A stretch of 57,864 bases of DNA, from the IMG/VR virus record IMGVR_UViG_3300033141_002732; one strand, given 5' to 3'. The position numbers were made by a program, and so were the translations under genes. The DNA comes from a virus (Duplodnaviria > Heunggongvirae > Uroviricota > Caudoviricetes). The notes under the pieces were generated by a model. The model did not search any database. It saw only the letters and a list, made by a program, of their open reading frames with translations, and had not been told where the DNA came from. This document shows, piece after piece, positions 1 through 57,864 of this stretch (positions within the stretch are counted from its first letter, which is position 1; the number at the start of each line of letters is the position of its first letter).

Positions 1-740
1 CTTTGCCATTGATGCCAGTGACTAAAAAACCATTGTTTTGGTTTATATTTCTTTAATACATATGATAATGCATCTCTGGATGGATCTATGTAAGGATCAT
101 TTGATCCAAATAGAAAAATTTTAAATTCATAGGGACAAGTGTGAGATATAACTATATCAACTTTTTCTTCTGGTAAATTATTAACATCTTCTTTTGTTAT
201 AATTTCTTCTGGCCACCAATCTAATCCATTGGTTCTTAAATTTTTGTCAATAGAATCAGCACCTCCCATAAATAAGATATTTTTATTATTAATATTTAAT
301 ATTGATCCTCTTTTCATATAAAATACATTTTTCATAATCTCATTGTTTTCTAAATTTCTTAAAGACTGATGGTTATCATGATTTCCATCACAAAAATATA
401 TTTTTGTATCTCCATTTTCTAATCCATATTGATCCCATCCATTATACTGGAGATTTGGAAACCACCCAAAATCTCCACATTGAAGTATAATATCTGCTTC
501 TGTATATTTTATAAAATTATTTAGATTTTCCCATTGACCATGTATATCTCCACAAACAGCGATTGTTTTTTGGTTTTCAAGTATGTCATCTGGAATCATT
601 TTTTCTCTCTTTCTATTATAGTCTTTTTTTGATTTATGTATCTTATGTGGTGGTATTAATGTTCCCCTTGGTTTTTGAGACTTGATATCTTTAGATTTTT
701 TCGACATGATAGAAATTTCTCTTTTTATTTTTTTGTTCAT
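1..740 (-). CDS. Calcineurin-like metallophosphoesterase, partial (runs off the left edge; alternative start 599)
   Basis: Not in the ORF track. My translation from ATG 740 gives GDIHG, CGDFG, DGNHD, GGADSIDK, DWWPEE and VISHTCP motifs. Confidence 0.85.
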   Translation of the reverse strand, partial: MNKKIKREISIMSKKSKDIKSQKPRGTLIPPHKIHKSKKDYNRKREKMIPDDILENQKTIAVCGDIHGQWENLNNFIKYTEADIILQCGDFGWFPNLQYNGWDQYGLENGDTKIYFCDGNHDNHQSLRNLENNEIMKNVFYMKRGSILNINNKNILFMGGADSIDKNLRTNGLDWWPEEIITKEDVNNLPEEKVDIVISHTCPYEFKIFLFGSNDPYIDPSRDALSYVLKKYKPKQWFFSHWHQWQ

Positions 741-757
741 TAATTAATATATATAAG
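737..757 (-). promoter_or_regulatory. Class A promoter-like motif CTTATATATATTAATTAATGA
   Basis: Identical 21-mer at 2788-2808; 20/21 match on the + strand at 5910-5930 upstream of tRNA-Trp. Confidence 0.7.
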
Positions 758-798
758 AATTAGATATTTTATTTAATAGAAACTGTATATTATTTTAA

Positions 799-813
799 AG
801 AACAAAAATAAAA
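799..813 (+). promoter_or_regulatory. Class B promoter-like motif AGAACAAA-(A/T-rich)-ATAAA
   Basis: The AGAACAAA core recurs just upstream of about 12 + strand operons (799, 2873, 17027 as TGAACAAA, 20724, 25421, 29717, 34545, 39827, 43666, 45299, 53652, 55089). Confidence 0.7.
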
Positions 814-829
814 AAGAGGATAAATACAA

Positions 830-1870
830 TTGAATAAAAAAACTTTTTATTTATTTAGAACTAATTTGAGAAATTTAGAATATTATCATGAATACAATAA
901 TTTACAAGCATTTAAAAATAAATGTCATGATTTCTATTTATTACAATTAATATGGTTTTTAGAAAATAATTATATAGATAAAGCAGTTGTATGGAGATTA
1001 CAACCAAACAATAAGAAGATGGTTGATATTATATTTGATATTAATGGAAAGCAATTTATCCAAAAATTTGTAGATAATTTTTCTGAATGTTTTAAATATG
1101 AGAAACCATATATTACTTTTTGGAGAGGTGGTTTTAAAGAATATGATTATTTAACTAAATCTAATCCAAAATTTTTTGGGTCTCGTAGTTTATATCTGGG
1201 AGCAAGTAAAAGAATAACTCCTCAATTTGGTGGAATATATAGTAAGATCTTAGTTGAAAGTAATGATTTAATTAGAAATAATACTTTTCCATTTTTTAAA
1301 ACTGCTAATGAAAATATATTTTTTCCAATGAATATAGAAAAAGAATATGATATTTGTTGGCCAAATAATTTTACACAACTTAGATATAAAGGACAAGAAT
1401 TTTTTATTAAAGAAATTTCGAATTCTAAATATTTGAAAAGTTTATCAATAATACATACCGGAAATAAACCAGAAATTGGAAAAAGTTTATGTAAAAAATA
1501 TAATGTTAATAATATTCAATTTGTTGGTTGGTTAGATAGAAATGATTTAAATACAGTTCTTAATCAATCTAAAATTGGATTAGTTACTAGTAATTTAAAT
1601 GATGGTTGTCCTAGAATTAGTACAGAAATTATGATGTCTGGTACATTATTGCTTTTGAGAGAAAAAACGAGATTATTAAATTATTATAAAAAATATGGAG
1701 TTGTTATATTCAAAGATAATAATGTAGAATCTAAAATAAGAAATTCTTTAAAAAATTATTCTCTTTTTCATAAAGATATTATTGAAAAGAATGTTAATTT
1801 AAATTTAACAATGGAAAATGTTTGCAAAAAAAATTTTAGAATTTGGTTGAGGAATAAACACAACCCGTGA
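830..1870 (+). CDS. Putative GT-B (GT4-like) glycosyltransferase
   Basis: C-terminal FVGWLDRNDLNTVLNQSKIGL..DGCPRISTEIMMSG resembles the GT4 nucleotide-sugar-binding motif. Confidence 0.55.
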   Translation: MNKKTFYLFRTNLRNLEYYHEYNNLQAFKNKCHDFYLLQLIWFLENNYIDKAVVWRLQPNNKKMVDIIFDINGKQFIQKFVDNFSECFKYEKPYITFWRGGFKEYDYLTKSNPKFFGSRSLYLGASKRITPQFGGIYSKILVESNDLIRNNTFPFFKTANENIFFPMNIEKEYDICWPNNFTQLRYKGQEFFIKEISNSKYLKSLSIIHTGNKPEIGKSLCKKYNVNNIQFVGWLDRNDLNTVLNQSKIGLVTSNLNDGCPRISTEIMMSGTLLLLREKTRLLNYYKKYGVVIFKDNNVESKIRNSLKNYSLFHKDIIEKNVNLNLTMENVCKKNFRIWLRNKHNP

Positions 1871-1896
1871 ATGAATAATAGATAAGACACGGGTTG
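1861..1896. terminator. Hairpin between convergent genes (CAACCCGTG/CACGGGTTG)
   Basis: 9-bp perfect inverted repeat at 1861-1869 and 1888-1896. Confidence 0.55.
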
Positions 1897-1914
1897 TGTT
1901 TGTAATTTTTTCTC

Positions 1915-2247
1915 TTATGTAGAAACGGTAACCTCTTGTGGCGCCTGGATTTTCTCTGATTGTTTGGATACAATTTCGGGTTTGTCTACATGTTTTCTCT
2001 TTTCTCCAATTCGACTATAAGTTGTTTTAGCTATACATAATGCTATAGCGATGAAAATACAGGACCAGAGAGCTAATAGTCCATCAGTTGACAGGCCGTC
2101 CGATTTCGAAGACATTGTTGCGGTAACTTTTTTCTCTCCTAAACCGAGGAAAGTTGAGTTTGTGGAGATATTCACGGATGTTAGTGAAATTGCAATAACT
2201 GTGAAGATGACCGTTAGAATTATAAACCAACCAAACATTGTTTTCAT
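1915..2247 (-). CDS. Hypothetical membrane protein (two hydrophobic segments)
   Basis: ORF track; GGAGG SD upstream; visibly more G/C-rich than its neighbours. Confidence 0.6.
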   Translation of the reverse strand: MKTMFGWFIILTVIFTVIAISLTSVNISTNSTFLGLGEKKVTATMSSKSDGLSTDGLLALWSCIFIAIALCIAKTTYSRIGEKRKHVDKPEIVSKQSEKIQAPQEVTVST

Positions 2248-2386
2248 TTTAAAATCCTCCTTTTCTTTTTTTTTATTGGAAATTTTTGAGTATCATCTTT
2301 CTTAATTTTTCTGGAAGAAGAGTCCATATCCACCATTGAATTGTTACCTATACGGCCAACACAAATAGTGTTTGTAATAACATTTG

Positions 2387-2605
2387 TTACTCCTTTCTAT
2401 TTTCATCTGTATTTGGTTTTTTCTCTTTTTCGAATAGGATTCCTACAATGAAACCAAGTCCGAACACTACCCCCGAGTACAATCCAAAAGGTAGTGTAAC
2501 AACTAGAATTGATGCCCCAGCAATAATACCACAAACCAATGGCTTCTCCAGTATTGTGTCTTTTGTTTCTTGATACATTTTTGTAATCAATTCCTTTGTT
2601 GTCAT
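2387..2605 (-). CDS. Small hypothetical membrane protein
   Basis: ORF track; GGAGG SD; long Gly/hydrophobic stretch. Confidence 0.6.
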   Translation of the reverse strand: MTTKELITKMYQETKDTILEKPLVCGIIAGASILVVTLPFGLYSGVVFGLGFIVGILFEKEKKPNTDENRKE

Positions 2606-2787
2606 TTCTTTCCTCCTTTTTTTATTATTTATATTTTATCTGTTTCTTCTATTTCTATATTTTCCTTTATAAATAATAATTCAATTAATTTAAAACTTTT
2701 TACTAATATAAATGATAACATAATAATTATCATTCCACATAATAATTCTAAAAGTTTCAAATAATACCTCCAAGCCATTTTTCTTTA

Positions 2788-2808
2788 TCATTAATTAATA
2801 TATATAAG
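2788..2808 (-). promoter_or_regulatory. Class A promoter-like motif
   Basis: Exact copy of 737-757. Confidence 0.7.
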
Positions 2809-2899
2809 TTTGGAAGATTAAAATGATTTTTGTAACATAATATAAATATTTGAGAATATATTTAAATATAAAAGAACAAAAAATAAAGAAAGGAGTTTT

Positions 2900-3466
2900 A
2901 TGTTTATGGATAAAGAAGAAATACTTATTCTTTTTAGTGGTGGTGCAGACAGTGTTTTGATGTTAGAATTGGCATTAGAAATTGGGATAATACCTTTTTG
3001 TCTTTTAATAGATTATGGACAATTACATAAAGAAGAATTAAAATTTGCTAAAAAGTTTTTAATTAACAGAGATATTAAATTTCATCAAGTTACAATTTTT
3101 GATTATAATGTTGTTAGCGGATTAACTGGAACTGGAGAAAAAGGAGTTTATGAAGGAGTTTCCATTTATAATGTGCCTGCTAGAAATACAATTTTTCTTT
3201 CATTAGCAGCTGGTATGTCAGAGTCTAGAAATATAAACAAAATATGGATTGGGTCTGATATGAGTGATTTTTATGAGGAATTTCCAGATTGTAAACAAGA
3301 GTATATTGGAAAAGTTAATAATTTATTTTCTATGGCTTTTTCATATCCAATTTCAGTTGAAGCGCCTCTTTTAGGATTTACAAAAGAAATGATTTTAAAA
3401 ATATTGAAAATAAAATATGGTTTGGATGAAGGAGATTTTTATTCTGGTTATGGAGAATTTACATAA
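2900..3466 (+). CDS. queC: QueC-like 7-cyano-7-deazaguanine synthase, C-terminally short
   Basis: LFSGGADS PP-loop, IDYGQ, VPARNTIFLSLA, PDC and VEAPL motifs. The C-terminal Zn-binding Cys cluster is missing. Confidence 0.85.
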   Translation: MFMDKEEILILFSGGADSVLMLELALEIGIIPFCLLIDYGQLHKEELKFAKKFLINRDIKFHQVTIFDYNVVSGLTGTGEKGVYEGVSIYNVPARNTIFLSLAAGMSESRNINKIWIGSDMSDFYEEFPDCKQEYIGKVNNLFSMAFSYPISVEAPLLGFTKEMILKILKIKYGLDEGDFYSGYGEFT

Positions 3467-3698
3467 AATAAAACAATTGGAATTTCCATTTATGGAAGAT
3501 CCAGAATGGAAAATTTATACTAAATGTAAATGGGAAGTTGGAAATGTTGAATGGAATCCAGATGAAGGAAAATGGTTTATTAGAACTAAATGTATAAATT
3601 GTGGTAGAAAAATGTTTTTTGAGTTTGGTAGTCTTAAAACAAAAAAAGATGATAAGTTGAAGAATATTCTTAAAGAAATAACTAAAGGATTTTGTTAA
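3417..3698 (+). CDS. Hypothetical protein with CxxC (true start may be internal)
   Basis: ORF track; overlaps the end of queC. Confidence 0.4.
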   Translation: MVWMKEIFILVMENLHKIKQLEFPFMEDPEWKIYTKCKWEVGNVEWNPDEGKWFIRTKCINCGRKMFFEFGSLKTKKDDKLKNILKEITKGFC

Positions 3699-3729
3699 TT
3701 AAATTACATAGAAGGAGAATATATAAAAA

Positions 3730-4275
3730 ATGATTAGTGTTTGTAGAAGAGATGAAAATTTTCTAGATCAATGTAAACTTGTTGCAAAAAATAGTAAATG
3801 TTTATCGAGACAAATTGGTTCTATATTAGTTCGAGATAAATCAATTATAAGCACAGGTTATAATGGACCTCCAAGAGATTTTCCACATTGTAATGAAAGA
3901 TATTTAATTGATCCAGAATTGAGAAAAGCTTTAAAGAAAATAAATAAAGATCCAGATGATCCAAGATATCATAATATATGTCCTCGATATGTTTTAGGTT
4001 ATAAATCTGGACAAGGTTTAGAATGGTGTGTTGCTGCCCACTCTGAGAAAAATGCAATTGTCAATGCTGCAAGAGAAGGAATTTGTACTAAAGGATCAAC
4101 TCTTTATATGACCTGTTCCGTTCCTTGTTCTCAATGTCTCGTCTCTATAATAAATGCTGGAATTACAGAAATTGTAGTAACTAGTAAATCTTTCTATGAT
4201 TTATCTGCTCAATATTTAATAAAAAATAGTAATTTAATTTGTAGAGAATTTCATATAACTACTAATTTTGAATAG
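3730..4275 (+). CDS. dCMP deaminase
   Basis: STGYNGPP, HSEKNAI and PCSQC zinc-deaminase motifs. Confidence 0.9.
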   Translation: MISVCRRDENFLDQCKLVAKNSKCLSRQIGSILVRDKSIISTGYNGPPRDFPHCNERYLIDPELRKALKKINKDPDDPRYHNICPRYVLGYKSGQGLEWCVAAHSEKNAIVNAAREGICTKGSTLYMTCSVPCSQCLVSIINAGITEIVVTSKSFYDLSAQYLIKNSNLICREFHITTNFE

Positions 4276-5026
4276 AAATTTAATAAACAGAGGAAATATT
4301 ATGAATGCTATGAATAAATCAGAAATAAAATCGAAATTAATTTCTAGAGGAACTTTAGAAATTAAGGATAAAGAAAACGCAGTTTTAAGTGAATTACCAT
4401 TTTCTTTAGATGGAGAAAATATATTATATATTATAAAATTATCTGTAAACGAGAGAATTACACATAATGATATATCAGATATATCTGGAATCCCTTCAAC
4501 TAGAGTTAGAAAAATAATGAATAATTTTTTTCAAAATGAAAAAATTTCTGATTATATTTTACGAGAAAAATCTGGACATAAATTTTTTTATTTTCCAACT
4601 CATAATTTCATTTGTGATAATGACAATAATATTCCTTCTATTTATAATACTTTAAGAGTTCCTAAAAAGTTTTTAAAGAAGAATAATAATAGTAAACCAA
4701 AACTTTTTGAGAATCTTGTTAAATATATGGTAGAGAATAAATTTGTTTGTTGTCAAGATGCTGTTAAAAAATTGGGAATGACAGAAAAACAATTTAGAGG
4801 ACAACTTTCCTTGATGAAAGTGACACCTATTAAATTTTGTTTAAAAGATAGAATTTTTAATGATACTAAATATTATTATTTTTCTCTTAATTATGACTTT
4901 ATACTAAGATTAGGTAGGACTTTTTATCCAGAGTATCATAAAAATAGAGAAAAAATAAATACTTCTCTTGTTGATATCAATAATCTTATGAAGAGTGGAA
5001 AGCTTTGTTTAATATTTCAACAATAA
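4268..5026 (+). CDS. Hypothetical protein with probable HTH domain(s)
   Basis: ITHNDISDISGIPSTRVRKIM is HTH-like. Confidence 0.45.
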   Translation: MNRNLINRGNIMNAMNKSEIKSKLISRGTLEIKDKENAVLSELPFSLDGENILYIIKLSVNERITHNDISDISGIPSTRVRKIMNNFFQNEKISDYILREKSGHKFFYFPTHNFICDNDNNIPSIYNTLRVPKKFLKKNNNSKPKLFENLVKYMVENKFVCCQDAVKKLGMTEKQFRGQLSLMKVTPIKFCLKDRIFNDTKYYYFSLNYDFILRLGRTFYPEYHKNREKINTSLVDINNLMKSGKLCLIFQQ

Positions 5027-5045
5027 ATTTAAATGGAGAACTAAT

Positions 5046-5414
5046 ATGGAAAAAGAGAAATTTAAAAATCAAGATCCAGGAGATGATGAAAACAAAGGAA
5101 CAAAATTTGATTTAGGAAAAAACAGATATGATTTGCTTCCTGGATATCCATTAGATGAACTTGTAAAAGTATATGCATATGGTACAAAAAAATATAATGA
5201 TCATAATTGGCGAAAAGGAATAAAATGGGGAAGACTTTTTGCAGCTATGCAAAGACATGCTTGGGCGTTTTGGAGAGGGGAGGATGTTGATGAAGAAAGT
5301 GGATGTTTACATTTAGCAATGGCTGCATGGCAATGTTTAGCACTAATTGAATATTCTAAATTATGTCCAGAATTTGATGATAGAGTAAAAGATCTTGGAA
5401 ATGATAATATTTAA
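5046..5414 (+). CDS. dATP/dGTP diphosphohydrolase (DUF5664-type)
   Basis: KFDLGKNRYDLLP, YGTKKY..HNWRKG, RH...GEDVDEESG..HLA motifs. Confidence 0.85.
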   Translation: MEKEKFKNQDPGDDENKGTKFDLGKNRYDLLPGYPLDELVKVYAYGTKKYNDHNWRKGIKWGRLFAAMQRHAWAFWRGEDVDEESGCLHLAMAAWQCLALIEYSKLCPEFDDRVKDLGNDNI

Positions 5415-5469
5415 ATATTTGGTCCAAATAACTTATAAGAAAAAAAAGTGATGAAGAAAAGGAGAAGTA

Positions 5470-5889
5470 ATGAAAAAAGCACCGAAACATAATTCTACTC
5501 GATTGTTAGATAAAAATTATTCACCATTAATAGTCAGAAAATATCAAGCTTTTGGTTGGCCACTTTTTGTTTCTATTATTTGTGATGAATCGCTATCTGA
5601 TTTAGATCAAGTTGTATGGGAACATATTGATTTTTTGTTACAAGACCCAAATATGGCAGAAGATTGTAAATTGAAAGATGATATTCAAGTTCAGCGAAAT
5701 TTTTGTGGATCTTTAAGTGATCATTTAGTTTCTATATATGATTCAAAAAAGAAAGGATGTGTAGAAGGAGTTGCTGTATTAGCTTATTGGGATAAATGTT
5801 TTTGTAGTTCACTTTATGGTGATTTTATGGTCCACGCAAGTTGTAAACAGGAGTTATTCTCTATTATTCAAACTCTTCCACATATTTAG
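5470..5889 (+). CDS. Hypothetical protein
   Basis: ORF track; GGAG SD. Confidence 0.5.
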   Translation: MKKAPKHNSTRLLDKNYSPLIVRKYQAFGWPLFVSIICDESLSDLDQVVWEHIDFLLQDPNMAEDCKLKDDIQVQRNFCGSLSDHLVSIYDSKKKGCVEGVAVLAYWDKCFCSSLYGDFMVHASCKQELFSIIQTLPHI

Positions 5890-5909
5890 ATTATTTAATA
5901 ATTTAAAAT

Positions 5910-5930
5910 CTTATATATATTAATAAATGA
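5910..5930 (+). promoter_or_regulatory. Class A promoter-like motif upstream of tRNA-Trp
   Basis: CTTATATATATTAATAAATGA, ending 18 nt before the tRNA. Confidence 0.65.
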
Positions 5931-5948
5931 AGAATAGATTTAAGTAAT

Positions 5949-6022
5949 GGGTCGATCGGTTAGTTGGCTAAACCACTGGTCTCCAAAACCAGTTACCCTG
6001 GGTTCGAATCCTAGTCGACCCG
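5949..6022 (+). tRNA. trnW: tRNA-Trp (CCA)
   Basis: GGGTCGA/TCGACCC acceptor stem, CTGGT-CTCCAAA-ACCAG anticodon arm, TTCGAAT T-loop, G73. 3' CCA not encoded. Confidence 0.93.
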
Positions 6023-6056
6023 CATTTAGTACATAATAAATAATATAGAGGAAATT

Positions 6057-6353
6057 ATGAACAAAACTGAAAAAGAAATGCATAAAAATCTAGTTACTAT
6101 ATTAACCGGAGCTTTACAATATTTATTAATGAATAATGAAGGTGTTGTAGTGGAAGCAGATAATATATTATATATTGTTTGTAAAAAAAATGATAGAATA
6201 ACAATTTTGCCAGCATCTCATTGTACTCAAAAAACAGGTAATGATGATATTCTTATGAAGGTGAAGGCGAAGGATCCAAGTTTATATCATATGTTGATTA
6301 AAAAATCTCAGGAGTTAAAAAGTTGGTACAAAAGTATATGTACATCCAACTGA
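6057..6353 (+). CDS. Hypothetical protein
   Basis: ORF track; GAGG SD. Confidence 0.5.
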   Translation: MNKTEKEMHKNLVTILTGALQYLLMNNEGVVVEADNILYIVCKKNDRITILPASHCTQKTGNDDILMKVKAKDPSLYHMLIKKSQELKSWYKSICTSN

Positions 6354-6415
6354 TGAAAAAAAACAAAATATTAAATTTTTAGATAATTACAAATAATTTA
6401 ATATATGGAGAAAAA

Positions 6416-6673
6416 ATGGAAGAAAAAGAAGGATCATTAAAGATTTGGTGGATTCCTCAAGTTCCTATGAAGCCATTTTTTGTAGAAGTAGAATCATTAC
6501 AAGAAGCAAAAAAAATTTTAAAAATTCTCGCTGAATATGATTTGTTTCAATATAAACATAGAGTGAAACCAGATTATTGTAATGTAGGTGGTTTAAGCAT
6601 TTTTAAAGATGGTGAATGGGTTGAATGGTGTGATGAAGAAACTGGTGATAATATTGACAATTATAAAATATAG
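6416..6673 (+). CDS. P22 gp17-like (superinfection-exclusion gene 17 family) protein
   Basis: WWIPQVPMKPFFVEV..LAEYDLFQY..KPDYCNVGGL matches the family signature as I recall it. Confidence 0.7.
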   Translation: MEEKEGSLKIWWIPQVPMKPFFVEVESLQEAKKILKILAEYDLFQYKHRVKPDYCNVGGLSIFKDGEWVEWCDEETGDNIDNYKI

Positions 6674-6688
6674 GAGATTAATATTTTT

Positions 6689-7063
6689 ATGAAACAAGAA
6701 TTAGAATTACAATTAGTTAAAAAATATCCAAAATTATTTCAAGATTATCATGGAGATATGAGACAAACATGTATGGCTTGGGGTTGTGAACATGGTGATG
6801 GATGGTATAATCTTTTAGATAAACTTTGTGAAAAATTATCAAAATTTGATGAAATTACTTTTGCACAAATTAAAGAGAAATTTGGTCTTCTTAGCGTTTA
6901 TGTACATGGTTGTACAGAAGAAAATTTTGATGAAGTTCATAACATCATTGAAGAAATAGAATTAGAATCAGAGAAAGTATGTGAAAATTGTGGTCAACCT
7001 GGAGAATTAAGAAAAGGTTCTTGGTTATATACTTTATGTGATAAATGTTTTGAAAAGAAATGA
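6689..7063 (+). CDS. Conserved phage hypothetical protein (QIKEKFG family, C-terminal Zn ribbon)
   Basis: GDGWY, QIKEKFG, CENCG and TLCDKC motifs. Confidence 0.65.
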   Translation: MKQELELQLVKKYPKLFQDYHGDMRQTCMAWGCEHGDGWYNLLDKLCEKLSKFDEITFAQIKEKFGLLSVYVHGCTEENFDEVHNIIEEIELESEKVCENCGQPGELRKGSWLYTLCDKCFEKK

Positions 7064-7115
7064 TAGAAGTTAAAGATTAGAAAATAACAATTTAATTTTA
7101 GAAAGGAATGTTATA

Positions 7116-7409
7116 ATGACTGAAAGTATATGTGAAGAATGCGAAAAAATAGATTCTTGTAATCCAGAAGAAGATGATTGTGAGAAGATTATGCTTGATC
7201 CAAGTAATCTTTTTGAATCGATTCGAGTAAAAGGAGTATGTCCAGATTGTTCAGGAACAGATTTTATACATTATCCAAAAAGTGAAGAAGGCGGTTTTGA
7301 TAATCGAATTCAATGTTCTAATTGTAAATCTATATTTGAGATGTGGGGTCGTTGGAATTATACAAGATATGGGGAACAATTTTATAGATATTATTCTTTT
7401 CGGTTTTGA
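7116..7409 (+). CDS. Cys-rich hypothetical protein
   Basis: Three CxxC pairs. Confidence 0.5.
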   Translation: MTESICEECEKIDSCNPEEDDCEKIMLDPSNLFESIRVKGVCPDCSGTDFIHYPKSEEGGFDNRIQCSNCKSIFEMWGRWNYTRYGEQFYRYYSFRF

Positions 7410-7468
7410 TAAATTTATATAATTGATTATATAAGTTACATAAAGTTATTTCAAGAAGGGAGGAATGC

Positions 7469-7657
7469 GTGGAGAAAATAGAAAAACATATTGAAAAATG
7501 CAAAAAGCAATTGATTCATAATGGTGGTTTTTGTATTCGTTGTAAAACGAATAAAGCTGAAATTCATAATCCAAATTCAATTAGTAATTTTCATTGTAAA
7601 ATATGTAATTCTGAAACACAACAAATTCTTGAAATACTTAATAAAAAGATAATTTAA
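7469..7657 (+). CDS. Small CxxC hypothetical protein
   Basis: GGAGG SD before a GTG start; two CxxC pairs. Confidence 0.5.
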   Translation: MEKIEKHIEKCKKQLIHNGGFCIRCKTNKAEIHNPNSISNFHCKICNSETQQILEILNKKII

Positions 7658-7796
7658 AAATATTTTTATGTTTTCGTAAACAATAAAAAATGGTAGTTAG
7701 CTTTTCTGTTTAGGGAGTTTGTTAATCTCCCAACCTACCAAATTTTCTTGTTTTTAAATAATAATTTTATAATTATAAGTTAGAAGGAAATAAATT

Positions 7797-8446
7797 ATGA
7801 TAATAAGATCACAAAAAGAGTTAGTTAAGGCAATTGAAAAAGGTAATAATGTTTTTGAAATAGTTGGCTTTATTGCAGAACTTTGGGGAAACTCCCATGC
7901 AGTGCTTTGGGAAACTCCCATGCAGTGCTTAAGGGAAACTCCCATGCAGAACTTTGGGGAAACTCCCATGCAGTGCTTAGGGATTTTTCGTGTGCTCATA
8001 AGCTATCTGATAGATCAAAAATAAAAGGAGATCCGAAATATATTTTTGCACCTAAGTATCCATCAGATATAAAGGGATGGGGCAAATTAAAAGGAATAAA
8101 AATTAAAAACAACCGGATTCAATTATGGAAAATAGTTAAAAAAGATGGAACTGATTTTTATAGTGGATCAATAAATTATGATACAAATAAAGAGATAATT
8201 GATCCAAATTGGAATGATAATTTTAATGGTGAATGTGGTCATGGGTTGCATTTAGCGGATAGCCCATCAGGAGCAAGATTTTTCTATAATTACAGACACT
8301 TAGAAGAAGCAAGACTATTTAAAGTATCTGACAATATTGATGATTGTAAATGTTTTGGGGGATTATCTAAATACCCCATGAAGATAAGAGCAAGGGCATG
8401 CAGAAAAGTTAAAGAGTATTCTATTGATTATATTGAGGAGATATAA
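7797..8446 (+). pseudogene. Repeat-containing phage protein (A-E/V-L-W/K/R-G-N-S-H repeats plus a conserved C-terminal ECGHGLH domain), split by a 1-nt deletion
   Basis: ORFs 7797-8024 and 7883-8446 join if repeat unit 2 (23 nt) regains one G; the span is 650 nt, one short of 217 codons. Confidence 0.75.
7875..7993 (+). repeat. Coding tandem repeat, 24-nt unit GCAG(AA/TG)CTT(TG/AA)GGGAAACTCCCAT, four units plus a degenerate fifth
   Basis: Units start at 7875, 7899 (23 nt), 7922, 7946 and 7970. Confidence 0.9.
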
Positions 8447-8828
8447 AAAAATGAAAAAATCAGAAAATGTTAAATTAAATGATGGTTTTAAACAAGTTTG
8501 TGTATGGCCAGGAACTATTGTGGTTCAAGATGAAAATAAAAAACAAGAATATATAGATAATTTTGTAAAATCAATGGAAGAATATTTTAAAGTGAAAGTT
8601 CAATATTTAGAAGAAATTAAAACTAGACCAGATATTCAAGATGAAATTTCTGTAGATAATACAGGTGAAAGAAATGATTTGTTTTTTGCAATACATAATG
8701 ATGATATAAACAAGTTTGCTATTCCAAGATTAAAAGCTGGAATTAGATGGATAGAAGATGTCTTATCTAAAGAAAATTATAATTCTCCAATCTATCCAAG
8801 TAGAGTATTTAAATATAAATGTTGGTAG
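8424..8828 (+). CDS. Conserved hypothetical protein (probable start 8451)
   Basis: ORF track; GAGGAG SD before ATG 8451. Confidence 0.6.
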   Translation: MIILRRYKKMKKSENVKLNDGFKQVCVWPGTIVVQDENKKQEYIDNFVKSMEEYFKVKVQYLEEIKTRPDIQDEISVDNTGERNDLFFAIHNDDINKFAIPRLKAGIRWIEDVLSKENYNSPIYPSRVFKYKCW

Positions 8829-8844
8829 TATAATAAAATAAAAC

Positions 8845-8927
8845 GCCCAGGTGGTGGAACTGGTATACACGAGGGACTTAAAATCCCTTGACGAAAAGTC
8901 ATGTGGGTTCAAATCCCACTCTGGGCA
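8845..8927 (+). tRNA. trnL: tRNA-Leu (TAA)
   Basis: GCCCAGG/TCTGGGC acceptor stem, AGGGA-CTTAAAA-TCCCT anticodon arm, long variable arm, A73. Confidence 0.93.
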
Positions 8928-8957
8928 CTTTTTAATTTTAAATAGGAGAAAAACATA

Positions 8958-9134
8958 GTGATTAATTTTATTTTAGATATATTTTGTATATTATTATTTT
9001 CTTTTATATTCTTTCTTTCGCAATCTTTATTTTGTATTAGTATCGGAATTTTATTTATTATTGATTTCTTTATTGAATCAATAATTAACTTTTATAATGG
9101 AGTTATAAAATGGAATACATTTATATATATTTAA
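8958..9134 (+). CDS. Small hydrophobic protein (58 aa, GTG start)
   Basis: Below the ORF-track cutoff; AGGAG SD; almost entirely hydrophobic. Confidence 0.45.
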   Translation: MINFILDIFCILLFSFIFFLSQSLFCISIGILFIIDFFIESIINFYNGVIKWNTFIYI

Positions 9135-9283
9135 TTATAACTACTATAGTTAATTCTATTTTTGCAATTATATGGACAAGAGATAGTCTTTTTAATCTTT
9201 GTATAAGATTATATTTTTCTTTATTTAGTTTATATGGTATTTTTCTTTTATTAAAAGAATCTGGTTATATAATTAAATTTTAG
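9110..9283 (+). CDS. Small two-TM membrane protein (57 aa)
   Basis: Below the cutoff; GGAG SD; MEYIYIYLIITTIVNSIFAIIWTRDSLFNLCIRLYFSL... Confidence 0.5.
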   Translation: MEYIYIYLIITTIVNSIFAIIWTRDSLFNLCIRLYFSLFSLYGIFLLLKESGYIIKF

Positions 9284-9302
9284 ATAAAAAGGAATTTAAA
9301 TA

Positions 9303-9566
9303 ATGGAATTCTCAATGAGAAATATTACAGTTGAACAAGCATGTTCTATATTATCTTGTCTTGATTATGCAAATACAATAATTACTTATATGAATGAAGA
9401 AATAAATATATTCGATTTACATTACAAATTTAAACAAAGACAAAACCTTTCTTTAGATGCTAAGGAAGTAAAATTATCATTTAAACCATTAAGATCTAAT
9501 AATTTGAAAGATGCTACTCTTTTAGATCTTGTAATTGATAGATTAGAAATGTGTATTCATTTATAA
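9303..9566 (+). CDS. Hypothetical protein
   Basis: ORF track. Confidence 0.5.
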   Translation: MEFSMRNITVEQACSILSCLDYANTIITYMNEEINIFDLHYKFKQRQNLSLDAKEVKLSFKPLRSNNLKDATLLDLVIDRLEMCIHL

Positions 9567-9581
9567 GGAGTATCTTTTTTA

Positions 9582-9824
9582 ATGATTCATTATTTTTTTA
9601 GAAGTGATATTTATCAACAAGCTCCTAATCATTATTCTTATATTAAAAAAATGTATCCAGATAAAGAAGTTAAGATTTATTTGTTTTATCATCCTCCAAA
9701 ACCTAATTGGAAAGCATTTGTTGTTGGATTTGATTTTAAAATAGAAGATATAAAAGAGCCTCATTTAATAGATTTACATTATAGAGAGATATCAGAAAAA
9801 TATTTTGTTTCTATGGAAGGTTAA
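9582..9824 (+). CDS. Hypothetical protein
   Basis: ORF track; AAGGAG SD. Confidence 0.5.
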   Translation: MIHYFFRSDIYQQAPNHYSYIKKMYPDKEVKIYLFYHPPKPNWKAFVVGFDFKIEDIKEPHLIDLHYREISEKYFVSMEG

Positions 9825-9826
9825 AA

Positions 9827-10189
9827 ATGTCAAAGATAATTGGTATTGTTGGAACAAGAAGTCGTGATTCTGAAGAAGACTTAAAAATAATTGAAAAGTT
9901 ATTTTTAGAACATTATAAGCCAGGTGATACTATATGTTCTGGTTTATGTCCAAAAGGTGCAGATAGATTTGCTGTAATTTTACAAAAAAAATATAAAACA
10001 AAAAAGAAATGGTTTCCTGCAAACTGGCAAAAATATGGAATAGCAGCTGGTTTTATAAGGAATACTAATATTGCAAAATTTTCTAATATTTTAATTGCTT
10101 GTGTTTCTAAAGATAGAAAAGGAGGAACAGAAGATACTATTAAAAAGTTTATGAAATTTCATGGAAAAGAGAGTCTAATAGTTTGTTAA
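9827..10189 (+). CDS. SLOG-family (DUF2493/YspA-like) protein
   Basis: IVGTRSR, SG.C.KGAD, FPANW.KYG.AAG..RN, GGT..TI motifs. Confidence 0.8.
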   Translation: MSKIIGIVGTRSRDSEEDLKIIEKLFLEHYKPGDTICSGLCPKGADRFAVILQKKYKTKKKWFPANWQKYGIAAGFIRNTNIAKFSNILIACVSKDRKGGTEDTIKKFMKFHGKESLIVC

Positions 10190-11307
10190 AAATAGCATCA
10201 GAATCTTTAGAAGTTAAAGAAGACACTTTAAATCATTTTAAATTGAAAGATCCATTTTCTCTCAATGAAGTTGAGGGATATATTTGTAGAAAATCTGATT
10301 ATAGATATGGTGCATTATTTATTTATAAAGTAAATGATTGGAAATGTAAACAAATTATATATACTACTCCAAAATTAGAATATCCATTTAATAGAAATGG
10401 AGATTTTCAATGGCCAGAAATTTATAAAATGGAAGCTTGGGAAAAATTAGATGGAACTAATATTCTTGCTTTTTGGTATAAATATAAAAATGAAAATTTC
10501 TTATCTTTTAAAACTAGAATGTCTCCTTTTCTACAAGATGGTAATTATGGAGGTTTTTTAAGTCTTTGGAAAGAATATTTTTCAAAGAATTTGTGGATTT
10601 CTGAAGTAATAATGGCAAATAAAGAATATAATCTTTCTTTTGAATTATTTGGTTCAAGAAATCCAATTACTGTAGAATATAAAATTCCTTTAGAAGTAAA
10701 TCTTCTTTTTGGAATTAGAAAACATGATCATGTAATCAAACCTCCATCAAAATTAAAAACATTTTATGAAACTAAATTACCATTTAAAATGAATATTAAT
10801 AACAAACTAGATTTAACTGAATTATATGAAAATTTAAGAAAATCAATGTCAGAAAAAAATAAAGATATATTTACTATTGAAGGTATGGTTTTGTATTCTC
10901 TTTCTAATGAAGAATCATGGAGACAATTTAAATGTAAACCTGAAGAAATTCAAAAGATTCATTGGTCTGCTGGTGGAATTCCTAAAAGGGAATTATGGAA
11001 TACAGCAATTAATTCTTTTGAAGAAGGAGAAAATTCTTTAGAACATTTTATAGATTTATTACGTGAAGAATATACAGATCAACAAATAGGAAGGTCTGAG
11101 CAGAAAATTAAAAAGATATTTTTAAAAGCAAATGAACATATTCAACTTGTATCACAAGTAAATAAAGTTTGGTTTTTGGCTAAAGAAAAAGGATTTGATA
11201 TTACTAAAAACAAAAATAATACTTTCAGATTTATTAGTCAATATTTTGACAAAAAAGAAATGAGAAGAGTAGGATCAATAATTTTAAAACAAGCAAATTT
11301 AATATAA
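10183..11307 (+). CDS. ATP-dependent RNA-ligase-like nucleotidyltransferase
   Basis: Motif I EKLDGTNI, motif III FELFG, motif IV EGMVL, motif V FKCK. Confidence 0.7.
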   Translation: MLKIASESLEVKEDTLNHFKLKDPFSLNEVEGYICRKSDYRYGALFIYKVNDWKCKQIIYTTPKLEYPFNRNGDFQWPEIYKMEAWEKLDGTNILAFWYKYKNENFLSFKTRMSPFLQDGNYGGFLSLWKEYFSKNLWISEVIMANKEYNLSFELFGSRNPITVEYKIPLEVNLLFGIRKHDHVIKPPSKLKTFYETKLPFKMNINNKLDLTELYENLRKSMSEKNKDIFTIEGMVLYSLSNEESWRQFKCKPEEIQKIHWSAGGIPKRELWNTAINSFEEGENSLEHFIDLLREEYTDQQIGRSEQKIKKIFLKANEHIQLVSQVNKVWFLAKEKGFDITKNKNNTFRFISQYFDKKEMRRVGSIILKQANLI

Positions 11308-11308
11308 A

Positions 11309-11698
11309 ATGATAAAAAAATGGAAAGATCTTATTATTGAAGTATTAGAGTTTGAAGGCGATTGTTTAAGTCTCGATTCTATTGCAAATAGAATTGTTGA
11401 TGAATATGGTAAATATGGTGTAATAAAAAATAATAAATTAAAGAAAAATATAAGAGATTGTATTAGAACTTCTTTAATTGGTTATATATGTTCTAATTCA
11501 ACTCATGGTCCTAAGATATTTTTTCAAAATAAAAACAAAACATATGGACTAGTTTGTTGGTTAAATTCAATAAATAATTTATTTAATCTAAGAGAAGGTG
11601 AAGAAATTTGTAAAAAATGTAATGGTTTGTTAGGGTGGTGTAATACTTGTTATGGAAAAGGAAGAGTTCTTTGGATCGATAATTTGATTGGAAAATAA
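11309..11698 (+). CDS. HARE-HTH-like winged helix fused to a C-terminal CxxC-(D/L)W(I)(E/D) zinc finger
   Basis: N-terminal WKDLIIEVL..LSLDSIANRI..TYGL; C-terminal CKKCNG..CNTCYGKG..WIDNLIG. Confidence 0.55.
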   Translation: MIKKWKDLIIEVLEFEGDCLSLDSIANRIVDEYGKYGVIKNNKLKKNIRDCIRTSLIGYICSNSTHGPKIFFQNKNKTYGLVCWLNSINNLFNLREGEEICKKCNGLLGWCNTCYGKGRVLWIDNLIGK

Positions 11699-11700
11699 AA

Positions 11701-11729
11701 AAAATGAGTTATTTATTACAACTCATTTT
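11701..11729. terminator. Bidirectional intrinsic terminator
   Basis: AAAATGAGTT/AACTCATTTT 10-bp stem with A/T tracts on both sides. Confidence 0.75.
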
Positions 11730-11736
11730 TTTTGTA

Positions 11737-12067
11737 CAAAAAAACCTCCAGACGAATCAGGCCTGCAGTCCCGAATCACTTGCAAGTTTTTTGACATTCC
11801 TCAACTGAATATACAACGAACTAAGTACAAGCGGCTAACTTTTCCACCGTATGTTCGCTGTTGTCAAGGAGACATGTCATGTCTGGAGGTTAAATGCTGA
11901 GTCTTCTAAAGTGCCACAACCCGACCTTAATTATATTAAGGGTGGACCAGGCAGTCCGACAACCCGAACACATTTTCTTCTGGGGTTAAAATTCAACCCG
12001 TGCCGTTAGCCGGAAAAAGAAATGATTATTTTTTACTATTCATTCCTTTGTGGTAGACAACCTCAGC
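11737..12067 (-). ncRNA. Unassigned structured ncRNA A (about 330 nt)
   Basis: G/C-enriched island downstream of a class A motif (12077-12092). 11-bp closing stem 11743-53/11881-91 followed by a U tract, nested stems with G-U pairs valid only on the - strand, three further hairpins and an 8-bp long-range pairing. Confidence 0.7.
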
Positions 12068-12076
12068 TTTTCTAAT

Positions 12077-12092
12077 TATTTATATATATAAG
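12077..12092 (-). promoter_or_regulatory. Class A promoter-like motif driving ncRNA A
   Basis: CTTATATATATAAATA on the - strand, about 10 nt upstream of the structured region. Confidence 0.6.
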
Positions 12093-12100
12093 ATTATTTT

Positions 12101-12538
12101 TTATATGTAAATAATTTGTAATAGTTTTCTTATTTTCATAATAATCTTTCCGAGATTATTTTCTCCTTTTCCATTACACATTCCCCAGAAAGTGTCACCA
12201 TGTTTATTTCCTTCTATTAATATTGCATTATTTGTATTTAAAAGTTTTATTCTTAAATTTCGATGACTTATATATTTAATCCAATTAATTATAAACATTA
12301 ATTCTTTATCATAATCAAACCAGTCATTTGGTTTAGAAGATGATTCTCTTTTCGCTTGCCATGGTTTTGGTAATGAAATAATGTAATTTCTATATTTTTC
12401 ATCATTCGATTTAAATGTATGATATGCATGTTCATTTGTTGTAAATATATATTTTCCAATTCTTATTTCAGCAAAATAAAAATTTGATAAGAAACTAAAT
12501 TCTCCAGTGAAACTATCTATAATTCTTTCCATTTTCAT
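12101..12538 (-). CDS. NADAR-family (YbiA-like) hydrolase
   Basis: FLSNFY, EHAY, LIEGN..GDTFWG, GENNLGKIIM motifs. Confidence 0.92.
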   Translation of the reverse strand: MKMERIIDSFTGEFSFLSNFYFAEIRIGKYIFTTNEHAYHTFKSNDEKYRNYIISLPKPWQAKRESSSKPNDWFDYDKELMFIINWIKYISHRNLRIKLLNTNNAILIEGNKHGDTFWGMCNGKGENNLGKIIMKIRKLLQIIYI

Positions 12539-12540
12539 TT

Positions 12541-13554
12541 TTAATGTCTTTCACTTCTTTTCTTTTCGCTTAAAGTTGTATATTCAAAATTTAAACATTT
12601 AGCCATTTTATGTGGATATTTTAAACTTGTTATTACAATACCTTCACGTAAATTTTCTGTTGTAAGTTCAGATGGTTGATCTGCTATTTCTCTTACTTGC
12701 TCAATTGATTCAAATTTTGTATAGTGGAATTTTACATGAGGTAAATCATAATTTTTGCATATTTCAACAAATTCAGAATTATGTAAATACTCACCATTTT
12801 TAGTAGCAGCAAATAATTTTATATCTGTTTCTTTTAATCCATATGAAAAATTCTTTTGAATTCCTAATCCAAAAATTTCGCCAAAGAAAACAATATCATA
12901 TGGAATTTTTGGAAGAATTTTTTCTTTTGCAATTTTCCAATAAATATTTTCTGCATTTCCTTTAAGAACTATATTATGAGATCCAACATATTCTTCTTTT
13001 TTATCTTCATGAGGATGTTGTAATATTCCAAATCTTGAATTGGTTCCATGTATTTTTTCAGACCAAATTATTTTTTCTCCTTTTTCAAATGTATATGGTT
13101 CATTTAATATATTTGGCATTTTATAAAATTTTATAAAATGAGGATTTACTGAAGATAAAGATAATGCTTCTCCTCGCATTTGAATTGTTGGTAGATCTTC
13201 CCATTTTAATATAAATGGAATATATGGTTTAACTTTTTCCATTGAAAGGATTAAACCTTCAGATCTATTTCCCCTTAATCTAGTAACTCTTACTTTACCT
13301 TTTGCTAAATATTTTGTAACTTCTACTTCTTCACTTAACTCAAAAGGGAGAACTGACTCGGGTGGAATAAATAAAACTTTGTCTCCAATTTTATGTAATC
13401 CTTTTTTTGAAATTGCACTCCAACCAATTTCTTGAAATAATATTTTTTCTAAAAAATCTGAATTTTCCGCTGGAGAAATTTCTTTAATAGTTACTTCTTT
13501 AATATATGGTGAAACTTCACAATGAGATATTTCTCGTTCATATGTTATTTTCAT
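12541..13554 (-). CDS. RNA ligase, DRB0094-like family
   Basis: N-terminal OB-like region (GDKVLFIPPES, LRGNRSEGL), EKIHGTN, FGEIFGLGIQK, REGIVI. Confidence 0.88.
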   Translation of the reverse strand: MKITYEREISHCEVSPYIKEVTIKEISPAENSDFLEKILFQEIGWSAISKKGLHKIGDKVLFIPPESVLPFELSEEVEVTKYLAKGKVRVTRLRGNRSEGLILSMEKVKPYIPFILKWEDLPTIQMRGEALSLSSVNPHFIKFYKMPNILNEPYTFEKGEKIIWSEKIHGTNSRFGILQHPHEDKKEEYVGSHNIVLKGNAENIYWKIAKEKILPKIPYDIVFFGEIFGLGIQKNFSYGLKETDIKLFAATKNGEYLHNSEFVEICKNYDLPHVKFHYTKFESIEQVREIADQPSELTTENLREGIVITSLKYPHKMAKCLNFEYTTLSEKKRSERH

Positions 13555-13563
13555 TATTTATCC

Positions 13564-13846
13564 TCAACCTTTTATAATTTTTTTTGTTGTTTTTCTAATA
13601 TGTTTTATTGTATATACACCACATGGACATTTATATCTATAATTTCGTTTTGTTTGTTCATTTGTTTTTGAATATTTTTTTAATAATTTTGGAAATATTT
13701 TTTGACAAATTTTACAATCCTGTCCAACACAAAATGGACAAAAACTTTTTTTTATTATCATTTGGCTTATTTAACCAATCTTGAATTCCATTTATATAAT
13801 TAGGATCTAATAAAATTCTTTTATAATTATTTTCTATTATTTTCAT
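13564..13846 (-). pseudogene. Cys-rich protein, paralog of 13870-14139, split by +1 A in an A8 run
   Basis: An ATG at 13846 with an AAGGA SD encodes INGIQDWLNKPNDNKK. Removing one A (13746-13753) joins it to SFCPFCVG, collinear with the paralog's ITGIQIWLKRLNKYKLRYCPF. Confidence 0.75.
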
Positions 13847-13869
13847 TTTTTATCATCCTTTCTAATTCA

Positions 13870-14139
13870 TTATATTTCTTCAATTTCTTTTATTATTTTT
13901 CTTGATTTTTTTATGATATATTTTAATGAATAAACTCCACATGGACAATCGTAATCATATTTCCTATTTGTTAGTTTTATTTTTGAATATCTTTCTTCTA
14001 AATTTGGAAATATTTCTTTGCATAAATCACATGATCGTCCAACGAGAAATGGACAATAACGAAGTTTATATTTATTTAATCTCTTTAACCATATTTGAAT
14101 ACCTGTTATTTCTGTTTGACTAAAGTTATATTTATTCAT
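13870..14139 (-). CDS. Cys-rich small protein (CPF..C..C...CPCG)
   Basis: ORF track; tandem paralog of the preceding gene. Confidence 0.65.
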   Translation of the reverse strand: MNKYNFSQTEITGIQIWLKRLNKYKLRYCPFLVGRSCDLCKEIFPNLEERYSKIKLTNRKYDYDCPCGVYSLKYIIKKSRKIIKEIEEI

Positions 14140-14155
14140 TATTTAAAACCTTTTT

Positions 14156-14437
14156 TTACGATAGTTCTTTTAATTTTTGTTTAAGATGTTTTATTTCATT
14201 TTGTTTTGTTTTTATTTTTTCTTTTAATTTATTTTTTAAGAATTTGTTTGCTTTATATCTAGTCTCAAAAATCCAACTCATTAGATATCGTTCTCTAGAA
14301 CCAAATATTGTTCTAATTACAAGTGTTGGTTCTTCATCAAAAGAAGATTGATTTTTTCTTTCTAATAGAACTCCTTCTTGTATTGTATCAGAATAATTAT
14401 CATAATAATATATTTTTTGTGCTTCTTTTAGATTCAT
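14156..14437 (-). CDS. Hypothetical protein
   Basis: ORF track; lies in the - strand operon. Confidence 0.55.
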   Translation of the reverse strand: MNLKEAQKIYYYDNYSDTIQEGVLLERKNQSSFDEEPTLVIRTIFGSRERYLMSWIFETRYKANKFLKNKLKEKIKTKQNEIKHLKQKLKELS

Positions 14438-14444
14438 TTATTTT

Positions 14445-15773
14445 CTATCCTTTTGTAGATTTTATATTTATAACTGGAATTATTTTATCTATAATTTTTG
14501 CAGTTGGTTTAATTGCTTCTTCTATAATTTTTGGATCTTTGTATGCATCTGGTGCTTCATCTAAAGTATTTTTACAAACAGAAGTTGTATATATTCCTTC
14601 CATTTGTTTTTTAAATTTTTCTAAAGATAATTTTTCTTTAGCTTTTCTTCTTGCAAGAACTCTACCTGCTCCATGAGGTGCTGAAAAATTCCAATCTGGA
14701 TTACTTCTTCCTTCACAAATTAAAATTCCATCTCTCATATTAAAAGGTATAACCATTCTAAATCCTTCAATACTTTTAATTGCACCTTTTCTTATTATTA
14801 AATCATTGAAATCTATATAATTATGAGTAGTTTCAATTATATCTTGAACTTGAATTGAGTCACTTAATATATCAAGGATTATATCAAACATTTGATTTAC
14901 ATTTTTTGATGCATAATGTTGTGCAAAAACCATATCTAAAAGATAATTACAAGCATCATTACCCTCTAAAGTTTCTAAACCAGATGATAAAGTTCCGTCA
15001 AATCCTAATTTCTTTTTTAACTCTTCAATCTTTTTTGGAATATTTTTTTTATCTTTAGTATTTGAAATGATATCTTGAATCTTATTTTGATAATCTTCTC
15101 CTCTTTTTATTTTTAAATTTTCTTTTGCTATATTCTGCCAATATCTACAAATTTTTTCTCCGAATTGTCTGGATCCAGAATGTATACTAATCCAATAATC
15201 TCCAGTATTTCGAGATTTACCTATTTCGATAAAATGGTTGCCTCCGCCTAATGTTCCTATAGAATTTATAGCTCTTTGTATATCCATATTTATTTCTTTA
15301 CATTTTCTTTCGAATTGTTGAAAATCAAATAATATTGGTTGTACATTAGTTCCAAATCTTTCATTATATTTTTTTGTTAAATTTTGTGTTGTGATAAAAG
15401 CTTTTTCCCATGGTAAATATTTTTTTAAATCATATACTGAATTTTTATGAACTGAAGTTCCAAAAGGAATATATTGTTTAATTTTCTTTTCAAGATTTTC
15501 TTTTGTTATATTAGAAAATAAATTTTTTCCAACATTTACAGATAATATTCTACAACCAATATCCACGCCTATTGTATTTGGAATTATTTTAGATGATACT
15601 TCCATTGTAAATCCAATAACACTACCTGTTCCTGCATGAGTATCTGGCATAATTCGAACTGGATTTGTAAATGCTGGATGATTGATAAATTGTATTATTT
15701 GTGAAGAACAACTTTTTTCTATTTCATTTACAAAAACTTTTGCTGTTGTATATTTTCCTTTATATTCAATCAT
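14445..15773 (-). CDS. rtcB: RtcB RNA ligase
   Basis: MPDTHAG, GVDIGC, GTLGGGNHFIE, HSGSR, HNY, RKGA, PHGAGR, DEAPDAYK motifs. Confidence 0.95.
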   Translation of the reverse strand: MIEYKGKYTTAKVFVNEIEKSCSSQIIQFINHPAFTNPVRIMPDTHAGTGSVIGFTMEVSSKIIPNTIGVDIGCRILSVNVGKNLFSNITKENLEKKIKQYIPFGTSVHKNSVYDLKKYLPWEKAFITTQNLTKKYNERFGTNVQPILFDFQQFERKCKEINMDIQRAINSIGTLGGGNHFIEIGKSRNTGDYWISIHSGSRQFGEKICRYWQNIAKENLKIKRGEDYQNKIQDIISNTKDKKNIPKKIEELKKKLGFDGTLSSGLETLEGNDACNYLLDMVFAQHYASKNVNQMFDIILDILSDSIQVQDIIETTHNYIDFNDLIIRKGAIKSIEGFRMVIPFNMRDGILICEGRSNPDWNFSAPHGAGRVLARRKAKEKLSLEKFKKQMEGIYTTSVCKNTLDEAPDAYKDPKIIEEAIKPTAKIIDKIIPVINIKSTKG

Positions 15774-15817
15774 TTTTTTTTGTACCTTTCTGTTAATTTT
15801 GGATGGAATATTGATAA

Positions 15818-15857
15818 AAAAAATAGAATGATATTTGGTAAAATCATTCTATTTTTT
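15818..15857. terminator. Intrinsic terminator-like hairpin downstream of ncRNA B
   Basis: 15-bp inverted repeat AAAAAATAGAATGAT/ATCATTCTATTTTTT. Confidence 0.7.
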
Positions 15858-15868
15858 ATTAATATATT

Positions 15869-16181
15869 AAGGATCCAAATAGCAGCCGGAAGTGTTGGTT
15901 GTGAAAGAGTTGTCACACACTTTTAATCCGGATTTTAAATCGCAGCATTCCAAGCTACTTTGACATAAGACATCATATCATGAGACATTAAGAATCCCTA
16001 TATTTTATCAGGTGGGATACCTGTAAATCATTAAAATGTTTAAACATAATGTCATGAATTGAAGTAATTTTGCTTTGGTTAAGCAAAATTTGTCTGTTTA
16101 TATTTAGCTCCATGCTAATTTCTAATATAACCCAATTAGAGAGGGACCCTATAACTCCGATATTTACACTACCGAATCCTT
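15869..16181 (-). ncRNA. Unassigned structured ncRNA B (about 313 nt) between the DIP1984-like gene and rtcB
   Basis: The ends pair (AAGGATTC-GGTAGT with GCTGCT-GGATCCTT, using G-U pairs). It has a 10-bp hairpin, nested stems and a pseudoknot candidate, a class B motif immediately upstream and a terminator downstream. Confidence 0.75.
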
Positions 16182-16189
16182 ATTTTAAG

Positions 16190-16204
16190 TTTATTATTTG
16201 TTCT
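16190..16204 (-). promoter_or_regulatory. Class B motif AGAACAAATAATAAA embedded in the last codons of the DIP1984-like gene
   Basis: Identical 15-mer to 29717-29731; ends 8 nt before ncRNA B. Confidence 0.6.
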
Positions 16205-16775
16205 GTAGTTCTTCTAAATATGGTTGTTTTTTCTTTTCTTTTTCAATAAAATCAAGAATTGGATGTTCTTCAATTAAATCTGTAATTGCATTTGTAGTTT
16301 GTAATCTTGGACTGAGAGAAGTATAAAAAATATCTAGTTTATTAATATTTCTTTGTTTTTCTTCTTCGTCAAAAAACCATATAACTTGTGGTCTTTTCTC
16401 CCCACTTGAAACTGGATAACGTTGTAATTTTTGTTCACCATGCTTTCTGTTAAGAGCATTACTTGCTTCTTTAATTGGATTTCCTGGGTATCTTTGTATT
16501 ATTAATATTTCTGTTAGAGATAAACGTTTTTCTCCAACGGAAATTATTGTTAAGAGATTTGTAAGTTCAATTCTTACTTTTAACCATATGTATCGTTCCA
16601 TAAGGTCCCCAACAGATTGGACCATACTTTTGACTTCTTTTCTCTGTTGTTTCTCATCTCCATATGGATATCTTTCATTGTCTAATGCAGAACTGTTGTC
16701 TTGAATTTGTTGTATTTTCCGTGTAATTCTTTTTCTTAAATTCTCATACTCATGTAGTGCATCAACTAATTTCAT
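16194..16775 (-). CDS. DIP1984-like coiled-coil protein
   Basis: MKLVDAL...LRKRI, LKVRIELTN, LSLTEIL and the C-terminal LQTTNA pattern resemble the DIP1984 family. Confidence 0.6.
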   Translation of the reverse strand: MKLVDALHEYENLRKRITRKIQQIQDNSSALDNERYPYGDEKQQRKEVKSMVQSVGDLMERYIWLKVRIELTNLLTIISVGEKRLSLTEILIIQRYPGNPIKEASNALNRKHGEQKLQRYPVSSGEKRPQVIWFFDEEEKQRNINKLDIFYTSLSPRLQTTNAITDLIEEHPILDFIEKEKKKQPYLEELQNK

Positions 16776-16817
16776 AATTTAATTCTCCTTAAAAATTAAA
16801 GATTTAAAAAATAAAAA

Positions 16818-16884
16818 AAGAAATAGTGAAATACAGCAATTTCGTAGTCAGGGACATCTCTAGTTTTGTATCTCACTATTTCTT
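16818..16884 (-). promoter_or_regulatory. Long leader hairpin with U tract (attenuator or small RNA) upstream of the DIP1984-like gene
   Basis: 17-bp stem with one G-U valid only on the - strand, a 33-nt loop and a U-rich run before the AAGGAG SD. Confidence 0.55.
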
Positions 16885-17066
16885 GGTTATGTAATAAATA
16901 CAGTGGATAGAGCTAATGGTAATACACAACGAAATTACAAACTAAAGATTATTAAATACATAAATTTATATATATAAGTTATTTTTTTTAACCAGAAATA
17001 ATTTTGAGAAATTATATTTTTTTATATGAACAAAATAACAAATATAGAAATATTGTGGAGTAATTT

Positions 17067-17435
17067 ATGAAAAGAAATATTTTTCATATGATAAGTGAAA
17101 ATAGATATGACGCAGTTTTTTATATTCTTGAAAAAGAACAAATAAAGTTAATTGCATCTGAAATTATTTGTTGGGCTTTATCTAATACTGAAACTGATGA
17201 TGAAAATGATATAAGTGAAATAATTGGAATGATTAATAATGGACTTGATTTAGATTGTGCAGATGAATTTGAAAATTTTATTGGTTATAAGAAAGTTGAT
17301 GAAAATATAGATGAGTTTATGGAAGTAGCAGAACAAATGGTAGAAATGGATAAGAAAGAAAAAGAAAGTTTAGATTCGAAAAAAGAGTTTAAAATAATTG
17401 ATATAGGAGATATTAGAATTGCAAGAAAAGACTAA
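17067..17435 (+). CDS. Acidic hypothetical protein
   Basis: ORF track; GGAG SD. Confidence 0.55.
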   Translation: MKRNIFHMISENRYDAVFYILEKEQIKLIASEIICWALSNTETDDENDISEIIGMINNGLDLDCADEFENFIGYKKVDENIDEFMEVAEQMVEMDKKEKESLDSKKEFKIIDIGDIRIARKD

Positions 17436-17910
17436 GAAAAGTATAATTATTTCACCACATCCAGATGATGAAATTATTGGTTGTTTCGACATTTTACAAA
17501 ATAATGAATGTATTATTATATATTCTCATAAAATAGATAAGAAAAGAAGAGAAGAATCATTACAATTAAAAAAACACATGTCATCAAATGTTATAATGCA
17601 ATTCTATCTAAATAATATCCCACCTTATTTGTTAATTGAAGAAAATACATTTTATTTTCCCGATCCAATTTTTGAGAATCATCCTGATCATAGATATTGG
17701 GGTGCAATGGGAGAAAAATTATTACGAGAAAATAAATTAGATATTGTATTTTATAGTGTAAATATGAATGCTCCATATATTTATGAATCTTCTAATTCTG
17801 AAAAGAAAAAACTTCTTTTAGATACTGTATATGAAAGTCAAAAAGATTTATGGAAATATGATCATAAATATTTTTTATTTGAAGGTTATTGTAAGTGGTT
17901 AATAAAATAA
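17419..17910 (+). CDS. PIG-L/LmbE-family deacetylase
   Basis: ISPHPDDEIIGC and HPDH motifs. Confidence 0.8.
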   Translation: MQEKTKKSIIISPHPDDEIIGCFDILQNNECIIIYSHKIDKKRREESLQLKKHMSSNVIMQFYLNNIPPYLLIEENTFYFPDPIFENHPDHRYWGAMGEKLLRENKLDIVFYSVNMNAPYIYESSNSEKKKLLLDTVYESQKDLWKYDHKYFLFEGYCKWLIK

Positions 17911-17919
17911 GGAAAATAT

Positions 17920-18153
17920 ATGAATATTAGTCAAGTAATAGAATTGATTTCAACAATATTAACTTTAATTGGAGTTCCTCTTATTGCACATCCAAAAATT
18001 CATGGACTTTATGTTTTAGTCTTTGGACAAATTGGATGGACAATGTTTGCTATTTTAAATGATAAATGGTTCTTTTGTTTTCAAAGTATTTTTTTATTGA
18101 TATTAAATATTGTTGGAATTCAAAACTGGAAGAAAAAGAAAGTAGGAATATAA
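17920..18153 (+). CDS. Small membrane protein, PnuC-like
   Basis: Three hydrophobic segments with a GIQNWKK tail. Confidence 0.5.
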   Translation: MNISQVIELISTILTLIGVPLIAHPKIHGLYVLVFGQIGWTMFAILNDKWFFCFQSIFLLILNIVGIQNWKKKKVGI

Positions 18154-18175
18154 AATATAGAAAGGAGAAAAGAAT

Positions 18176-18481
18176 ATGCAATCACCATTTGATGGACAAC
18201 TTGGAAAAGGGGTAATATGGGCACTTCAACAATATGGAGATCTATCAGCAAAAGATATATCTAATATAATTGGTTGGAAAATAAAATCTGTTCAAGATGA
18301 AATTAGGAGAATTACAAAAGAAACAGTTCTTGGTTTATGGATTGAAAAAGTAATAGATAATAGAGTAAATGTTTATTCTTTACATGAAACTTTTCGAAAA
18401 GCACCTTTAGATGTAGTTTTGACAATGGCAAAAGATACATATAAATTTAATTCTAACATTTATGAAAGATTGCAAAAGTGA
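18176..18481 (+). CDS. HTH DNA-binding protein
   Basis: LSAKDISNIIGWKIKSVQDEIRRI. Confidence 0.55.
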   Translation: MQSPFDGQLGKGVIWALQQYGDLSAKDISNIIGWKIKSVQDEIRRITKETVLGLWIEKVIDNRVNVYSLHETFRKAPLDVVLTMAKDTYKFNSNIYERLQK

Positions 18482-19425
18482 GCAGATTACTTTACATTCC
18501 ACAATTACCAGTTAAGATGAGATATTCTGAGTGGCATTTACCAATATTCAAAAAAGAATTCAAAAGAGAATTTGATGAAGTTATTATAATTGGAGAAAGA
18601 TATTTGGAACAATTACAGGGAATTAACAAAGACAAAGAATATTTATTTTCGAATACTTATGAAGCTATAAGATTTGAACTGGAACAAATACATGAATATA
18701 TGGGAATGAAAATATATAATGATGATATTTTATATTTAGCAGATTTAAGTTTTCCTGGATTTTTTGCAAATGTTTTACATCATAAAAAACCTAAAAAATG
18801 TTTTGCATTTTGTCATGCTACTTCTAAAAATTCTTATGATTATTTTGCTCCAGTTAGAAAATCTAAATGGAAAGTTGAAAGTGGTCAAGCTAATATATTT
18901 GATAAAATTTTCATTGCTTCTGAATATCATATGAGAAAACTTGGTTGGGAAAATGTTTTTATAATTGGTTTACCATATCCTCCATTTATGAGTTCACCAT
19001 CATTCTTTAAAGATAATGATGTAATAAGTGTTTCTAGACCATCAATTCAGAAAGTAGATAAGAAAATAGAAAAATTCATTGAAAAGAAATATGGAAAAAT
19101 TCATAGACAAATTTTTGATTCTTGGAGTGATTATTATAGATTTATTGGAAAAAGTAAGATAATGTTAATTACTTCTAAAGAAGAAACTTTTGGATATCAA
19201 ATTGTGGATTCTGTTCTTAATGGATGTATTCCTTTAGCTCCAAATAAATTTTCATATCCAGAATTATTATCTAAAGAATTTTTATATAGTAATAAAGAAG
19301 AATTAGATTATAAAATTGATAGTATATTAAGTGGAACTTTTGAGTATAAATCACAATTAAAATATTCTTGTTCTTTAAGAATGAAATTGTTTTTTGAAAA
19401 CATTATTACATTTATGAAAGGATAA
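18478..19425 (+). CDS. GT-B (GT4-like) glycosyltransferase
   Basis: EETFGYQIVDSVLNGCIPLAPNKFSYPEL motif. Confidence 0.75.
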   Translation: MSRLLYIPQLPVKMRYSEWHLPIFKKEFKREFDEVIIIGERYLEQLQGINKDKEYLFSNTYEAIRFELEQIHEYMGMKIYNDDILYLADLSFPGFFANVLHHKKPKKCFAFCHATSKNSYDYFAPVRKSKWKVESGQANIFDKIFIASEYHMRKLGWENVFIIGLPYPPFMSSPSFFKDNDVISVSRPSIQKVDKKIEKFIEKKYGKIHRQIFDSWSDYYRFIGKSKIMLITSKEETFGYQIVDSVLNGCIPLAPNKFSYPELLSKEFLYSNKEELDYKIDSILSGTFEYKSQLKYSCSLRMKLFFENIITFMKG

Positions 19426-19451
19426 AAAAATAAGAGAGGAATTTAAAATAG

Positions 19452-19991
19452 ATGCCTTTTAAGACTTTTTATAATTGGTTATTTGATGGAGATTTAAAAT
19501 CACAATTTCCAAAACCAAAAGTTAATAATGATGGAAAAGTTATAGTACCAGATATTTTGAAATATAATTCTCCTATTACTCATAAATATGTTATTAGTGT
19601 TTTTATGTCCAATGGTAAGTTAAATAATTTTTTAAATACTTACTTTAATAATATTGGTTTGTTATATTTAGATAAAGCTGAGTTTTTTAAATTTATGAAA
19701 AGATGTGTAATTGATTTTAAGATTAAAAGAAAAGATATATTATTTATTCCATTTAAAAAACAAGATAAATTATTTAATTTATTACGTGATAAAATAGCAG
19801 TTGTTAAAGATCATGATATAACTCTTTTATGTGATATAATAAATACATCAAAAGATAAAAGAGAAATCTATAAGAGTTTAGGATTGGAAGATGTTAAAAA
19901 AGAAAAAGTTAAACAAAGAAAAAAAACTGACAAAAAAATAACATTAGAAGATTTTTTATCCGAAAATTTTTCAGTTGTAGAAATTAAATAA
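19452..19991 (+). CDS. Hypothetical protein, possibly a clamp-loader small subunit (gp62-like)
   Basis: Only size, context and weak pattern resemblance. Confidence 0.3.
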   Translation: MPFKTFYNWLFDGDLKSQFPKPKVNNDGKVIVPDILKYNSPITHKYVISVFMSNGKLNNFLNTYFNNIGLLYLDKAEFFKFMKRCVIDFKIKRKDILFIPFKKQDKLFNLLRDKIAVVKDHDITLLCDIINTSKDKREIYKSLGLEDVKKEKVKQRKKTDKKITLEDFLSENFSVVEIK

Positions 19992-20011
19992 AGCTTCTAC
20001 AACTGAAAAAA

Positions 20012-20629
20012 TTAAGGAGTAATAAATAATTTTGTTAATCTTTCTATTGATTTATTATTAAGAAGAGGTTGAGTTAGAGATTTTTGTTTTCTTCCAGTTC
20101 CTCTACAAATTTTACATGTTAATATTTCGCCAATACTGCCTTTAATAGTTACTGTTTTTTTTCGTATTCCAGTTCCCAAACATTCTTCACAAGGAATATT
20201 ATTTTCTCTTATTGAATTTCTATTATGATAAATATATATTCCAGTTCCTTTACATGTTTTGCATGTTACTTTTTTTCCATTATATTTTGTAAATAATCCA
20301 GATCCATTACATTTTAAACATAATGAATGTTTTATTCCAGTTCCATTACATACATCACATGCTGCTGAAATAATTTCTTCTTTTGGATAGTATTGTTCAC
20401 CTAATCCATTACATTCATCACAAATAGAATCAAATGGAGTTGAAACAATAATTTTTCCTTTGTTTAAAAACATATCCATTATTAGGGGTCGAATTAATTC
20501 ATTCTTATGTAGAGTTATATTTTCTACTTGTGAATTGTCTTTACTTCTTATTAATTCTTCATAATTTATTAGAATATTATCTACATCTGATCCATTTTTT
20601 GTCAACATTAAAATATAATCTCTAATCAT
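20012..20629 (-). CDS. DnaJ-type multi-CxxCxGxG zinc-finger protein
   Basis: Six CxxCxGxG repeats. Confidence 0.75.
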   Translation of the reverse strand: MIRDYILMLTKNGSDVDNILINYEELIRSKDNSQVENITLHKNELIRPLIMDMFLNKGKIIVSTPFDSICDECNGLGEQYYPKEEIISAACDVCNGTGIKHSLCLKCNGSGLFTKYNGKKVTCKTCKGTGIYIYHNRNSIRENNIPCEECLGTGIRKKTVTIKGSIGEILTCKICRGTGRKQKSLTQPLLNNKSIERLTKLFITP

Positions 20630-20756
20630 TTTTCCTCCTTATTTTTTATAAAAGATATTTAACAATTATTTATATATATAATTATTTTCTTAATAAAATA
20701 TTTAGAAATATTTTTTTATTGGAAGAACAAAAAATTAAAAAGGAGTAGTTAAAGAC

Positions 20757-23700
20757 TTGATATCAATAAAAAAATCTTTTGCTAATTGTTCTATTTGTCC
20801 ATTATTACATGCTCCATCTTGTATATTAGAAACTAATTGTGAAGACGATTTAAGAAAAGTTGAAATTGTTTTTATAGCTGAGAATCCAGGAAAAAATGAA
20901 GTTTCTCATAAACCTTTTCCAATTCCGTTAATTGGAAAAAGTGGTCAGATATTTAGAAAATATTTCAAACAATTCAATCTTAATAAACTTAAATATTTAA
21001 TTACTAATGTGGTTTTATGTCAAACAATTAAAGAAGATGGAACAACTGGAAATCCTGATTTAGACGTAATTAATTTATGTAAAGAAAATTGTTTTAATAT
21101 TATTAATATTGTAAAGCCAAAATTAATAGTTATTATGGGAACAAGTCCGCTACAAGCTTTTGATATTGCTAAATCTGGTATAACAAATATTAGAGGAGAA
21201 ATATTTAAATGGAATGGTTATGATATATTAGTAACTGTTCATCCATCTTATGTAAATAGAAATAAAACATTTGAACCAAAGTTTGCTGAAGATTTACAAA
21301 AAGTTGCAGATTTAATGGGAGTTAAAAATTTAAATTATAAACAAGAAATTTCAGAAATTAAAAGTTTAAATAAATCTGGAGTATATTATTATAAAATTCC
21401 AGATAAATTTTATACAGATGATTATAGATTAGTTGATGTTCAATTTTTAAATAGAACAAATCAAATATTGTATATCTTTAGAGATAGAAATAATAATAAA
21501 ATATATCATAGAGAAAATGATGATTATATTTGTTATCAAATTCCAAAAGGGAGTAAAATAGAAAATAGACATTTAGTTTCATATGATAATTTAGTTCAAA
21601 TAAAACTTCCATATAAGAAGAAAACTACTTTAGATTCTAATATTACTTATGAAGGCGATTTGAAATTAGTAACAAAACATGCTCAAGATTATTATTTACA
21701 AACGAAAGATGAAGCACCAGAATTAGATTTAAATATTTTATATTTAGATATTGAAACTTATAGTGAAAGTAAAGAATTTCCAAAACCAGAGAGTGCTAAA
21801 GCTGTTATATGTATGATTACATATTATTATCATAAAAACTTAATTACTTATGTTATAGATAATAAAATATTATTGAAAAATAAAAATGTTGAAGATATTA
21901 GTTTAGACAGTGATATAGAGAATAGTAAAATTATAGTTTGTAATAATGAGAAAGAATTAATAACAAATTTTTTAAATGATTTACATTCATTAGATCCTGA
22001 TGTTGTTACTGGATGGAATTGTATTGATCAGAATGAATTTATATTTTTAAATGATAGACTTTGTAAAATAAAAAAAGTTTGTCAAGATGACAAATTACTT
22101 CAGTCTAATTATATAAAAAAACATTTTTATACTGGGAAGAAAGATAGATTTAAAATAAAGTTAAAAACAGGACATTTTATTAATACTTCTATAAATCATA
22201 AATTTCCTGTATTTTTGAAAGAGAAAAATAAATTTTATCATAAAGATTTATTATTAACAAAACAAATTGATTTATCAGTAAAAGAGATAATTGAGAAACA
22301 AAATAATTATGATATATATTTTAAGGTTGAGAGACATAAAAATAAAAATGTTAATTATACATGGCGAAATTATTTACTGGAGAATATAGAAAATATTTTA
22401 AAATTTAATAATATTGACATTATGATTAAGGATGAAGAAATTCGGAATAAATTAAAAGTAAATTTAGAAGCTAGACAATTAATATCAATAAAAGATCATT
22501 GGTATGGGAAGAACTTTTTTAGAAATAGATCCTGGAAATACAAAAATTTAAAGAAGTTTATAACTAAAGAAGAGTTATTAACACAAATTAATAAGTATGA
22601 TTTTCAAACTTTTCGTATTGGAAATATGACAAATGTTGATATAGATATTTCAAAAGAAATTGATCTTGAATCTCTACAATTGTTAGGTTTTTTATATACT
22701 GATGGATTTTGGTCAAAATATTGTAATAGTTTTTGTTTTGATAATAAAAATTTTCAAGTTGCTTTTTTTTATAATGAAATATTGAATCAAAAGTATAGAA
22801 CAAAATATATTAATATAGAAAAAAAATGGAACAAAAGGGATAAATTATATACTTTTAGTTCTGGTTATTGTAATGCATTTGTTCTTTTAATGCCATTAAT
22901 ATATAATTCAGAAAGAAATAAAGAAATACAAACTGAAATTTTATCTAGATTATCATATCTTCAATTTGTTTCTTTTTTATCTGGAACTATCGATGGGAAT
23001 GGGAGTGCAAATAAGACACATTTGATAATTTGTTGTTTTGAAAATAATGGTAATGATATTAAATCGTTACATCATTTACTTGATTGGAATGGAATTTTTT
23101 CTTATTTAAATAAGAATAGTGTATTAATACCAAGATTTCAATATAATATTGATCTTTTGGAAAATCTTTCTGTTGTACATTCAAAAAGATCTAAGTTTAC
23201 AAATATAAATAATATTTGGAAATTTAAAAATAGTTGTTCAAAACATATTGATAAATTTATTGATGATAAGTATGTAATATCTAAATTAATTGATGTTAAA
23301 GAAAATGGTAAAGAGCATATGTATGATATAGAAACTTCTGATCATTATTTTGTTTGTAATAGTATTAAAACACATAATTGTCACGGTTTTGATTTTCCAT
23401 ATATTTATTATAGATGTCCAAAGGTTGGAATTGATCAAAATAGATTATCTAAATTTAAAGAAGTATACATTGATCCAAATAGAAACATAGTAGATATTGC
23501 GGGAACAGTTACTTTAGACCAATTAATTTTATACAGAAATTTTACATTTACAAAAAAGGAAAATTATAGATTAGGAACTATTGCTAATATTGAACTTGGA
23601 CAAGAAAAATTAGATAGTGGAAGTAACTTTTCAGAAATGTATAGAGAAGATGTTAATAAATCTATTAAATATAATATAAGAGACGTAACTTTATTAGTTG

Positions 23701-25394
23701 ATCTAGAAAGAAAATTAAAACATATTGGTTTACAAAATGAGATTAAGAAAATAAGTAAAAATAGTTTTAAAGCATCTACTAGTAATATGGGAATGTTAGA
23801 TTCATTATGTATAACCTTTTTAAAAGAGAAAGGGATAGCATCAAGAAATTCTAACCTTTATGGAGAAAAAGCTGAAAAGTTTAAAGGAGCTTTTGTTAAA
23901 GAACCAATCATTGGTGTTCATGATTATATTGTTGATTTTGATTTTACATCTCTATATCCAAGTTTGATCATAACGTATAATATTGGTGTAAATACTTTTG
24001 TTATGAAATTTAAAAATAAAGATTATGGTTATGAATTCATGTATGATTTTGATAAGTTACCAGATAAATTAGAAATTATTATAGATCCATTATTTTCTAA
24101 AAAGGAAGTGGTAGTTACAAAAGAACAATTACTAAAAAAAGTTAAAGACTCTAATTTAATTAGTACAATAAATGGTTGTTTTTTTAAACAACATGATAAA
24201 GAATTATCTTTTTATAGTGAAATTTTAGAAGGATTATTAACTTCTAGAAAAGAATATAAAAAGAAAATGTTTGATGCTAAGCAAGAAAATAATGAAGATC
24301 TTAGGTCTTTATATAATACAAGACAAATGGTTTTAAAGATTTTTGCAAACGCTTTATATGGAGTATTAGGAAATAATATTTTTAGATATTTCAATACAGA
24401 TTTAGCAGAAAGTATAACTTTATCAGGACAGGAAGCGTCTAAATTTTCTATGATTGAAGCTAATTCTTTTATAAGTAAGTTAAAAAATGGAAGTTATATA
24501 AAACCAGATATAATTACAAAATCAGAAATGTATGGAGATCTCTCAAGAGAAACTAGATATGTAGTTACAGGTGATACAGATTCATTATTTGCTGTGTTGG
24601 ATGACTTAGTAGAAAAGAAAAAAAGTAAAGAAGAAATAATAAATGATATTTCTCATTTCTGTTCTGAAATTCAAGATTTTTTAAATAAAGATATTATTTT
24701 AAATATTGTTAAAAATAGAAATGTAGATGAAAGTAGAAATAGATTAGAGTTGAAAAATGAGTTAGTTATTAAAAGAGGACTTTTTCTTTCTAAAAAACAT
24801 TATGCTATTAATGTCATTTCTCAAGAGGGAAGAGATACAGATGAAATTAATTATATGGGTGTTGATGTTAAAAGGTCTGATTATTGTTCATATACTAAAG
24901 AATGTTTACAAGAATTATTTGAAATGATTTTAAAAATTGAAAAATTATCTATTCCAAAATTAACAGAATTTATAAAAAGAAAAGAAATAGATATGATTAG
25001 AAAAATTGAATCTGGAGATAAAAGTATTGCAAGACCTGTTTCTTTTAATAAACAATTAAAAGATTATAAAACTATTACACCAGGTGTAACAGGAATGCTT
25101 AATTGGAATAAATTAATATATGAAATATTTACTGTCGGAACAAGAGGTTATTTATTTAAATTGAATGGAATAAATTTAGATATGGCACCAAAAAATGTGG
25201 TAGATATATATAATAAAGAATTTTTATCAAAAGGAATTAAATTAGAATATGTCACATTACCTGATGAAGAAATTTCTCTTCCTAAATTCTTTATAATTGA
25301 TATAAAGAAAATGTTAGAGTTTGCATGGACAGCTAGATATTCTCAAGTTATAGAACCAATTGTAAGTATGAAACAAGAAATATTAACTTTTTAA
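20757..25394 (+). CDS. Family B DNA polymerase with an N-terminal family-4 UDG-like domain and an intein
   Basis: AENPG, HPSY (UDG); DIET, GWN..FDFPY (exonuclease); DFTSLYPS, KIFANALYG, GDTDS, KKHY (PolB). Confidence 0.95.
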   Translation: MISIKKSFANCSICPLLHAPSCILETNCEDDLRKVEIVFIAENPGKNEVSHKPFPIPLIGKSGQIFRKYFKQFNLNKLKYLITNVVLCQTIKEDGTTGNPDLDVINLCKENCFNIINIVKPKLIVIMGTSPLQAFDIAKSGITNIRGEIFKWNGYDILVTVHPSYVNRNKTFEPKFAEDLQKVADLMGVKNLNYKQEISEIKSLNKSGVYYYKIPDKFYTDDYRLVDVQFLNRTNQILYIFRDRNNNKIYHRENDDYICYQIPKGSKIENRHLVSYDNLVQIKLPYKKKTTLDSNITYEGDLKLVTKHAQDYYLQTKDEAPELDLNILYLDIETYSESKEFPKPESAKAVICMITYYYHKNLITYVIDNKILLKNKNVEDISLDSDIENSKIIVCNNEKELITNFLNDLHSLDPDVVTGWNCIDQNEFIFLNDRLCKIKKVCQDDKLLQSNYIKKHFYTGKKDRFKIKLKTGHFINTSINHKFPVFLKEKNKFYHKDLLLTKQIDLSVKEIIEKQNNYDIYFKVERHKNKNVNYTWRNYLLENIENILKFNNIDIMIKDEEIRNKLKVNLEARQLISIKDHWYGKNFFRNRSWKYKNLKKFITKEELLTQINKYDFQTFRIGNMTNVDIDISKEIDLESLQLLGFLYTDGFWSKYCNSFCFDNKNFQVAFFYNEILNQKYRTKYINIEKKWNKRDKLYTFSSGYCNAFVLLMPLIYNSERNKEIQTEILSRLSYLQFVSFLSGTIDGNGSANKTHLIICCFENNGNDIKSLHHLLDWNGIFSYLNKNSVLIPRFQYNIDLLENLSVVHSKRSKFTNINNIWKFKNSCSKHIDKFIDDKYVISKLIDVKENGKEHMYDIETSDHYFVCNSIKTHNCHGFDFPYIYYRCPKVGIDQNRLSKFKEVYIDPNRNIVDIAGTVTLDQLILYRNFTFTKKENYRLGTIANIELGQEKLDSGSNFSEMYREDVNKSIKYNIRDVTLLVDLERKLKHIGLQNEIKKISKNSFKASTSNMGMLDSLCITFLKEKGIASRNSNLYGEKAEKFKGAFVKEPIIGVHDYIVDFDFTSLYPSLIITYNIGVNTFVMKFKNKDYGYEFMYDFDKLPDKLEIIIDPLFSKKEVVVTKEQLLKKVKDSNLISTINGCFFKQHDKELSFYSEILEGLLTSRKEYKKKMFDAKQENNEDLRSLYNTRQMVLKIFANALYGVLGNNIFRYFNTDLAESITLSGQEASKFSMIEANSFISKLKNGSYIKPDIITKSEMYGDLSRETRYVVTGDTDSLFAVLDDLVEKKKSKEEIINDISHFCSEIQDFLNKDIILNIVKNRNVDESRNRLELKNELVIKRGLFLSKKHYAINVISQEGRDTDEINYMGVDVKRSDYCSYTKECLQELFEMILKIEKLSIPKLTEFIKRKEIDMIRKIESGDKSIARPVSFNKQLKDYKTITPGVTGMLNWNKLIYEIFTVGTRGYLFKLNGINLDMAPKNVVDIYNKEFLSKGIKLEYVTLPDEEISLPKFFIIDIKKMLEFAWTARYSQVIEPIVSMKQEILTF
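22020..23378 (+). mobile_element. Intein with LAGLIDADG endonuclease in the PolB exonuclease II motif
   Basis: GWN|CIDQ ... KTHN|C junctions; LLGFLYTDG and FLSGTIDGNG motifs. Confidence 0.9.
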
Positions 25395-25450
25395 AAAGTT
25401 TGATTAAATTTATTATTTTTAGAACAAAAATATAAATAGAAGGAGAATTT

Positions 25451-26128
25451 ATGGATAATAGAAAAATTGAATTAATTGAATCAATTGTTACTTATCAGGG
25501 AGAAGGAGTTGATAGAGGAAAAAGAGTTTTATTATTAAGATTTAAATATTGTGATCGAGTAGAAAATAAAAATCCATGTCCGTTTTGTGATACTATTTTT
25601 AAAATGGTAACTATTAAAGAAGAAGCTTATAATGTAAATGATTTACAAAATATTATTCATGAAGAAAAATGTGGTTTATTAATAACTGGTGGGTGTCCAA
25701 CTTTTGGTAAACATTTTGATGATACTTTGTTTATATTAAATAATTTTTATTTTCCTTTTGTTAATGTAGAATCTAATGGATATAAATTACCTGAATTAAT
25801 TAGAAATGTAAATAATCAAACATATATTAAATATATATATTCACCTAAAATTTTTAACAAAGATGATCTTGATATAGAAAAGGAAAGAACTGAAAAACTA
25901 ATGAAATATAATAATGTTTATGTTAAATTAGTTGTTGAAAAAAATGATCTAATTATTAAATATCTAGATTTTCTCAATACTTTTTCTATATCTAGCAGAA
26001 TTTTCTTGATGCCAGAAGGTGATACTCAAGAAAAATTATTAAAAAATTTACCAAAAACAATTGAATTGTCTAATAAATATAAAACTGGTTTCTCTGGTAG
26101 AGATCATATTATATATAACTTTGTGTAA
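25451..26128 (+). CDS. queE: QueE-like radical SAM protein
   Basis: YQGEG..G....LRF..C....CPFCDT, ITGG, ESNG and LMPEG motifs, with Cx8Cx2C spacing. Confidence 0.85.
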   Translation: MDNRKIELIESIVTYQGEGVDRGKRVLLLRFKYCDRVENKNPCPFCDTIFKMVTIKEEAYNVNDLQNIIHEEKCGLLITGGCPTFGKHFDDTLFILNNFYFPFVNVESNGYKLPELIRNVNNQTYIKYIYSPKIFNKDDLDIEKERTEKLMKYNNVYVKLVVEKNDLIIKYLDFLNTFSISSRIFLMPEGDTQEKLLKNLPKTIELSNKYKTGFSGRDHIIYNFV

Positions 26129-26143
26129 GAAAGGTTTTTATAA

Positions 26144-26422
26144 ATGAATATTCAAACAAATAGAGAAGTTGGAGTATTTGTAGAATCTAAAGTCGGAGAA
26201 AGTACTGAGGAATTAATTCGAAGGTTTAAGAAAAAATATTCAAAAAGTGGAATTCTTCAAGAATATAGAAATAAAATGTTTTTTGAAAAACCATCTGTTA
26301 AAAAAAGAAAGAAATCTTTATTAGCAGAAAGAAGAAGACAAAAAGAAGAAGAAAAACAAATAAGAACAATTGAAAAAATAAAAAAGAAAAGAGATAAAGA
26401 AAAAAGGAGAAATGAAAGATGA
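26144..26422 (+). CDS. rpsU: Ribosomal protein bS21
   Basis: [14 protein letters not shown]....GILQEYR...[12 protein letters not shown] signature. Confidence 0.88.
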
Positions 26423-26682
26423 TGATTCAAGGAGTTAAAGATAAAATAATTGCAGTAGTTTTAAAAAATCCTAAAACTAGTGAAGGCGGAATCGTTTTAC
26501 CTGATGCTGTTGAACCTCCACAAAAATTTGGAAAAGTTATTTCAGTTGGAAAAGATGTTGAAGAAATTAAAATTGGTGATATTATAGTTTTTGCAAATTT
26601 TGGTGGACAAGTTATTTTAGATGGTAATCAAGAGTTTCGAGTTTTATTGTATAATGAAATTTACGGTGTTGTAAAAGAGTAA
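26419..26682 (+). CDS. groES: Co-chaperonin GroES
   Basis: [33 protein letters not shown] motifs. Confidence 0.9.
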
Positions 26683-26695
26683 GATATTTATTAAT

Positions 26696-26768
26696 GCGGG
26701 AGTAACTCAGTTGGTAGAGTCACTGATTTCCAATCAGACGGTCGGGAGTTCGAACCTCTCCTCCCGCT
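26696..26768 (+). tRNA. trnG: tRNA-Gly (TCC)
   Basis: GCGGGAG/CTCCCGC acceptor stem, loop TTTCCAA, TTCGAAC T-loop, U73 (bacterial type). Confidence 0.93.
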
Positions 26769-26787
26769 TTTAAGAGGTATTTTAATT

Positions 26788-27606
26788 ATGAAAAAATATA
26801 CAAAATATTTATTAACTTTATTTTTAGGTTTATTTCTTGTGGGTTTTCTACCTTGTATGCTAAATATAAAAAAAGATCACATAGAGAAAAAAAATAATTC
26901 TATTTTTTACTATGAAAATGTATGTAAAAAAGGAGATAATTTAGAGAAAATTATAGATAGTGTATTAATAGTAGAAATTAATAAAGTTTATACTAACGGT
27001 CATACAAGTAATATAAAAGCTTTATGTACTAATATTGGAAATGGTTTTGGAGTAATTTTAAGTCATACTTTTCTTCTTTCTGATAATTCATATATGAGAA
27101 CTCCTTATGGTTTATTAATGTATAAACCAGAATTACATTCAAAAGAAATTTTATTTAATGAAAAGGAAGTAGAATTAATTGGAAGTTATCAAGATATTTC
27201 TGTTATTAAATTACCCGATTATCAAAAAGATATAGTCATTGATTTTGGGGATTCAAATGAATTGAAGAATGGAACGAAACTTATTTCAATTGGTTTTTCA
27301 AGTAATATTAGAAAAAATATAAAAAATGGAATTGTTTCTTTTCCTAATTGTGGAAAAGAATTTTTTGGGTCTTTGCGAGAAGTAAATAAAGAATGGTATA
27401 TAAATAATACTTTTCTTTCTACTCTTCCATGTAATGGTGGAGATAGTGGTGGAATAGTTATATCAAAAAATAAATGTGGAAAATTTGAAATTGTGGGTTT
27501 AGTATGTAGCATGTATGGAAGATTAAATGGGATGACTTTTTCATTGAAGTCAAACTATGTAAAATATGTAATAAAGAAAATATTAAATTCAAAAAAGAAA
27601 GTATAA
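26788..27606 (+). CDS. Trypsin-like serine protease with an N-terminal membrane anchor or signal
   Basis: SH, QDIS and GGDSGG catalytic motifs; hydrophobic N-terminus. Confidence 0.8.
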   Translation: MKKYTKYLLTLFLGLFLVGFLPCMLNIKKDHIEKKNNSIFYYENVCKKGDNLEKIIDSVLIVEINKVYTNGHTSNIKALCTNIGNGFGVILSHTFLLSDNSYMRTPYGLLMYKPELHSKEILFNEKEVELIGSYQDISVIKLPDYQKDIVIDFGDSNELKNGTKLISIGFSSNIRKNIKNGIVSFPNCGKEFFGSLREVNKEWYINNTFLSTLPCNGGDSGGIVISKNKCGKFEIVGLVCSMYGRLNGMTFSLKSNYVKYVIKKILNSKKKV

Positions 27607-27624
27607 ATTGAAAGGAATTGAAAA

Positions 27625-28431
27625 ATGGGTTTATCATTATCGAATGTTATAGCAAGAGATTTACCAGATGCTTGGTTTCAATTAGTATTTAAAATTCTAG
27701 AAGAAGGAAAAGTTTTTACTATAGATGAGGGTTCATATGCTGGACAAAAAAGATTGGAATTTGATTATATAACTATACATATATTACATCCCAATTCTAG
27801 ACCATTGTTACCACATATAGAAAAACATTTTAATATACCAAATCCTAGTAGTGATGATTATTTAGATGAATATTGTTCATATTTGATGACACCTGTTGTT
27901 AAAGCTAATGAATCATATACATATGGACAAAGACTTACTAAATATCCAATTCCAGAAGAGTTATTAGTTCAAATGTTAACAAAAGGAAGTTTATTTTATA
28001 TGGATAAAGAATGCTGGGATAATCCTGATATAATAATTAGAGAAAATGATAAACTTTACTTAAATCAAATAGAGTGGTTGATCTGGACTTATAAAAATAA
28101 AGGTTTTAGAAATAATCAGATGGTATTACAAATAGCTCATCCAATTGATATGATTTTGCAAGATCCTTCATGTTTAAGAGAAATTGATACAAGAATACAA
28201 GATGGAAAAGTACACTTTTTTATAGAAATGAGAAGTTGGGATTTATGGAATGGTTTACCAAATAATTTAGCAGTTATTCAATTGTTAAAAGAATATATTG
28301 GAAGTTGTATTGGTATTCAAGATGGTGAAATTATAGCTAGATCAAAAGGTTTACATATATATGATTACTCTTTTGATACTGCTAAAATAATTAGAATGAA
28401 AGAAAGTATAAAATTAAAATCTGGAGAATAA
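27625..28431 (+). CDS. thyA: Thymidylate synthase (divergent, archaeal-like ThyA type)
   Basis: YTYGQR, PSCL, MRSWDLWNG.PNN and LHIY motifs. Confidence 0.8.
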   Translation: MGLSLSNVIARDLPDAWFQLVFKILEEGKVFTIDEGSYAGQKRLEFDYITIHILHPNSRPLLPHIEKHFNIPNPSSDDYLDEYCSYLMTPVVKANESYTYGQRLTKYPIPEELLVQMLTKGSLFYMDKECWDNPDIIIRENDKLYLNQIEWLIWTYKNKGFRNNQMVLQIAHPIDMILQDPSCLREIDTRIQDGKVHFFIEMRSWDLWNGLPNNLAVIQLLKEYIGSCIGIQDGEIIARSKGLHIYDYSFDTAKIIRMKESIKLKSGE

Positions 28432-28434
28432 ATT

Positions 28435-28887
28435 ATGATTGATATAACTGGTAATATGTTTACTCTTAGAAAATTTATTGATCTAGATGCTCTTTGTATA
28501 ACAACAAATGAAATTATAAAAAGAGATGGTAAAGCTGTAATGGGTGCTGGAGTTGCAAAACAAGCAAAAAATATTTTTTATAATATTGATAAAATTTTAG
28601 CTGATTTAATAAAGAAAAATGGACACATTACACAAGTTATTAAATTTGAACCGGATAGTTATTATTTGGTTTCTTTTCCTACAAAATATCATTGGAAAGA
28701 TAGATCTGATATAAGTTTAATTGAAAAATCAACAAAACAATTATTAGATTTAACTAATGAATATGAATGGAAAAAAGTTATCCTTCCAAGACCTGGTTGT
28801 TCAAATGGAGGTCTTAATTACATATCTCAAGTAAAACCTCTTCTTTCAAAATATTTAGATGATAGATTTTTTATTATTACTAAATAG
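28435..28887 (+). CDS. Macrodomain protein
   Basis: TTN..IK.DG.AVMGAGVAKQ, FPTK.HW and PRPGC.NG.L motifs. Confidence 0.85.
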   Translation: MIDITGNMFTLRKFIDLDALCITTNEIIKRDGKAVMGAGVAKQAKNIFYNIDKILADLIKKNGHITQVIKFEPDSYYLVSFPTKYHWKDRSDISLIEKSTKQLLDLTNEYEWKKVILPRPGCSNGGLNYISQVKPLLSKYLDDRFFIITK

Positions 28888-28907
28888 AAAGTGATATTAT
28901 AAAATGA

Positions 28908-29291
28908 ATGAAGAATATAAATGTGAATGTAATAATAAATAATAAAAGTTTTTTATGTCCTAAATGTCATGGATCTAAAGAATTAGATTGGGTTGAAAAC
29001 ATTGTTGGAAAAAAACAACGATCCGATGATGAAATAATTCAAATGGTTAAGAAAGATTGTAGATATAATGTTATAGAATCTTTTAAAGAATTTTATAATA
29101 TTTTGATGAATAAAATTAGAAATGATTTACAATACTTATCAGATACTAATTAAATAGATAGTGATTTTCAAATTCTTAAACCAGAAGACCGTAATTATAT
29201 AGAAATTCATATTAAAGTAAATACAACTGATTTTTGTATAAGATATGATTTAGATATAAATATGAATATTGGGGGTATAAATGAAATGTAG
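28908..29291 (+). pseudogene. CxxC-DWVE family protein with an in-frame TAA at 29151-29153 (ORF track stops at 29153)
   Basis: The same frame stays open for 45 more codons to TAG 29289-91. The extension resembles the C-terminus of paralog 29281-29718. Confidence 0.6.
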
Positions 29292-29718
29292 TCATTGTAA
29301 TGGAAATCCAAAATATGGAGATCTTTGTTGTTCACATTGTAGAGGAAAAGAAGATATAGATTGGCTTGAAAATATTTTTGGAGTATCTAGATATTTTTTA
29401 CCAGAAAAAATATGGATAAAACAATTTAGTAAATTTCCAGAAGACTTTTTTACAAATGTTACAATTAGACTAAAATATTATTTAAAAGAAATTTGTGCAC
29501 TTCATATTAGAATTTTCGAATTTGAACTTTTGACAAAATACTTGACTTTGTTTAAAGAGTTTAAAGATTCGATAATAACAAGTTTAGAAGTACCAGATGT
29601 TAAAAAAGATTTAATTTCTTATCAAATTAATTTTTTGGAAAAACAAAAGATAATAGAAATTAGATTATGTTTATGTGATCAAACAAAACTGAGATATGAA
29701 GTTACTTTAACTAGTTAG
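29281..29718 (+). CDS. CxxC-DWLE zinc-finger family protein
   Basis: CSHCNG..CSHCRG..DWLENIFG. Confidence 0.65.
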   Translation: MKCSHCNGNPKYGDLCCSHCRGKEDIDWLENIFGVSRYFLPEKIWIKQFSKFPEDFFTNVTIRLKYYLKEICALHIRIFEFELLTKYLTLFKEFKDSIITSLEVPDVKKDLISYQINFLEKQKIIEIRLCLCDQTKLRYEVTLTS

Positions 29719-29821
29719 AACAAATAATAAATAAAATTATTTTTAAGGTTAATTAGTTGTAGAAATAGAGTTGAAGTTTATATAAAACCGATTAAAACTT
29801 TACAACTTTATGTAATAAATT

Positions 29822-31219
29822 TTGAATGGTGAGGTTATTATAATGTTAAGTAATTATGTATGTGCAGGATTTGAAACATTATCTAGTATTACTGATAGAT
29901 TTATAAAGAGTGAATTTTTTGATAATCATTTTTCTAGAAATGATATATCAAATTTTTTTGATAATAATTGTAATAAATTTTTACATTCTTTTGGTCAAAA
30001 TTTTACTGGTAAAAAGAGATATGATAAATATATAGAATCAGAATATAAATTATTGAAGAAATGTAGAGATACAGAGTTTTTTCAAAATAGTATATTTATG
30101 GTAGATAGCGGCGGGTTTCAAGCTTCTATTGGAAGGATAAATAAAGATGAAACTGAAAAGTTAATTAGTTTATATCATGAATTCTTAGAAAAATATTATA
30201 ATGTTTTTGATAGAGCTTTTACACTTGATCTACCTCCAGGACCTGGTTGTAAATTATTCAGTAATTTTGATGATGTTTATAAATTTAATTCTAGAACATA
30301 TAACCTTGCTAAAAATTTACCAAATCATGTTAGAGAGAAAATGGTATATATTCATCATTTTCGAACTCCAAGATTATGGGACATATTTACTGATATATTA
30401 AAAACAGGAGATATGTTTAACTATTTTAATTATCATGCAACTGGTGGAATTGTTGCAAATATGACATCTGATATAGCTATACCATGTATTATTTATATTT
30501 TACCTTTAATACCACTAATAAATCAGGCTTTGAAATATGATAGAGAAAAATTGAATTTTCATATATTGGGTGGTGCTAACTTTCGAGATATATTTTTTTA
30601 TGAATTAATTAGACTTCATCTTTTAAATTTATATGGATTAGAAGTAGAAATTACATATGATTCATCTGGTCTGTTTAAAGGATTGATGGTTGGAAGATTT
30701 ATTCATATTATAAAAGATGATGATATATATAAAGCAGATTTGAGAACTAATTCATTAAATAAAAGATTTAGAGAAGATGAAAAAATTATTGATGTATATA
30801 GAAATTCTATATTTAATATGTCATCAAAATATAATTTTAAGAGAATTTTAATGCAAAAAATTTATGATAATAATACAGGAACATTTTTTGAAGAAGTTAG
30901 AATATATTCTCTTTTATATATGTTATATACTTTTGGAGAAGTCCAAAATAAATTGAGAAAATTAGCAAAGGAAATATACCCTCTTTTTACTTCTGAAAAT
31001 TATTCTAGTTTTTGTGAAGAAGTTAATAAGGTAACGAAAAGAGTGAATGAGGGAAAAATAACCAGAAAACAAAAAGCAAAATCTTCTAGTATTATCAATT
31101 CATTAAATATGTTAACAAATTTAGATGAGGATTATTGTAAATATATAGTTTCTAAATTTTTAAGTAAAGATGAATTTATAGAATTAATTGATAAAAATAG
31201 AGAGGTGATGAAATTTTGA
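29822..31219 (+). CDS. TGT-fold protein, probable DpdA-like DNA guanine transglycosylase
   Basis: MVDSGGFQ, TLDLP, HILG and YDSS motifs of the TGT/DpdA fold; queC and queE occur in the same window. Confidence 0.7.
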   Translation: MNGEVIIMLSNYVCAGFETLSSITDRFIKSEFFDNHFSRNDISNFFDNNCNKFLHSFGQNFTGKKRYDKYIESEYKLLKKCRDTEFFQNSIFMVDSGGFQASIGRINKDETEKLISLYHEFLEKYYNVFDRAFTLDLPPGPGCKLFSNFDDVYKFNSRTYNLAKNLPNHVREKMVYIHHFRTPRLWDIFTDILKTGDMFNYFNYHATGGIVANMTSDIAIPCIIYILPLIPLINQALKYDREKLNFHILGGANFRDIFFYELIRLHLLNLYGLEVEITYDSSGLFKGLMVGRFIHIIKDDDIYKADLRTNSLNKRFREDEKIIDVYRNSIFNMSSKYNFKRILMQKIYDNNTGTFFEEVRIYSLLYMLYTFGEVQNKLRKLAKEIYPLFTSENYSSFCEEVNKVTKRVNEGKITRKQKAKSSSIINSLNMLTNLDEDYCKYIVSKFLSKDEFIELIDKNREVMKF

Positions 31220-31596
31220 TAAAGAAAATAATTAGTATATTTAAAAATAAAAAACCAAAAAATGAAATTGAACCTTTGATTAGGACTAAAGTAAAATTAT
31301 TAGAAGGTGAAAGTTACTGCGAACATTGTAATGGAACTGGTTTTAGTAAGGAAGATAATTTATATTTTTGTCCACATTGTTTAGGAACCGGAAAGTTTGA
31401 CTGGATTGAAAAAATAGTTGGAAAAAATTCCGGAGTTGGAACTTCTGGAACAAGTGGATTATCTGGTTCTAGTGGAACAAGTGGAAGTAGTGAACATTTT
31501 TCTGGTGGAGTATTTCATAATGATAAAAATAATAATAATTTTGGAGACTTTACACTTGAAAATCATTCATTAGCTGAATATAATGGAGATTTATAG
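31216..31596 (+). CDS. CxxCxGxG-DWIE protein with a GTSGSSG repeat insert
   Basis: CEHCNGTG..CPHCLGTGKFDWIEKIVG, followed by Ser/Gly/Thr repeats. Confidence 0.7.
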   Translation: MIKKIISIFKNKKPKNEIEPLIRTKVKLLEGESYCEHCNGTGFSKEDNLYFCPHCLGTGKFDWIEKIVGKNSGVGTSGTSGLSGSSGTSGSSEHFSGGVFHNDKNNNNFGDFTLENHSLAEYNGDL

Positions 31597-31607
31597 AAGG
31601 TGATATT

Positions 31608-31892
31608 ATGATGAGTTTTATTCGAAAAAAAAAAAATAAATTTTTTAACAGAAAGAAAGTTAAATTATTTGATGATGAATCATATTGTAGATTTTGTAAT
31701 GGAACTGGATTACAAAAAAATAAATTTACTTGTTCAAAATGTCCTGGGACCGGTAAATTCGATTGGATTGAAAAAATAACTGAAACAAAATCCATACTTC
31801 TTAATAATGATATAATTGATTATATAACAATTTCTACTCCGGTTAATACAACTGATTTTGGTGATTTAACTAATAATGTGTATATAAAATGA
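31608..31892 (+). CDS. CxxCxGxG-DWIE zinc-finger protein
   Basis: CRFCNGTG..CSKCPGTGKFDWIEKI. Confidence 0.7.
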   Translation: MMSFIRKKKNKFFNRKKVKLFDDESYCRFCNGTGLQKNKFTCSKCPGTGKFDWIEKITETKSILLNNDIIDYITISTPVNTTDFGDLTNNVYIK

Positions 31893-32110
31893 GAATACCA
31901 AATTTTCGAAAAAAGAATAAAAAAGTTAAATTAGGAGAAAATGAATATTATTGTAAACATTGTAATGGAACAGGTTATGAAAAATTTAGAGTACGTTGTC
32001 CATATTGTGAAGGTACTGGTAAACTTGATTGGATTGAAAATATAATAGGTAGAAAAAGTCAACAAATTTCTGATTCTTCTTCTGTAATACATACCTATAT
32101 ACCTATATAA
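31889..32110 (+). CDS. CxxCxGxG-DWIE zinc-finger protein
   Basis: CKHCNGTG..CPYCEGTGKLDWIENIIG. Confidence 0.7.
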   Translation: MRIPNFRKKNKKVKLGENEYYCKHCNGTGYEKFRVRCPYCEGTGKLDWIENIIGRKSQQISDSSSVIHTYIPI

Positions 32111-32143
32111 TTTAATTATTAGATTTTTGGAGATTCTTTTATT

Positions 32144-32407
32144 ATGAATAAAAAAGTAATGATTTCAATATTTGTTACAATTATATTAGCTTTATGTGGT
32201 TGGTTAGTAAATGCTCAATCTAATAGAGATAAGAACCAAGATACAAGAATAGAAATAATTGATAAAAAACATGACCAAAAAGTTGATAATGAAACAATGC
32301 AAATGATTATTAAACAAATGGGAAAACAATTTGATAGATTATATGATGAAGTAAAAGATTTAAGAAAAAATCAAATTGATTTACGAAAGAAGACAGATGA
32401 TAAATGA
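32144..32407 (+). CDS. Small membrane-anchored coiled-coil protein
   Basis: N-terminal TM segment followed by a coiled coil. Confidence 0.55.
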   Translation: MNKKVMISIFVTIILALCGWLVNAQSNRDKNQDTRIEIIDKKHDQKVDNETMQMIIKQMGKQFDRLYDEVKDLRKNQIDLRKKTDDK

Positions 32408-32661
32408 ATTTTTATATTTGTTCTAAATGTTATGGTACTGGTTTTGTTGATAGTGAAGTTGTATGTCCAAAATGTAATGGAAAAAAAATACTTGATTGGA
32501 TAGAAAATATAACTGGTGTATATGATAACAAAAATAAATTATCAATAAAGAAATTTATAAGTAGTAAACATCCGAATAGAGTAAAAGAAGGAATGATATA
32601 TTATAATGTTGATCAAAATAAAAATTATATTTATTTAGAAGGTAAGTGGAATAAATTATGA
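32404..32661 (+). CDS. CxxCxGxG-DWIE zinc-finger protein
   Basis: CSKCYGTG..CPKCNGKKILDWIENITG. Confidence 0.7.
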   Translation: MNFYICSKCYGTGFVDSEVVCPKCNGKKILDWIENITGVYDNKNKLSIKKFISSKHPNRVKEGMIYYNVDQNKNYIYLEGKWNKL

Positions 32662-32869
32662 AAAAATATAAATGTCATATTTGTAATGGATAGACGAAAA
32701 CAAATGTTCTTTTTGTAAAGGAAAAGGAAAATTAGATTGATTAGAAAATATTTTTGGAATTCAAGGACATATTTATGTAAAATCTGGAGTATATGTAAAA
32801 GAAATAGATTTATCTGAAGCTGTTCCAACAATAAATTTTGATAATGTATCTTTGGAAATGGAGAAATAA
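32658..32869 (+). pseudogene. Degenerate CxxC-DW.E family member (frameshift plus TGA at the conserved Trp)
   Basis: MKKYKCHICNG, frameshift near 32690, then DENKCSFCKGKGKLD*LENIFG with TGA at 32738-40. Confidence 0.75.
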
Positions 32870-32996
32870 TATTAACTTCAAAATAGTCATATAAAGATTC
32901 TAATGCTGAAATAACTAATTATATGAGTGATGAATGTATAAATATTTTATCGAAACAACTTTCTAAAAAAATTGTTGAAGATATTATGAGAATGTA

Positions 32997-34511
32997 TTGG
33001 AGAGCGAAAAAATGATAACTGAACTTTTTTTAAATTCTTGTTTTTCAGTTATACTTTGTAAAAAATCAAAAATTGTAAAAAATAAAACATTATATCGAGA
33101 TATTCTTGAGATTTTAAGTTTTTATGAGAAAAAAGAAAAGATAGAAATACCAGTAATTGTTTCAAATAAATTACAATGTTTAAGAAAAATTTGTAATATG
33201 TTAATTGAAGATAAAACTATTGATACAATTATAGATAGTGTATCTTTTGGAGAAAAATTTGCTGAGTTTAGAGATTTTTTAACTAGTAAATGTGAAGAAG
33301 AAATAAGAGATAATAAAGCAGATGAAATTATAAAACAAATAAGACTTCGAAAAAAAATCAATGGTTTATTTTCAAATTATGATAGTTTAAGTGATGTACT
33401 TGATTCAATTAGAGAAGGTTCATTTGAATCAATAGATAATTTAATAGAAGATTATGAAGTTACTATAAAACAACTATATTCTAATATGATGGAGAGTAAT
33501 AGAATAGTTAATGTGGAAGCTTCTTCATCTATTGATTTAATAAAAGATAATTATGAGCATGTTATAAAATTAATTCAGAAAAAATACGAAAGAAAAAATA
33601 CTACTTCAACTGGTTTTTCTATTTTTGATAATCAAATTTTACATGGTGGCTTTGAACCTTCTAGATTATATATTTTCGGTGGGGGATCTGGTTCTGGTAA
33701 ATCTACATTATTAAATAATTTAATTGTTAATTCTGCTACTTCAAAAATCCAAACATTTAATAGAGAAGAAGCTACTAAAAATAAAGATGGAATTAATAAA
33801 GTTTATATATATATAACATTAGAAAATACGATTGATGAAGCTTTATTAAGAACATATCAACCATTATTTTCAAAAAATTTAAATGAAGTTCTTTCTGAAA
33901 TAAGTAGTGGAGTAGATATACGAGAAAGAATTTCATCTGAATTGAGCAAAAATGGTAGTACTATTATTATGAAATATTTTCCAGCTATGAGTATTTCTGT
34001 TATTGATTTAATGATGGTAGTTGATGATATTATTTCTCAGTATGGAAAAGAATATATAAAAGGAATATATGTTGATTACTTAGATCTTTTAAAAACAGAT
34101 ATGAATTATGATTTATACCGATTACAATTAGGACATGTTACTCTTTCATTAAAAACTTTTGCTGTAGAATATAATATACCGGTAATAACTGTTAGTCAAC
34201 TAGGAAGAAGTGCTTATGAAATTAAAGATTCCGAAAGTTTAAGTTTAACACAGATGTCGGAGTCTATAAAGAAAATAGAACATGCTGATTTTGTTTGTTT
34301 ACTTGGAAAAGATAAACACGATGATAGTAAAGTTCATATGAGAGTTGGTAAAAATAGAAGTGGTCCATCTAATATTTCTTTAACATTTAAAGTAGATTTT
34401 AATTTGTTTAAATTTATTCATGGGAGTAGAGTTTCTAATTCTGCAAAGAATGATATTATGAAAGATATAAAACAAGGTGGTTTTATAGGTTTTGATGATG
34501 ATACATTTTAA
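32997..34511 (+). CDS. DnaB/T4 gp41-like replicative helicase
   Basis: GGSGSGKS Walker A, ITLE, YVDYLDLL, VSQLGR, SESIKKIEHAD, KNRSG motifs. Confidence 0.9.
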   Translation: MESEKMITELFLNSCFSVILCKKSKIVKNKTLYRDILEILSFYEKKEKIEIPVIVSNKLQCLRKICNMLIEDKTIDTIIDSVSFGEKFAEFRDFLTSKCEEEIRDNKADEIIKQIRLRKKINGLFSNYDSLSDVLDSIREGSFESIDNLIEDYEVTIKQLYSNMMESNRIVNVEASSSIDLIKDNYEHVIKLIQKKYERKNTTSTGFSIFDNQILHGGFEPSRLYIFGGGSGSGKSTLLNNLIVNSATSKIQTFNREEATKNKDGINKVYIYITLENTIDEALLRTYQPLFSKNLNEVLSEISSGVDIRERISSELSKNGSTIIMKYFPAMSISVIDLMMVVDDIISQYGKEYIKGIYVDYLDLLKTDMNYDLYRLQLGHVTLSLKTFAVEYNIPVITVSQLGRSAYEIKDSESLSLTQMSESIKKIEHADFVCLLGKDKHDDSKVHMRVGKNRSGPSNISLTFKVDFNLFKFIHGSRVSNSAKNDIMKDIKQGGFIGFDDDTF

Positions 34512-34586
34512 GAACAGATCTATTTCTAATTAGTATATTATTATAGAACAAAAAATAAAGTAAAAAAGACAGGAGGTTATAATAAC

Positions 34587-35408
34587 ATGTCTAAGAAAGT
34601 TTCATATTTAAGTATGTTAAAAGAAGCTATTCAGGAATTTGATACGACAAAAACAGTTGACGTAAAAGGTCCTATGCTTGATCCAATTTTGTCTTATAGT
34701 GGAGATGGGGAACTTCCAACTCAGAAAGATGCTGCTAGTATTCTAGAAAGATATTACTTCAATGAAAAAGATGATTCTAATGTTGAAGTTTCTGATGATG
34801 AGGAAGAAAATGTTACTGAAAATAAAGATCCTATTGATAATCCAATAGATGAAGTTCCAGATGAAAATATTCCTAAAACTAAAGATGAAATTGAAGATGC
34901 TGTTACAGAAGCTGAAGAGAAAAATGAGGATGAAGAGAAACCTGAAGAAGATGAAGTAGAGGAATCTGAAAAGATTTCTGAAGCTGAAGAAAGTTTAGAT
35001 GAAATGGAAAATGCTATTATTGAAAAATTGATTTCTGAAATGGAAGGGGAAAAAGATGAGGAAGAGGAAAAAGATGAGAAACCTGAGGAAGAGGTAGAAG
35101 AAAATAATAGATTTGAAGGTGATAGAGGAGAAGGAACTGAAGCAGCTGGAACTGGTTCTGATGATAATCTAATACCTGATAGGGATCAAGAAGGTTCTGA
35201 TTTAGCTTCTGGAAAAGAGTTAAAAGAGCAAGATGAAGAATTAGATGTTGATGAAGAATTAAAAGATGAAGAGGAAGTAGAAGAAAATGTTAAAGAACAA
35301 AAAGATGAAGATACAGGAGCTCCTCGTCCTTTAGAGAAAGTTGGAAAAGGAGATGTAGAAGAAGCTTTTAAAATCTTTAAAGAGCAAATTGAACAAGATT
35401 CTGAATAA
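34587..35408 (+). CDS. Highly acidic protein, probable prohead core or scaffold component
   Basis: Very E/D-rich; opens the head operon after a class B motif. Confidence 0.45.
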   Translation: MSKKVSYLSMLKEAIQEFDTTKTVDVKGPMLDPILSYSGDGELPTQKDAASILERYYFNEKDDSNVEVSDDEEENVTENKDPIDNPIDEVPDENIPKTKDEIEDAVTEAEEKNEDEEKPEEDEVEESEKISEAEESLDEMENAIIEKLISEMEGEKDEEEEKDEKPEEEVEENNRFEGDRGEGTEAAGTGSDDNLIPDRDQEGSDLASGKELKEQDEELDVDEELKDEEEVEENVKEQKDEDTGAPRPLEKVGKGDVEEAFKIFKEQIEQDSE

Positions 35409-35435
35409 TCTTTTTCTATATAAAAATATTCTAAT

Positions 35436-35473
35436 ATTGGTTAGCAATGGTTTATAATACATTACTAACCAAT
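35436..35473 (+). terminator. Hairpin after the acidic protein gene
   Basis: ATTGGTTAG/CTAACCAAT 9-bp stem with an inner AATG/CATT pairing. Confidence 0.45.
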
Positions 35474-35492
35474 TAATAAGGAAAATAGAATT

Positions 35493-35804
35493 ATGGGTGA
35501 AGTACATAAAGTAAGAATAAGAACTCCTGGAAAAATTATTTTATTTAAAAATAAAACAATTAGGACACCTACTGAAATTATAGTACATACAAATGATGAA
35601 TTAGTATATATAAAATCTCAAATTATTTCGAAAAATATTGATAATTATAAAATTATGTCTTTTGACAATAAAGAAATAAATTTAGAAAAAAATGATAATA
35701 TTGTTTTAATAGAAGAAATAGAAGAAGCAGAAACTAATAAAATTGAAGATGAAAACGAAAATTTATCTACATTAGATAAATTAATAAAAGAGGAAGAATT
35801 ATAA
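35493..35804 (+). CDS. Hypothetical protein (head module)
   Basis: ORF track. Confidence 0.55.
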   Translation: MGEVHKVRIRTPGKIILFKNKTIRTPTEIIVHTNDELVYIKSQIISKNIDNYKIMSFDNKEINLEKNDNIVLIEEIEEAETNKIEDENENLSTLDKLIKEEEL

Positions 35805-36065
35805 ATGAAAGAAATTAATTTTTTTCTGAAGTGGGTAAAAAATAATAAAGTTACTGTAGAGGATGATGATTCTAGATCTCTAGTAGAATATGCTTCTGAA
35901 TTATCTAAAATTTTTCAAAATAATGAAATTCCAATATTAGAATTATCTAATTCAGTTTTGTTGTTTAGAGCGAATGATTTATCTTTTATTGAAATTAAGA
36001 ATATTGAAGAAAAGGTAGAAGATAGTCAAGAAGAACATAAAGATATTATTAAGGATATAGAATAA
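35805..36065 (+). CDS. Hypothetical protein (head module)
   Basis: ORF track. Confidence 0.55.
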   Translation: MKEINFFLKWVKNNKVTVEDDDSRSLVEYASELSKIFQNNEIPILELSNSVLLFRANDLSFIEIKNIEEKVEDSQEEHKDIIKDIE

Positions 36066-36490
36066 TGACATTTTTAATAATTCAAACTATTACTTTAATT
36101 TTTGCTTTATTATTTTTTTATTCCTTTCATAATAATCAAACCAGAAAAGAAAGACGAGAACAAATTACTAAATTTCCTTCCTATATTATAGTATTAGAAC
36201 ATCATCTAGAAAAAGCATATCAAATTATTTATAAAGATAAAATTTTGATTTATTCAATGGAAGGATCTAAAGTTGATGATAAAAATTTTAATATGATATT
36301 AAAAGATTTTACAAATTTAGTTTTAAAATTATTGGGTCCGACATTGAAAAATGAATTTATAAATTTATATGGAGATTATGATACTTTTTTATTAAATATT
36401 CTTGAATATTTTAATTCTAAATATGAAGAAGATGAAGTTAGAAAAGCATCAGTAGAATCAATTATGGAAAAAGATACTGTGGAGGATTAA
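36065..36490 (+). CDS. Membrane-anchored hypothetical protein
   Basis: N-terminal hydrophobic helix. Confidence 0.55.
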   Translation: MTFLIIQTITLIFALLFFYSFHNNQTRKERREQITKFPSYIIVLEHHLEKAYQIIYKDKILIYSMEGSKVDDKNFNMILKDFTNLVLKLLGPTLKNEFINLYGDYDTFLLNILEYFNSKYEEDEVRKASVESIMEKDTVED

Positions 36491-36492
36491 TT

Positions 36493-36732
36493 ATGTTATT
36501 ATCTAAATATTTAGATTTGTTACAAAGTGAAGCGAAAAGAACTAGCAGAGCTGTAATTTCAAGACAAACAAAAATAAAAAAAGCAACTGGTCAATTATCT
36601 AGTATAGAAGCTAGAAAGAAAAATGATCCTCTTTATAAAAGAATGAAATTTTATCGAGATAAATATTATTATTATAGAAATTTAATTCATAAAAAATATT
36701 CACCAAGAGTTAGAAGTAAAGCAAGGAGATAA
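36493..36732 (+). CDS. Small basic protein, possibly a gp68-like prohead core protein
   Basis: K/R-rich; directly before the portal gene. Confidence 0.4.
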   Translation: MLLSKYLDLLQSEAKRTSRAVISRQTKIKKATGQLSSIEARKKNDPLYKRMKFYRDKYYYYRNLIHKKYSPRVRSKARR

Positions 36733-36738
36733 TTATTA

Positions 36739-39700
36739 ATGCCATTGAAAGACGCATTTTCTAAATTAAAAGATACTATCGTTGGAACTACTACAACTAA
36801 AATAGATGTAACTCTTGATAAAGCAGTTCGTGATATTATATCGTATAAATCTAATACTAGTAGAAATGGTTATATAGATTTAGTTAAAAATTTAATATCT
36901 AAAACTAGTGATATTAATATTGGTGGTGGTTTATTTAATCAAAATATAAGTCCTTCTGTATTTGGTCAAGGAAATAGACTTCAAAGATATAAAATGTATT
37001 CTACAATTGTAGAAAATATTCCATATGCTATCAGGGCACTTTCTGTATTAACTGATAATATTTTATCTCCAGATGATATTACAAAAGTATCTTTAGAAGT
37101 AGCACCATTTTCGTATTTAGAAGATCAAAATACAGCAAATTCTCAAGTAACTAGAGTAAAAAAAATAATTAAAGATTTGGAATTAGAAAAGAAATTACAT
37201 TTAATAATTAAAAATACATTAGAAAATGGAGACTTCTTTTGTGAAATTGCAGATGCCAAAACTGTTTTAACAAGTAGGTCTATTCTTTCTGAGGGTAATA
37301 ATGTTATTAATAATTATGATATTAAAACAGATATTACAAATCCTGATTTTAACGAAAAATTTGAATTTAAGAATGAAAATAACAATTATTCATTGATAAT
37401 AAATTATGAATCTTTTTCTGATAAAGAAGATAATAAACCAAAAGAAAAAACAAATAAGAAAAAAGATCAAAAGAAAGATGATATTGATTTAAAAGATGTA
37501 AAATTAGTTTTTCATGAACCAAATAGGGTCATAAAATTACAGAGTAGTATTTTTCCACTATGTTTTGGTTATTTAATTTTTCCATATACTACAGTAGTTC
37601 CTCAAATTACATTGCAAGATCAGATGGTGAATAATATTTGTATTTCTATTTTAAATAGTCTTGAGAAAAGAATACCTCAAATGAAAGAATTTTCTAATTC
37701 TCAAGATTTAAAAGATATTATTAAAGATATGATTGCTCGTGCTGATCCATCAAGAGCAATGAATATTAGATATGTTCCACCAGATAAGATAATTCATTTT
37801 TTGGTTCCATCAACAAAATATTATCCTTATGGGGAATCAATATTTGATGCTTCAAAATATACAGCTAAAGTTTTAATTGCTTTAGAAACAGCTTTAGCGA
37901 TTCAAAGATTATCTAGATCAACTGAAAAGAGAAAAATTGGAATTGAAATTGGTTTACCAAGAGATGCTAAAAAAGCAGTAGAAAAAATGAAGGAAGCTTT
38001 TAAGAAAAGAAAAATTAGTCTTGATAGTTTTGGAACTATTGATACAATTCCTTCACAAATAACTACTTTTGAAGATATCTATGTTCCACAAAAAGATGGA
38101 AAAGCTTTTGTTGATATTGATACAATGACAGGTGGTAATGTCGATGTAAGAAGTAAAGTAGATGAATTAAAACTGTTAAGAGATCAGTTGGTTGCGTGTT
38201 GGGGTGTTCCTCCCAGTTTTATTGGTATTGAGGAAAATCTTTGTTTAAAATCAAATACTTATATACCACTAATTAATGGTGATACTTTACAATTAAGTGA
38301 AATTATTAGACAATATGAAAATGGTGTACATGATATGTATGTATATAGTTACAATCAAAAAATGGGAAAGATTGTTCCGGGGCTAGTTGAATGGGCTGGT
38401 TATACAAGAAAACAAACTAAATTAGTAAGAGTTCATTTAGATAATGGAAAATATATTGATTGTACTCCAGATCATCCATTTTATCTTAGAAATGGAATAA
38501 CAGAAGTTGAAGCACAGAATTTAAAAGAAGGTGATTCATTATTACCATTATATAGAAAGAATACAAATTCTTCTATGTCGTCTGGAATTACTTATGAAAT
38601 GGTATATCATCCAGGAATTTCTAAAAGAAATTGGGAATTAACTTATAAAATGGTTGGATATAATTTTAAGATGAAATCAGGAAAGGGATATGTTATTCAT
38701 CATAAAGATTATAATCCTAGAAATAATCATCCAGAAAATTTAGAATCAATTACTAATATTCAACATCATAAAATTCATAGTTTGGATAAAGTTCGTCATA
38801 CTCCTGGAGGAACTTTATTTATTAAAGATAATTGTATTATTTGTGGAAAACCTTTTAAAAGAGCTCATCATATAAATCAAATTACTTGTTCTAAGAAATG
38901 TAGAAAGGAAAGAGCACGTCTTGATGGATTAAAATCATGGAATAGAGGAGCAGAAAAGAAAAAAGAGAATAGTAGAAAAGAATTTATTTGTCCAATTTGT
39001 GGTGACATATTTAAAAGACCAAAATGTTATTATAAACAGCTTAAAGATATAAATAATATGACATGTGGAAAACAAAGTTGTCAATCTAAAGTTATGTCAA
39101 AAATACATTCTAAAAGATATAAAGATAATTGGACAACTACAACATGTACAATTTGTAATGAAGAATTTAGTCGTACAAAAACTTATAAAGATCAAACAAT
39201 TTATCCTTGTTGTAAAAAAGAAGAATGCAAGAATAAAATTTGGTTTATAAGAAATAAAGAAAATAAACGAGTTTCTAAATTAAATCATAAAGTTGTAAAA
39301 GTTGAATGGTTGGATGGATTTCATGATACAGGTGATTTAACAATTAAAGATTATCATAATTTTGCTTTAGATTCTGGAGTTATTGTTCATAATTCAAATA
39401 AATCTGCTTTAAGTGAAGAAAATATTTTGTTTGCTAGAACGATTGTTAATCACCAAAAATATTTTACATATCAAATAAATGAACTTATAGAAAAGGTTGT
39501 AAATTATTGTGATCCAGAACAATCATTAACATTATTCGATGATATTAATGTTTCTCTTTTACCACCACAATCTTTACAGTTTGAAAGAGAGTCAAGATAT
39601 ATAAATGATATTGTTAATATAATAGAAGCACTTGAAAGAATTGGTGTTCCGAAAGAATATTCAAAGAAACATTATTTAAAACAAATAGATTGGAAAGAAG

Positions 39701-39810
39701 TAGATAAATATAAAATTGATGGAGATATTGATAAGAATCTTGGAGTCAATACAGATGAAGAAGAAGGTATGGGTGGAATTGGAGGAATGGGTGGAGTTGG
39801 AACTTTCTAA
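36739..39810 (+). CDS. T4 gp20-like portal protein with an intein
   Basis: YGESIFD, ALAIQRLSRSTEKR, EDIYVPQKDG, L..CWGVP and EENILFARTI regions. Confidence 0.85.
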   Translation: MPLKDAFSKLKDTIVGTTTTKIDVTLDKAVRDIISYKSNTSRNGYIDLVKNLISKTSDINIGGGLFNQNISPSVFGQGNRLQRYKMYSTIVENIPYAIRALSVLTDNILSPDDITKVSLEVAPFSYLEDQNTANSQVTRVKKIIKDLELEKKLHLIIKNTLENGDFFCEIADAKTVLTSRSILSEGNNVINNYDIKTDITNPDFNEKFEFKNENNNYSLIINYESFSDKEDNKPKEKTNKKKDQKKDDIDLKDVKLVFHEPNRVIKLQSSIFPLCFGYLIFPYTTVVPQITLQDQMVNNICISILNSLEKRIPQMKEFSNSQDLKDIIKDMIARADPSRAMNIRYVPPDKIIHFLVPSTKYYPYGESIFDASKYTAKVLIALETALAIQRLSRSTEKRKIGIEIGLPRDAKKAVEKMKEAFKKRKISLDSFGTIDTIPSQITTFEDIYVPQKDGKAFVDIDTMTGGNVDVRSKVDELKLLRDQLVACWGVPPSFIGIEENLCLKSNTYIPLINGDTLQLSEIIRQYENGVHDMYVYSYNQKMGKIVPGLVEWAGYTRKQTKLVRVHLDNGKYIDCTPDHPFYLRNGITEVEAQNLKEGDSLLPLYRKNTNSSMSSGITYEMVYHPGISKRNWELTYKMVGYNFKMKSGKGYVIHHKDYNPRNNHPENLESITNIQHHKIHSLDKVRHTPGGTLFIKDNCIICGKPFKRAHHINQITCSKKCRKERARLDGLKSWNRGAEKKKENSRKEFICPICGDIFKRPKCYYKQLKDINNMTCGKQSCQSKVMSKIHSKRYKDNWTTTTCTICNEEFSRTKTYKDQTIYPCCKKEECKNKIWFIRNKENKRVSKLNHKVVKVEWLDGFHDTGDLTIKDYHNFALDSGVIVHNSNKSALSEENILFARTIVNHQKYFTYQINELIEKVVNYCDPEQSLTLFDDINVSLLPPQSLQFERESRYINDIVNIIEALERIGVPKEYSKKHYLKQIDWKEVDKYKIDGDIDKNLGVNTDEEEGMGGIGGMGGVGTF
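38242..39393 (+). mobile_element. Intein containing an HNH endonuclease and several CxxC fingers
   Basis: L|CLKSNT ... VIVHN|S junctions, CTPDHPF block B, HHKDYNPRNNHPENL HNH motif. Confidence 0.9.
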
Positions 39811-39875
39811 TTAAATGTATAAATATAGAACAAATAAAAAAGATAATTTATATATATTGTCGGAGTATTAAATTT

Positions 39876-40508
39876 ATGACAAAAATATTATTTAATAAGA
39901 TTAAAGAATCATTCTTTCAAACTTTTTCTGGAAGAAATATGGATAATATTTATGATGATGTTCCATATGTAGATGATACTGAGTATATTACAAATATTAA
40001 AATTGAGAAAGAAGATATAGATGAAGAAGAAACTGAAAAAATTGAAACAAGTGAAGAAGGAGAACCCGAAGAAGTAGAAAAAAGTGAAAAAGTAGAAACA
40101 GATGAGGAAGTTCCAGAAAGTGGAGAAAATCAATTTTCTGACACAAGTGGTGGAGAAGATCAATTTGCTTCAACTGGTGAAACTCCTGGTATGGATATAG
40201 GAGGAATGGATGAAGAAGATGATGCTCCAAAAACTCCTGAAGAAGCTGGAAGAACATATGAATTAAAAAAAATATATTCTCGATTACTTTCAATAGATTC
40301 ATATTTAGCAGATAGTACTGATGATGTATTATTAAAACTTAGAAATTATGTTGACCAAGCAATAGAAATGTTTGAAATTGTTATTGCTAATCATAAAATA
40401 TATAAAAATAAGATAGATGAAATTATTGTTTTATATTATAACTTTTTAAGAATTGTATATAGTTTGTTAAAAAGTTATTATGAGATAGAAAGTAAGGAAG
40501 ACAAATAA
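39876..40508 (+). CDS. Acidic hypothetical protein (head module)
   Basis: ORF track; follows a class B motif. Confidence 0.55.
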   Translation: MTKILFNKIKESFFQTFSGRNMDNIYDDVPYVDDTEYITNIKIEKEDIDEEETEKIETSEEGEPEEVEKSEKVETDEEVPESGENQFSDTSGGEDQFASTGETPGMDIGGMDEEDDAPKTPEEAGRTYELKKIYSRLLSIDSYLADSTDDVLLKLRNYVDQAIEMFEIVIANHKIYKNKIDEIIVLYYNFLRIVYSLLKSYYEIESKEDK

Positions 40509-40530
40509 TTTTATTTGGAGATTTAAAAAT

Positions 40531-41196
40531 ATGTTTGATAGCAAATTCCTTATTGAGGGTGCTTTGTTTCAAGAGGCTAAAATTGTAAAAGATGAACCTG
40601 GTAAAGCCATCTTTAGAATGACATTACAAACTGCAGATGAAGTAAATCAAAATAACAGATTATATCCAAGACGAGTATTAGAATCTGGAATGAATGATTG
40701 TGTATCTAGAATGAAAAGAAGAGCTTTCCTTGGAGAAATGGATCATCCATTTCCGATTGGTAATGAACAATTTGATGGAATTCGACAAACTACTGTTGCT
40801 TTAGAAAAAGTCTCTCATATTATTAGAAATTATGATTTTCGAAATAATCATCTAATTGGAGAAATTGAAACAACTTCTACTCCAAATGGTAAGATTCTTT
40901 TGGGATTATTAAGAGATAAAGCTGGAGTTGGTATGTCAATGAGAGGATTAGCAGAATTAGTAAGAAAAGAAGATTATAATGAAGTATCTGATCCATTAAC
41001 TATTATATCTTTTGATACAGTTTCTCTTCCTTCTCATCAAGCTGCTGTAGTTGATTTTAATGAAATGAAATTTGAATCAAATATGATTATGGAACAATGT
41101 GATAAAATATGTATAGATGGAGTTTGTTTTTTACCTGATTATTTTGACAAACTTATAGAAACTAAAATGATAAAATTTTTTAATAAATGGATTTAA
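40531..41196 (+). CDS. T4 gp21-like prohead protease
   Basis: LQTADEVNQNNRLYP, GEMDHP, GMSMRG and FDTVSLPS motifs. Confidence 0.9.
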   Translation: MFDSKFLIEGALFQEAKIVKDEPGKAIFRMTLQTADEVNQNNRLYPRRVLESGMNDCVSRMKRRAFLGEMDHPFPIGNEQFDGIRQTTVALEKVSHIIRNYDFRNNHLIGEIETTSTPNGKILLGLLRDKAGVGMSMRGLAELVRKEDYNEVSDPLTIISFDTVSLPSHQAAVVDFNEMKFESNMIMEQCDKICIDGVCFLPDYFDKLIETKMIKFFNKWI

Positions 41197-41197
41197 A

Positions 41198-41491
41198 ATG
41201 AAAATTCGAAATATAGAAAAAAAATCATTTAATAAAAAACAGGTTTTAGAAAATATAGTAGAATATATTTTTGTTATTTGTAAAAATGATAATAATTTTA
41301 ATTTAAAAGATAAATTTAAAGAACTAGAAAGTAAATCAGAAAATATACATAACAAAATAAAAAAACAAATGTCATTAATAGAACAAGCTGATGTCTTAAA
41401 GTCTGATATTCAAAATAAAATCAACATATTAGATGCTGAAATTTTTTCAATTAGATCTGAATTACTAGAAAATTTAGGAAGTGAATTATGA
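41198..41491 (+). CDS. Coiled-coil hypothetical protein
   Basis: ORF track. Confidence 0.5.
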   Translation: MKIRNIEKKSFNKKQVLENIVEYIFVICKNDNNFNLKDKFKELESKSENIHNKIKKQMSLIEQADVLKSDIQNKINILDAEIFSIRSELLENLGSEL

Positions 41492-41901
41492 AAATTCAAT
41501 TTACAAATGTTTCAGATATAGATTTAGATAATATTGATAAAGAAAAAATAAATCTATTAGATAAAATTATTGAATATGTATATCCCTTATTTGATGATTT
41601 ATATAATAATAAAATTAATGATGTAGAAATTTTAGAAAATAAATTATCTAAAATAAAGAAAAATGTAAATAATTCAAAAAATGAATTAGAAAAATTACTT
41701 CAAGAATATAATGATAAAAAGAAAAGAAGAAAACTATGTGATACAATTTCAAAATTGGTTAGATGTGGTATTGTTAATGATTCTTCATTAAAATCAGAGA
41801 TGATAATTCTTTTAAAAGTAGTAGATAATTTATCTCCACAAAAAGTAGATTATCATATTAGTGAAATTTCTAAAATTATCAAGAAAAGATTTAGACGATA
41901 A
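41488..41901 (+). CDS. Coiled-coil hypothetical protein
   Basis: ORF track. Confidence 0.5.
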   Translation: MKIQFTNVSDIDLDNIDKEKINLLDKIIEYVYPLFDDLYNNKINDVEILENKLSKIKKNVNNSKNELEKLLQEYNDKKKRRKLCDTISKLVRCGIVNDSSLKSEMIILLKVVDNLSPQKVDYHISEISKIIKKRFRR

Positions 41902-41903
41902 AA

Positions 41904-43589
41904 ATGGAATATAAATTAGATGATAATGAAATTAAAAGACTTTATTTAGAAGAAAAATGGACAATATTAGATATATCGAATTATTTTAAAGTAAATCATG
42001 GAACTATAAGATTAAGACTAAAAAGATCTAACACGCCTTTACGAAGTCATTCACAAAATCAAAAATTAGTTATGAATAGAAAAGAAGTAAAAGAGAAAAC
42101 TACAAAAACATCTATTAAATCTAATAATAAAAGAATTAAAACAAATATTCAAAAATATGGAACAGAAGTTCCTTCTAATAATAAAGAAATAAAAAAGAAA
42201 TGGTTAAAAGAACATAAAGAAAAACATGGAGTTTTATGGCCAAATCAGAGACAAGAAGTTCGAGATAAATATGTAAATACTTGTAATAATAAATATTCTG
42301 TTTCAAATGTTTCTAAAGTTAGCGAAGTTCAAGAAAAAATTTCTGATAATAGATGGAAAAATAAAACTGAAGAAGAGTTACAAGAAATTTCTAATAAAAG
42401 AAAAGAAACTCTTATTAATAATTTTGGTGTTGATAATCCATTAAAAAATAATAATATAAAGAAAAAAGTTAAAGAAAATAGATGGTTAAATAAAACAAAA
42501 GAAGAGTTAGAAGAAATAAAGGAGAAGGCACAAAAAACAAGAATTAAAAATAGATTACCTGAAATAGAAAGAAATCTTAAATTACTAAATTTGGAATTAG
42601 TTGATAATTTTAATAATGTAACTGATTTTATGAATATAAAATGTACAAAATGTAATACAAAATTTAAGACGGTATTAGATTATATATTTAATGGTTATGG
42701 ATTATGTCCTAAATGTTTTCCGAGAAGCATATCTTCTTATGAATCTGAAATACAAAATTTTATTTTAACATTACCTAATATAGATATAGATACAAATAAT
42801 AGAACTTTTTTAAGTAATAATAAAGAAATTGATATACTAATTAGAAATAAAAAAATTGCTATAGAATTTGATGGACTTTACTATCATTCAGATAAGTTTA
42901 TGATTGACAAAAATTACCACTTAGATAAAATGATAGAATGTGAAAAATTAGGATATATGTTAATACATATTTTTGAAGATGAATGGATTTATAAAAAAGA
43001 AATTGTAAAATCAAGAATTAAACAAATAATGTCTATTTCTGATTCTATAAAAATATATGCTAGAAATTGTTATATAAAAGAAATTAGTAATAAAGAAAAA
43101 AATAACTTTCTAGATAAATATCATATACAAGGAATAGATATATCAAAAATATCATTAGGAGCATTTTATAATAATCAATTAGTTTCAGTTATGACTTTTT
43201 CTCGTGGAAATATTGCTAAAGGAAGTAAATCAGAAGAAGGTGTTTGGGAATTAAATAGATTTTGTTCAGATTATCAATATCATGTTATTGGAATTGCAAG
43301 TAAATTACTAACTTATTTTAAAAGAAATTATCAATGGAAAAAAATCTTTTCCTATGCTGACCGAAGATGGAGTGATGGTAATTTATATAAAAAATTGGGT
43401 TTTAAATTGGAAAAAGTAACTGATCCAAATTATTGGTATGTAAAAGGGTTAAAGAGACTTCATAGATTTAGTTTGAGAAAGAAACTAAATGAACCAAAAG
43501 ATATTCCAGAATGGATCTTAAGACAAAAAGATGGTTATTTTAGAGTTTGGGATTGTGGTAATATAAAATTTATACTAAATAATACTTAA
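41904..43589 (+). CDS. Putative homing endonuclease (KYG repeats, PD-(D/E)xK/Vsr-like domain, C-terminal GNAT/Mom-like domain)
   Basis: EIDI..KIAIEFDGLYYHS, HIFEDEW, WELNRFC, SYADRRWSDG.LY..LGF, RVWDCG motifs. Confidence 0.7.
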   Translation: MEYKLDDNEIKRLYLEEKWTILDISNYFKVNHGTIRLRLKRSNTPLRSHSQNQKLVMNRKEVKEKTTKTSIKSNNKRIKTNIQKYGTEVPSNNKEIKKKWLKEHKEKHGVLWPNQRQEVRDKYVNTCNNKYSVSNVSKVSEVQEKISDNRWKNKTEEELQEISNKRKETLINNFGVDNPLKNNNIKKKVKENRWLNKTKEELEEIKEKAQKTRIKNRLPEIERNLKLLNLELVDNFNNVTDFMNIKCTKCNTKFKTVLDYIFNGYGLCPKCFPRSISSYESEIQNFILTLPNIDIDTNNRTFLSNNKEIDILIRNKKIAIEFDGLYYHSDKFMIDKNYHLDKMIECEKLGYMLIHIFEDEWIYKKEIVKSRIKQIMSISDSIKIYARNCYIKEISNKEKNNFLDKYHIQGIDISKISLGAFYNNQLVSVMTFSRGNIAKGSKSEEGVWELNRFCSDYQYHVIGIASKLLTYFKRNYQWKKIFSYADRRWSDGNLYKKLGFKLEKVTDPNYWYVKGLKRLHRFSLRKKLNEPKDIPEWILRQKDGYFRVWDCGNIKFILNNT

Positions 43590-43732
43590 GATCTAATCTA
43601 ATTTTTAAATAGTTCATTTCTTCTATAATTTCCTTCTTGGTACAATTCTATTTTATAATTTAATCAGAACAAATACTAAATTTCTATAGTTTATACAATG
43701 TTAAAATTATTTTACTATATGGAGGAAATAAA

Positions 43733-45193
43733 ATGAAGGAAATTCTTACTGAGGTTTACAGGACAACCAAAAAGATTTCTGGCGTTGATCCTGGCAAGCC
43801 CGGGAATATTCGACAGATTTTAGTTGATGATGATGCTTGGAGTGTTTATGTTAATGGACTAGCTGAGTCTCTGGAGGATAAGAAAGACAAAACTAATTTT
43901 ATTCGATTGGCTGAAAATACCAGAATTGGATTACTTGAAAATTCAATGTTTCAAATTAATCCTTATGAGACACTTACTTTACCCATTCTAAGAGTGTTTT
44001 ATCCTAAACTGGTTGCTAAGGAAGCAATTACTATTTCTCCAATGGATAAACCAGAATGTGTTAAGTCTTTCTTAACTGCTACGTTTACTCCATCTGCTAG
44101 TACCACTCAATATAATGCTCCTTCTGTTACAAACGATATTTCCGGTGGTCCAAGTATTGGAACTCCTGTTGCTGCTACTATGTCAGTTCCAAGTGTTAAT
44201 TTTAATGTTCTTGGATTAATTACTGGAACTACTGTTACCAGTACTCAAGCACATCTTGAAAGAGATTTCGAGATTACCAGTGTTTCTAGTGATGGAACTA
44301 GTTATACTAATGTTTCTATTGTTCCTGCTGTGGAAGGTCATTTTTCTGCTAGTGTGACAATTGGTGGAGCCACTGATGTTATTTCTGGTCAGGTTGACTA
44401 TTTAAACGGAACTGTCAGTGTTTCTAGTGCTACTGGAGTTTGTGCTTTTGTTAGATTCACCGTTACTTGTTCTCTTGAAGAGAATAGAATTAACCCAAGT
44501 GTTACTTTTGATTTTGATAAAGTAAGACTATATGCTAGAGACAGACAAATCTCTGCAAACTGGACCATCAATATGGAACAGGATGTTAGAGCTCTGTTTG
44601 ATCTTTCTATGCAGGCTGAAATTGTCAATATTCTTGGACAACAGATTGCTCTGGATATTGACAGAGAAATAATTAATGCTTTAATTACCGCAAATACTAG
44701 GTTAAATGCTGCTAATCATACTAACACTTTTAACAGGACTCCGCCTGCTGCTTATACTTGGGGAACTAAATATTGGCATGAAAATATTATTCCTGTGATG
44801 AACGTTCTGTCTGCAAGAATTTATAATGATACTAATATGGATGCTGGAAATACTATTCTGGCTAACCCTGTTGATGTTGCTATTCTTGAAGACATTCAAA
44901 CCTTTAATTATACTGGAACTTCTTCTGTTGACGGTGATGTTGGTTATAGATCAGCTACTGTTGCTGGTGGAAAGTGGAGAGTTCTAACAAGTGCTGTTGT
45001 GACTCAAGGAACTATGGTTATGGTTTATAAGCCAGTAGAAGAACTCAAAGCTGTTTATATTTATTCACCTTATATCCCAGCAGTTCTTCATCCATACCCC
45101 CTCGGAGCCACTCCAAGTTTAACCATTCTATCTCGTTATGCTACTGCATTAATTAGAAGTAATGGTATAGCAACTCTGACAATTGGCGCGTAG
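43733..45193 (+). CDS. T4 gp23-like major capsid protein
   Basis: RQISANWTINMEQD, IALDIDREII and YSPYIP motifs; follows protease and portal; codon usage typical of high expression. Confidence 0.92.
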   Translation: MKEILTEVYRTTKKISGVDPGKPGNIRQILVDDDAWSVYVNGLAESLEDKKDKTNFIRLAENTRIGLLENSMFQINPYETLTLPILRVFYPKLVAKEAITISPMDKPECVKSFLTATFTPSASTTQYNAPSVTNDISGGPSIGTPVAATMSVPSVNFNVLGLITGTTVTSTQAHLERDFEITSVSSDGTSYTNVSIVPAVEGHFSASVTIGGATDVISGQVDYLNGTVSVSSATGVCAFVRFTVTCSLEENRINPSVTFDFDKVRLYARDRQISANWTINMEQDVRALFDLSMQAEIVNILGQQIALDIDREIINALITANTRLNAANHTNTFNRTPPAAYTWGTKYWHENIIPVMNVLSARIYNDTNMDAGNTILANPVDVAILEDIQTFNYTGTSSVDGDVGYRSATVAGGKWRVLTSAVVTQGTMVMVYKPVEELKAVYIYSPYIPAVLHPYPLGATPSLTILSRYATALIRSNGIATLTIGA

Positions 45194-45224
45194 TTAGGTT
45201 AATTATTTAACTTTACAATTTTTC

Positions 45225-45260
45225 TTCCCTGTTTTCTTTTTAAGAAGACAGGGAATTTTT
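45225..45260 (+). terminator. Intrinsic terminator after the major capsid gene
   Basis: TTCCCTGT/ACAGGGAA stem followed by T5. Confidence 0.8.
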
Positions 45261-45323
45261 ACATCATTAAGTTTTTAAGAAGACAACAGGTTTATATTAG
45301 AACAAAAAATAAAAGGATATTAT

Positions 45324-46997
45324 TTGATGAAATGTATGATTTGTAATAAAGATTTTAAATCTCTTACTAATCATTTGAAATATCATAAAATATCTCAAAA
45401 AGAATATTATGATAAATATTTAATACAAAATGAAAACGAAAAAATTTGCATAATGTATACAAAAAATTCAAGTTGTAAAAAATATTCTAAATTTTTAAAT
45501 ATTCAAAATGGATATTCCAAATATTGTAGTAGTTGTTTAATATCTATAGCAGTTGAAAAAAGAAAAAGAACTATGTTAGAAAAATATGGAGTAGAAAATA
45601 TTAGCCAATTAAAGAAAATAAAAGAAAAAAGAAAAAATACTTTTTTAGAAAAATATGGTGTTGAAAATGCTAGTCAAATAGAAGAAGTAAAAAAGAAAAA
45701 AATCCAAACAAGTCAATTACATTATGATACAGATTATCCATTACAAAATAAAGAAATAATAGAAAAGATTAAAAAAACAAATATAGAAAAATATGGTTGT
45801 GAATGTTCTTTACAGAATGAAAAAATAAAAAAGAAAGTAATACAAACAAATATAGAAAAAACTGGATTTAAACATCAAATGAAATCCGAGCAATCAAAAA
45901 AGAAATTAAAGAATACAATATCAAAAAAACGAGATCCTATTATAAGAGAAATTCTACTTAAAAATTTAGATTTAGAATTACTAACTCCATATCAAAATAA
46001 TGTTAATGAAATAAAAGTTCGTTGTAACAAATGTGGACAAATATATTTAACTAATTATTTTAACTTATATCAATGTCCACATCCATGTATTTCTTGTTAT
46101 CCAAGATCTTCTGGTTTTTCTAAACAAGAAAAGGAGATTTTATCCTTTATAGAAAATATTCTTCCAAATGAAAAAATATTTCAAAACTATAGAAATTTAA
46201 AAAATAGATCAACAAACACTCCTTTTGAATTAGATATTTTTATTCCAACTAAAAAGATTGCTATTGAATATAATGGATTATATTGGCATAGTGAAAAATA
46301 TAAACCAAAAAATTATCACTTAGAAAAATTAGAAGAATGTGAAAAAAATAATATCAGATGTATTCAAATATTTGAAGATGAATGGTTATTTAAACAAGAT
46401 ATCGTAAAAGCTAGATTAAAACATATTTTAAATCAAACAAAAGAATTAGAAAAGTTATATGCAAAAGATTGTATTATCAGAGAAATAATTCCAAAAGAAA
46501 AAGATGAATTTTTAAAGAAATATCATATACAAGGAAGCGATAAATCGATTGTAAAATTAGGAGCTTTTTATGATAACGAATTAGTTTCAGTTATGACTTT
46601 TTCTCATGGAAACATTTCAAAGGGATCTAAATCAAAAAAAGATGTTTGGGAATTAAATAGATTTTGTACTAATTATAACTTTATTATAGTTGGAATTGCT
46701 GGAAAATTATTAAATTATTTTAAAAGAAATTATCAATGGAAAGAAATTTTTTCTTATGCAGATCGAAGATGGAGTGATGGTAATTTATATAGAAAATTGA
46801 GTTTTTCTTTATTTTCTACAACAAAACCAAATTATTGGTATATTAAAGGTTTTCAAAGAATACATAGATTTAATTTAAGAAAACAAAAAAATGAAGGAAA
46901 TAATATTTCAGAGTGGGTATTAAGGCAGAAAGAAGGTTATGAGAGAGTTTGGGATTGTGGTAGTTTAAAATATATTTTAAAAAATAAGGAAATTTAA
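45324..46997 (+). CDS. Putative homing endonuclease (same family as 41904)
   Basis: N-terminal Zn finger, KYGVEN repeats, ELDIFIP..AIEYNGLYWHS, SYADRRWSDG. Confidence 0.7.
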   Translation: MMKCMICNKDFKSLTNHLKYHKISQKEYYDKYLIQNENEKICIMYTKNSSCKKYSKFLNIQNGYSKYCSSCLISIAVEKRKRTMLEKYGVENISQLKKIKEKRKNTFLEKYGVENASQIEEVKKKKIQTSQLHYDTDYPLQNKEIIEKIKKTNIEKYGCECSLQNEKIKKKVIQTNIEKTGFKHQMKSEQSKKKLKNTISKKRDPIIREILLKNLDLELLTPYQNNVNEIKVRCNKCGQIYLTNYFNLYQCPHPCISCYPRSSGFSKQEKEILSFIENILPNEKIFQNYRNLKNRSTNTPFELDIFIPTKKIAIEYNGLYWHSEKYKPKNYHLEKLEECEKNNIRCIQIFEDEWLFKQDIVKARLKHILNQTKELEKLYAKDCIIREIIPKEKDEFLKKYHIQGSDKSIVKLGAFYDNELVSVMTFSHGNISKGSKSKKDVWELNRFCTNYNFIIVGIAGKLLNYFKRNYQWKEIFSYADRRWSDGNLYRKLSFSLFSTTKPNYWYIKGFQRIHRFNLRKQKNEGNNISEWVLRQKEGYERVWDCGSLKYILKNKEI

Positions 46998-46999
46998 TT

Positions 47000-49096
47000 A
47001 TGAATTTAATAATGAAAAAACATATAATATCAAAGGAAGATTTTATTATATGTCAAATTTGTAAACAACAATTAAATAAAATAGATGGAAGACATTTAAA
47101 AAAACACAATTTATCTTTTGATAACTATTTAAAAATGTTTCCTAATACATTCACAATAACAGAAAAACAATATCAAAAAGAAATTGATTCACAAGAGAAA
47201 AGAAAAATAAGTAAACTTAAAAAATCTACAAAAGTTATTAAATGTTATTATTGTAAAATTGATTTTGAAGGAGATATTAATTTATCAAATAATTTTTCAG
47301 TTTGTAAAAATTGTAAAAAAATAGGACTTAAAAATCCAAAGAGAAAAGAAATATATGAAATACAGAAAAAAAGTTTACTAGAAAAATATGGAGTAGATAA
47401 CCCAAGTAAAATTAATTCAGTAGTTGAAAAAAGAAATCAAACTATTAAAAGAAAGCAGAAAGAGGATATAAATTATTTTAAAAATATTGAAGAAAAAAGA
47501 ATAAAAACTATGATTGATAAATATGGAGAAAATTATCAAGAAATATTAACTAAAAAGAAACAAGAAGGAATGTTAGAAAAATATGGGGTAAAACATGCTC
47601 TTCAAAAAGAAGAATTTATTAATAAAATGAAGAAAACTACATTAGAACGTTATGGTAAAGAAAATGCAGTACAAAATGAAGAAGTTAAAGAAAAACAAAA
47701 ACAAACAATGTTAAATCGTTATGGAAAAGGAAATGCTATGCAAATTGAAGAATTTCAAGAGAAAGTAAAAAATACAAATCAAGATAGATATAATGTAGAT
47801 TATCCATTACAAAGTAAGAAAATTAAAGAAACAAGAAAAAAAAATAATTTAGAGAAATATGGAGTAGAAGAAACTATATATTTGCAATCTGTAAAAGAAA
47901 AAATTAAAAAAACAAATTTAGAAAAATATGGAACTGAATATCCTTTCCAATCAAAGATAGTTCATAAAACTATAAAAAGAAATAATTTAGAAAAATATGG
48001 AGTTGAATGTACATCAAAATTATCTGAAGTAAGCGAAAAAGTTAAAAAGAAACTTAGAGAAAAATTCCTCCCTCTTCTTAAAAAACAAATGGAGTATTTA
48101 GATGTAAAACTTATTGATAAAAATTATGAACATTCTCATTTTAAACATAATTGGAAATGTTTAAAATGTGATCATGAATTTCAACAACTTTGGAATTCTA
48201 TTCAACAAGGATATCTCTGTCCAAAATGTTTTCCAAGAAATCAAGGATTTTCAAGAGGTGAAAAAGAAGTTGCTGAATTCATAAAGTCATTAGGTTTTGA
48301 TATTATTGAGAATTCTAGATCTATAATTCCTCCATTTGAATTAGATATTTTTATTCCAACTAAAAAGATTGCTATTGAATTTAATGGACTTTATTGGCAT
48401 TCCGAAGAATTTAGTAATCCAAAAAGTCATATAAATAAAACAAAACTATGTATGAAACAAGAAATTAGATTGATCCAAATATTTGAAGATGAATGGGTTC
48501 TTAAACAGGATATTGTTAAAAATAGATTAAAACATATATTAGAAGTTTCAGAAGCAGAAACTATATATGCAAGAAATTGTATTATTAAAGAAATTTCTCC
48601 GTTAGAAAAAAATAATTTTTTAGATGAATATCATGTACAAGGAAAAGACATATCTTCTATAAAAATTGGAGCTTTTTATAATGATAAATTAGTTTCAGTA
48701 ATGACTTTTTCAAAAGGTAATAGAGCTAAAGGTTCAAAATATATTGAAGGTCATTGGGAATTAAATAGATTTTGTAGTAATTATAATTATAGAGCTATTG
48801 GAATTGCTGGTAAAATGTTATCCTATTTTAAAGAGAACTATATTTGGAAAAATATATATTCATATTGTGATCTTAGATGGTCTGATGGAAATTTATATAA
48901 AAAACTTGGATTTATTACTGATAATATAATTAGACTTAATTATTGGTATTTAAAAGATGGAATTAGACAACATAGATTTGCTTTTAGAAAAAGACCAAAT
49001 GAACCAAAAGATATTCCAGAATATATTTTAAGGTTAAAAGAAGGATATATTAGAATTTGGGATTGTGGAAATCTTAAATATATATTAACAATATAA
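47000..49096 (+). CDS. Putative homing endonuclease (same family, longest repeat array)
   Basis: About eight K/RYG repeats, ELDIFIP..AIEFNGLYWHS, SYCDLRWSDG. Confidence 0.7.
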   Translation: MNLIMKKHIISKEDFIICQICKQQLNKIDGRHLKKHNLSFDNYLKMFPNTFTITEKQYQKEIDSQEKRKISKLKKSTKVIKCYYCKIDFEGDINLSNNFSVCKNCKKIGLKNPKRKEIYEIQKKSLLEKYGVDNPSKINSVVEKRNQTIKRKQKEDINYFKNIEEKRIKTMIDKYGENYQEILTKKKQEGMLEKYGVKHALQKEEFINKMKKTTLERYGKENAVQNEEVKEKQKQTMLNRYGKGNAMQIEEFQEKVKNTNQDRYNVDYPLQSKKIKETRKKNNLEKYGVEETIYLQSVKEKIKKTNLEKYGTEYPFQSKIVHKTIKRNNLEKYGVECTSKLSEVSEKVKKKLREKFLPLLKKQMEYLDVKLIDKNYEHSHFKHNWKCLKCDHEFQQLWNSIQQGYLCPKCFPRNQGFSRGEKEVAEFIKSLGFDIIENSRSIIPPFELDIFIPTKKIAIEFNGLYWHSEEFSNPKSHINKTKLCMKQEIRLIQIFEDEWVLKQDIVKNRLKHILEVSEAETIYARNCIIKEISPLEKNNFLDEYHVQGKDISSIKIGAFYNDKLVSVMTFSKGNRAKGSKYIEGHWELNRFCSNYNYRAIGIAGKMLSYFKENYIWKNIYSYCDLRWSDGNLYKKLGFITDNIIRLNYWYLKDGIRQHRFAFRKRPNEPKDIPEYILRLKEGYIRIWDCGNLKYILTI

Positions 49097-49105
49097 TTTT
49101 TTACA

Positions 49106-49146
49106 AAAAAAAGTTCTCAATAAGTTTATATTTGAGAACTTTTTTT
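49106..49146. terminator. Bidirectional terminator between convergent operons
   Basis: AAAAAAAGTTCTCAA/TTGAGAACTTTTTTT 15-bp inverted repeat. Confidence 0.8.
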
Positions 49147-49379
49147 GTTTTATAAGATTTTCTTTGAAAATTTTGTATAAGAAAAATATATTATATTATT
49201 TTGATCATGAAACATTATATTATTTTCATTAGATACATCATTTGGTTTACATACATTTGAAAAAGATGGAAGTTGTTCTCGTATTTGGAGGACTAAAAAA
49301 CTTGTTTCATATAATAAAACCAAACTCCTTTAATAACTGAGTGTTATATTCTAGATTTAGACATTTCATTTTCATATTT

Positions 49380-49889
49380 TTATCCCATAAAACTTTTAAA
49401 AATAGTACTTCTTCCCTCTTGAATGTAATGATTTACTAATGTAACTATCTGTTTTATTTCGTCTCCATTATAAAATTTTTTTAATTCTTCTTTAAAATAA
49501 TATAAAATTAACGATATTGTATCACCAGATAAAAATGGTTCAGATGCTAAACTTTTTAAGAATATTTGAAACTCTCTACTTATTGGGTTATATGTTGATG
49601 GATTAGCCTCCTTTCTATCTCTTCTTTTTACATCAGTTCTCCATGTATTTAATGACATACAACAACCAGCTCCAATATATAATTCTTTTTTATAATTATC
49701 TCCAAGTGGGCCTTTGATTTCTGCTAGTTTACAAAAGTATCTGTTTTTTTCTTCATCCCATCTTAATTCTGGACATTCTTTTGCTGAATGATGTAATCTT
49801 AAAGATGCAATACATCTGGCTTTTAAGCAGCAGAAACCACATCCTACACATTCTTTAATTTTGATATCTTCTTCTAAATTCTTATTCAT
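49380..49889 (-). CDS. Cys-cluster (YkgJ-like Zn/Fe-chelating) protein
   Basis: CVGCGFCC..C..CPEL..C..GAGCC pattern. Confidence 0.55.
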   Translation of the reverse strand: MNKNLEEDIKIKECVGCGFCCLKARCIASLRLHHSAKECPELRWDEEKNRYFCKLAEIKGPLGDNYKKELYIGAGCCMSLNTWRTDVKRRDRKEANPSTYNPISREFQIFLKSLASEPFLSGDTISLILYYFKEELKKFYNGDEIKQIVTLVNHYIQEGRSTIFKSFMG

Positions 49890-50228
49890 TTAATGAATAA
49901 TCCTATTCTTATCTTCTTCTGAAGATTTATTAAAAGACTCTGTAAAATTTTGTAAATTTTCTCTTAGTTTTTTAGTAACTATAAACGTAGTCATACCATT
50001 TAGAAAACAACATGTAATAAAATCAGTTATAAATTCTTGAAAATTATCTGGTGCATTCTGTGCGTCCATTTCTTTATAAAAAGTTTCCAATTCAGAAACA
50101 AATCTATCTGGTATCGGAAGAAAAACTGTTTTCAAGATTGATTTTTCCCATTCATCAGTTTGGATTTGTAAATCACTTAATTTCATAACTAAATCTTCTA
50201 CATTCTTTGTGGTCAATTTATAATTCAT
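49890..50228 (-). CDS. Hypothetical protein (start revised from 50303 to 50228)
   Basis: GGAGG SD before ATG 50228; the upstream extension runs through the palindrome. Confidence 0.55.
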   Translation of the reverse strand: MNYKLTTKNVEDLVMKLSDLQIQTDEWEKSILKTVFLPIPDRFVSELETFYKEMDAQNAPDNFQEFITDFITCCFLNGMTTFIVTKKLRENLQNFTESFNKSSEEDKNRIIH

Positions 50229-50265
50229 TTTGTTCCTCCTGTAATTTATTTTATTTAAAATTAAT

Positions 50266-50307
50266 ATATATGGGTTTCTATAATTATAATTATAGAAACC
50301 CATATAT
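50266..50307. repeat. Perfect 42-bp palindrome ATATATGGGTTTCTATAATTATAATTATAGAAACCCATATAT
   Basis: All 21 base pairs checked symmetric about 50286/50287. Confidence 0.95.
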
Positions 50308-50312
50308 GATTT

Positions 50313-50500
50313 TTAATCAAGAAACGTAACAGTATGAACTCCTCTTGTAGAGATTTCAGTATTTGGGATTACTTCATGCCATATTTTAAGAACTAATGTT
50401 TTGTGATCTGGATGTCTTACAGTACCTTTTACTTTTTGAAGAAGAAGATAATATCGCTTCCAATTTCTTGGAACTTTGATCTAATTAATTTCTTATCCAT
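50313..50500 (-). pseudogene. Small frameshifted gene remnant (..VPRNWKRYYLLQKVKGTVRHPDHKTLVLKIWHEVIPNTE..FLD)
   Basis: GGAG SD and ATG at 50500; the span is 188 nt, one short of 63 codons. Confidence 0.45.
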
Positions 50501-50527
50501 TATAATTATAACTCCACATTAATTTGT

Positions 50528-50905
50528 TTATAAATCATTTGGTAAACCAATTCCATCAAAATTATAATTACCATTTTTTATTTCTTCATATTCTCTTTCT
50601 CTTGCTTTTTCATATTGTGGATGTCTCCTTTCTTTTTCTTTACAATCATCACAAATCATTTCTGTATTAAAAATACTTATTATTAAACCGTTATCTGACT
50701 TTTTATTACATCGTTGACAAACTATATTTTCATCATCTTCAAATAACTTTGATAACATTAATGAATACTCCATTTCTTGAATATTATTAGGAATTTCATC
50801 TTCTTTTTCTACACATTCTGGACATTGTATATAAGCTCTTATTACAGTCTTATCAGGAATTTCAGTAGATACTATTTTACCACAACTTATACAATGTATT
50901 TTCAT
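50528..50905 (-). CDS. Hypothetical protein with several CxxC pairs
   Basis: ORF track; GGAG SD. Confidence 0.55.
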   Translation of the reverse strand: MKIHCISCGKIVSTEIPDKTVIRAYIQCPECVEKEDEIPNNIQEMEYSLMLSKLFEDDENIVCQRCNKKSDNGLIISIFNTEMICDDCKEKERRHPQYEKAREREYEEIKNGNYNFDGIGLPNDL

Positions 50906-50917
50906 AATTTATATCTC

Positions 50918-51652
50918 CTAATCAAAATTAAATGTTTGTCCTCTTTTGACAAATCCCATAAAACCATCTTTTTTAGCATCTGGTAATGATAAATCTTGAT
51001 AGTGATATAACCACATTTTCTTTTTAGTATCTTCTGATAAGGTTTTCAAATTTTCATAATTTGCATGGGCACCTGATTTATATGGTGTTATTTCACAATC
51101 TTGAAATATTATATCTGACATATTATAAAAATCTTGAATTTGGTTTGGACAATGTTGTGTATCAGTAGTTATGAAAACAGTATTTTTATTTGTTTCAAAT
51201 ATTAATCCGAAACTTGGAACAATACTAAAAGCATCTATAATATGAACTGTTTGAACTATTCTAAACTTAGTATTTTCCCATATAAAAGTAGAGTTTTTAG
51301 AAACTGATTCTACATCAAAGTAAGTAGATAACTTCATTCCTCCGGATAATGTATTACTCCAAATTTCATTCTTTAAGAAACTACTAAGAATTAATTTTGG
51401 TTTTCCACAAGATGGATCGAATTTCCTACAGAAACCTAACCATTCTAAGCCTCCGACATGATCAGAATGAAGATGTGAAATATATACATGATCAATTTCT
51501 TTATATGTTAAACCAATTTTATGTAGTGCTCTTCTAGCATCACAACCACAATCAATTAATAATCGTTTATTCTGATCATTTACTAATAACATATTAGATT
51601 GATAATTATCTATAGTAAAAGCAGAACCAGATCCAATGAAAATTAGTTTCAT
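50918..51652 (-). CDS. Metallo-beta-lactamase-fold hydrolase, Apyc1-like
   Basis: GSGSAF, LLIDCG, SHLHSDHVGGLE, TTDTQ, FQDCE, HA and LYHY motifs. Confidence 0.8.
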   Translation of the reverse strand: MKLIFIGSGSAFTIDNYQSNMLLVNDQNKRLLIDCGCDARRALHKIGLTYKEIDHVYISHLHSDHVGGLEWLGFCRKFDPSCGKPKLILSSFLKNEIWSNTLSGGMKLSTYFDVESVSKNSTFIWENTKFRIVQTVHIIDAFSIVPSFGLIFETNKNTVFITTDTQHCPNQIQDFYNMSDIIFQDCEITPYKSGAHANYENLKTLSEDTKKKMWLYHYQDLSLPDAKKDGFMGFVKRGQTFNFD

Positions 51653-51722
51653 TTATTATCTCCTTTCATTTGTTTTATTTTTTATTGAATTTCCTCATTA
51701 CTGTTTTTTAATACAACTTCTT

Positions 51723-52007
51723 CTATAAAAGTTTTAAAAGCTTCAGTGACATTTTGGTAAGATTATATCTCATTTGTGTTACTAAATCTATTGGATCTAG
51801 ATTATCAGAAAATTTTGGATTAGTCCAATATTCAAATTCTGATTTTAGTTTTTCAAATATATATAATCCAATTGAATTCTTTTCCATAACACCTCTATAT
51901 TGTAATACATCATTATATTTTCCAAAATGAATTTGTTTTGCATCAGGAGGTAGTTTTGGAATTCTTTCTAGATGTCCATTTTCATTTAGTTTAAAGAAAT
52001 TATCCAT
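51723..52007 (-). CDS. Hypothetical protein
   Basis: ORF track; GGAG SD. Confidence 0.5.
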   Translation of the reverse strand: MDNFFKLNENGHLERIPKLPPDAKQIHFGKYNDVLQYRGVMEKNSIGLYIFEKLKSEFEYWTNPKFSDNLDPIDLVTQMRYNLTKMSLKLLKLL

Positions 52008-52027
52008 TTTCTGATTACTCCTTTTCT

Positions 52028-53137
52028 TTATGGAACTATTATAGATTCGGTTCTTGGTAAACTATTATATAGTTCTTTAAGTTCTGCTGGAGTTATACTT
52101 CTTCTTCCTTTACCTAACTCTTGAAGATCTTCTACTTTACTTTCTAAAAATGATATATTTTCTTGTTGATCTTTTATAGTTTTTGTTAAGTTATTTATAT
52201 CTTCTAATAGTTTTATGTTTTGGAGATTTAAATTATCTTTTATATTTTCTGTTTCTTGTAATTTTTGTTGAAGAAATTCAATATTCTTTTTCAATTGTTC
52301 ATTATCACAATTCAAATTACTAATTTCTTTATGTAAATTATCAAAGAATTCTTTTAAAGAAACTAGAGATTCCATTATATTAGATTTTTTATTATCTTCC
52401 TTCTCTAATTTAGATTCAGAAGTAAGTTCATTCTGAATTACAGTTTGACTTTTTGGTATATCTTGTGAGGATATAGATGGTTTATATACTCTTTGAAATA
52501 AGTAAGTATTACCAATTTTTTCTATTACTCTTATTATACCATTTTGTTGTAATTTTGAAAATACTCTATAAATAGTATGTGGATCTACAATACTTGGATC
52601 TAATTCATTCGTTATATCTTTTCTTGTAAATTTATCACTTTCATTTTTTGTCAGAATAATTCTTTCTACTCTTGATTCTAATAAACTTCTATCTATACGA
52701 ACTTTAGCATTATCTTTTTTTATTTTTTGGTATGTATAAGGTTTTTTATTGTTTGTTTTCACTATTATATTTTTTTTCTTTAAGACTCGTACATAGTCTG
52801 ATACTAAAACTATAAAATTTTCCTCATTATCTATTTCATAATTTTTACAAACTGTATTTTTTAAATATGTACTTGTAAATTGTGCTGAAATTGGAATTTG
52901 ATTAAATGTCTCTCTTATTGCGTCAGTTTTCCTTATCATTTTTAATTTCTCCTTTCTTATTTCATTTTTAAATGACTCACAATTTGCAACTAAAGAAGTT
53001 GTATCTTCTAATAAAACAAGCTTCTTGATATTTTCTTCTCCAAAATTGTTAGCAATATCTCTAACTGTATTTGCAACACAATGACTTAATGCTTGACTAG
53101 ATAGAGCTATTAATTCAATATTATCATTTTGAAGCAT
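52028..53137 (-). CDS. Winged-HTH plus coiled-coil protein
   Basis: FTRKDI..TIYRVFSKLQQNGIIRV, followed by a long heptad region. Confidence 0.55.
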   Translation of the reverse strand: MLQNDNIELIALSSQALSHCVANTVRDIANNFGEENIKKLVLLEDTTSLVANCESFKNEIRKEKLKMIRKTDAIRETFNQIPISAQFTSTYLKNTVCKNYEIDNEENFIVLVSDYVRVLKKKNIIVKTNNKKPYTYQKIKKDNAKVRIDRSLLESRVERIILTKNESDKFTRKDITNELDPSIVDPHTIYRVFSKLQQNGIIRVIEKIGNTYLFQRVYKPSISSQDIPKSQTVIQNELTSESKLEKEDNKKSNIMESLVSLKEFFDNLHKEISNLNCDNEQLKKNIEFLQQKLQETENIKDNLNLQNIKLLEDINNLTKTIKDQQENISFLESKVEDLQELGKGRRSITPAELKELYNSLPRTESIIVP

Positions 53138-53153
53138 TGTAATAAATTCACTA

Positions 53154-53417
53154 TTAATATCTGTATTTGGATCTTCTGAATCTATAACTTCTGCTTTTTA
53201 AATCGTTTAAATCTTGAACATCTTCTAGTTTTAGATCAAATTCTTCCCATACTTCAAATTTATTGTTCATATTTTTTATTATTATAAAACAATAGTCATT
53301 ATCTAAACGAACTACCCAAGAATAATCTAATTTTGGATCTTCTCTTATTTGAATAATATTTACTTTTTCTCCTGTATATTCAGATAGTAATTTTTCAAAT
53401 TCTTCTTTCAAAATCAT
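53154..53417 (-). CDS. Hypothetical protein
   Basis: ORF track; GGAG SD. Confidence 0.5.
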   Translation of the reverse strand: MILKEEFEKLLSEYTGEKVNIIQIREDPKLDYSWVVRLDNDYCFIIIKNMNNKFEVWEEFDLKLEDVQDLNDLKSRSYRFRRSKYRY

Positions 53418-53432
53418 TCAAAAAATTCTCCT

Positions 53433-53630
53433 TTAAAAAAATCTCGATTCTATTAATTTTTGATTAAAACTTTCATCTTTTGCCATTTCTATTGCTCTGT
53501 TAACTTTGTCTTCATCTTTTTTAGTATATTTATAAAAATATCTTATAAATCTTTCTCCTTCATCTACAGAAAATAGAGAAGATTTAATTCCAACTCCAAT
53601 TATATAATGATATTTATAACTTTTTTTCAT
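53433..53630 (-). CDS. Hypothetical protein
   Basis: ORF track. Confidence 0.45.
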   Translation of the reverse strand: MKKSYKYHYIIGVGIKSSLFSVDEGERFIRYFYKYTKKDEDKVNRAIEMAKDESFNQKLIESRFF

Positions 53631-53695
53631 TTCTAGTTACTACCTTTCTTTAGAACAAATTAAAAATTGCAGAATTTATATAAAGGAGAAATATA

Positions 53696-54415
53696 ATGAA
53701 TGATAGTTTGCCATATCCAGAACTTGATGAAAATGGAAAAGTTATATGTCAGATCTGTGGAAAATCCTTTTTTGTCATATCTCCGAGACATTTAAATAAA
53801 CATTCTATAAATACTGAACAATATAAATTAAGATTTCCAACTGCAAGATTATCTTCTGAACAATTTAAAACAAAACAAAAATATGTTCAAACTGACGTTT
53901 TTAAAAATAAATTAAAAAATAAAAAAATAATAGAAGAAGATTTAGATGATTATAAAGATACTATTAGTGATTTTATTCCTGAAAAACCAAAAGAAGAAAA
54001 GATAATTAATAAAGATAATATAAAAAGTAAAAAAGTTGAAATTGAAGAATTATCTGAAATCGAATTATCTGGAAATGTAATAGAGAAGAAAAAGAAAAAA
54101 ATATTTCAATTTCTAAAAACTATTTTATCAAGTGTTCAACAAGATTATTTGATTAGATTAATTGAACCAAATTCGAAAGCTTTAGTTGGTGAATTTATAA
54201 CAGACTTCGCAGATCCAATCTTAAAAATTGATATTGAATTTCCAGATGTTTTTTGGCATAATGAATCAATATATGTAAATCCAAATAGAGATATAACAAT
54301 TTCGGAATACGGTTGGTTAATTATCAAAGTAAATGGTCTTTCTCCTTCATTAGAAAGAATAAAAACTGTTTTAAAATCAAACGGCGTTCTTGTAAAAAAT
54401 GAGAACATATTATAA
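53696..54415 (+). CDS. Zn-finger protein with a degenerate Vsr/DUF559-like C-terminus
   Basis: ICQICG..RHLNKH..YKLRFP N-terminus shared with 47000; DFAD..KIDIEF..FWH..YGWLIIKV. Confidence 0.55.
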   Translation: MNDSLPYPELDENGKVICQICGKSFFVISPRHLNKHSINTEQYKLRFPTARLSSEQFKTKQKYVQTDVFKNKLKNKKIIEEDLDDYKDTISDFIPEKPKEEKIINKDNIKSKKVEIEELSEIELSGNVIEKKKKKIFQFLKTILSSVQQDYLIRLIEPNSKALVGEFITDFADPILKIDIEFPDVFWHNESIYVNPNRDITISEYGWLIIKVNGLSPSLERIKTVLKSNGVLVKNENIL

Positions 54416-54463
54416 ATATTAAATGTAGTTAAAAATTAAGTATGAGTTACTTATTATGTTACG

Positions 54464-54496
54464 GGACGTTCTAAAAATATGAACGTCCTATTTTTT
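54464..54496. terminator. Terminator between convergent genes
   Basis: GGACGTTC/GAACGTCC stem followed by a T tract. Confidence 0.7.
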
Positions 54497-54502
54497 ACGT
54501 TA

Positions 54503-54721
54503 TTAAAATTTGTTATAGACTTCAACATCATTTTCGAGAGAAGGACCAATATATTCTAGAGTATTTGTCCATACTTCATATATTATAAGTCTATGTTTAA
54601 CTTCTGCTTCAAGTTTTTTAGGAATCTCTTTTCCTTTTGTAAATTCTGATGATTCCGTAATTTGAATTGTAAACATTATTTCTTTAATTTCATCAGCATT
54701 AATACTATGTTTTCCCATCAT
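54503..54721 (-). CDS. Hypothetical protein
   Basis: ORF track; GGAGG SD. Confidence 0.55.
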   Translation of the reverse strand: MMGKHSINADEIKEIMFTIQITESSEFTKGKEIPKKLEAEVKHRLIIYEVWTNTLEYIGPSLENDVEVYNKF

Positions 54722-54763
54722 GTATCCTCCTCTCTAATTTTTATTAATATTTATATTAATATA

Positions 54764-54969
54764 TCACAAAATCCACGGTGCTTTTTGGTCGTTATCTTTT
54801 AGAAAATGTTCTATTAGAAACATATCTAATGATGTTTTATTAGTAAATATTTGACGTAACATTCTATATTTTCCTATTTTTTCACATAATACATAATCTT
54901 TCGATTGTAACCATTGTACAAATTTTATTATTATTTTAATGTCTTCTTCGGAAAATTTTTTTTTGTCAT
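54764..54969 (-). pseudogene. Small gene broken at an A9 run (A10 restores the frame)
   Basis: GGAG SD and ATG at 54969. Adding one A gives MTKKKFSEEDIKIIIKFVQWLQSKDYVLCEK..., 68 aa. Confidence 0.6.
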
Positions 54970-55128
54970 TATCTTACTCCATTTATAATAAAAACAAATT
55001 CATTTCTAGTTATTTATATATATAGAATATCAGTTCTAAACTAAATTACTAATTTCAAAAAATTTAGAAACAATGCGAATTAAAAAATAGAACAAAAAAT
55101 AAAGATCTTATTACAGGATTATTTTTAT

Positions 55129-56067
55129 ATGTTTATATGTAAAATATGTAATAAAAAGTTTAAAAATATAAAATCTTTTGGACAACATTTAGGACATCCA
55201 AACATAAAGAAAGATCATAATATATATGGTACAAAAGAATATTATGATCTATTTATAAGAAAAAATGGAGAAGGGATTTGTAAACGAAAAGGATGTAACA
55301 ATAAAACAACTTATATAAATCTCAATGAAGGATATTTAAATTATTGTTCTTTAAAATGTGTATCTGAAGATGAAAATATTAAAAAAATAAGAATTGAAGC
55401 AACTAAAAAATCATGGAAAGACCCAACTAATATTAGAAATTCTGTGAAATTTCGAGAAAACTTAAGTAAAAAGAAAAAGAAACATTGGAAAGATCAAAAT
55501 AGTTGGTATAATTCAAAAGAGTGTTCTAAAATTAGAAGTAAATATATGAAAGAAATATGGAGTAATCCAGATGGAATTTTTAATACAAAAGAATATAGAA
55601 AAATAAAAAGTTTAATTATGAAAGAATTATGGAAAGATCCAAATTGCATTTGGAGAAGTGAAAAATTTTTAAATAAAGTAATACCAGGTAGAAGAAAAAG
55701 AATGAAAGATGGTTTAGCAGCTTATGCCTTATCATTTGTGAAAAATCCATCTAAACCTCAAGTAGAATTATTTAAATTAACTAGTTATATATGTCCTTAT
55801 GTTATTTTAAATTATCCATGTCTAAATTATTCAATTGATATTGCTGTTCCAAAACTTTCTTTAGCAATTGAATATGATGGAAATTATTGGCATCAAGATA
55901 AGAAATATGATGATAAACGACAAAAAATTCTTGAAGAAGAAGGATGGATATTTTTAAGATATGAAGAATATATACCAGATATTAAAAAATTAAAAATAGA
56001 TATAGAAAATATTGTTTTTAGGAGATCAAATAAATGGCAATTTACCCAAGTCAGCAAAGAGCAATAG
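55129..56067 (+). CDS. Putative endonuclease (Zn finger, WKD repeats, DUF559/Vsr-like domain)
   Basis: SKPQVELF, DIAVP..AIEYDGNYWHQ, RQKILEEEGWIFLRY motifs. Confidence 0.75.
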   Translation: MFICKICNKKFKNIKSFGQHLGHPNIKKDHNIYGTKEYYDLFIRKNGEGICKRKGCNNKTTYINLNEGYLNYCSLKCVSEDENIKKIRIEATKKSWKDPTNIRNSVKFRENLSKKKKKHWKDQNSWYNSKECSKIRSKYMKEIWSNPDGIFNTKEYRKIKSLIMKELWKDPNCIWRSEKFLNKVIPGRRKRMKDGLAAYALSFVKNPSKPQVELFKLTSYICPYVILNYPCLNYSIDIAVPKLSLAIEYDGNYWHQDKKYDDKRQKILEEEGWIFLRYEEYIPDIKKLKIDIENIVFRRSNKWQFTQVSKEQ

Positions 56068-57569
56068 ATCCATATGCTTCATATAATAGTAATATTGCAA
56101 ATAGATTAACTAGAATGAAAACATATGATACTAATTGTTTAGATCATCATCATTCTATGGACGTTACTATAGATTCTACTTCTCCAATCACTAATGTTGT
56201 AGTATCTGATGGTATTGCATACAAAGATGATGTAATTATTGAATTTACATCAAATTGGTCTGTTGATATGACAGACGGTGATTATTATATTCCAGGGACA
56301 ATTCCATGGAATGAAGCAGGTTATTATTATGTTGCAATTGATTATACGTATGCAAAATCTAAACCCGCTCCTCGTGCTGCAATTAGAATATTAAAACCTA
56401 GTCAGCAAGCACAAATTACAAATGATCAATATCTTTTCTTGAAAGCTGTAGAAGTTTCATTTAATGGAGTAACATTTGAAATTGAAAATGTATATAATAG
56501 TGATCCTGATGATGCAACAGTAAAAAGACAATATGCTCAAGTTTGGGTTGGACCAGAAGTAACTGAACCTTCTTTTAACCAAAGTAGAGATGAAGGAAGA
56601 GTTATTTATGTTGAAGATAAAGATGAATTATATTTTGGAACTTCTAGTAGATGGGAAAATTTTGGATCAATAAGAGTTAACGCTGATACAACTTTATGTA
56701 CTGCTGGTCAATTAGCTTATATGGGACCTGATGGAAGGATGAGACCTGCAGATAATGATAATTTAGCACAAGGTGGAATTTTACAAGTTGGAACACTTAC
56801 ATCTGGTAATGGAAAAGTTAGATTATATGGCGAAGTTCCGAATGTTCCTATTGAACCGGGTAGAACAGTTAGTTTTGGAGATGAGGTCAGACTTTCTAAT
56901 ATAGTTGATGGAGCAATTACTGATTCAACTTCTGCTGATTTGCAATTTGTCGGTATTTGTAGTAAAACTGGAACTCATACTACTGAATGTGATATTTGGT
57001 TTATGCCATATAGAGTTGATTATATTCTTGATGCTACTAATAATTTAGTTATAACTATTCATGAAATAGAAGCAGAAATTGATGCAATTCAACTTGAATT
57101 AGCAAGAATTAGATCATTCATTGGCAAAGACGCAGCTGGTGTTGAAATGCCACATTATACTTCTACTCATAATATTAACCAAAATGATCCATTAGAAACT
57201 GCGGTTTCAGATCTTGATAATGCAATTGCTAATATTTCTACTGATGCACATATTGCTAAAACAAATATAAGTCGTGTAATATTAGATGGAGATACAACCC
57301 CAAGTATTTTAGATGGTTCAAATAATTATTGTGGTATGTTAATAACTCTTAATTCTGGAGCAACTTCAATAACGTATTTTGATGATGCAACTGCTTGTTA
57401 TGAAATAACAATATTTTTTGCTGATAATAATACCACTCTTGTTAATAGTGCAAATTTAAGATTAAGTGGAGGATTAGATTTTACTGGAAATACATATGAT
57501 ACAATAACATTAATATATAATGATCATGAATGTATTTGGATAGAAATAGCTAGAAGTCTAAATAGTTAG
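56034..57569 (+). CDS. Virion structural protein (tail, baseplate or fibre-associated)
   Basis: T/D/G-rich composition, a central coiled coil and a beta-rich C-terminus; context suggests a structural role. Confidence 0.5.
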   Translation: MAIYPSQQRAIDPYASYNSNIANRLTRMKTYDTNCLDHHHSMDVTIDSTSPITNVVVSDGIAYKDDVIIEFTSNWSVDMTDGDYYIPGTIPWNEAGYYYVAIDYTYAKSKPAPRAAIRILKPSQQAQITNDQYLFLKAVEVSFNGVTFEIENVYNSDPDDATVKRQYAQVWVGPEVTEPSFNQSRDEGRVIYVEDKDELYFGTSSRWENFGSIRVNADTTLCTAGQLAYMGPDGRMRPADNDNLAQGGILQVGTLTSGNGKVRLYGEVPNVPIEPGRTVSFGDEVRLSNIVDGAITDSTSADLQFVGICSKTGTHTTECDIWFMPYRVDYILDATNNLVITIHEIEAEIDAIQLELARIRSFIGKDAAGVEMPHYTSTHNINQNDPLETAVSDLDNAIANISTDAHIAKTNISRVILDGDTTPSILDGSNNYCGMLITLNSGATSITYFDDATACYEITIFFADNNTTLVNSANLRLSGGLDFTGNTYDTITLIYNDHECIWIEIARSLNS

Positions 57570-57635
57570 ATTTAAAAAATAATTATATAAAAAGGATTTT
57601 AAATAATTTGAAATATATAGGAGTTCTCTTTAAAA

Positions 57636-57864
57636 ATGGCAGATCCAAAAATTAATTTGTTGGGTGCAACTATTCTTCAACAGAAGAATGTTTTACCTGC
57701 TTGGACAGCTGACGATCTTGCCAGATTCTTATATAATGCTGCAGATAAGAGATTATATTATGGAGATATTACACAATATAATGCTCTAGCAAAATTAAGT
57801 GATATTACTACAGGAACAAGTGGTTCATCTGGTTCTAGCGGAACAAGTGGAACTTCTGGTAGTT
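57636..57864 (+). CDS. Partial tail-fibre-like protein with GTSGSSG repeats (runs off the right edge)
   Basis: My translation: MADPKINLLGATILQQKNVLPAWTADDLARFLYNAADKRLYYG...TGTSGSSGSSGTSGTSGS. Confidence 0.6.
   Translation, partial: MADPKINLLGATILQQKNVLPAWTADDLARFLYNAADKRLYYGDITQYNALAKLSDITTGTSGSSGSSGTSGTSGS

What the first reader, a model, noticed from the sequence alone, without database searches (positions are those of the whole stretch)
9827..16990. Candidate new system: an RNA-repair island pairing three ligases and a DIP1984-like protein with two dedicated large ncRNAs
Seen: within about 7 kb lie SLOG, an RNA-ligase-like nucleotidyltransferase, ncRNA A, NADAR, a DRB0094-type ligase, RtcB, ncRNA B and a DIP1984-like gene with a structured leader. 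Each ncRNA has its own phage promoter motif and a terminator. Established: RtcB joins 2',3'-cyclic-P or 3'-P ends to 5'-OH, ATP-dependent ligases join 3'-OH to 5'-P, phages use RNA ligases to counter anticodon nucleases, and some bacterial RtcB loci carry ncRNA partners (Ro60/Y RNA). No Ro60/TROVE gene is visible here. Inference: DIP1984-like protein, ncRNA B and RtcB may form an uncharacterised RNP, or the ncRNAs may act as decoy or substrate RNAs in a repair or anti-defence module.
Basis: partly seen in the sequence, partly recalled or inferred. Interest (0 to 1): 0.92.

Follow-up and report, generated by a model that had tools for sequence, protein, structure and literature searches.

The report
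Phage protein-RNA pair beside repair genes
In the RNA-repair region of an uncultured T4-like phage, one flagged "ncRNA" is the conserved folded-RNA partner of a small gene of unknown function (DIP1984-like), a pair found in many viruses inside tRNA gene arrays and in no RNA catalogue; the other RNA looks real but has no detectable relative, and the repair enzymes are ordinary neighbours, not part of one machine.

Summary
NADAR, a DRB0094/Rnl5-type RNA ligase and RtcB are clear. A 374-aa protein carries ligase motifs, and the 193-aa protein has the DIP1984 fold (3KDQ). The SLOG call is weak. Both GC-rich, ORF-free stretches fold far better on the minus strand, and neither matches Rfam.

ncRNA B (15869-16181, minus) starts 12 nt after the DIP1984-like stop codon and has no promoter motif of its own. 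It belongs to a conserved RNA family lying next to DIP1984-like genes: at least 62 of 75 viral loci, and 19 of 19 MAG loci with flanking sequence. A closing helix, a 3' domain and an H-type pseudoknot are supported by covariation. Two blocks of triplets spaced 7-8 nt flank the pseudoknot. Here every triplet reads AUG; all 19 relatives read AAG.

RtcB is not a conserved neighbour (0 of 77 loci). Co-oriented tRNA genes are (50 of 77, against 6 of 234 controls).

ncRNA A (about 11741-12068, minus) has its own promoter motif and terminator, but no homolog turned up anywhere.

So the island is a juxtaposition of modules, not one system. This scan noted the DIP1984-RNA pair before on other DNA; I found no paper or Rfam family for it.

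The parts
9827..10189 (+). 120-aa SLOG-like (DprA-type Rossmann) protein; weak assignment
   Evidence: PF02481 E 0.0088, below cut-off; phrog_289 E 5e-12
10183..11307 (+). 374-aa divergent RNA-ligase-like nucleotidyltransferase
   Evidence: Motifs KLDG, FELFG, EGMVL, KCKP by eye. 189 homologs at 45-63% identity, 3 with PF09414. Adjacent to an Rnl5 homolog and a CCA-adding enzyme in L353. The single-sequence AF2 model is poor.
11309..11698 (+). 129-aa CxxC zinc-finger protein, convergent with ncRNA A; no family hit
   Evidence: ORF list; no Pfam, PHROG or NCBIfam hit
11703..11727 (.). Bidirectional terminator hairpin, flanked by an A run and a T run
   Evidence: Sequence; folded
11741..12068 (-). 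ncRNA A, an orphan two-domain RNA. Domain 1 runs 11896-12067 with three CGGGUUG motifs at 12000, 11966 and 11923. Domain 2 runs 11745-11889 and is closed by CCUCCAGAC/GUCUGGAGG. A possible 8-bp inter-domain pairing joins 12005-12012 with 11832-11839.
   Evidence: GC 0.42-0.45 against 0.23. z -6.1 minus against -3.2 plus. Domains fold at z -3.6 and -4.95. No Rfam hit at E<=10. No homolog.
12078..12091 (-). Phage promoter-like motif TTATATATATAAAT in front of ncRNA A
   Evidence: Exact copies at 12078, 16964 and 20668 (all minus). A 1-mismatch copy at 5911 (plus) lies 25 nt before tRNA-Trp. 45 matches against 18.6 expected.
12101..12538 (-). NADAR domain protein
   Evidence: PF08719 E 1.5e-19; phrog_1017 E 1e-30
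12541..13554 (-). Rnl5 / DRB0094-type ATP-dependent RNA ligase (N-terminal OB domain plus nucleotidyltransferase)
   Evidence: PF09414 E 3e-16; PF21189 E 3e-4; TIGR02306 E 6e-25; motif I SEKIHGTN
13629..13642 (-). Promoter-like motif (1 mismatch) in the 312-nt gap upstream of the ligase gene
14445..15773 (-). RtcB 3'-phosphate/5'-OH RNA ligase
   Evidence: PF01139 E 8e-57, positions 1-425 of 426; phrog_1075 E 1e-117
15816..15853 (-). Intrinsic terminator (11-bp hairpin plus U8) ending the DIP1984-like/ncRNA B unit
   Evidence: Sequence and fold
15869..16181 (-). ncRNA B, a member of the DIP1984-associated RNA family. Closing helix P1 pairs 16168-16181 with 15869-15883. Triplet-repeat blocks lie at 16024-16059 and 15958-15994. 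The H-type pseudoknot spans 15994-16023. The 3' domain spans 15884-15936.
   Evidence: nhmmer E 4e-17 and weaker to regions 3' of homologous genes. Covariation: 90.5% paired against 73.5% shuffled, 21 of 29 pairs with double changes. Pseudoknot kept in 18 of 20. 7 AUG against 0 AAG in the repeats.
16194..16775 (-). 193-aa DIP1984-like helical protein
   Evidence: 243 representative relatives. 19 of 76 hit PF20935. AF2 pLDDT 94.9. Foldseek finds 3KDQ at E 6e-4, prob 1.0, the only significant PDB hit.
16818..16884 (-). Leader hairpin (18 bp) followed by a U run; terminator-like attenuator between the promoter and the DIP1984-like start codon
   Evidence: Fold z -3.6; not conserved by sequence in relatives
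16964..16977 (-). Promoter-like motif TTATATATATAAAT for the leader/DIP1984-like/ncRNA B unit
   Evidence: A similar motif stands upstream of the homologous gene in L139, L144 and L147.

Best explanation
The 7 kb holds three separate modules in the tRNA and RNA-maintenance part of a very AT-rich T4-like phage.

(1) Ordinary phage RNA-repair enzymes: RtcB, an Rnl5/DRB0094-type ligase, a divergent 374-aa ligase-like enzyme, NADAR, and a weak SLOG-like protein.

(2) One transcription unit made of promoter, attenuator hairpin, DIP1984-like gene, a 313-nt structured RNA (ncRNA B) and terminator. Shown: the RNA belongs to a conserved family that sits directly beside DIP1984-like genes on the same strand. 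It has a covariation-supported closing helix, an H-type pseudoknot and a 3' domain, plus two blocks of triplets spaced 7-8 nt. The cassette usually lies inside co-oriented tRNA arrays. Inferred: the RNA is cut out of the transcript like its tRNA neighbours, and several copies of the helical DIP1984-like protein bind the triplet repeats to form a stable RNP. This would resemble Ro60 with Y RNA, or TRAP on its GAG repeats. The concerted AAG-to-AUG change of all repeats in this phage, together with substitutions at otherwise conserved protein positions (E5D, K8H, Y27N, E159Q), fits one reader of all repeats that has co-changed. The cellular target is unknown; a role in tRNA or translation maintenance or in counter-defence is my guess.

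(3) ncRNA A is an independent, roughly 330-nt, two-domain RNA gene with its own promoter motif and terminator. It has no detectable relatives and no known function.
For: - Homology of ncRNA B to regions 3' of DIP1984-like genes: nhmmer E 4e-17 to 1e-8 from a single sequence. All 21 closest viral loci carry it. Iterated profiles link a second cluster, giving at least 62 of 75 loci. An independent GTDB genome scan gives 19 of 19 loci with flanking sequence.
- Covariation: 29 pairs, 90.5% paired against 73.5% in shuffles and 36-45% in slid controls; 21 pairs with double changes; score 0.507 against 0.204, with 0 of 500 shuffles reaching it. RNAalifold finds 18 of 29 pairs compensatory. The pseudoknot covaries: ATCCC/GGGAT, GCCGC/GCGGT, TCTCC/GGAGA, GAAGG/CCTTC.
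- Repeats: 7 AUG and 0 AAG here, against 5-7 AAG and 0-2 AUG in each of 19 relatives. Protein substitutions at positions that are 93-96% conserved.
- Protein fold: 3KDQ is the only significant PDB hit.
- Context: tRNA within 3 kb in 50 of 77 loci against 6 of 234 controls. All are co-oriented, and the next tRNA starts 9-20 nt after the RNA in 4 lineages.
- RtcB is absent from 77 of 77 loci.
- ncRNA A: composition, strand-specific fold, promoter motif, terminator.
- Ligase pairing in L353.
Against: - No expression data: no sequencing run was listed for this DNA, so transcript ends and processing are inferred.
- Protein-RNA binding is inferred only from adjacency and the concerted repeat change. 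The AAG-to-AUG switch is a single lineage event, and the protein substitutions may be unrelated drift in the most divergent family member (mean identity 31%).
- In 5 MAG loci the RNA lies upstream of the gene, not downstream, so the picture of a 3'-UTR-derived RNA is not universal.
- ncRNA A has no homolog, so its status rests on one sequence.
- RtcB follows directly after the ncRNA B terminator with no recognisable promoter motif, so read-through co-expression in this phage cannot be excluded.
Confidence: 0.6

Rival explanations
1. One reading: the DIP1984-like protein, ncRNA B and RtcB (with the ligases and ncRNA A) form one integrated RNA-repair or anti-defence RNP system, on the pattern of Ro60-Y RNA-RtcB operons.
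For: All lie on one strand within 5 kb. RtcB starts 40 nt after the ncRNA B terminator without a recognisable promoter motif. The cassette's conserved neighbours are tRNAs, the usual substrates of RtcB and Rnl repair. One family member gives a sub-threshold YrlA hit of 34.5 bits.
Against: None of 77 viral DIP1984-like loci has RtcB within 3 kb; 1 has Rnl5-like and 2 have SLOG-like genes. A strong terminator separates ncRNA B from rtcB. The Rnl5 and 374-aa ligase pair occurs elsewhere without either RNA. RtcB loci at 35-50% identity lack both RNAs.
Confidence: 0.1
2. ncRNA B is not a trans-acting RNP RNA. It is a cis element of the DIP1984-like mRNA: a structured UTR that stabilises the transcript or serves as an autoregulatory operator bound by the protein.
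For: It starts 12 nt after the stop codon and has no promoter motif of its own. Adjacency is almost invariant. It can lie upstream or downstream of the gene, as a cis operator could.
Against: About 300 nt, a pseudoknot, an end-to-end closing helix and 7 or more repeats are far more than known autoregulatory operators need. The closing helix of 5' and 3' ends and tRNAs starting 9-20 nt after it are typical of excised stable RNAs. GC enrichment is comparable to structural RNAs.
Confidence: 0.2
3. ncRNA A is not a functional RNA gene. It is a lineage-specific relic (a decayed tmRNA, tRNA cluster or mobile-element remnant) or a DNA-level element.
For: No homolog was found in any search. Related phages carry tmRNA and tRNA genes just downstream of rtcB (L001), so a decayed stable-RNA gene at this position is conceivable.
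Against: An exact copy of the phage promoter motif and a terminator frame it. The strong fold on one strand only (z -6.1 against -3.2) implies G-U pairs, that is, selection at the RNA level. Both domains fold significantly on their own. There is no tmRNA or tRNA signal even at E<=10. GC stays at 45% in a 25% GC genome, which decay would erode.
Confidence: 0.2

Closest known systems
Ro60 (Rsr) with Y RNA / YrlA, including the rsr-yrlBA-rtcBA operon and phage Ro60-Y RNA pairs
   Same: A small protein gene paired with a dedicated structured RNA whose 5' and 3' ends form a closing helix. Found in phages among tRNA genes and near RNA-repair ligases. One family member gives a sub-threshold YrlA match.
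   Different: No TROVE/vWA protein is present. The partner is a helical DIP1984-fold protein. No Y RNA or YrlA match at E<=10 in this window. The RNA carries a pseudoknot and triplet repeats, not a tRNA-like module. RtcB linkage is not conserved.
DIP1984 / DUF6847 (PF20935, NF038048; crystal structure 3KDQ, Corynebacterium diphtheriae, function unknown)
   Same: Same fold: Foldseek prob 1.0, E 6e-4, 170 aligned columns. There is a family-level sequence link: 19 of 76 relatives hit PF20935.
   Different: The window protein itself scores below both curated cut-offs. It has a C-terminal extension of about 25 aa and deviates at several conserved positions. Searches of the held papers for DUF6847, PF20935 and DIP1984 found no paper describing an RNA partner.
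TRAP (trp RNA-binding attenuation protein) on GAG/UAG triplet repeats; CsrA/RsmE on GGA-repeat RNAs
   Same: RNA with many evenly spaced identical triplets, which in those systems are each read by one subunit of a protein oligomer. This is the model proposed here for the AAG/AUG repeats.
   Different: No sequence or fold relation. Here the repeats sit inside a large folded RNA with a pseudoknot. Binding is untested.
Large ornate phage-associated RNAs (ROOL RF03087, GOLLD RF01998) and phage tmRNA
   Same: Large GC-rich structured RNAs in phages near tRNA genes and rtcB. A related phage (L001) has tmRNA just downstream of rtcB.
   Different: Neither ncRNA A nor ncRNA B matches any of these models. 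Both are about 320 nt, shorter than ROOL or GOLLD. ARAGORN finds no tmRNA.
Phage RNA-repair gene sets (RtcB, Rnl1/Rnl2-type ligases, NADAR, SLOG, Macro) described by Iyer, Burroughs, Aravind and co-workers (PMC7824862, PMC9503650)
   Same: The protein part of the island fits these descriptions: several non-redundant ligases plus ADP-ribose-processing domains in large phages.
   Different: In the passages I searched (terms RtcB, RNA ligase, SLOG, NADAR, tmRNA) those surveys mention no ncRNA partners. The 374-aa ligase-like family is mostly invisible to Pfam.

Membership tests
DIP1984 / DUF6847 protein family | Sequence match to PF20935 or NF038048 above the curated cut-off | tested here: not met
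   PF20935 E 0.0076 (16.7 bits, cut-off 27). NF038048 E 2.9e-4 (21 bits, cut-off 70). However, 19 of 76 close relatives hit PF20935 at E<1e-3, best 5e-8.
DIP1984 / DUF6847 protein family | Fold of 3KDQ | tested here: met
   AF2 model pLDDT 94.9. Foldseek PDB ranks 1-2 are 3kdq_A and 3kdq_C, E 6e-4, prob 1.00, TM 0.42-0.50. The next hit has E 0.57.
DIP1984-associated structured RNA (uncatalogued; defined here from 20 aligned members) | Lies directly beside a DIP1984-like gene on the same strand | tested here: met
   ncRNA B starts 12 nt after the stop codon. The same holds in at least 62 of 75 viral loci and 19 of 19 MAG loci.
DIP1984-associated structured RNA (uncatalogued; defined here from 20 aligned members) | End-to-end closing helix with conserved 5' UUCGGUAGYGUAAA and 3' CCGGCUGCUAUUUGG, plus the 3' domain helices | tested here: met
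   The window row pairs at 27 of 29 tested pairs.
DIP1984-associated structured RNA (uncatalogued; defined here from 20 aligned members) | H-type pseudoknot: the hairpin loop pairs about 10 nt downstream across an RRUAAAUA spacer | tested here: met
   Window: CAGGU-AUCCC-ACCUG, spacer AUAAAAUAU, then GGGAU. Kept with different sequences in 18 of 20 members.
DIP1984-associated structured RNA (uncatalogued; defined here from 20 aligned members) | Two blocks of A-N-G triplets spaced 7-8 nt, flanking the pseudoknot | tested here: met
   The blocks are present in the aligned columns, but the triplet is AUG (7 of 7) where the family has AAG. This is a variant, not a loss.
Ro60-Y RNA system | TROVE-domain Ro60/Rsr protein | tested here: not met
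   No TROVE hit among the 8 largest other ORFs of the window or the 18 ORFs scanned around the locus.
Ro60-Y RNA system | RNA matching Y RNA or YrlA covariance models | tested here: not met
   No such hit at E<=10 in 11650-12150 or 15760-17070.
RtcB RNA ligase | Full-length PF01139 domain | tested here: met
   E 8.2e-57, profile positions 1-425 of 426. Catalytic residues were not checked individually.
Rnl5 / DRB0094-type RNA ligase | N-terminal OB domain followed by a nucleotidyltransferase with a KxHG/KxDG lysine motif | tested here: met
   PF21189 at residues 23-103, PF09414 at 161-313, motif SEKIHGTN. TIGR02306 gives 87.8 bits, below the equivalog cut-off of 151.
ATP-dependent RNA ligase (374-aa protein) | Covalent nucleotidyltransferase motifs I, III, IV, V and a family HMM match | tested here: inconclusive
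   Motifs seen by eye. The protein itself has no Pfam, PHROG or NCBIfam hit. PF09414 is precomputed on 3 of 120 homologs. The AF2 single-sequence model was unusable.
NADAR | PF08719 domain above cut-off | tested here: met
   71.2 bits against a cut-off of 35.1.
SLOG superfamily | Match to a SLOG-clade model | tested here: inconclusive
   Only a DprA-type hit at E 0.0088 (15.7 bits, cut-off 29.6), plus phrog_289.
tmRNA / known large ncRNAs (ROOL, GOLLD, OLE, HEARO, raiA) for ncRNA A and ncRNA B | Match to the Rfam model or ARAGORN tmRNA detection | tested here: not met

The most novel reading that the evidence does not exclude
The DIP1984-like protein assembles as an oligomer on the evenly spaced triplets of its neighbouring RNA. 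The result is a previously undescribed RNP class that travels with viral tRNA arrays. This phage carries a natural specificity switch: all repeats changed from AAG to AUG, with matched changes at conserved protein positions. That switch would pinpoint the recognition code. In this phage the RNP would work alongside RtcB and two ATP-dependent ligases as a tRNA-maintenance or counter-defence toolkit. ncRNA A would be the first member of yet another RNA class.
Probability: 0.3. Interest if true: 0.9.

Novelty: categorically new. Interest (0 to 1): 0.72.

Why it matters
DIP1984/DUF6847 is a structure-solved protein family with no known function. A roughly 300-nt RNA with a covarying helix set, a pseudoknot and triplet repeats almost always sits beside the gene. 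It does so in viral contigs and in contigs binned into MAGs of many bacterial and archaeal groups (which may themselves be viral), typically inside tRNA arrays. This gives the family a concrete, testable job as one half of an RNP.

The window adds two things. First, a natural AAG-to-AUG repeat switch that suggests how the RNA is read and offers a ready-made specificity-swap experiment. Second, the cassette is juxtaposed with three RNA ligases, which hints at, but does not prove, a link to tRNA repair.

The result also corrects the idea that RtcB is part of the unit. The orphan ncRNA A is a further lead, but it rests on one sequence.

Tried and rejected
- **Rfam.** Gathering thresholds over the whole window, E<=10 over both RNAs and the leader, and E<=0.01 over 9 loci carrying family members plus the phage T5 locus. 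Only tRNAs, tmRNA in L001 and one sub-threshold YrlA hit in L163.
- **Close relatives of the phage.** Megablast and distant blastn against 50,697 phage records found nothing. Sibling JGI contigs are 99.4-100% identical and give no variation. The DIP1984-like protein has no relative in the word-indexed 5.8-billion-protein search.
- **ncRNA A homolog hunts, all negative.** blastn and nhmmer against up to 2.7 Mb of fetched loci. Whole records of 10 related viral contigs. Covariance model R1 of domain 2 over 488 kb and 98 kb. A three-anchor pattern in metagenome contigs gave 0 hits, not even the window's own contigs, so that collection lacks these samples.
- **Second-cluster HMM.** The profile of the second DIP-RNA cluster does not hit the window.
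- **ncRNA A as tmRNA.** Rejected.
- **GC-rich islands elsewhere.** The terminator palindrome near 1860-1900 and the island at 2404-2573 were checked as possible relatives of ncRNA A. The first is a terminator; the second is a 72-aa membrane-protein ORF.
- **Anchor searches.** Single-protein search for related loci for the DIP1984-like protein and the Rnl5 ligase found nothing.
- **Phage T5.** The protein profile A1 hits T5.085 (E 1e-5), which is followed by a 363-nt gap with the same elements by eye: CGGUAG...GCUGUU closing helix, pseudoknot with a UAAAUA spacer, and AAG units with 7-nt period. The nhmmer profiles do not reach it, so homology is a lead, not a result.
- **Cultured phages.** tblastn with the window protein and with a central family member found none.
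- **Expression data.** No run was listed for the window.
- **AF2 of the 374-aa protein.** Without an alignment it was unusable, pLDDT 42.

Full report
**Setting.** The window comes from an uncultured, very AT-rich (25% GC) T4-like phage. It encodes Gp23 capsid, a T4-type portal and a DnaB-type helicase. The same DNA occurs in three sibling JGI samples at 99.4-100% identity, so no natural variation of this phage is available. No whole genome is held for it and no sequencing run was listed.

**Check of the genes.**
- NADAR (12101-12538, minus) is clear.
- The ligase at 12541-13554 (minus) has an N-terminal OB domain and is DRB0094/Rnl5-type. It carries motif I SEKIHGTN.
- RtcB (14445-15773, minus) is clear.
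- The 374-aa protein (10183-11307, plus) has no family hit of its own. It does show KLDG, FELFG, EGMVL and KCKP motifs. It belongs to a large metagenomic family at 45-63% identity, a few of whose members carry PF09414.
- In another phage (L353), homologs of this protein (61% identity) and of the Rnl5 ligase (59%) lie side by side next to a CCA-adding enzyme and an RlaP nucleotidyltransferase. So "three ligases" is reasonable, and the two ATP-dependent ones appear to be a recurrent pair.
- The SLOG call rests on weak hits only.
- The 193-aa protein scores below the DIP1984/DUF6847 cut-offs. An exhaustive HMMER search found 243 representative relatives, and 19 of 76 of them hit PF20935. An AlphaFold model built on their alignment (pLDDT 94.9) has 3KDQ, the DIP1984 crystal structure, as its only significant PDB match. 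"DIP1984-like" is therefore right at the fold level.

**Check of the RNAs.** In the flagged region only two ORF-free gaps are GC-enriched apart from the tRNA-bearing one: 11699-12100 and 15849-16193.
- Both fold much better on the minus strand. ncRNA A gives z -6.1 against -3.2; ncRNA B gives -4.8 against -1.6.
- Neither matches any Rfam 15 family, even at E<=10.
- A phage promoter-like motif, TTATATATATAAAT, occurs exactly at 12078-12091, 16964-16977 and 20668-20681, all on the minus strand. A one-mismatch copy lies 25 nt before tRNA-Trp.
- ncRNA A therefore has its own promoter motif and ends at a bidirectional terminator (11703-11727).
- ncRNA B has no such motif. It begins 12 nt after the DIP1984-like stop codon and ends at a strong terminator (15816-15853).
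- The unit is thus promoter (16964-16977), an 18-bp leader hairpin with a U run (z -3.6), the gene, the RNA, then the terminator.

**What ncRNA B is.** I took 77 viral contigs that encode a relative of the 193-aa protein and compared the 450 nt after each gene.
- ncRNA B alone matches the full length of that region in the closest relatives (nhmmer E 4e-17 to 1e-8).
- A profile finds the RNA after all 21 of the closest genes.
- A profile seeded from the more distant loci converges on 48 sequences and reaches back to the first group. Together, at least 62 of 75 loci with enough flanking DNA carry the RNA.
- An independent scan of GTDB genome contigs gave 21 loci in contigs binned into MAGs labelled as many bacterial and archaeal groups; these contigs may themselves be viral. 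All 19 with flanking sequence have the RNA next to the gene on the same strand: 14 downstream and 5 directly upstream.

On a 20-sequence alignment the RNA shows these features:
- a 14-bp closing helix of the 5' and 3' ends;
- a 3' domain of three helices;
- a central hairpin.

Across these, 90.5% of cells are paired, against 73.5% in shuffles and 36-45% when partners are slid. 21 of 29 pairs change on both sides, and the covariation score is 0.507 against 0.204, with 0 of 500 shuffles reaching it (RNAalifold). The loop of the central hairpin pairs with a segment about 10 nt downstream, across a conserved RRUAAAUA spacer, in 18 of 20 sequences. The sequences covary (ATCCC/GGGAT, GCCGC/GCGGT, TCTCC/GGAGA, GAAGG/CCTTC), so this is an H-type pseudoknot.

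Flanking the pseudoknot are two blocks of triplets spaced 7-8 nt. Every one of 19 relatives has 5-7 AAG and at most 2 AUG. The window has 7 AUG and no AAG. The window's protein is also the most divergent member. It differs at positions that are 93-96% conserved in the family: E5D, K8H, Y27N and E159Q.

**Context of the cassette.** RtcB is within 3 kb of none of the 77 viral loci. An Rnl5-like gene occurs once and a SLOG-like gene twice. tRNA genes are the conserved neighbours:
- 50 of 77 loci hold at least one, a density of 2.9 per 10 kb;
- in loci fetched by unrelated chance patterns, 6 of 234 hold one, a density of 0.06 per 10 kb;
- all the tRNAs are co-oriented with the cassette;
- in four lineages the next tRNA begins 9-20 nt after the RNA's 3' end.

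This suggests co-transcription and excision with the tRNAs. I infer that; it is not shown.

**How it most likely works.**
- Shown: a conserved gene-RNA cassette, the RNA's architecture, and its tRNA-array context.
- Inferred: the RNA is released as a stable molecule, and several copies of the helical protein bind the repeated triplets, forming an RNP. The concerted change of all repeats in one lineage is what one expects if a single reader recognises them all. It is one event, however, and could be coincidence.
- The target of such an RNP is unknown. Its company (tRNAs everywhere; here also three RNA ligases and NADAR) makes a role in tRNA or translation maintenance or in counter-defence the best guess.

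**ncRNA A.** It is about 330 nt and has two independently closed domains (z -3.6 and -4.95). Three CGGGUUG motifs lie within 80 nt, where about 0.01 are expected at local composition. An 8-bp complementarity between the domains is possible. No homolog was found by any route:
- BLAST and nhmmer against 2.7 Mb of fetched loci;
- whole records of ten related viral contigs;
- a covariance model of domain 2 over 586 kb, including loci of a phage whose ligases are 59-61% identical;
- cultured phages;
- a metagenome pattern scan.

I rate it as probably a real RNA gene. The grounds are the promoter motif, the terminator, the strand-specific fold, and GC kept at 45% in a 25% GC genome. It is not a conserved partner of the repair enzymes.

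**Verdict on the "island".** It is a juxtaposition:
- a known kind of phage RNA-repair gene set (PMC7824862, PMC9503650);
- a DIP1984-like gene with its partner RNA;
- an orphan RNA.

The minus strand appears to hold four units: leader/DIP1984-like/ncRNA B; RtcB with two small ORFs; Rnl5-NADAR behind a one-mismatch promoter motif at 13629-13642; and ncRNA A.

**Comparison with the known.** The cassette works most like Ro60 with Y RNA, and by the repeat logic like TRAP or CsrA with their repeat RNAs. It is a member of none of these: no TROVE protein, no Y RNA match, no fold relation.
- Full-text searches for DUF6847 or PF20935 returned no paper using those terms. The only DIP1984 hit is an unrelated Acinetobacter genomics paper by its title.
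- Rfam 15 has no model for the RNA.
- Earlier notes of this scan describe the same gene-plus-RNA pairing on other DNA, including phage T5, giant viruses and bacteria. Those notes gave me the lead, and I tested it independently here.
- For T5, the protein profile hits T5.085 (E 1e-5). The 363-nt gap behind it shows the same elements by eye, but my sequence profiles do not reach it. T5 therefore remains a lead.
- Fold matches in BFVD point to uncharacterised proteins of cultured Aeromonas, Cronobacter, Acinetobacter and Bacillus phages.

**Scores.** The DIP1984-RNA pair is real and well supported, and I found no published description of it. The AAG-to-AUG switch is a new and useful detail. The integrated-system claim and the RtcB RNP are not supported, and ncRNA A is unconfirmed by comparison. 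Interest is 0.72.

Noticed in passing
L001:7426-8154 (IMGVR_UViG_3300033149_002200); also G009 34841-35193: Related AT-rich phages encode a tmRNA. In L001 (Rfam 127.7 bits) it follows tRNA-Gly and tRNA-Met directly downstream of an RtcB gene 50% identical to the window's. The window itself has no tmRNA.
   Followed up: partly
L372, L374, L376, L379, L380: In five MAG loci the DIP1984-associated RNA lies directly upstream of the gene instead of downstream, on the same strand. Either the order is flexible or an upstream gene copy was missed.
   Followed up: no
L144:3861-4600: Right after the DIP1984-associated RNA, and before a tRNA array, lie about 750 nt more of GC-rich, ORF-free sequence. It has no Rfam match and no relative among the fetched loci. 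These may be further uncatalogued RNAs.
   Followed up: partly
L353:5279-11122 (ENA k141_4194): A second phage carries RlaP, a CCA-adding enzyme (PolyA_pol+HD), an Rnl5-type ligase and the 374-aa ligase-like gene in a row. This suggests the two ATP-dependent ligases form a conserved repair pair.
   Followed up: partly
window 36739-39810 (+): The T4-type portal (gp20) gene is interrupted by an intein with an HNH endonuclease domain.
   Followed up: no
window 41904-49096 (+): Three large paralogs with DUF7487 (561, 557 and 698 aa) flank the Gp23 major capsid gene.
   Followed up: no
window 17419-17910 (+); L139, L147, L148, L172: The 163-aa protein divergently transcribed from the DIP1984-like unit (weak PIG-L hit) is also the neighbour of the cassette in three related contigs (50-55% identity) and, at 35% identity, in L172.
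   Followed up: no
G001 (contig of L001) 47242-49671: A stretch of about 2.5 kb without long ORFs holds six GC-rich islands beside the 23-tRNA array. These are candidates for further ncRNA genes.
   Followed up: no
window 1860-1900: The only other CGGGTTG copies in the window form a perfect 12-bp palindromic terminator hairpin after the 346-aa gene. It is unrelated to ncRNA A.
   Followed up: yes
L163:3609-3674: Inside one DIP1984-associated RNA there is a sub-threshold match to the YrlA (Y RNA-like) model: 34.5 bits, gathering score 69, E 9e-4.
   Followed up: no

What the first reader, a model, noticed from the sequence alone, without database searches (positions are those of the whole stretch)
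11737..12092. ncRNA A: about 330-nt two-domain RNA with repeated CGGGTTG motifs
It is a G/C-enriched island read on the - strand from a class A motif and ending in a U tract next to a bidirectional terminator. The 3' domain is closed by a perfect 11-bp helix (11743-53/11881-91) and has nested TTGACA/TGTCAA and 9-bp ACAGCGAAC/GTTCGTTGT helices; the G-U pair there fixes the strand. The 5' domain is closed by GCTGAG/CTCAGC (12062-67/11896-901) and holds three hairpins. An 8-bp pairing (12005-12/11832-39) links the two domains. CGGGTTG occurs three times (+ strand CAACCCG at 11918, 11960, 11994), which suggests protein-binding or sponge sites, or a repeat-based decoy (inference).
Basis: partly seen in the sequence, partly recalled or inferred. 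Interest (0 to 1): 0.82.

Follow-up and report, generated by a model that had tools for sequence, protein, structure and literature searches.

The report
Orphan structured RNA in phage RNA-repair island
An uncultured, very AT-rich jumbo phage most likely carries a gene for a folded RNA of about 334 nt, with no known relatives and a function still to be shown, next to its RNA-repair enzymes.

Summary
Window 11738-12071 is the only long, protein-free, GC-enriched stretch of the window apart from the tRNA genes (42-47% GC against 25%). All six frames are closed.

The minus strand folds far better than shuffled sequence (-109 kcal/mol, z -4.7). The plus strand does less well (-86 kcal/mol, z -2.8). 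CGGGTTG does occur three times within 84 nt.

A 15-nt promoter-like motif, CTTATATATATWAAT, ends 10 nt upstream of the first helix and points into it. It has 6 copies in the window against 0.43 expected, and another copy precedes tRNA-Trp. The RNA ends in a U run followed by a perfect bidirectional terminator.

No family claims it. Rfam 15 at E<=10 and ARAGORN find nothing, and it resembles neither the tmRNA of a related phage nor the neighbouring "ncRNA B".

I found no homologue anywhere, so there is no covariation. No sequencing run was listed, so expression is untested.

Best reading (about 0.6): a real, separately transcribed structured RNA of an uncatalogued class. A role as a protein-binding scaffold or decoy for the RNA-repair cassette is inference only.

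I could not test any link to it.

The parts
12078..12092 (-). Promoter-like 'class A' motif CTTATATATATAAAT. It contains TATAAATA and ends 10 nt upstream of the first helix.
   Evidence: CTTATATATATWAAT has 6 matches in the window against 0.43 expected, and 0 of 100 shuffles reach 6. I read all six copies as lying upstream of, and pointing toward, an ORF, tRNA-Trp (5910-5924, tRNA at 5949) or this RNA. Promoter function is inferred.
11738..12071 (-). Predicted RNA A transcript, about 334 nt. The 5' end is inferred from the motif and the 3' end from the U run.
   Evidence: GC 0.42 against 0.25. No ORF on the minus strand, and TAA stops in all six frames. MFE -109 kcal/mol, z -4.71, with 0 of 100 shuffles as stable. 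It has the most negative z of the 7 non-coding gaps tested.
11896..12067 (-). 5' domain: a multibranch closed by GCUGAG/CUCAGC, UCUA/UAGA and CCACA/UGUGG, with three hairpins (apical stems 12017-12048, 11983-11999, 11925-11941).
   Evidence: Helix list and pair probabilities of 0.66-0.97. The minus-strand domain folds at -54.6 kcal/mol against -43.2 for the plus strand.
11917..12000 (-). Three CGGGUUG copies (11994-12000, 11960-11966, 11917-11923). Copies 2 and 3 extend to UCGGGUUGUSGSACU.
   Evidence: D2, D4.
11743..11891 (-). 3' domain: a perfect 11-bp closing helix around a long irregular hairpin (6+8+9+4+4 bp) and two small 3' hairpins.
   Evidence: I12. One search gives probabilities of 0.97 for the closing helix and 0.99 for the 9-bp helix. 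The domain folds at -54.4 kcal/mol on the minus strand against -43.2 on the plus strand.
11738..11744 (-). U7 run directly after the closing helix and a small hairpin. Likely first termination point.
   Evidence: Terminator-like site reported on the minus strand at 11765-11749 followed by GAGGTTTTTT. Sequence read.
11697..11733 (.). Bidirectional intrinsic terminator: a perfect 14-bp stem flanked by A8 and T8. It ends the plus-strand gene 11309-11698 and backs up termination of RNA A.
   Evidence: I4.

Best explanation
Window about 12071 to 11738 on the minus strand is a separate gene for a stable, highly structured non-coding RNA of about 334 nt. It belongs to no catalogued family.

It is transcribed from a phage promoter of the CTTATATATATWAAT class, the same class that precedes tRNA-Trp. 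It is terminated at a U run and then at a bidirectional terminator.

It folds into two independently closed domains. It sits at the end of a minus-strand RNA-repair cassette: a DIP1984-like gene, 'ncRNA B', RtcB, small zinc-ribbon proteins, a PF09414 RNA ligase and NADAR.

Shown here: its composition, the absence of coding potential, strand-specific thermodynamic stability, the promoter-like motif and the terminators.

Inferred, at about 0.2-0.3 on its own: the RNA works as a protein-binding scaffold or decoy for the cassette or for a host RNA-targeting factor. In this reading the repeated UCGGGUUGU elements act as recognition sites, in the way Y RNAs serve Ro60 in rsr-rtcB operons.
For: The GC island is 42-47% against 25%, a property otherwise shared in this window's intergenic DNA only by tRNA genes.

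There is no ORF of 30 aa or more on the minus strand, every frame has TAA stops, and JGI gene calling left the interval empty.

Minus strand: MFE -109 kcal/mol, z -4.71. Plus strand: -86.4 kcal/mol, z -2.83. Both domains are about 11 kcal/mol better on the minus strand, and the fold has 13 G-U pairs. Most helices have pair probabilities of 0.7-0.99. It is the strongest fold outlier among 7 non-coding gaps.

The promoter-like motif is enriched 14-fold, also precedes a tRNA, and here is oriented toward the RNA with no minus-strand ORF downstream. A U run and a perfect bidirectional terminator lie at the 3' end.

The context is RtcB, RNA ligase and NADAR. [quoted passage not shown]
Against: No homologue was found, so there is no covariation. 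Single-sequence covariance models of both domains matched only the window itself in 34 loci, in 5 RtcB-relative phage records and in 30 capsid-relative records, two of them complete genomes.

Syntenic neighbourhoods in relatives have no such gap. Expression is untested.

The hairpin loops show no hallmark tetraloops. The three CGGGUUG copies are partly buried in helices in the predicted fold. Thermodynamic z-scores alone can mislead when local GC is atypical.
Confidence: 0.6

Rival explanations
1. It is not a separate gene but the structured 3' end of the minus-strand operon (RtcB ... RNA ligase, NADAR). It would be a 3' UTR that blocks exonucleases and terminates transcription, perhaps released as a 3'-UTR-derived RNA.
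For: It starts 30 nt after the NADAR stop (12101) on the same strand and ends in terminators. Its first hairpin (12048-12017) is a 72% copy of the terminator at 11697-11732 and is followed by U-rich sequence (D1).
Against: A full copy of the over-represented promoter-like motif lies between the NADAR stop and the first helix. About 330 nt of GC-rich multibranch structure is far more than a terminator or stabiliser needs. No other operon end in the window has one.
Confidence: 0.14
2. It is a non-functional remnant: a decayed GC-richer gene, a decayed tRNA or tmRNA cluster, or a piece of foreign DNA captured with the accessory cassette.
For: It is an orphan with no homologue. The whole cassette is accessory: the RNA ligase occurs in 3 of 30 capsid relatives and the 374-aa ligase-like gene in 2 of 30. 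A phage with a related RtcB gene (50% identity) carries tRNAs and a true tmRNA downstream of its RtcB.
Against: There is no residual similarity to tRNA, tmRNA or any Rfam family at E<=10, and none to that relative's tmRNA. No frame has protein homologues. Decay would not be expected to leave perfect 11-bp and 9-bp long-range helices, a z of -4.7 and an intact promoter motif. In a 25% GC genome, neutral sequence should drift toward AT.
Confidence: 0.12
3. It is a very divergent member of a known RNA family (tmRNA, RNase P RNA, 6S, Y RNA, ROOL/GOLLD) beyond the reach of the Rfam models.
For: The size class of about 330 nt matches tmRNA and RNase P RNA. A phage with a related RtcB gene has a tmRNA. 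Very AT-rich genomes often have aberrant RNAs.
Against: There was no hit even at E<=10 with relaxed filters on the 346-nt stretch alone. ARAGORN finds nothing. There is no acceptor-like pairing of the ends, no CCA-like end and no tag reading frame.
Confidence: 0.05
4. It acts as DNA: a protein-binding, replication, packaging or recombination site rich in inverted repeats.
For: It holds several perfect palindromes or inverted repeats. It lies at the junction where gene orientation flips.
Against: Stability is strand-asymmetric, with 13 G-U pairs that would be A-C mismatches on the other strand. The promoter motif and terminators frame it as a transcription unit.
Confidence: 0.05
5. The plus-strand ORF 11688-11900 (70 aa) or 11851-12009 (52 aa) encodes a small protein.
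For: The frames are open.
Against: The 70-aa ORF starts with TTG inside the preceding gene's end and runs through the bidirectional terminator. There are no Pfam hits. Among 1.84 billion representative proteins the only hit is a summed weak match to nine identical repeats of a 1898-aa protein. JGI gene calling did not call the ORF on the full contig.
Confidence: 0.02

Closest known systems
Y RNAs (YrlA/YrlB) of the rsr-yrlBA-rtcBA RNA-repair operon of Salmonella and relatives (PMC7790460, found; further details are from my own knowledge)
   Same: Non-coding RNAs embedded in an RtcB RNA-repair gene cluster. Here too there may be two RNAs (A and 'B') in one cassette. Their presumed logic is an RNA that tethers or gates a protein.
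   Different: Y RNAs are about 100-120 nt, have a Ro-binding stem and often a tRNA-like module, and accompany a Ro60/Rsr gene. RNA A is about 334 nt with two domains and no Rfam Y RNA hit. No TROVE/Ro60 protein was seen among the 20 neighbouring or large ORFs scanned.
Phage-encoded tmRNA, as in IMG/VR contig 3300033149_002200, a phage from the same sample series with a related RtcB gene (L014)
   Same: A stable RNA of about 350 nt lying downstream of RtcB in an AT-rich phage.
   Different: L014's RNA scores 127.7 bits against RF00023 and is called by ARAGORN with a tag peptide. RNA A scores nothing, has no tRNA-like end pairing and no tag frame, and shows no sequence similarity to it.
Large ornate phage-associated RNAs ROOL (RF03087) and GOLLD (RF01998)
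   Same: Large, GC-enriched, multibranched RNAs of unknown function carried by phages, often near tRNA genes.
   Different: Those are about 500-800 nt and are recognised by Rfam models. RNA A is about 334 nt and gives no match.
Phage T4 stable RNAs rnaC (species 1) and rnaD (species 2) (my own knowledge)
   Same: Stable structured RNAs of unknown function in a phage with a T4-type capsid, using the same kind of transcription signals as its tRNAs.
   Different: The T4 RNAs are 120-140 nt and are processed out of the tRNA cluster transcript. There is no sequence similarity to any GenBank phage.
Protein-sponge RNAs with repeated short motifs (CsrB/RsmZ type) (my own knowledge)
   Same: A short motif is repeated several times in one structured RNA.
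   Different: There are only three copies, they are not presented in equivalent hairpin loops, and the motif is not GGA. By my own reading GGA is not enriched; I ran no tool on this.

Membership tests
tmRNA (RF00023; permuted form RF04321) | tRNA-like domain: the 5' and 3' ends pair into an acceptor stem, with a T-arm and a 3' CCA | tested here: not met
   ARAGORN finds no tmRNA in the window. The ends of RNA A close two separate domains and do not pair with each other.
tmRNA (RF00023; permuted form RF04321) | Match to the covariance model, and a tag reading frame ending in a stop | tested here: not met
   No hit at E<=10, while the positive control L014 scores 127.7 bits. No plausible tag frame.
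Y RNA / YrlA (RF00019, RF02553) | Ro-binding stem formed by the 5' and 3' ends, size of about 100 nt, and a match to the model | tested here: not met
   No Rfam hit. RNA A is about 334 nt with no end-to-end stem.
Y RNA / YrlA (RF00019, RF02553) | Neighbouring Ro60/Rsr (TROVE) gene | tested here: inconclusive
   No TROVE hit among the 20 proteins scanned, but not every ORF of the window or genome was scanned.
ROOL / GOLLD ornate RNAs | Match to RF03087 or RF01998; length of about 500-800 nt | tested here: not met
   No hit at the gathering threshold or at E<=10. Length is about 334 nt.
RNase P RNA, 6S RNA, SRP RNA, group I/II introns, small ribozymes | Match to the respective Rfam covariance models | tested here: not met
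   cmscan of 346 nt with relaxed filters returned only a chance miRNA-like match on the other strand.
Type III toxin-antitoxin antitoxin RNA (ToxI-like) | Near-perfect tandem repeats of about 34-36 nt followed by an endoribonuclease toxin gene | tested here: not met
   Only a 7-15 nt core recurs, at spacings of 34 and 43 nt. No gene follows on the same strand.
Uncatalogued ~320-nt phage RNA family noted earlier in this scan (e1-3507239) | End-to-end closing helix, position between RNA ligase and RtcB genes, frequent small zinc-ribbon partner | not testable with these tools
   No sequence of that family was available to me. RNA A lacks an end-to-end helix. The neighbouring 'ncRNA B' fits that description better. 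Small CxxC proteins lie at 13564-13761 and 13870-14139.

The most novel reading that the evidence does not exclude
RNA A is the founding member of a new class of phage RNAs dedicated to an RNA-repair or counter-defence cassette. One option is a Ro-independent analogue of Y RNAs that recruits or gates RtcB and the ligases. Another is a decoy substrate that soaks up a host RNA-cleaving or RNA-modifying defence enzyme through its three UCGGGUUGU elements, with the adjacent ligases and NADAR resetting it.
Probability: 0.15. Interest if true: 0.8.

Novelty: new variant of a known kind. Interest (0 to 1): 0.45.

Why it matters
Phage RNA-repair modules (RtcB, RNA ligases, NADAR) are thought to undo damage that host defences inflict on tRNAs and other RNAs. 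Their RNA partners are known only for Ro60/Y RNA systems.

A promoter-to-terminator gene for a large folded RNA inside such a cassette, with no Ro60 gene found nearby, would point to a second RNA-guided or RNA-buffered way of running RNA repair. It would also add a new class to the short list of large structured phage RNAs.

At present it is a single-genome candidate from an uncultured phage. Its value is as a lead, and it can be tested with a synthetic RNA and recombinant cassette proteins.

Tried and rejected
- **Rfam and ARAGORN.** Rfam at the gathering threshold and at E<=10, once on 801 nt and once on 346 nt, gave nothing credible. ARAGORN gave only the three tRNAs.
- **Sequence searches.** blastn against 50,697 GenBank phages found no match. 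An exact 31-mer in IMG/VR found none. nhmmer over all fetched loci matched only the same phage.
- **Relatives through flanking proteins.** I tried NADAR, the RNA ligase, the 374-aa ligase-like protein and RtcB. The nearest homologues are 45-63% identical and their neighbourhoods lack the RNA.
- **Strain variants.** Copies from JGI samples 3300033148, 3300033149 and 3300033153 are identical apart from one C-to-A near a contig end, so they carry no covariation signal.
- **Motif pattern scans.** The IMG/VR scans returned only tandem repeats or nothing at all. The metagenome scan and the GTDB genome scan returned only tandem repeats. That was a poorly chosen pattern on my part, and the result is no evidence of absence.
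- **Covariance models.** Models R1 and R2 found no hits in 34 loci, 5 records and 30 records.
- **Promoter-guided search.** The motif is not conserved in capsid relatives.
- **Sequencing runs.** None was listed and no RNA holder was listed.
- **Own contig and genome.** The whole genome is not held, and the window's own contig could not be searched.
- **Similarity to other RNAs.** There is none to ncRNA B or to L014's tmRNA.
- **Intermolecular pairing.** duplexfold against the phage tRNAs, against ncRNA B and between the two domains was not above shuffles.
- **TATAAATA alone.** Its count is at the chance level. Only the longer 15-mer is enriched.
- **Cassette synteny with L014.** The small ORFs are unrelated.
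- **Considered and rejected.** A retron msr-msd was rejected because I saw no reverse-transcriptase gene beside it or among the ORFs I scanned. A CRISPR array or type III antitoxin was rejected because the repeats are too short and too few. A riboswitch or leader was rejected because no gene follows on the same strand.
- **Unreliable number.** The mirrored-structure energy on the plus strand counts non-standard pairs, so I did not use it.

Full report
**1. What is there.**
The window is 25% GC. It comes from an uncultured jumbo phage with a T4-type capsid. Its major capsid protein (43733-45193) is 63-78% identical to proteins on IMG/VR contigs of up to 312 kb, but only about 25% identical to any cultured phage.

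The interval between the end of the plus-strand gene 11309-11698 and the end of the minus-strand NADAR gene 12101-12538 is 402 nt. In it, 150-nt windows reach 0.42-0.45 GC and 100-nt windows reach 0.47. Among 17 non-coding gaps of 120 nt or more, only this one and the tRNA-Leu gap reach 0.37 GC overall.

The minus strand has no ORF of 30 aa or more. Every one of the six frames has at least two TAA stops, so no stop-codon reassignment opens a frame. JGI's gene calls on the same contig leave the interval empty.

**2. Fold and strand.**
The minus strand folds to -109 kcal/mol. Shuffles give -85.1 +/- 5.1, which is z -4.71, and 0 of 100 shuffles do as well. The plus strand folds to -86.4 kcal/mol, z -2.83. 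Each domain alone is about 11 kcal/mol more stable on the minus strand, and the minus-strand fold contains 13 G-U pairs.

The fold has two closed domains:
- The 5' domain (12067-11896) is closed by GCUGAG/CUCAGC, UCUA/UAGA and CCACA/UGUGG. It carries three hairpins.
- The 3' domain (11891-11743) is closed by a perfect 11-bp helix. It encloses a long irregular hairpin and two small hairpins.
- Most helices have pair probabilities of 0.7-0.99.

In a within-window control of seven non-coding gaps, RNA A is the strongest outlier. 'ncRNA B' (15869-16181) is weaker at z -3.2, also on the minus strand.

The 8-nt inter-domain complement exists but is not above chance.

**3. Repeated motif.**
CGGGTTG occurs at 11917-23, 11960-66 and 11994-12000 on the minus strand. 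The whole window has 5 copies against 0.29 expected; the other two form a terminator stem at 1861/1890. Copies 2 and 3 share 13 of 15 positions of UCGGGUUGUSGSACU (D4).

In the predicted fold the three copies pair with three different partners. The repetition is therefore not explained by a duplicated hairpin. Equally, the copies are not displayed as equivalent loops.

**4. Transcription signals.**
The 15-mer CTTATATATATWAAT occurs 6 times with at most one mismatch, against 0.43 expected, and 0 of 100 shuffles reach 6. By my reading of the contexts, all six copies lie upstream of a feature and point toward it. One is 25 nt upstream of tRNA-Trp (5910-5924, tRNA at 5949). One is at 16964-16978, ahead of the DIP1984-like gene. 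One is at 12092-12078, ending 10 nt before GCUGAG.

I found this motif independently.

The copy at RNA A has no minus-strand ORF downstream for 9.4 kb. Its 3' part is TATAAATA, but that 8-mer by itself is at chance frequency.

At the 3' end, the closing helix is followed by a U7 run (11744-11738). Next comes a perfect 14-bp hairpin flanked by A8 and T8 (11697-11733), which can terminate both strands.

Together these frame a unit of about 334 nt. The exact ends are inferred.

**5. Context.**
Upstream on the same strand lie:
- NADAR (PF08719, E 1.5e-19);
- an RNA ligase (PF09414, E 3.2e-16);
- two small CxxC proteins;
- RtcB (PF01139, E 8e-57);
- the 'ncRNA B' gap;
- a DIP1984-like protein.

On the other side lie a SLOG-like protein, a 374-aa ligase-like protein and a 129-aa protein.

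This cassette is accessory. Among 30 capsid relatives, the RNA ligase is found in 3, at 34-42% identity, and the 374-aa protein in 2.

**6. Known families.**
Nothing in Rfam 15 matches, even at E<=10 on the 346-nt stretch alone. ARAGORN finds only the three tRNAs.

A phage from the same sample series whose RtcB is 50% identical (L014) does carry tRNAs and a bona fide tmRNA just downstream of its RtcB (127.7 bits). That made a degenerate tmRNA worth testing. RNA A has no similarity to that tmRNA, no acceptor-type end pairing and no tag frame. RNA A and ncRNA B are unrelated in sequence.

**7. Search for relatives.**
All routes failed:
- blastn against GenBank phages;
- nhmmer over 300 fetched loci;
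- neighbourhoods of the closest homologues of all four flanking proteins;
- single-sequence covariance models of each domain over 34 loci, over 5 RtcB-relative records including 640-675 kb phages, and over 30 capsid-relative records, two of them complete.

Pattern scans on the repeated motif returned only tandem repeats or nothing. The one metagenome scan was swamped by them and is uninformative.

Copies from three JGI samples are identical except for one change near a contig end. So there is no covariation evidence either way. Single-sequence models are also weak at finding distant relatives.

**8. Coding rival.**
In an exhaustive search of 1.84 billion representative proteins it has only one artefactual hit, a weak 36-residue match summed over nine identical repeats. 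It also starts with TTG inside the preceding gene's end and runs through the terminator hairpin.

**9. Interpretation.**
The evidence fits a discrete, structured, minus-strand RNA gene of an uncatalogued class. I put this at about 0.6.

Function is not shown. The most economical mechanism, given the position and the precedent of Y RNAs in rsr-rtcB operons (PMC7790460), is an RNA that binds a protein of the cassette or a host RNA-targeting factor. This is inference, and I give it about 0.2-0.3.

The rivals are:
- a structured operon 3' end (0.14);
- a non-functional remnant (0.12);
- a very divergent known family (0.05);
- a DNA-level site (0.05);
- a small protein (0.02).

That description fits ncRNA B better than RNA A. 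I could not test either.

**10. Verdict.**
This is a credible but unvalidated orphan ncRNA. Interest is moderate.

Noticed in passing
L014:7426-8154 (IMG/VR 3300033149_002200): A phage with a related RtcB gene (50% identity) carries tRNA-Gly, tRNA-Met and a bona fide tmRNA (127.7 bits, tag ADDYYTELALAA) directly downstream of its RtcB gene.
   Followed up: partly
window 743-757, 2794-2808, 5910-5924, 12078-12092, 16964-16978, 20668-20682: The promoter-like 15-mer CTTATATATATWAAT has 6 copies against 0.43 expected. By my reading all lie upstream of, and point toward, a gene, a tRNA or RNA A. It is not conserved in capsid relatives.
   Followed up: partly
window 15869-16181 (- strand): The 'ncRNA B' gap between the DIP1984-like gene and RtcB folds with z -3.2 on the minus strand against -1.0 on the plus strand, at GC 0.34. 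It is unrelated in sequence to RNA A. It fits the description of the RNA family in earlier finding e1-3507239 better than RNA A does.
   Followed up: partly
window 12017-12048 vs 11697-11732: The AU-rich first hairpin of RNA A is a 72% direct-repeat copy of the bidirectional terminator 317 nt away (D1). This suggests a terminator hairpin was duplicated or co-opted.
   Followed up: no
window 13564-13761 and 13870-14139 (- strand): Two paralogous small CxxC...CPCG zinc-ribbon-like proteins (65 and 89 aa) lie between the RNA ligase and RtcB. The 89-aa protein has no match in GenBank phages; the 65-aa one was not searched.
   Followed up: partly
window 41904-43589, 45324-46997, 47000-49096: Three large paralogues (557-698 aa) matching PHROG 3339/559 ('homing/HNH endonuclease') flank the major capsid gene 43733-45193.
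   Followed up: no
window 9827-16775: The RNA-repair cassette is accessory. Among 30 phages with 63-78% identical capsid proteins, the PF09414 ligase occurs in 3 and the 374-aa ligase-like protein in 2.
   Followed up: yes
window 57570-57864: A non-coding stretch at the window's end (GC 0.31) folds with z -3.5 on the minus strand. It is cut by the window edge.
   Followed up: no
L009:3590 region (JGI 3300033153): The single difference among environmental copies is C to A in the CUCAGC strand of the 5'-domain closing helix, 15 nt from a contig end. Two contigs of that sample also break inside the RNA. This may be an assembly artefact.
   Followed up: no

What the first reader, a model, noticed from the sequence alone, without database searches (positions are those of the whole stretch)
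15869..16181. ncRNA B: about 313-nt closed, multi-branched RNA with a pseudoknot candidate
On the - strand, the 5' AAGGATTC (16181-16174) pairs with the 3' GGATCCTT (15876-15869), and GGTAGT pairs with GCTGCT. Internal elements: a perfect 10-bp hairpin (16066-75/16081-90); a long-range TCATG-ACATTA/TAATGT-CATGA helix (16047-57/15978-90) enclosing a CAGGT/ACCTG hairpin whose ATCCC loop complements GGGAT at 15994-98; a nested CCGG/AAGTGT/GTGA hairpin (15886-15931); and TCTAAT and TTAGC hairpins. The 15-mer AGAACAAATAATAAA is embedded in the last codons of the upstream gene, 8 nt before the first stem, and a 15-bp terminator follows. I cannot match it to tmRNA, RNase P, SRP, 6S or intron consensus motifs.
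Basis: partly seen in the sequence, partly recalled or inferred. Interest (0 to 1): 0.88.

Follow-up and report, generated by a model that had tools for sequence, protein, structure and literature searches.

The report
Phage RNA partnered with DIP1984-like gene
The flagged stretch is a real, roughly 313-base folded non-coding RNA with two pseudoknots, one member of a widespread phage RNA family that no RNA catalogue lists and that always sits just behind a small protein gene of unknown function, so it is probably half of an undescribed RNA-protein particle and not a companion of the neighbouring RNA ligase RtcB.

Summary
ncRNA B (window 16181-15869, minus strand) is real. Taken alone it is only suggestive: fold z about -3.2 to -3.4 on the minus strand against -0.75 on the plus strand, and G+C 34% in a 25% genome.

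Relatives settle it. The 193-aa gene just upstream is a distant DIP1984/DUF6847-like protein. In 108 of 169 fetched loci that carry a relative of this gene, a homologous RNA of about 300 nt follows on the same strand, a median of 15 nt after the stop codon.

Covariation supports these elements:
- the closing helix P1;
- the outer helix of the 3' domain, and more weakly its inner helices.

Two single-stranded tracts carry units spaced 7 nt apart (consensus UYAAGAY). Only this window's copy reads AUG in place of AAG.

Rfam 15 has no match. RtcB follows the RNA only in this phage, whereas tRNA genes follow it in 26 of 90 loci.

The most likely reading is an RNA partner of the DIP1984-like protein. 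Its function is unknown, and binding is inferred, not shown.

This scan has reported the same gene-plus-RNA partnership before on other DNA. I found no paper describing it.

The parts
16194..16775 (-). Partner gene: 193-aa DIP1984/DUF6847-like helical protein. It has a roughly 23-aa C-terminal extension that relatives lack.
   Evidence: HMMER finds 243 relatives at E<=1e-3, aligned to residues 1-170. The Pfam DUF6847 match is sub-threshold for this protein, and 14 of 40 relatives match at E<=0.01. The AF2 model has pLDDT 94.7, and its only significant PDB neighbour is 3KDQ.
16190..16204 (-). Promoter-like 15-mer AGAACAAATAATAAA inside the last codons of the partner gene, 8 nt before P1.
   Evidence: The same motif, with at most 1-2 mismatches, lies 10-90 nt before start codons at 9 or more intergenic sites in the window. 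There are 83 matches against 35 expected. A promoter function is inferred, not shown.
15869..16181 (-). The whole ncRNA (P1 to P1), a member of the DIP1984-associated RNA family.
   Evidence: nhmmer E = 1.4e-25 to the family profile, covering model positions 1-280. Fold z is -3.2 to -3.4 on the minus strand only. G+C is 0.339 against 0.251 for coding sequence.
16168..16181 (-). P1 5' strand. It pairs with 15883-15869, with one bulged U, and contains the conserved UCGG/UUGG wobble block.
   Evidence: Of 14 pairs, most have double changes in 15 sequences. Cognate against permuted strands gives z = 17.2 across 62 members.
16163..16167 (-). Conserved GUAAA motif directly after P1.
   Evidence: Nearly invariant columns in alignments A2 and A4.
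16121..16145 (-). Pseudoknot 1. Stem 1 is CCC 16145-16143 with GGG 16133-16131. Stem 2 is UCUAAU 16140-16135 with AUUAGA 16126-16121.
   Evidence: Stem 1 is 84% paired. Stem 2 is 76% paired with 6 of 6 pairs covarying. The covariation score is 0.52 against 0.22 in shuffles, and slid controls give 36-41% paired.
16066..16118 (-). Variable region with two local hairpins: UUAGC/GCUAA at 16118-16104, and the 10-bp hairpin at 16090-16066.
   Evidence: Pairing probability is 0.93 and 0.97. Homologs carry hairpins of other sequence and length here. Position-by-position homology was not established.
16024..16059 (-). Heptad tract 1 (about 4 units; here YAUGAY-type in place of the family's UYAAGAY).
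   Evidence: In the family, successive A[AC]G triplets are spaced 7 nt apart in 31% of cases, against 2-15% for control triplets. The window copy has 9 AUG against 2 AAG and is the only such member of 62.
15994..16023 (-). Pseudoknot 2. The hairpin is CAGGU 16023-16019 with ACCUG 16013-16009. Its loop AUCCC 16018-16014 pairs with GGGAU 15998-15994. The conserved GAUAAA lies at 16009-16004.
   Evidence: The hairpin is 96.5% paired and 4 of 4 pairs covary. A register-free test of the loop helix gives z = 13.3, with 0 of 2000 permutations as good.
15959..15993 (-). Heptad tract 2 (about 5 units, AUG-type).
   Evidence: The units align one to one with the AAG units of L044 in alignment A2.
15942..15958 (-). 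Optional hairpin GUAGC/GCUGC.
   Evidence: Pairing probability is 0.98. It is present in only some members.
15879..15936 (-). 3' domain: AAAAUCCGG, a nested hairpin, then CCGGCUGCUAU. It leads into the P1 3' strand.
   Evidence: The outer helix is 100% paired with CCAG/CUGG, CCGG/CCGG and CUGG/CCAG covariation. The inner helix is 69% paired in the MAFFT register. For the whole domain, 0 of 500 shuffles reach the observed score.
15816..15857 (-). Intrinsic-terminator-like hairpin (A tract, about 15-bp stem, U tract) between the RNA and rtcB.
   Evidence: Read directly from the sequence; it forms in the fold of the whole gap. A terminator-like hairpin directly after the RNA occurs in only 11 of 90 related loci.
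14445..15773 (-). Downstream neighbour in this phage only: the RtcB RNA ligase gene, the first gene of an RNA-repair string that also holds an Rnl-type ligase and a NADAR protein.
   Evidence: Pfam RtcB E = 8e-57; RNA_ligase E = 3e-16; NADAR. RtcB is found next to the RNA in none of the other fetched loci, whose flanks reach up to 1.5 kb.

Best explanation
ncRNA B is the RNA half of a conserved two-part cassette: a DIP1984/DUF6847-like protein gene followed at once by a pseudoknotted RNA of about 300 nt.

Shown:
- The RNA is conserved in at least 108 phage and metagenomic loci, always on the gene's strand and usually starting 8-20 nt after its stop codon.
- It has a covarying closing helix, two covarying H-type pseudoknots and a covarying 3' domain.
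- It has two single-stranded tracts of units spaced 7 nt apart.
- It carries no conserved ORF.

Inferred:
- The RNA is transcribed with the gene (in this phage probably also from an extra promoter-like motif in the gene's last codons) and accumulates as a stable RNA.
- The folded core (P1, PK1, PK2, 3' domain) holds the two heptad tracts in a fixed geometry.
- These tracts are landing sites for several copies, or an oligomer, of the DIP1984-like protein. The recognition principle would resemble the way TRAP and HutP read evenly spaced NAG triplets.

The particle's job is unknown. It sits inside tRNA gene clusters in other phages and at the head of an RtcB / RNA-ligase / NADAR string here, which points to tRNA or RNA-damage biology.
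For: Gene linkage:
- 243 relatives of the 193-aa protein exist.
- A gene-free gap of about 320-330 nt follows the gene in the first contigs examined.
- nhmmer finds the RNA in 108 of 169 loci, with 0 hits on the opposite strand.
- The median distance from stop codon to RNA is 15 nt, and 82 of 94 lie within 60 nt.
- The same layout occurs in cultured Bacillus phage Sophrita: four tRNAs, then gp228, then a 388-nt gap with P1, GUAAA and UAG heptads.

Structure:
- P1.
- PK2.
- PK1.
- 3' domain.

Periodic tracts:
- Spacing peaks at 7 nt (252 of 806 intervals), with logo U-Y-A-A-G-A-Y.
- The unit differs between lineages: AAG or ACG in most, UAG in Sophrita, AUG in the window. This fits recognition by a partner that co-evolves with the RNA.

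Non-coding:
- The median longest ORF in the family is 14 codons.

Not a known RNA:
-.

Context:
- tRNA genes lie within 400 nt downstream in 26 of 90 loci.
- Here the RNA is followed by RtcB, an Rnl-type ligase and a NADAR protein.

Weak expression hint:
- In one wetland metatranscriptome, a 433-nt contig covers the 3' 240 nt of a relative's RNA plus the next tRNA. No contig covers the protein gene.
Against: - No direct evidence that the protein binds the RNA; co-location is the only link.
- The protein fold (a helical bundle, with only 3KDQ as neighbour) has no known RNA-binding relative.
- 61 of 169 loci with a relative of the gene gave no RNA hit. Many of these are the most distant relatives or truncated contigs, so the pairing may not be universal, or their RNAs may be too diverged to detect.
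- No expression data exist for this phage: no sequencing run was listed.
- The metatranscriptome evidence comes from contigs, and DNA carry-over cannot be excluded.
- The window copy's heptads are irregular, with spacings of 8, 7, 5, 3 and 7 nt.
Confidence: 0.6

Rival explanations
1. A purely cis-acting 3' UTR element of the DIP1984-like mRNA. It would act as a folded cap against 3' exonucleases or as an autoregulatory site where the protein represses its own message. It would have no separate life as a stable RNA or particle.
For: The RNA starts 8-20 nt after the stop codon in most loci. That leaves no room for its own promoter, so it is co-transcribed. Protein-bound periodic triplets are known from cis-regulatory leaders (TRAP and HutP; established knowledge).
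Against: Two pseudoknots, a 14-bp closing helix and about 300 nt of conserved architecture are far more than a stabiliser needs. tRNA genes often follow within 10-20 nt on the same strand, which suggests release by tRNA-type processing. In this phage an extra promoter-like motif sits just before P1. The metatranscriptome contig holds the RNA plus a tRNA but not the coding sequence.
Confidence: 0.15
2. A decoy, scaffold or processing element for tRNA metabolism that works with host factors and not with the DIP1984-like protein. It might sponge a host ribonuclease or anticodon nuclease, or organise processing of the neighbouring tRNA precursors.
For: The cassette is embedded in tRNA clusters such as Pro-Leu-[gene+RNA]-Thr-Arg-Arg in 26 of 90 loci. 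Here it adjoins RtcB and two further ligase-like genes. The closest RtcB relative has two tRNA-like genes directly upstream. The heptad AGAUU resembles the RNase E preference RN|WUU (my own recollection, not tested here).
Against: The strict coupling to one protein gene would remain unexplained. The heptad unit changes between lineages (AAG, ACG, UAG, AUG), which fits a co-evolving phage partner better than a conserved host factor. The heptads do not complement the anticodon loops of the tRNAs encoded nearby (no tRNA-Lys or tRNA-Met beside the arrays).
Confidence: 0.15
3. A regulatory leader of the rtcB operon, acting as a riboswitch or attenuator. The structured RNA would sense a signal such as damaged tRNA and control read-through of the terminator at 15857-15816.
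For: The order promoter-like motif, structured RNA, terminator, rtcB looks like an attenuator. No copy of the 15-mer motif lies between the terminator and rtcB, so on this evidence rtcB may depend on read-through.
Against: RtcB follows the RNA in none of the other fetched loci, whose flanks reach up to 1.5 kb. Downstream genes vary, and a terminator follows the RNA in only 11 of 90 loci. RtcB loci of other phages have no such RNA. Only weak 6-bp alternatives to the terminator were found by eye.
Confidence: 0.05
4. An RNA that is cut and then sealed or circularised by RtcB, or a self-cleaving ribozyme.
For: The 5' and 3' ends are brought together by P1, and rtcB is the next gene.
Against: No ribozyme family matches, even at E<=10. 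The RtcB adjacency is unique to this phage. No bulge-helix-bulge or cleavage motif was seen. P1 is an ordinary closing helix conserved in loci that lack RtcB.
Confidence: 0.03
5. A small protein gene (the 41-codon ORF at 16113-15988), or decayed coding sequence with incidental hairpins.
For: A 64-codon stop-free frame in AT-rich DNA has only about a 10-15% chance by my estimate.
Against: There is no Shine-Dalgarno sequence, although other genes here have one. The ORF is not conserved: the median longest ORF in 62 homologs is 14 codons, and only 2 reach 40. Substitutions are compensatory in helices and not codon-like. There is no similarity to the small ORFs upstream of other rtcB genes.
Confidence: 0.02

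Closest known systems
Ro60 (Rsr) with Y RNAs (YrlA/YrlB), including the rsr-yrlBA-rtcBA operon of Salmonella (PMC4201824; PMC7790460)
   Same: Both are a structured ncRNA closed by pairing of its 5' and 3' ends. Both are encoded right beside the gene of a protein partner, occur in bacteria and phages, and sit in an RNA-repair / RtcB / tRNA neighbourhood.
   Different: There is no Rfam Y-RNA or YrlA match. No TROVE/Ro60 gene is among the neighbours scanned. The protein is a helical DIP1984-type bundle, not a ring. The RNA is about three times longer, has two pseudoknots and heptad tracts, and shows no tRNA-like module in ARAGORN.
Periodic triplet arrays read by TRAP (11 G/UAG triplets, 2-3-nt spacers) and HutP (NAG triplets, 4-nt spacers) in Bacillus leaders (established knowledge)
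   Same: Both use single-stranded, evenly spaced NAG-type triplets. With 4-nt spacers the period is 7 nt, as for HutP. This suggests one RNA wrapping or lining a multi-site protein surface.
   Different: TRAP and HutP sites are short cis-regulatory sites in 5' leaders that control a terminator. Here the arrays are embedded in a large, conserved, pseudoknotted RNA 3' of the partner gene. The partner fold is unrelated to TRAP or HutP. Binding is not shown.
Large 'ornate' RNAs of phages and bacteria with unknown function: ROOL, GOLLD, HEARO, raiA (Rfam; PMC5737381)
   Same: These too are big, intricately folded, frequently phage-borne RNAs, often near tRNA genes, found by conservation and not by function. 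This scan has seen ROOL upstream of rtcB elsewhere (note e1-1068253).
   Different: No covariance model of these families matches the window copy or 14+8 homologous loci. None of them is tied to one particular protein gene.
DIP1984 / Pfam DUF6847 ('septicolysin'-annotated) proteins, crystal structure 3KDQ
   Same: The partner protein's model matches 3KDQ (Foldseek probability 1.00, E = 7e-4). 14 of 40 relatives hit DUF6847 at E<=0.01.
   Different: The window protein scores 16.7 bits against the 27-bit Pfam threshold. The family has no known function, and no RNA partner appears in the papers searched.
Stable RNAs C and D of the phage T4 tRNA gene cluster (established knowledge, recalled, not tested)
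   Same: They are phage-encoded stable RNAs of unknown function, co-located and co-processed with phage tRNAs.
   Different: They are about 120-140 nt long and have no known protein-gene partner. No sequence comparison was run here.

Membership tests
Any Rfam 15 family (tmRNA, RNase P, 6S, SRP, Y RNA/YrlA, ROOL, GOLLD, HEARO, raiA, ribozymes, riboswitches) | Match to the family covariance model at or near its gathering score | tested here: not met
   The window at gathering threshold gives only 3 tRNAs. The region at E<=10 gives only chance hits, the best 22 bits against a 45-bit cut-off. 14 homologous loci at gathering and 8 at E<=0.05 give only tRNAs.
tmRNA | tRNA-like domain formed by the two ends, plus a tag reading frame | tested here: not met
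   ARAGORN finds no tmRNA in the window. There is no T-arm or CCA at the 3' end. The internal ORF is not conserved.
Y RNA / Ro60 module | Adjacent rsr (TROVE) gene | tested here: not met
   Pfam scan of the eight neighbouring proteins finds no TROVE or vWA domain. The adjacent protein is DIP1984-like.
Y RNA / Ro60 module | Stem formed by the 5' and 3' ends that carries the Ro-binding site | tested here: inconclusive
   A conserved end-to-end helix exists, with an invariant wobble block UCGG/UUGG. It is not the Ro-binding motif, and no Y-RNA model matches.
TRAP / HutP-type binding array | Evenly spaced NAG triplets in single-stranded RNA | tested here: met
   The A[AC]G spacing peaks at 7 nt (31% against 2-15% for control triplets). 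The window copy has AUG units with a less regular spacing.
TRAP / HutP-type binding array | Located in a 5' leader overlapping a terminator/antiterminator, with an mtrB or hutP partner | tested here: not met
   The array lies 3' of the partner gene inside a large RNA. The partner fold matches only 3KDQ.
Riboswitch / attenuator leader of rtcB | Conserved association with the downstream gene and its expression platform | tested here: not met
   RtcB is downstream only in the window. A terminator follows the RNA in 11 of 90 loci.
DIP1984-associated phage RNA family (uncatalogued; defined operationally here) | Lies directly 3' of a DIP1984-like gene on the same strand | tested here: met
   12-14 nt after the stop codon in the window. 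The family median is 15 nt.
DIP1984-associated phage RNA family (uncatalogued; defined operationally here) | Full-length match to the family sequence profile | tested here: met
   nhmmer E = 1.4e-25, model positions 1-280 of 282. The window was a seed of the first profile, but the profile was rebuilt over eight rounds from about 100 other loci.
DIP1984-associated phage RNA family (uncatalogued; defined operationally here) | P1, GUAAA, PK1, heptad tract, PK2 with GAUAAA, heptad tract, AAAAUCCRG...CYGGCUGCUAU | tested here: met
   All elements are present in order. The heptads are of the deviant AUG type.
DIP1984 / DUF6847 (the partner protein) | Pfam PF20935 at gathering score; 3KDQ-like fold | tested here: inconclusive
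   Pfam gives 16.7 bits against 27. Foldseek matches 3KDQ at probability 1.00 and E = 7e-4, but TM is only 0.42-0.51. ESM Atlas neighbours are DUF6847/DIP1984 clusters.

The most novel reading that the evidence does not exclude
The cassette encodes a new kind of RNA-protein particle that acts on tRNAs or damaged RNA during infection. The pseudoknotted core would present two 7-nt 'rails' loaded with DIP1984-like subunits. The particle would capture, shield or hand over cleaved tRNAs, or sequester a host anticodon nuclease. In this phage it has been wired to an RtcB / Rnl / NADAR repair string. The wholesale AAG-to-AUG change of its rail units would mark a switch in specificity together with its unusually diverged protein.
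Probability: 0.15. Interest if true: 0.9.

Novelty: categorically new. Interest (0 to 1): 0.74.

Why it matters
Large structured RNAs with conserved tertiary contacts are rare, and several of the known ones, such as ROOL, GOLLD and OLE, still lack an assigned function. This family is abundant: more than 100 distinct loci came from three capped collection scans of sediment, wetland, digester and gut-type metagenomes, and it also occurs in a cultured Bacillus phage. It has two well-supported pseudoknots and an obligate neighbouring gene, which gives an immediate experimental handle in the form of one protein and one RNA.

It also assigns a first lead to the DIP1984/DUF6847 proteins. These have had a crystal structure since 2009 but no function, and they are often mislabelled "septicolysin" or "tail fiber".

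For this phage, the result corrects the picture of its RNA-repair island. ncRNA B came in with the DIP1984-like gene and is not a dedicated RtcB substrate. The AAG-to-AUG switch offers a natural specificity-swap experiment.

Tried and rejected
1. Homologs through RtcB. 14 viral loci and contigs of the closest RtcB proteins show no similar RNA by nhmmer or blastn, and mostly have no gap upstream. The closest one has tRNA-like genes there.
2. Word-based search with the 193-aa protein, and pattern scans. These returned only the protein itself. The exhaustive HMMER search was needed.
3. Near-identical copies in three JGI samples. They are 100% identical, so they carry no information.
4. Relatives through the DNA polymerase. 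Synteny holds from 17.4 kb onwards, but the matches show no trace of the 5.9-17.4-kb stretch that holds the tRNAs, the repair genes and both ncRNAs.
5. Exact-pattern scan of IMG/VR for the PK2 hairpin plus GGGAU. One chance hit turned up in a GC-rich phage.
6. Sequencing runs for this phage. None was listed.
7. Own-genome search. No genome is held.
8. P1 as stand-alone evidence. It is not significant against shuffles; an earlier duplex test was ill-posed.
9. Neither is supported by the family; both use strands that belong to PK1, PK2 or the heptad tracts.
10. Heptads as complements of tRNA anticodon loops (AAG/Lys, AUG/Met). The nearby tRNAs are Pro, Leu, Thr, Arg, Met, His, Ser, Tyr, Gln, or Trp, Leu and Gly in the window, and the UAG units in Sophrita have no ordinary tRNA. 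Not supported.
11. Full-length covariance model. Pair counts on MAFFT sub-alignments therefore understate pairing where registers slip.
12. An automated hairpin descriptor for PK2 picked some wrong hairpins. It was replaced by the alignment-anchored test.
Full report
**Observation**

The stretch lies in a 420-nt gap (16193-15774). On one side is a 193-aa ORF (16775-16194, minus strand). On the other is an RtcB RNA ligase gene (15773-14445; Pfam E = 8e-57). The window is densely coded, and this is one of its three or four largest gaps.

ViennaRNA recovers most of them with high pairing probability.

The evidence from this sequence alone:
- On the minus strand the fold is better than shuffles: z = -3.15 and -3.39 with 400 shuffles, 1 as good.
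- The plus strand gives z = -0.75.
- Random 200-nt windows of this genome average -0.33 (sd 1.15, 5th percentile -2.35). The value is unusual but not unique.
- The closing helix alone is matched by 19% of shuffled gaps.
- G+C is 0.339 against 0.251 for coding sequence and 0.14-0.29 for tRNA-free gaps.
- Rfam 15 and ARAGORN give nothing.

Taken alone, the case was suggestive only.

**Finding relatives**

RtcB was a dead end:
- The best non-self RtcB is 57% identical.
- RtcB loci of other phages have tightly packed ORFs or AT-rich spacers upstream and no similar RNA.
- The closest one has two tRNA-like genes there.
- Copies of this phage in three JGI samples are identical.
- Phages related through the DNA polymerase keep synteny from 17.4 kb onwards. 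Their matches show no trace of the 5.9-17.4-kb stretch that holds the tRNAs, the repair genes and both ncRNAs.

The upstream 193-aa protein looked like an orphan in word-based searches. ESM Atlas placed it near DIP1984/DUF6847 clusters. An exhaustive HMMER search then found 243 relatives of about 170 aa at 25-37% identity.

In the first contigs fetched, the relative is followed by a gene-free gap of about 320-330 nt. Those gaps share motifs with ncRNA B, and the closing helix shows compensatory changes.

**The family**

A protein alignment (A1) retrieved 68 viral, 80 metagenomic and 17 MAG loci. Iterated nhmmer finds the RNA in 108 of 169 loci and never on the opposite strand. The window copy scores E = 1.4e-25 over the full profile.

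Family features:
- The RNA starts a median of 15 nt after the stop codon; 82 of 94 start within 60 nt.
- Median length is 299 nt, counting about 8 flanking nt.
- No Rfam family matches at gathering threshold in 14 loci, or at E<=0.05 in 8 loci.
- The cassette also exists in cultured Bacillus phages such as Sophrita and pW2. There the gene is annotated "tail fiber protein" or "hypothetical", or is not annotated at all, and it is followed by an unannotated 388-nt gap next to four tRNA genes.

**Architecture and covariation**

The elements run in this order: P1, GUAAA, pseudoknot 1, a variable hairpin region, heptad tract 1, pseudoknot 2 followed by GAUAAA, heptad tract 2, an optional hairpin, the 3' domain (AAAAUCCRG, nested hairpin, CYGGCUGCUAU), and the P1 3' strand.

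| Element | Result |
|---|---|
| P1 | 14 pairs, most with double changes in 15 sequences; cognate against permuted strands z = 17.2 in 62 sequences |
| PK2 hairpin | 96.5% paired; all four pairs covary |
| PK2 loop helix | 66% paired in the MAFFT register against 36-48% when slid; register-free test: cognate mean 5.26 against 3.71 +/- 0.12, z = 13.3, 0 of 2000 permutations as good; 46 distinct helix sequences in 52 members |
| PK1 stem 1 | 84% paired |
| PK1 stem 2 | 76% paired; 6 of 6 pairs covary; score 0.52 against 0.22 |
| 3' domain, outer helix | 100% paired, with three pair types |
| 3' domain, inner helices | partly blurred by alignment register; 0 of 500 shuffles reach the observed score |

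Examples of the PK2 loop helix are AUCCC/GGGAU in the window, GCUCC/GGAGC and UUGAAGGG/UCCUUCAA.

Its "TCTAAT hairpin" is stem 2 of a second pseudoknot. In the window this is CCC 16145-16143 with GGG 16133-16131, and UCUAAU 16140-16135 with AUUAGA 16126-16121.

**Heptads**

Successive A[AC]G triplets are spaced exactly 7 nt apart in 31% of intervals, against 2-15% for control triplets. The logo is U-Y-A-A-G-A-Y, with about 14 triplets per RNA.

The tracts flank PK2 and are not complementary to each other in the family.

The window copy is the only one of 62 in which AUG replaces AAG: 9 AUG against 2 AAG. Its units align one to one with the AAG units of relatives. Because CAUG is a palindrome, the two tracts look complementary here.

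The MFE helix 16150-16142 with 15999-15991 also conflicts with PK1 and PK2.

Sophrita's copy uses UAG units. The unit type therefore varies by lineage.

**Context and expression**

- tRNA genes follow on the same strand within 400 nt in 26 of 90 loci, often within 10-20 nt. The typical arrangement is Pro-Leu-[gene+RNA]-Thr-Arg-Arg.
- A terminator-like hairpin follows directly in only 11 of 90 loci.
- RtcB is downstream only in the window.

In the window, a 15-mer sits in the last codons of the partner gene, 8 nt before P1. The same 15-mer recurs 10-90 nt before start codons at 9 or more intergenic sites. It lies in a 23-aa C-terminal extension that relatives lack. A strong A-tract/U-tract hairpin (15857-15816) separates the RNA from rtcB.

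No sequencing run holds this phage.

For a relative (L139), one wetland metatranscriptome has a 433-nt contig that covers the 3' 240 nt of the RNA plus the following tRNA. No contig covers the coding sequence. This is weak evidence, because it comes from contigs and DNA carry-over is possible.

**The partner protein**

The AF2 model has pLDDT 94.7 and is mostly long helices with one beta-hairpin. The only significant PDB neighbour is 3KDQ, the DIP1984 protein of unknown function. Profile searches of the PDB and Pfam agree weakly. No paper found with "DUF6847", "DIP1984" or "septicolysin" mentions an RNA.

**Interpretation**

Shown: a conserved, pseudoknotted, non-coding RNA family that is tied to a DIP1984-like gene. 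It is non-coding because the 41-codon ORF is not conserved.

Inferred: the two form an RNA-protein particle in which the 7-nt rails bind several protein copies, as TRAP and HutP read spaced NAG triplets. The tRNA-cluster and RNA-repair neighbourhoods suggest a role in tRNA or RNA-damage biology.

Rivals, treated in their own section: a cis-acting 3' UTR, a host-factor decoy, an rtcB leader, an RtcB-circularised RNA and a small protein gene.

**Relation to earlier notes of this scan**

After I had found the gene linkage, a look-up showed that the scan had already reported the same DIP1984-gene-plus-RNA partnership on other DNA. The earlier cases came from bacteria, archaea, T5-like phages, huge phages and giant viruses, and several had 7-nt arrays.

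My results agree with those notes. They add this subfamily's two pseudoknots, the AUG-type rails, the promoter-like motif and the RtcB-string context.

Noticed in passing
window 11737-12092 (-): 'ncRNA A' of the same island. It is a 356-nt stretch with G+C 0.40 (0.37 over the whole 402-nt ORF-poor gap 11699-12100), directly after the NADAR gene and a TATAAATA-like box. Fold z is -4.7, and there is no Rfam match even at E<=10. It looks like a second genuine structured RNA. I did not look for homologs.
   Followed up: partly
window 2873, 20724, 29717, 34545, 39827, 43666, 45299, 53652, 55089 (+) and 16204-16190 (-): The motif AGAACAAAWAATAAA recurs 10-90 nt upstream of start codons, often preceded about 22-26 nt upstream by TTTAGAAA or TTTCTAAT. 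It is a candidate phage promoter class, and almost all copies are on the plus strand.
   Followed up: partly
window 5890-17418, compared with L023 and L024: Phages related through the DNA polymerase (55-61% identity) keep gene order from about 17.4 kb onwards. Their matches show no trace of the roughly 11.5-kb stretch that holds two tRNAs, the three ligase-like genes, NADAR and both ncRNAs. In L023 the homologs of the flanking genes lie about 500 nt apart, so the repair island looks like an accessory insertion.
   Followed up: partly
L033:1-405: The closest RtcB relative (57% identity) has two long-variable-arm, tRNA-like genes and a small membrane ORF directly upstream of rtcB. This is another tRNA-RtcB link.
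   Followed up: no
L107 (Bacillus phage Sophrita, NC_071042, 143892-144476): gp228 is annotated 'tail fiber protein', as is PHROG 1491. It belongs to the DIP1984-like family and sits among tRNA genes, so the annotation is probably wrong.
   Followed up: partly
window 44500-49200, both strands: Several 200-nt windows have fold z between -3 and -4.2 inside or next to large plus-strand genes (positions 46001, 48001, 49001). These are the strongest local folding signals in the window and are unexplained.
   Followed up: no
window 16194-16262 (-), residues 171-193 of the partner protein: The window's DIP1984-like protein has a C-terminal helix of about 23 residues (pLDDT about 80) that relatives lack. 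The coding sequence of this extension contains the promoter-like 15-mer.
   Followed up: partly
contig of P0003 (Logan SRR31155648, no DNA served): A 14-kb contig carries HNH, an Rnl-type ligase (339 aa), a 300-nt gene-free gap, small ORFs, a 376-aa protein, a 94-aa ORF and RtcB. This is a gene set like the window's island in another order. The gap could hold a relative of ncRNA A.
   Followed up: no
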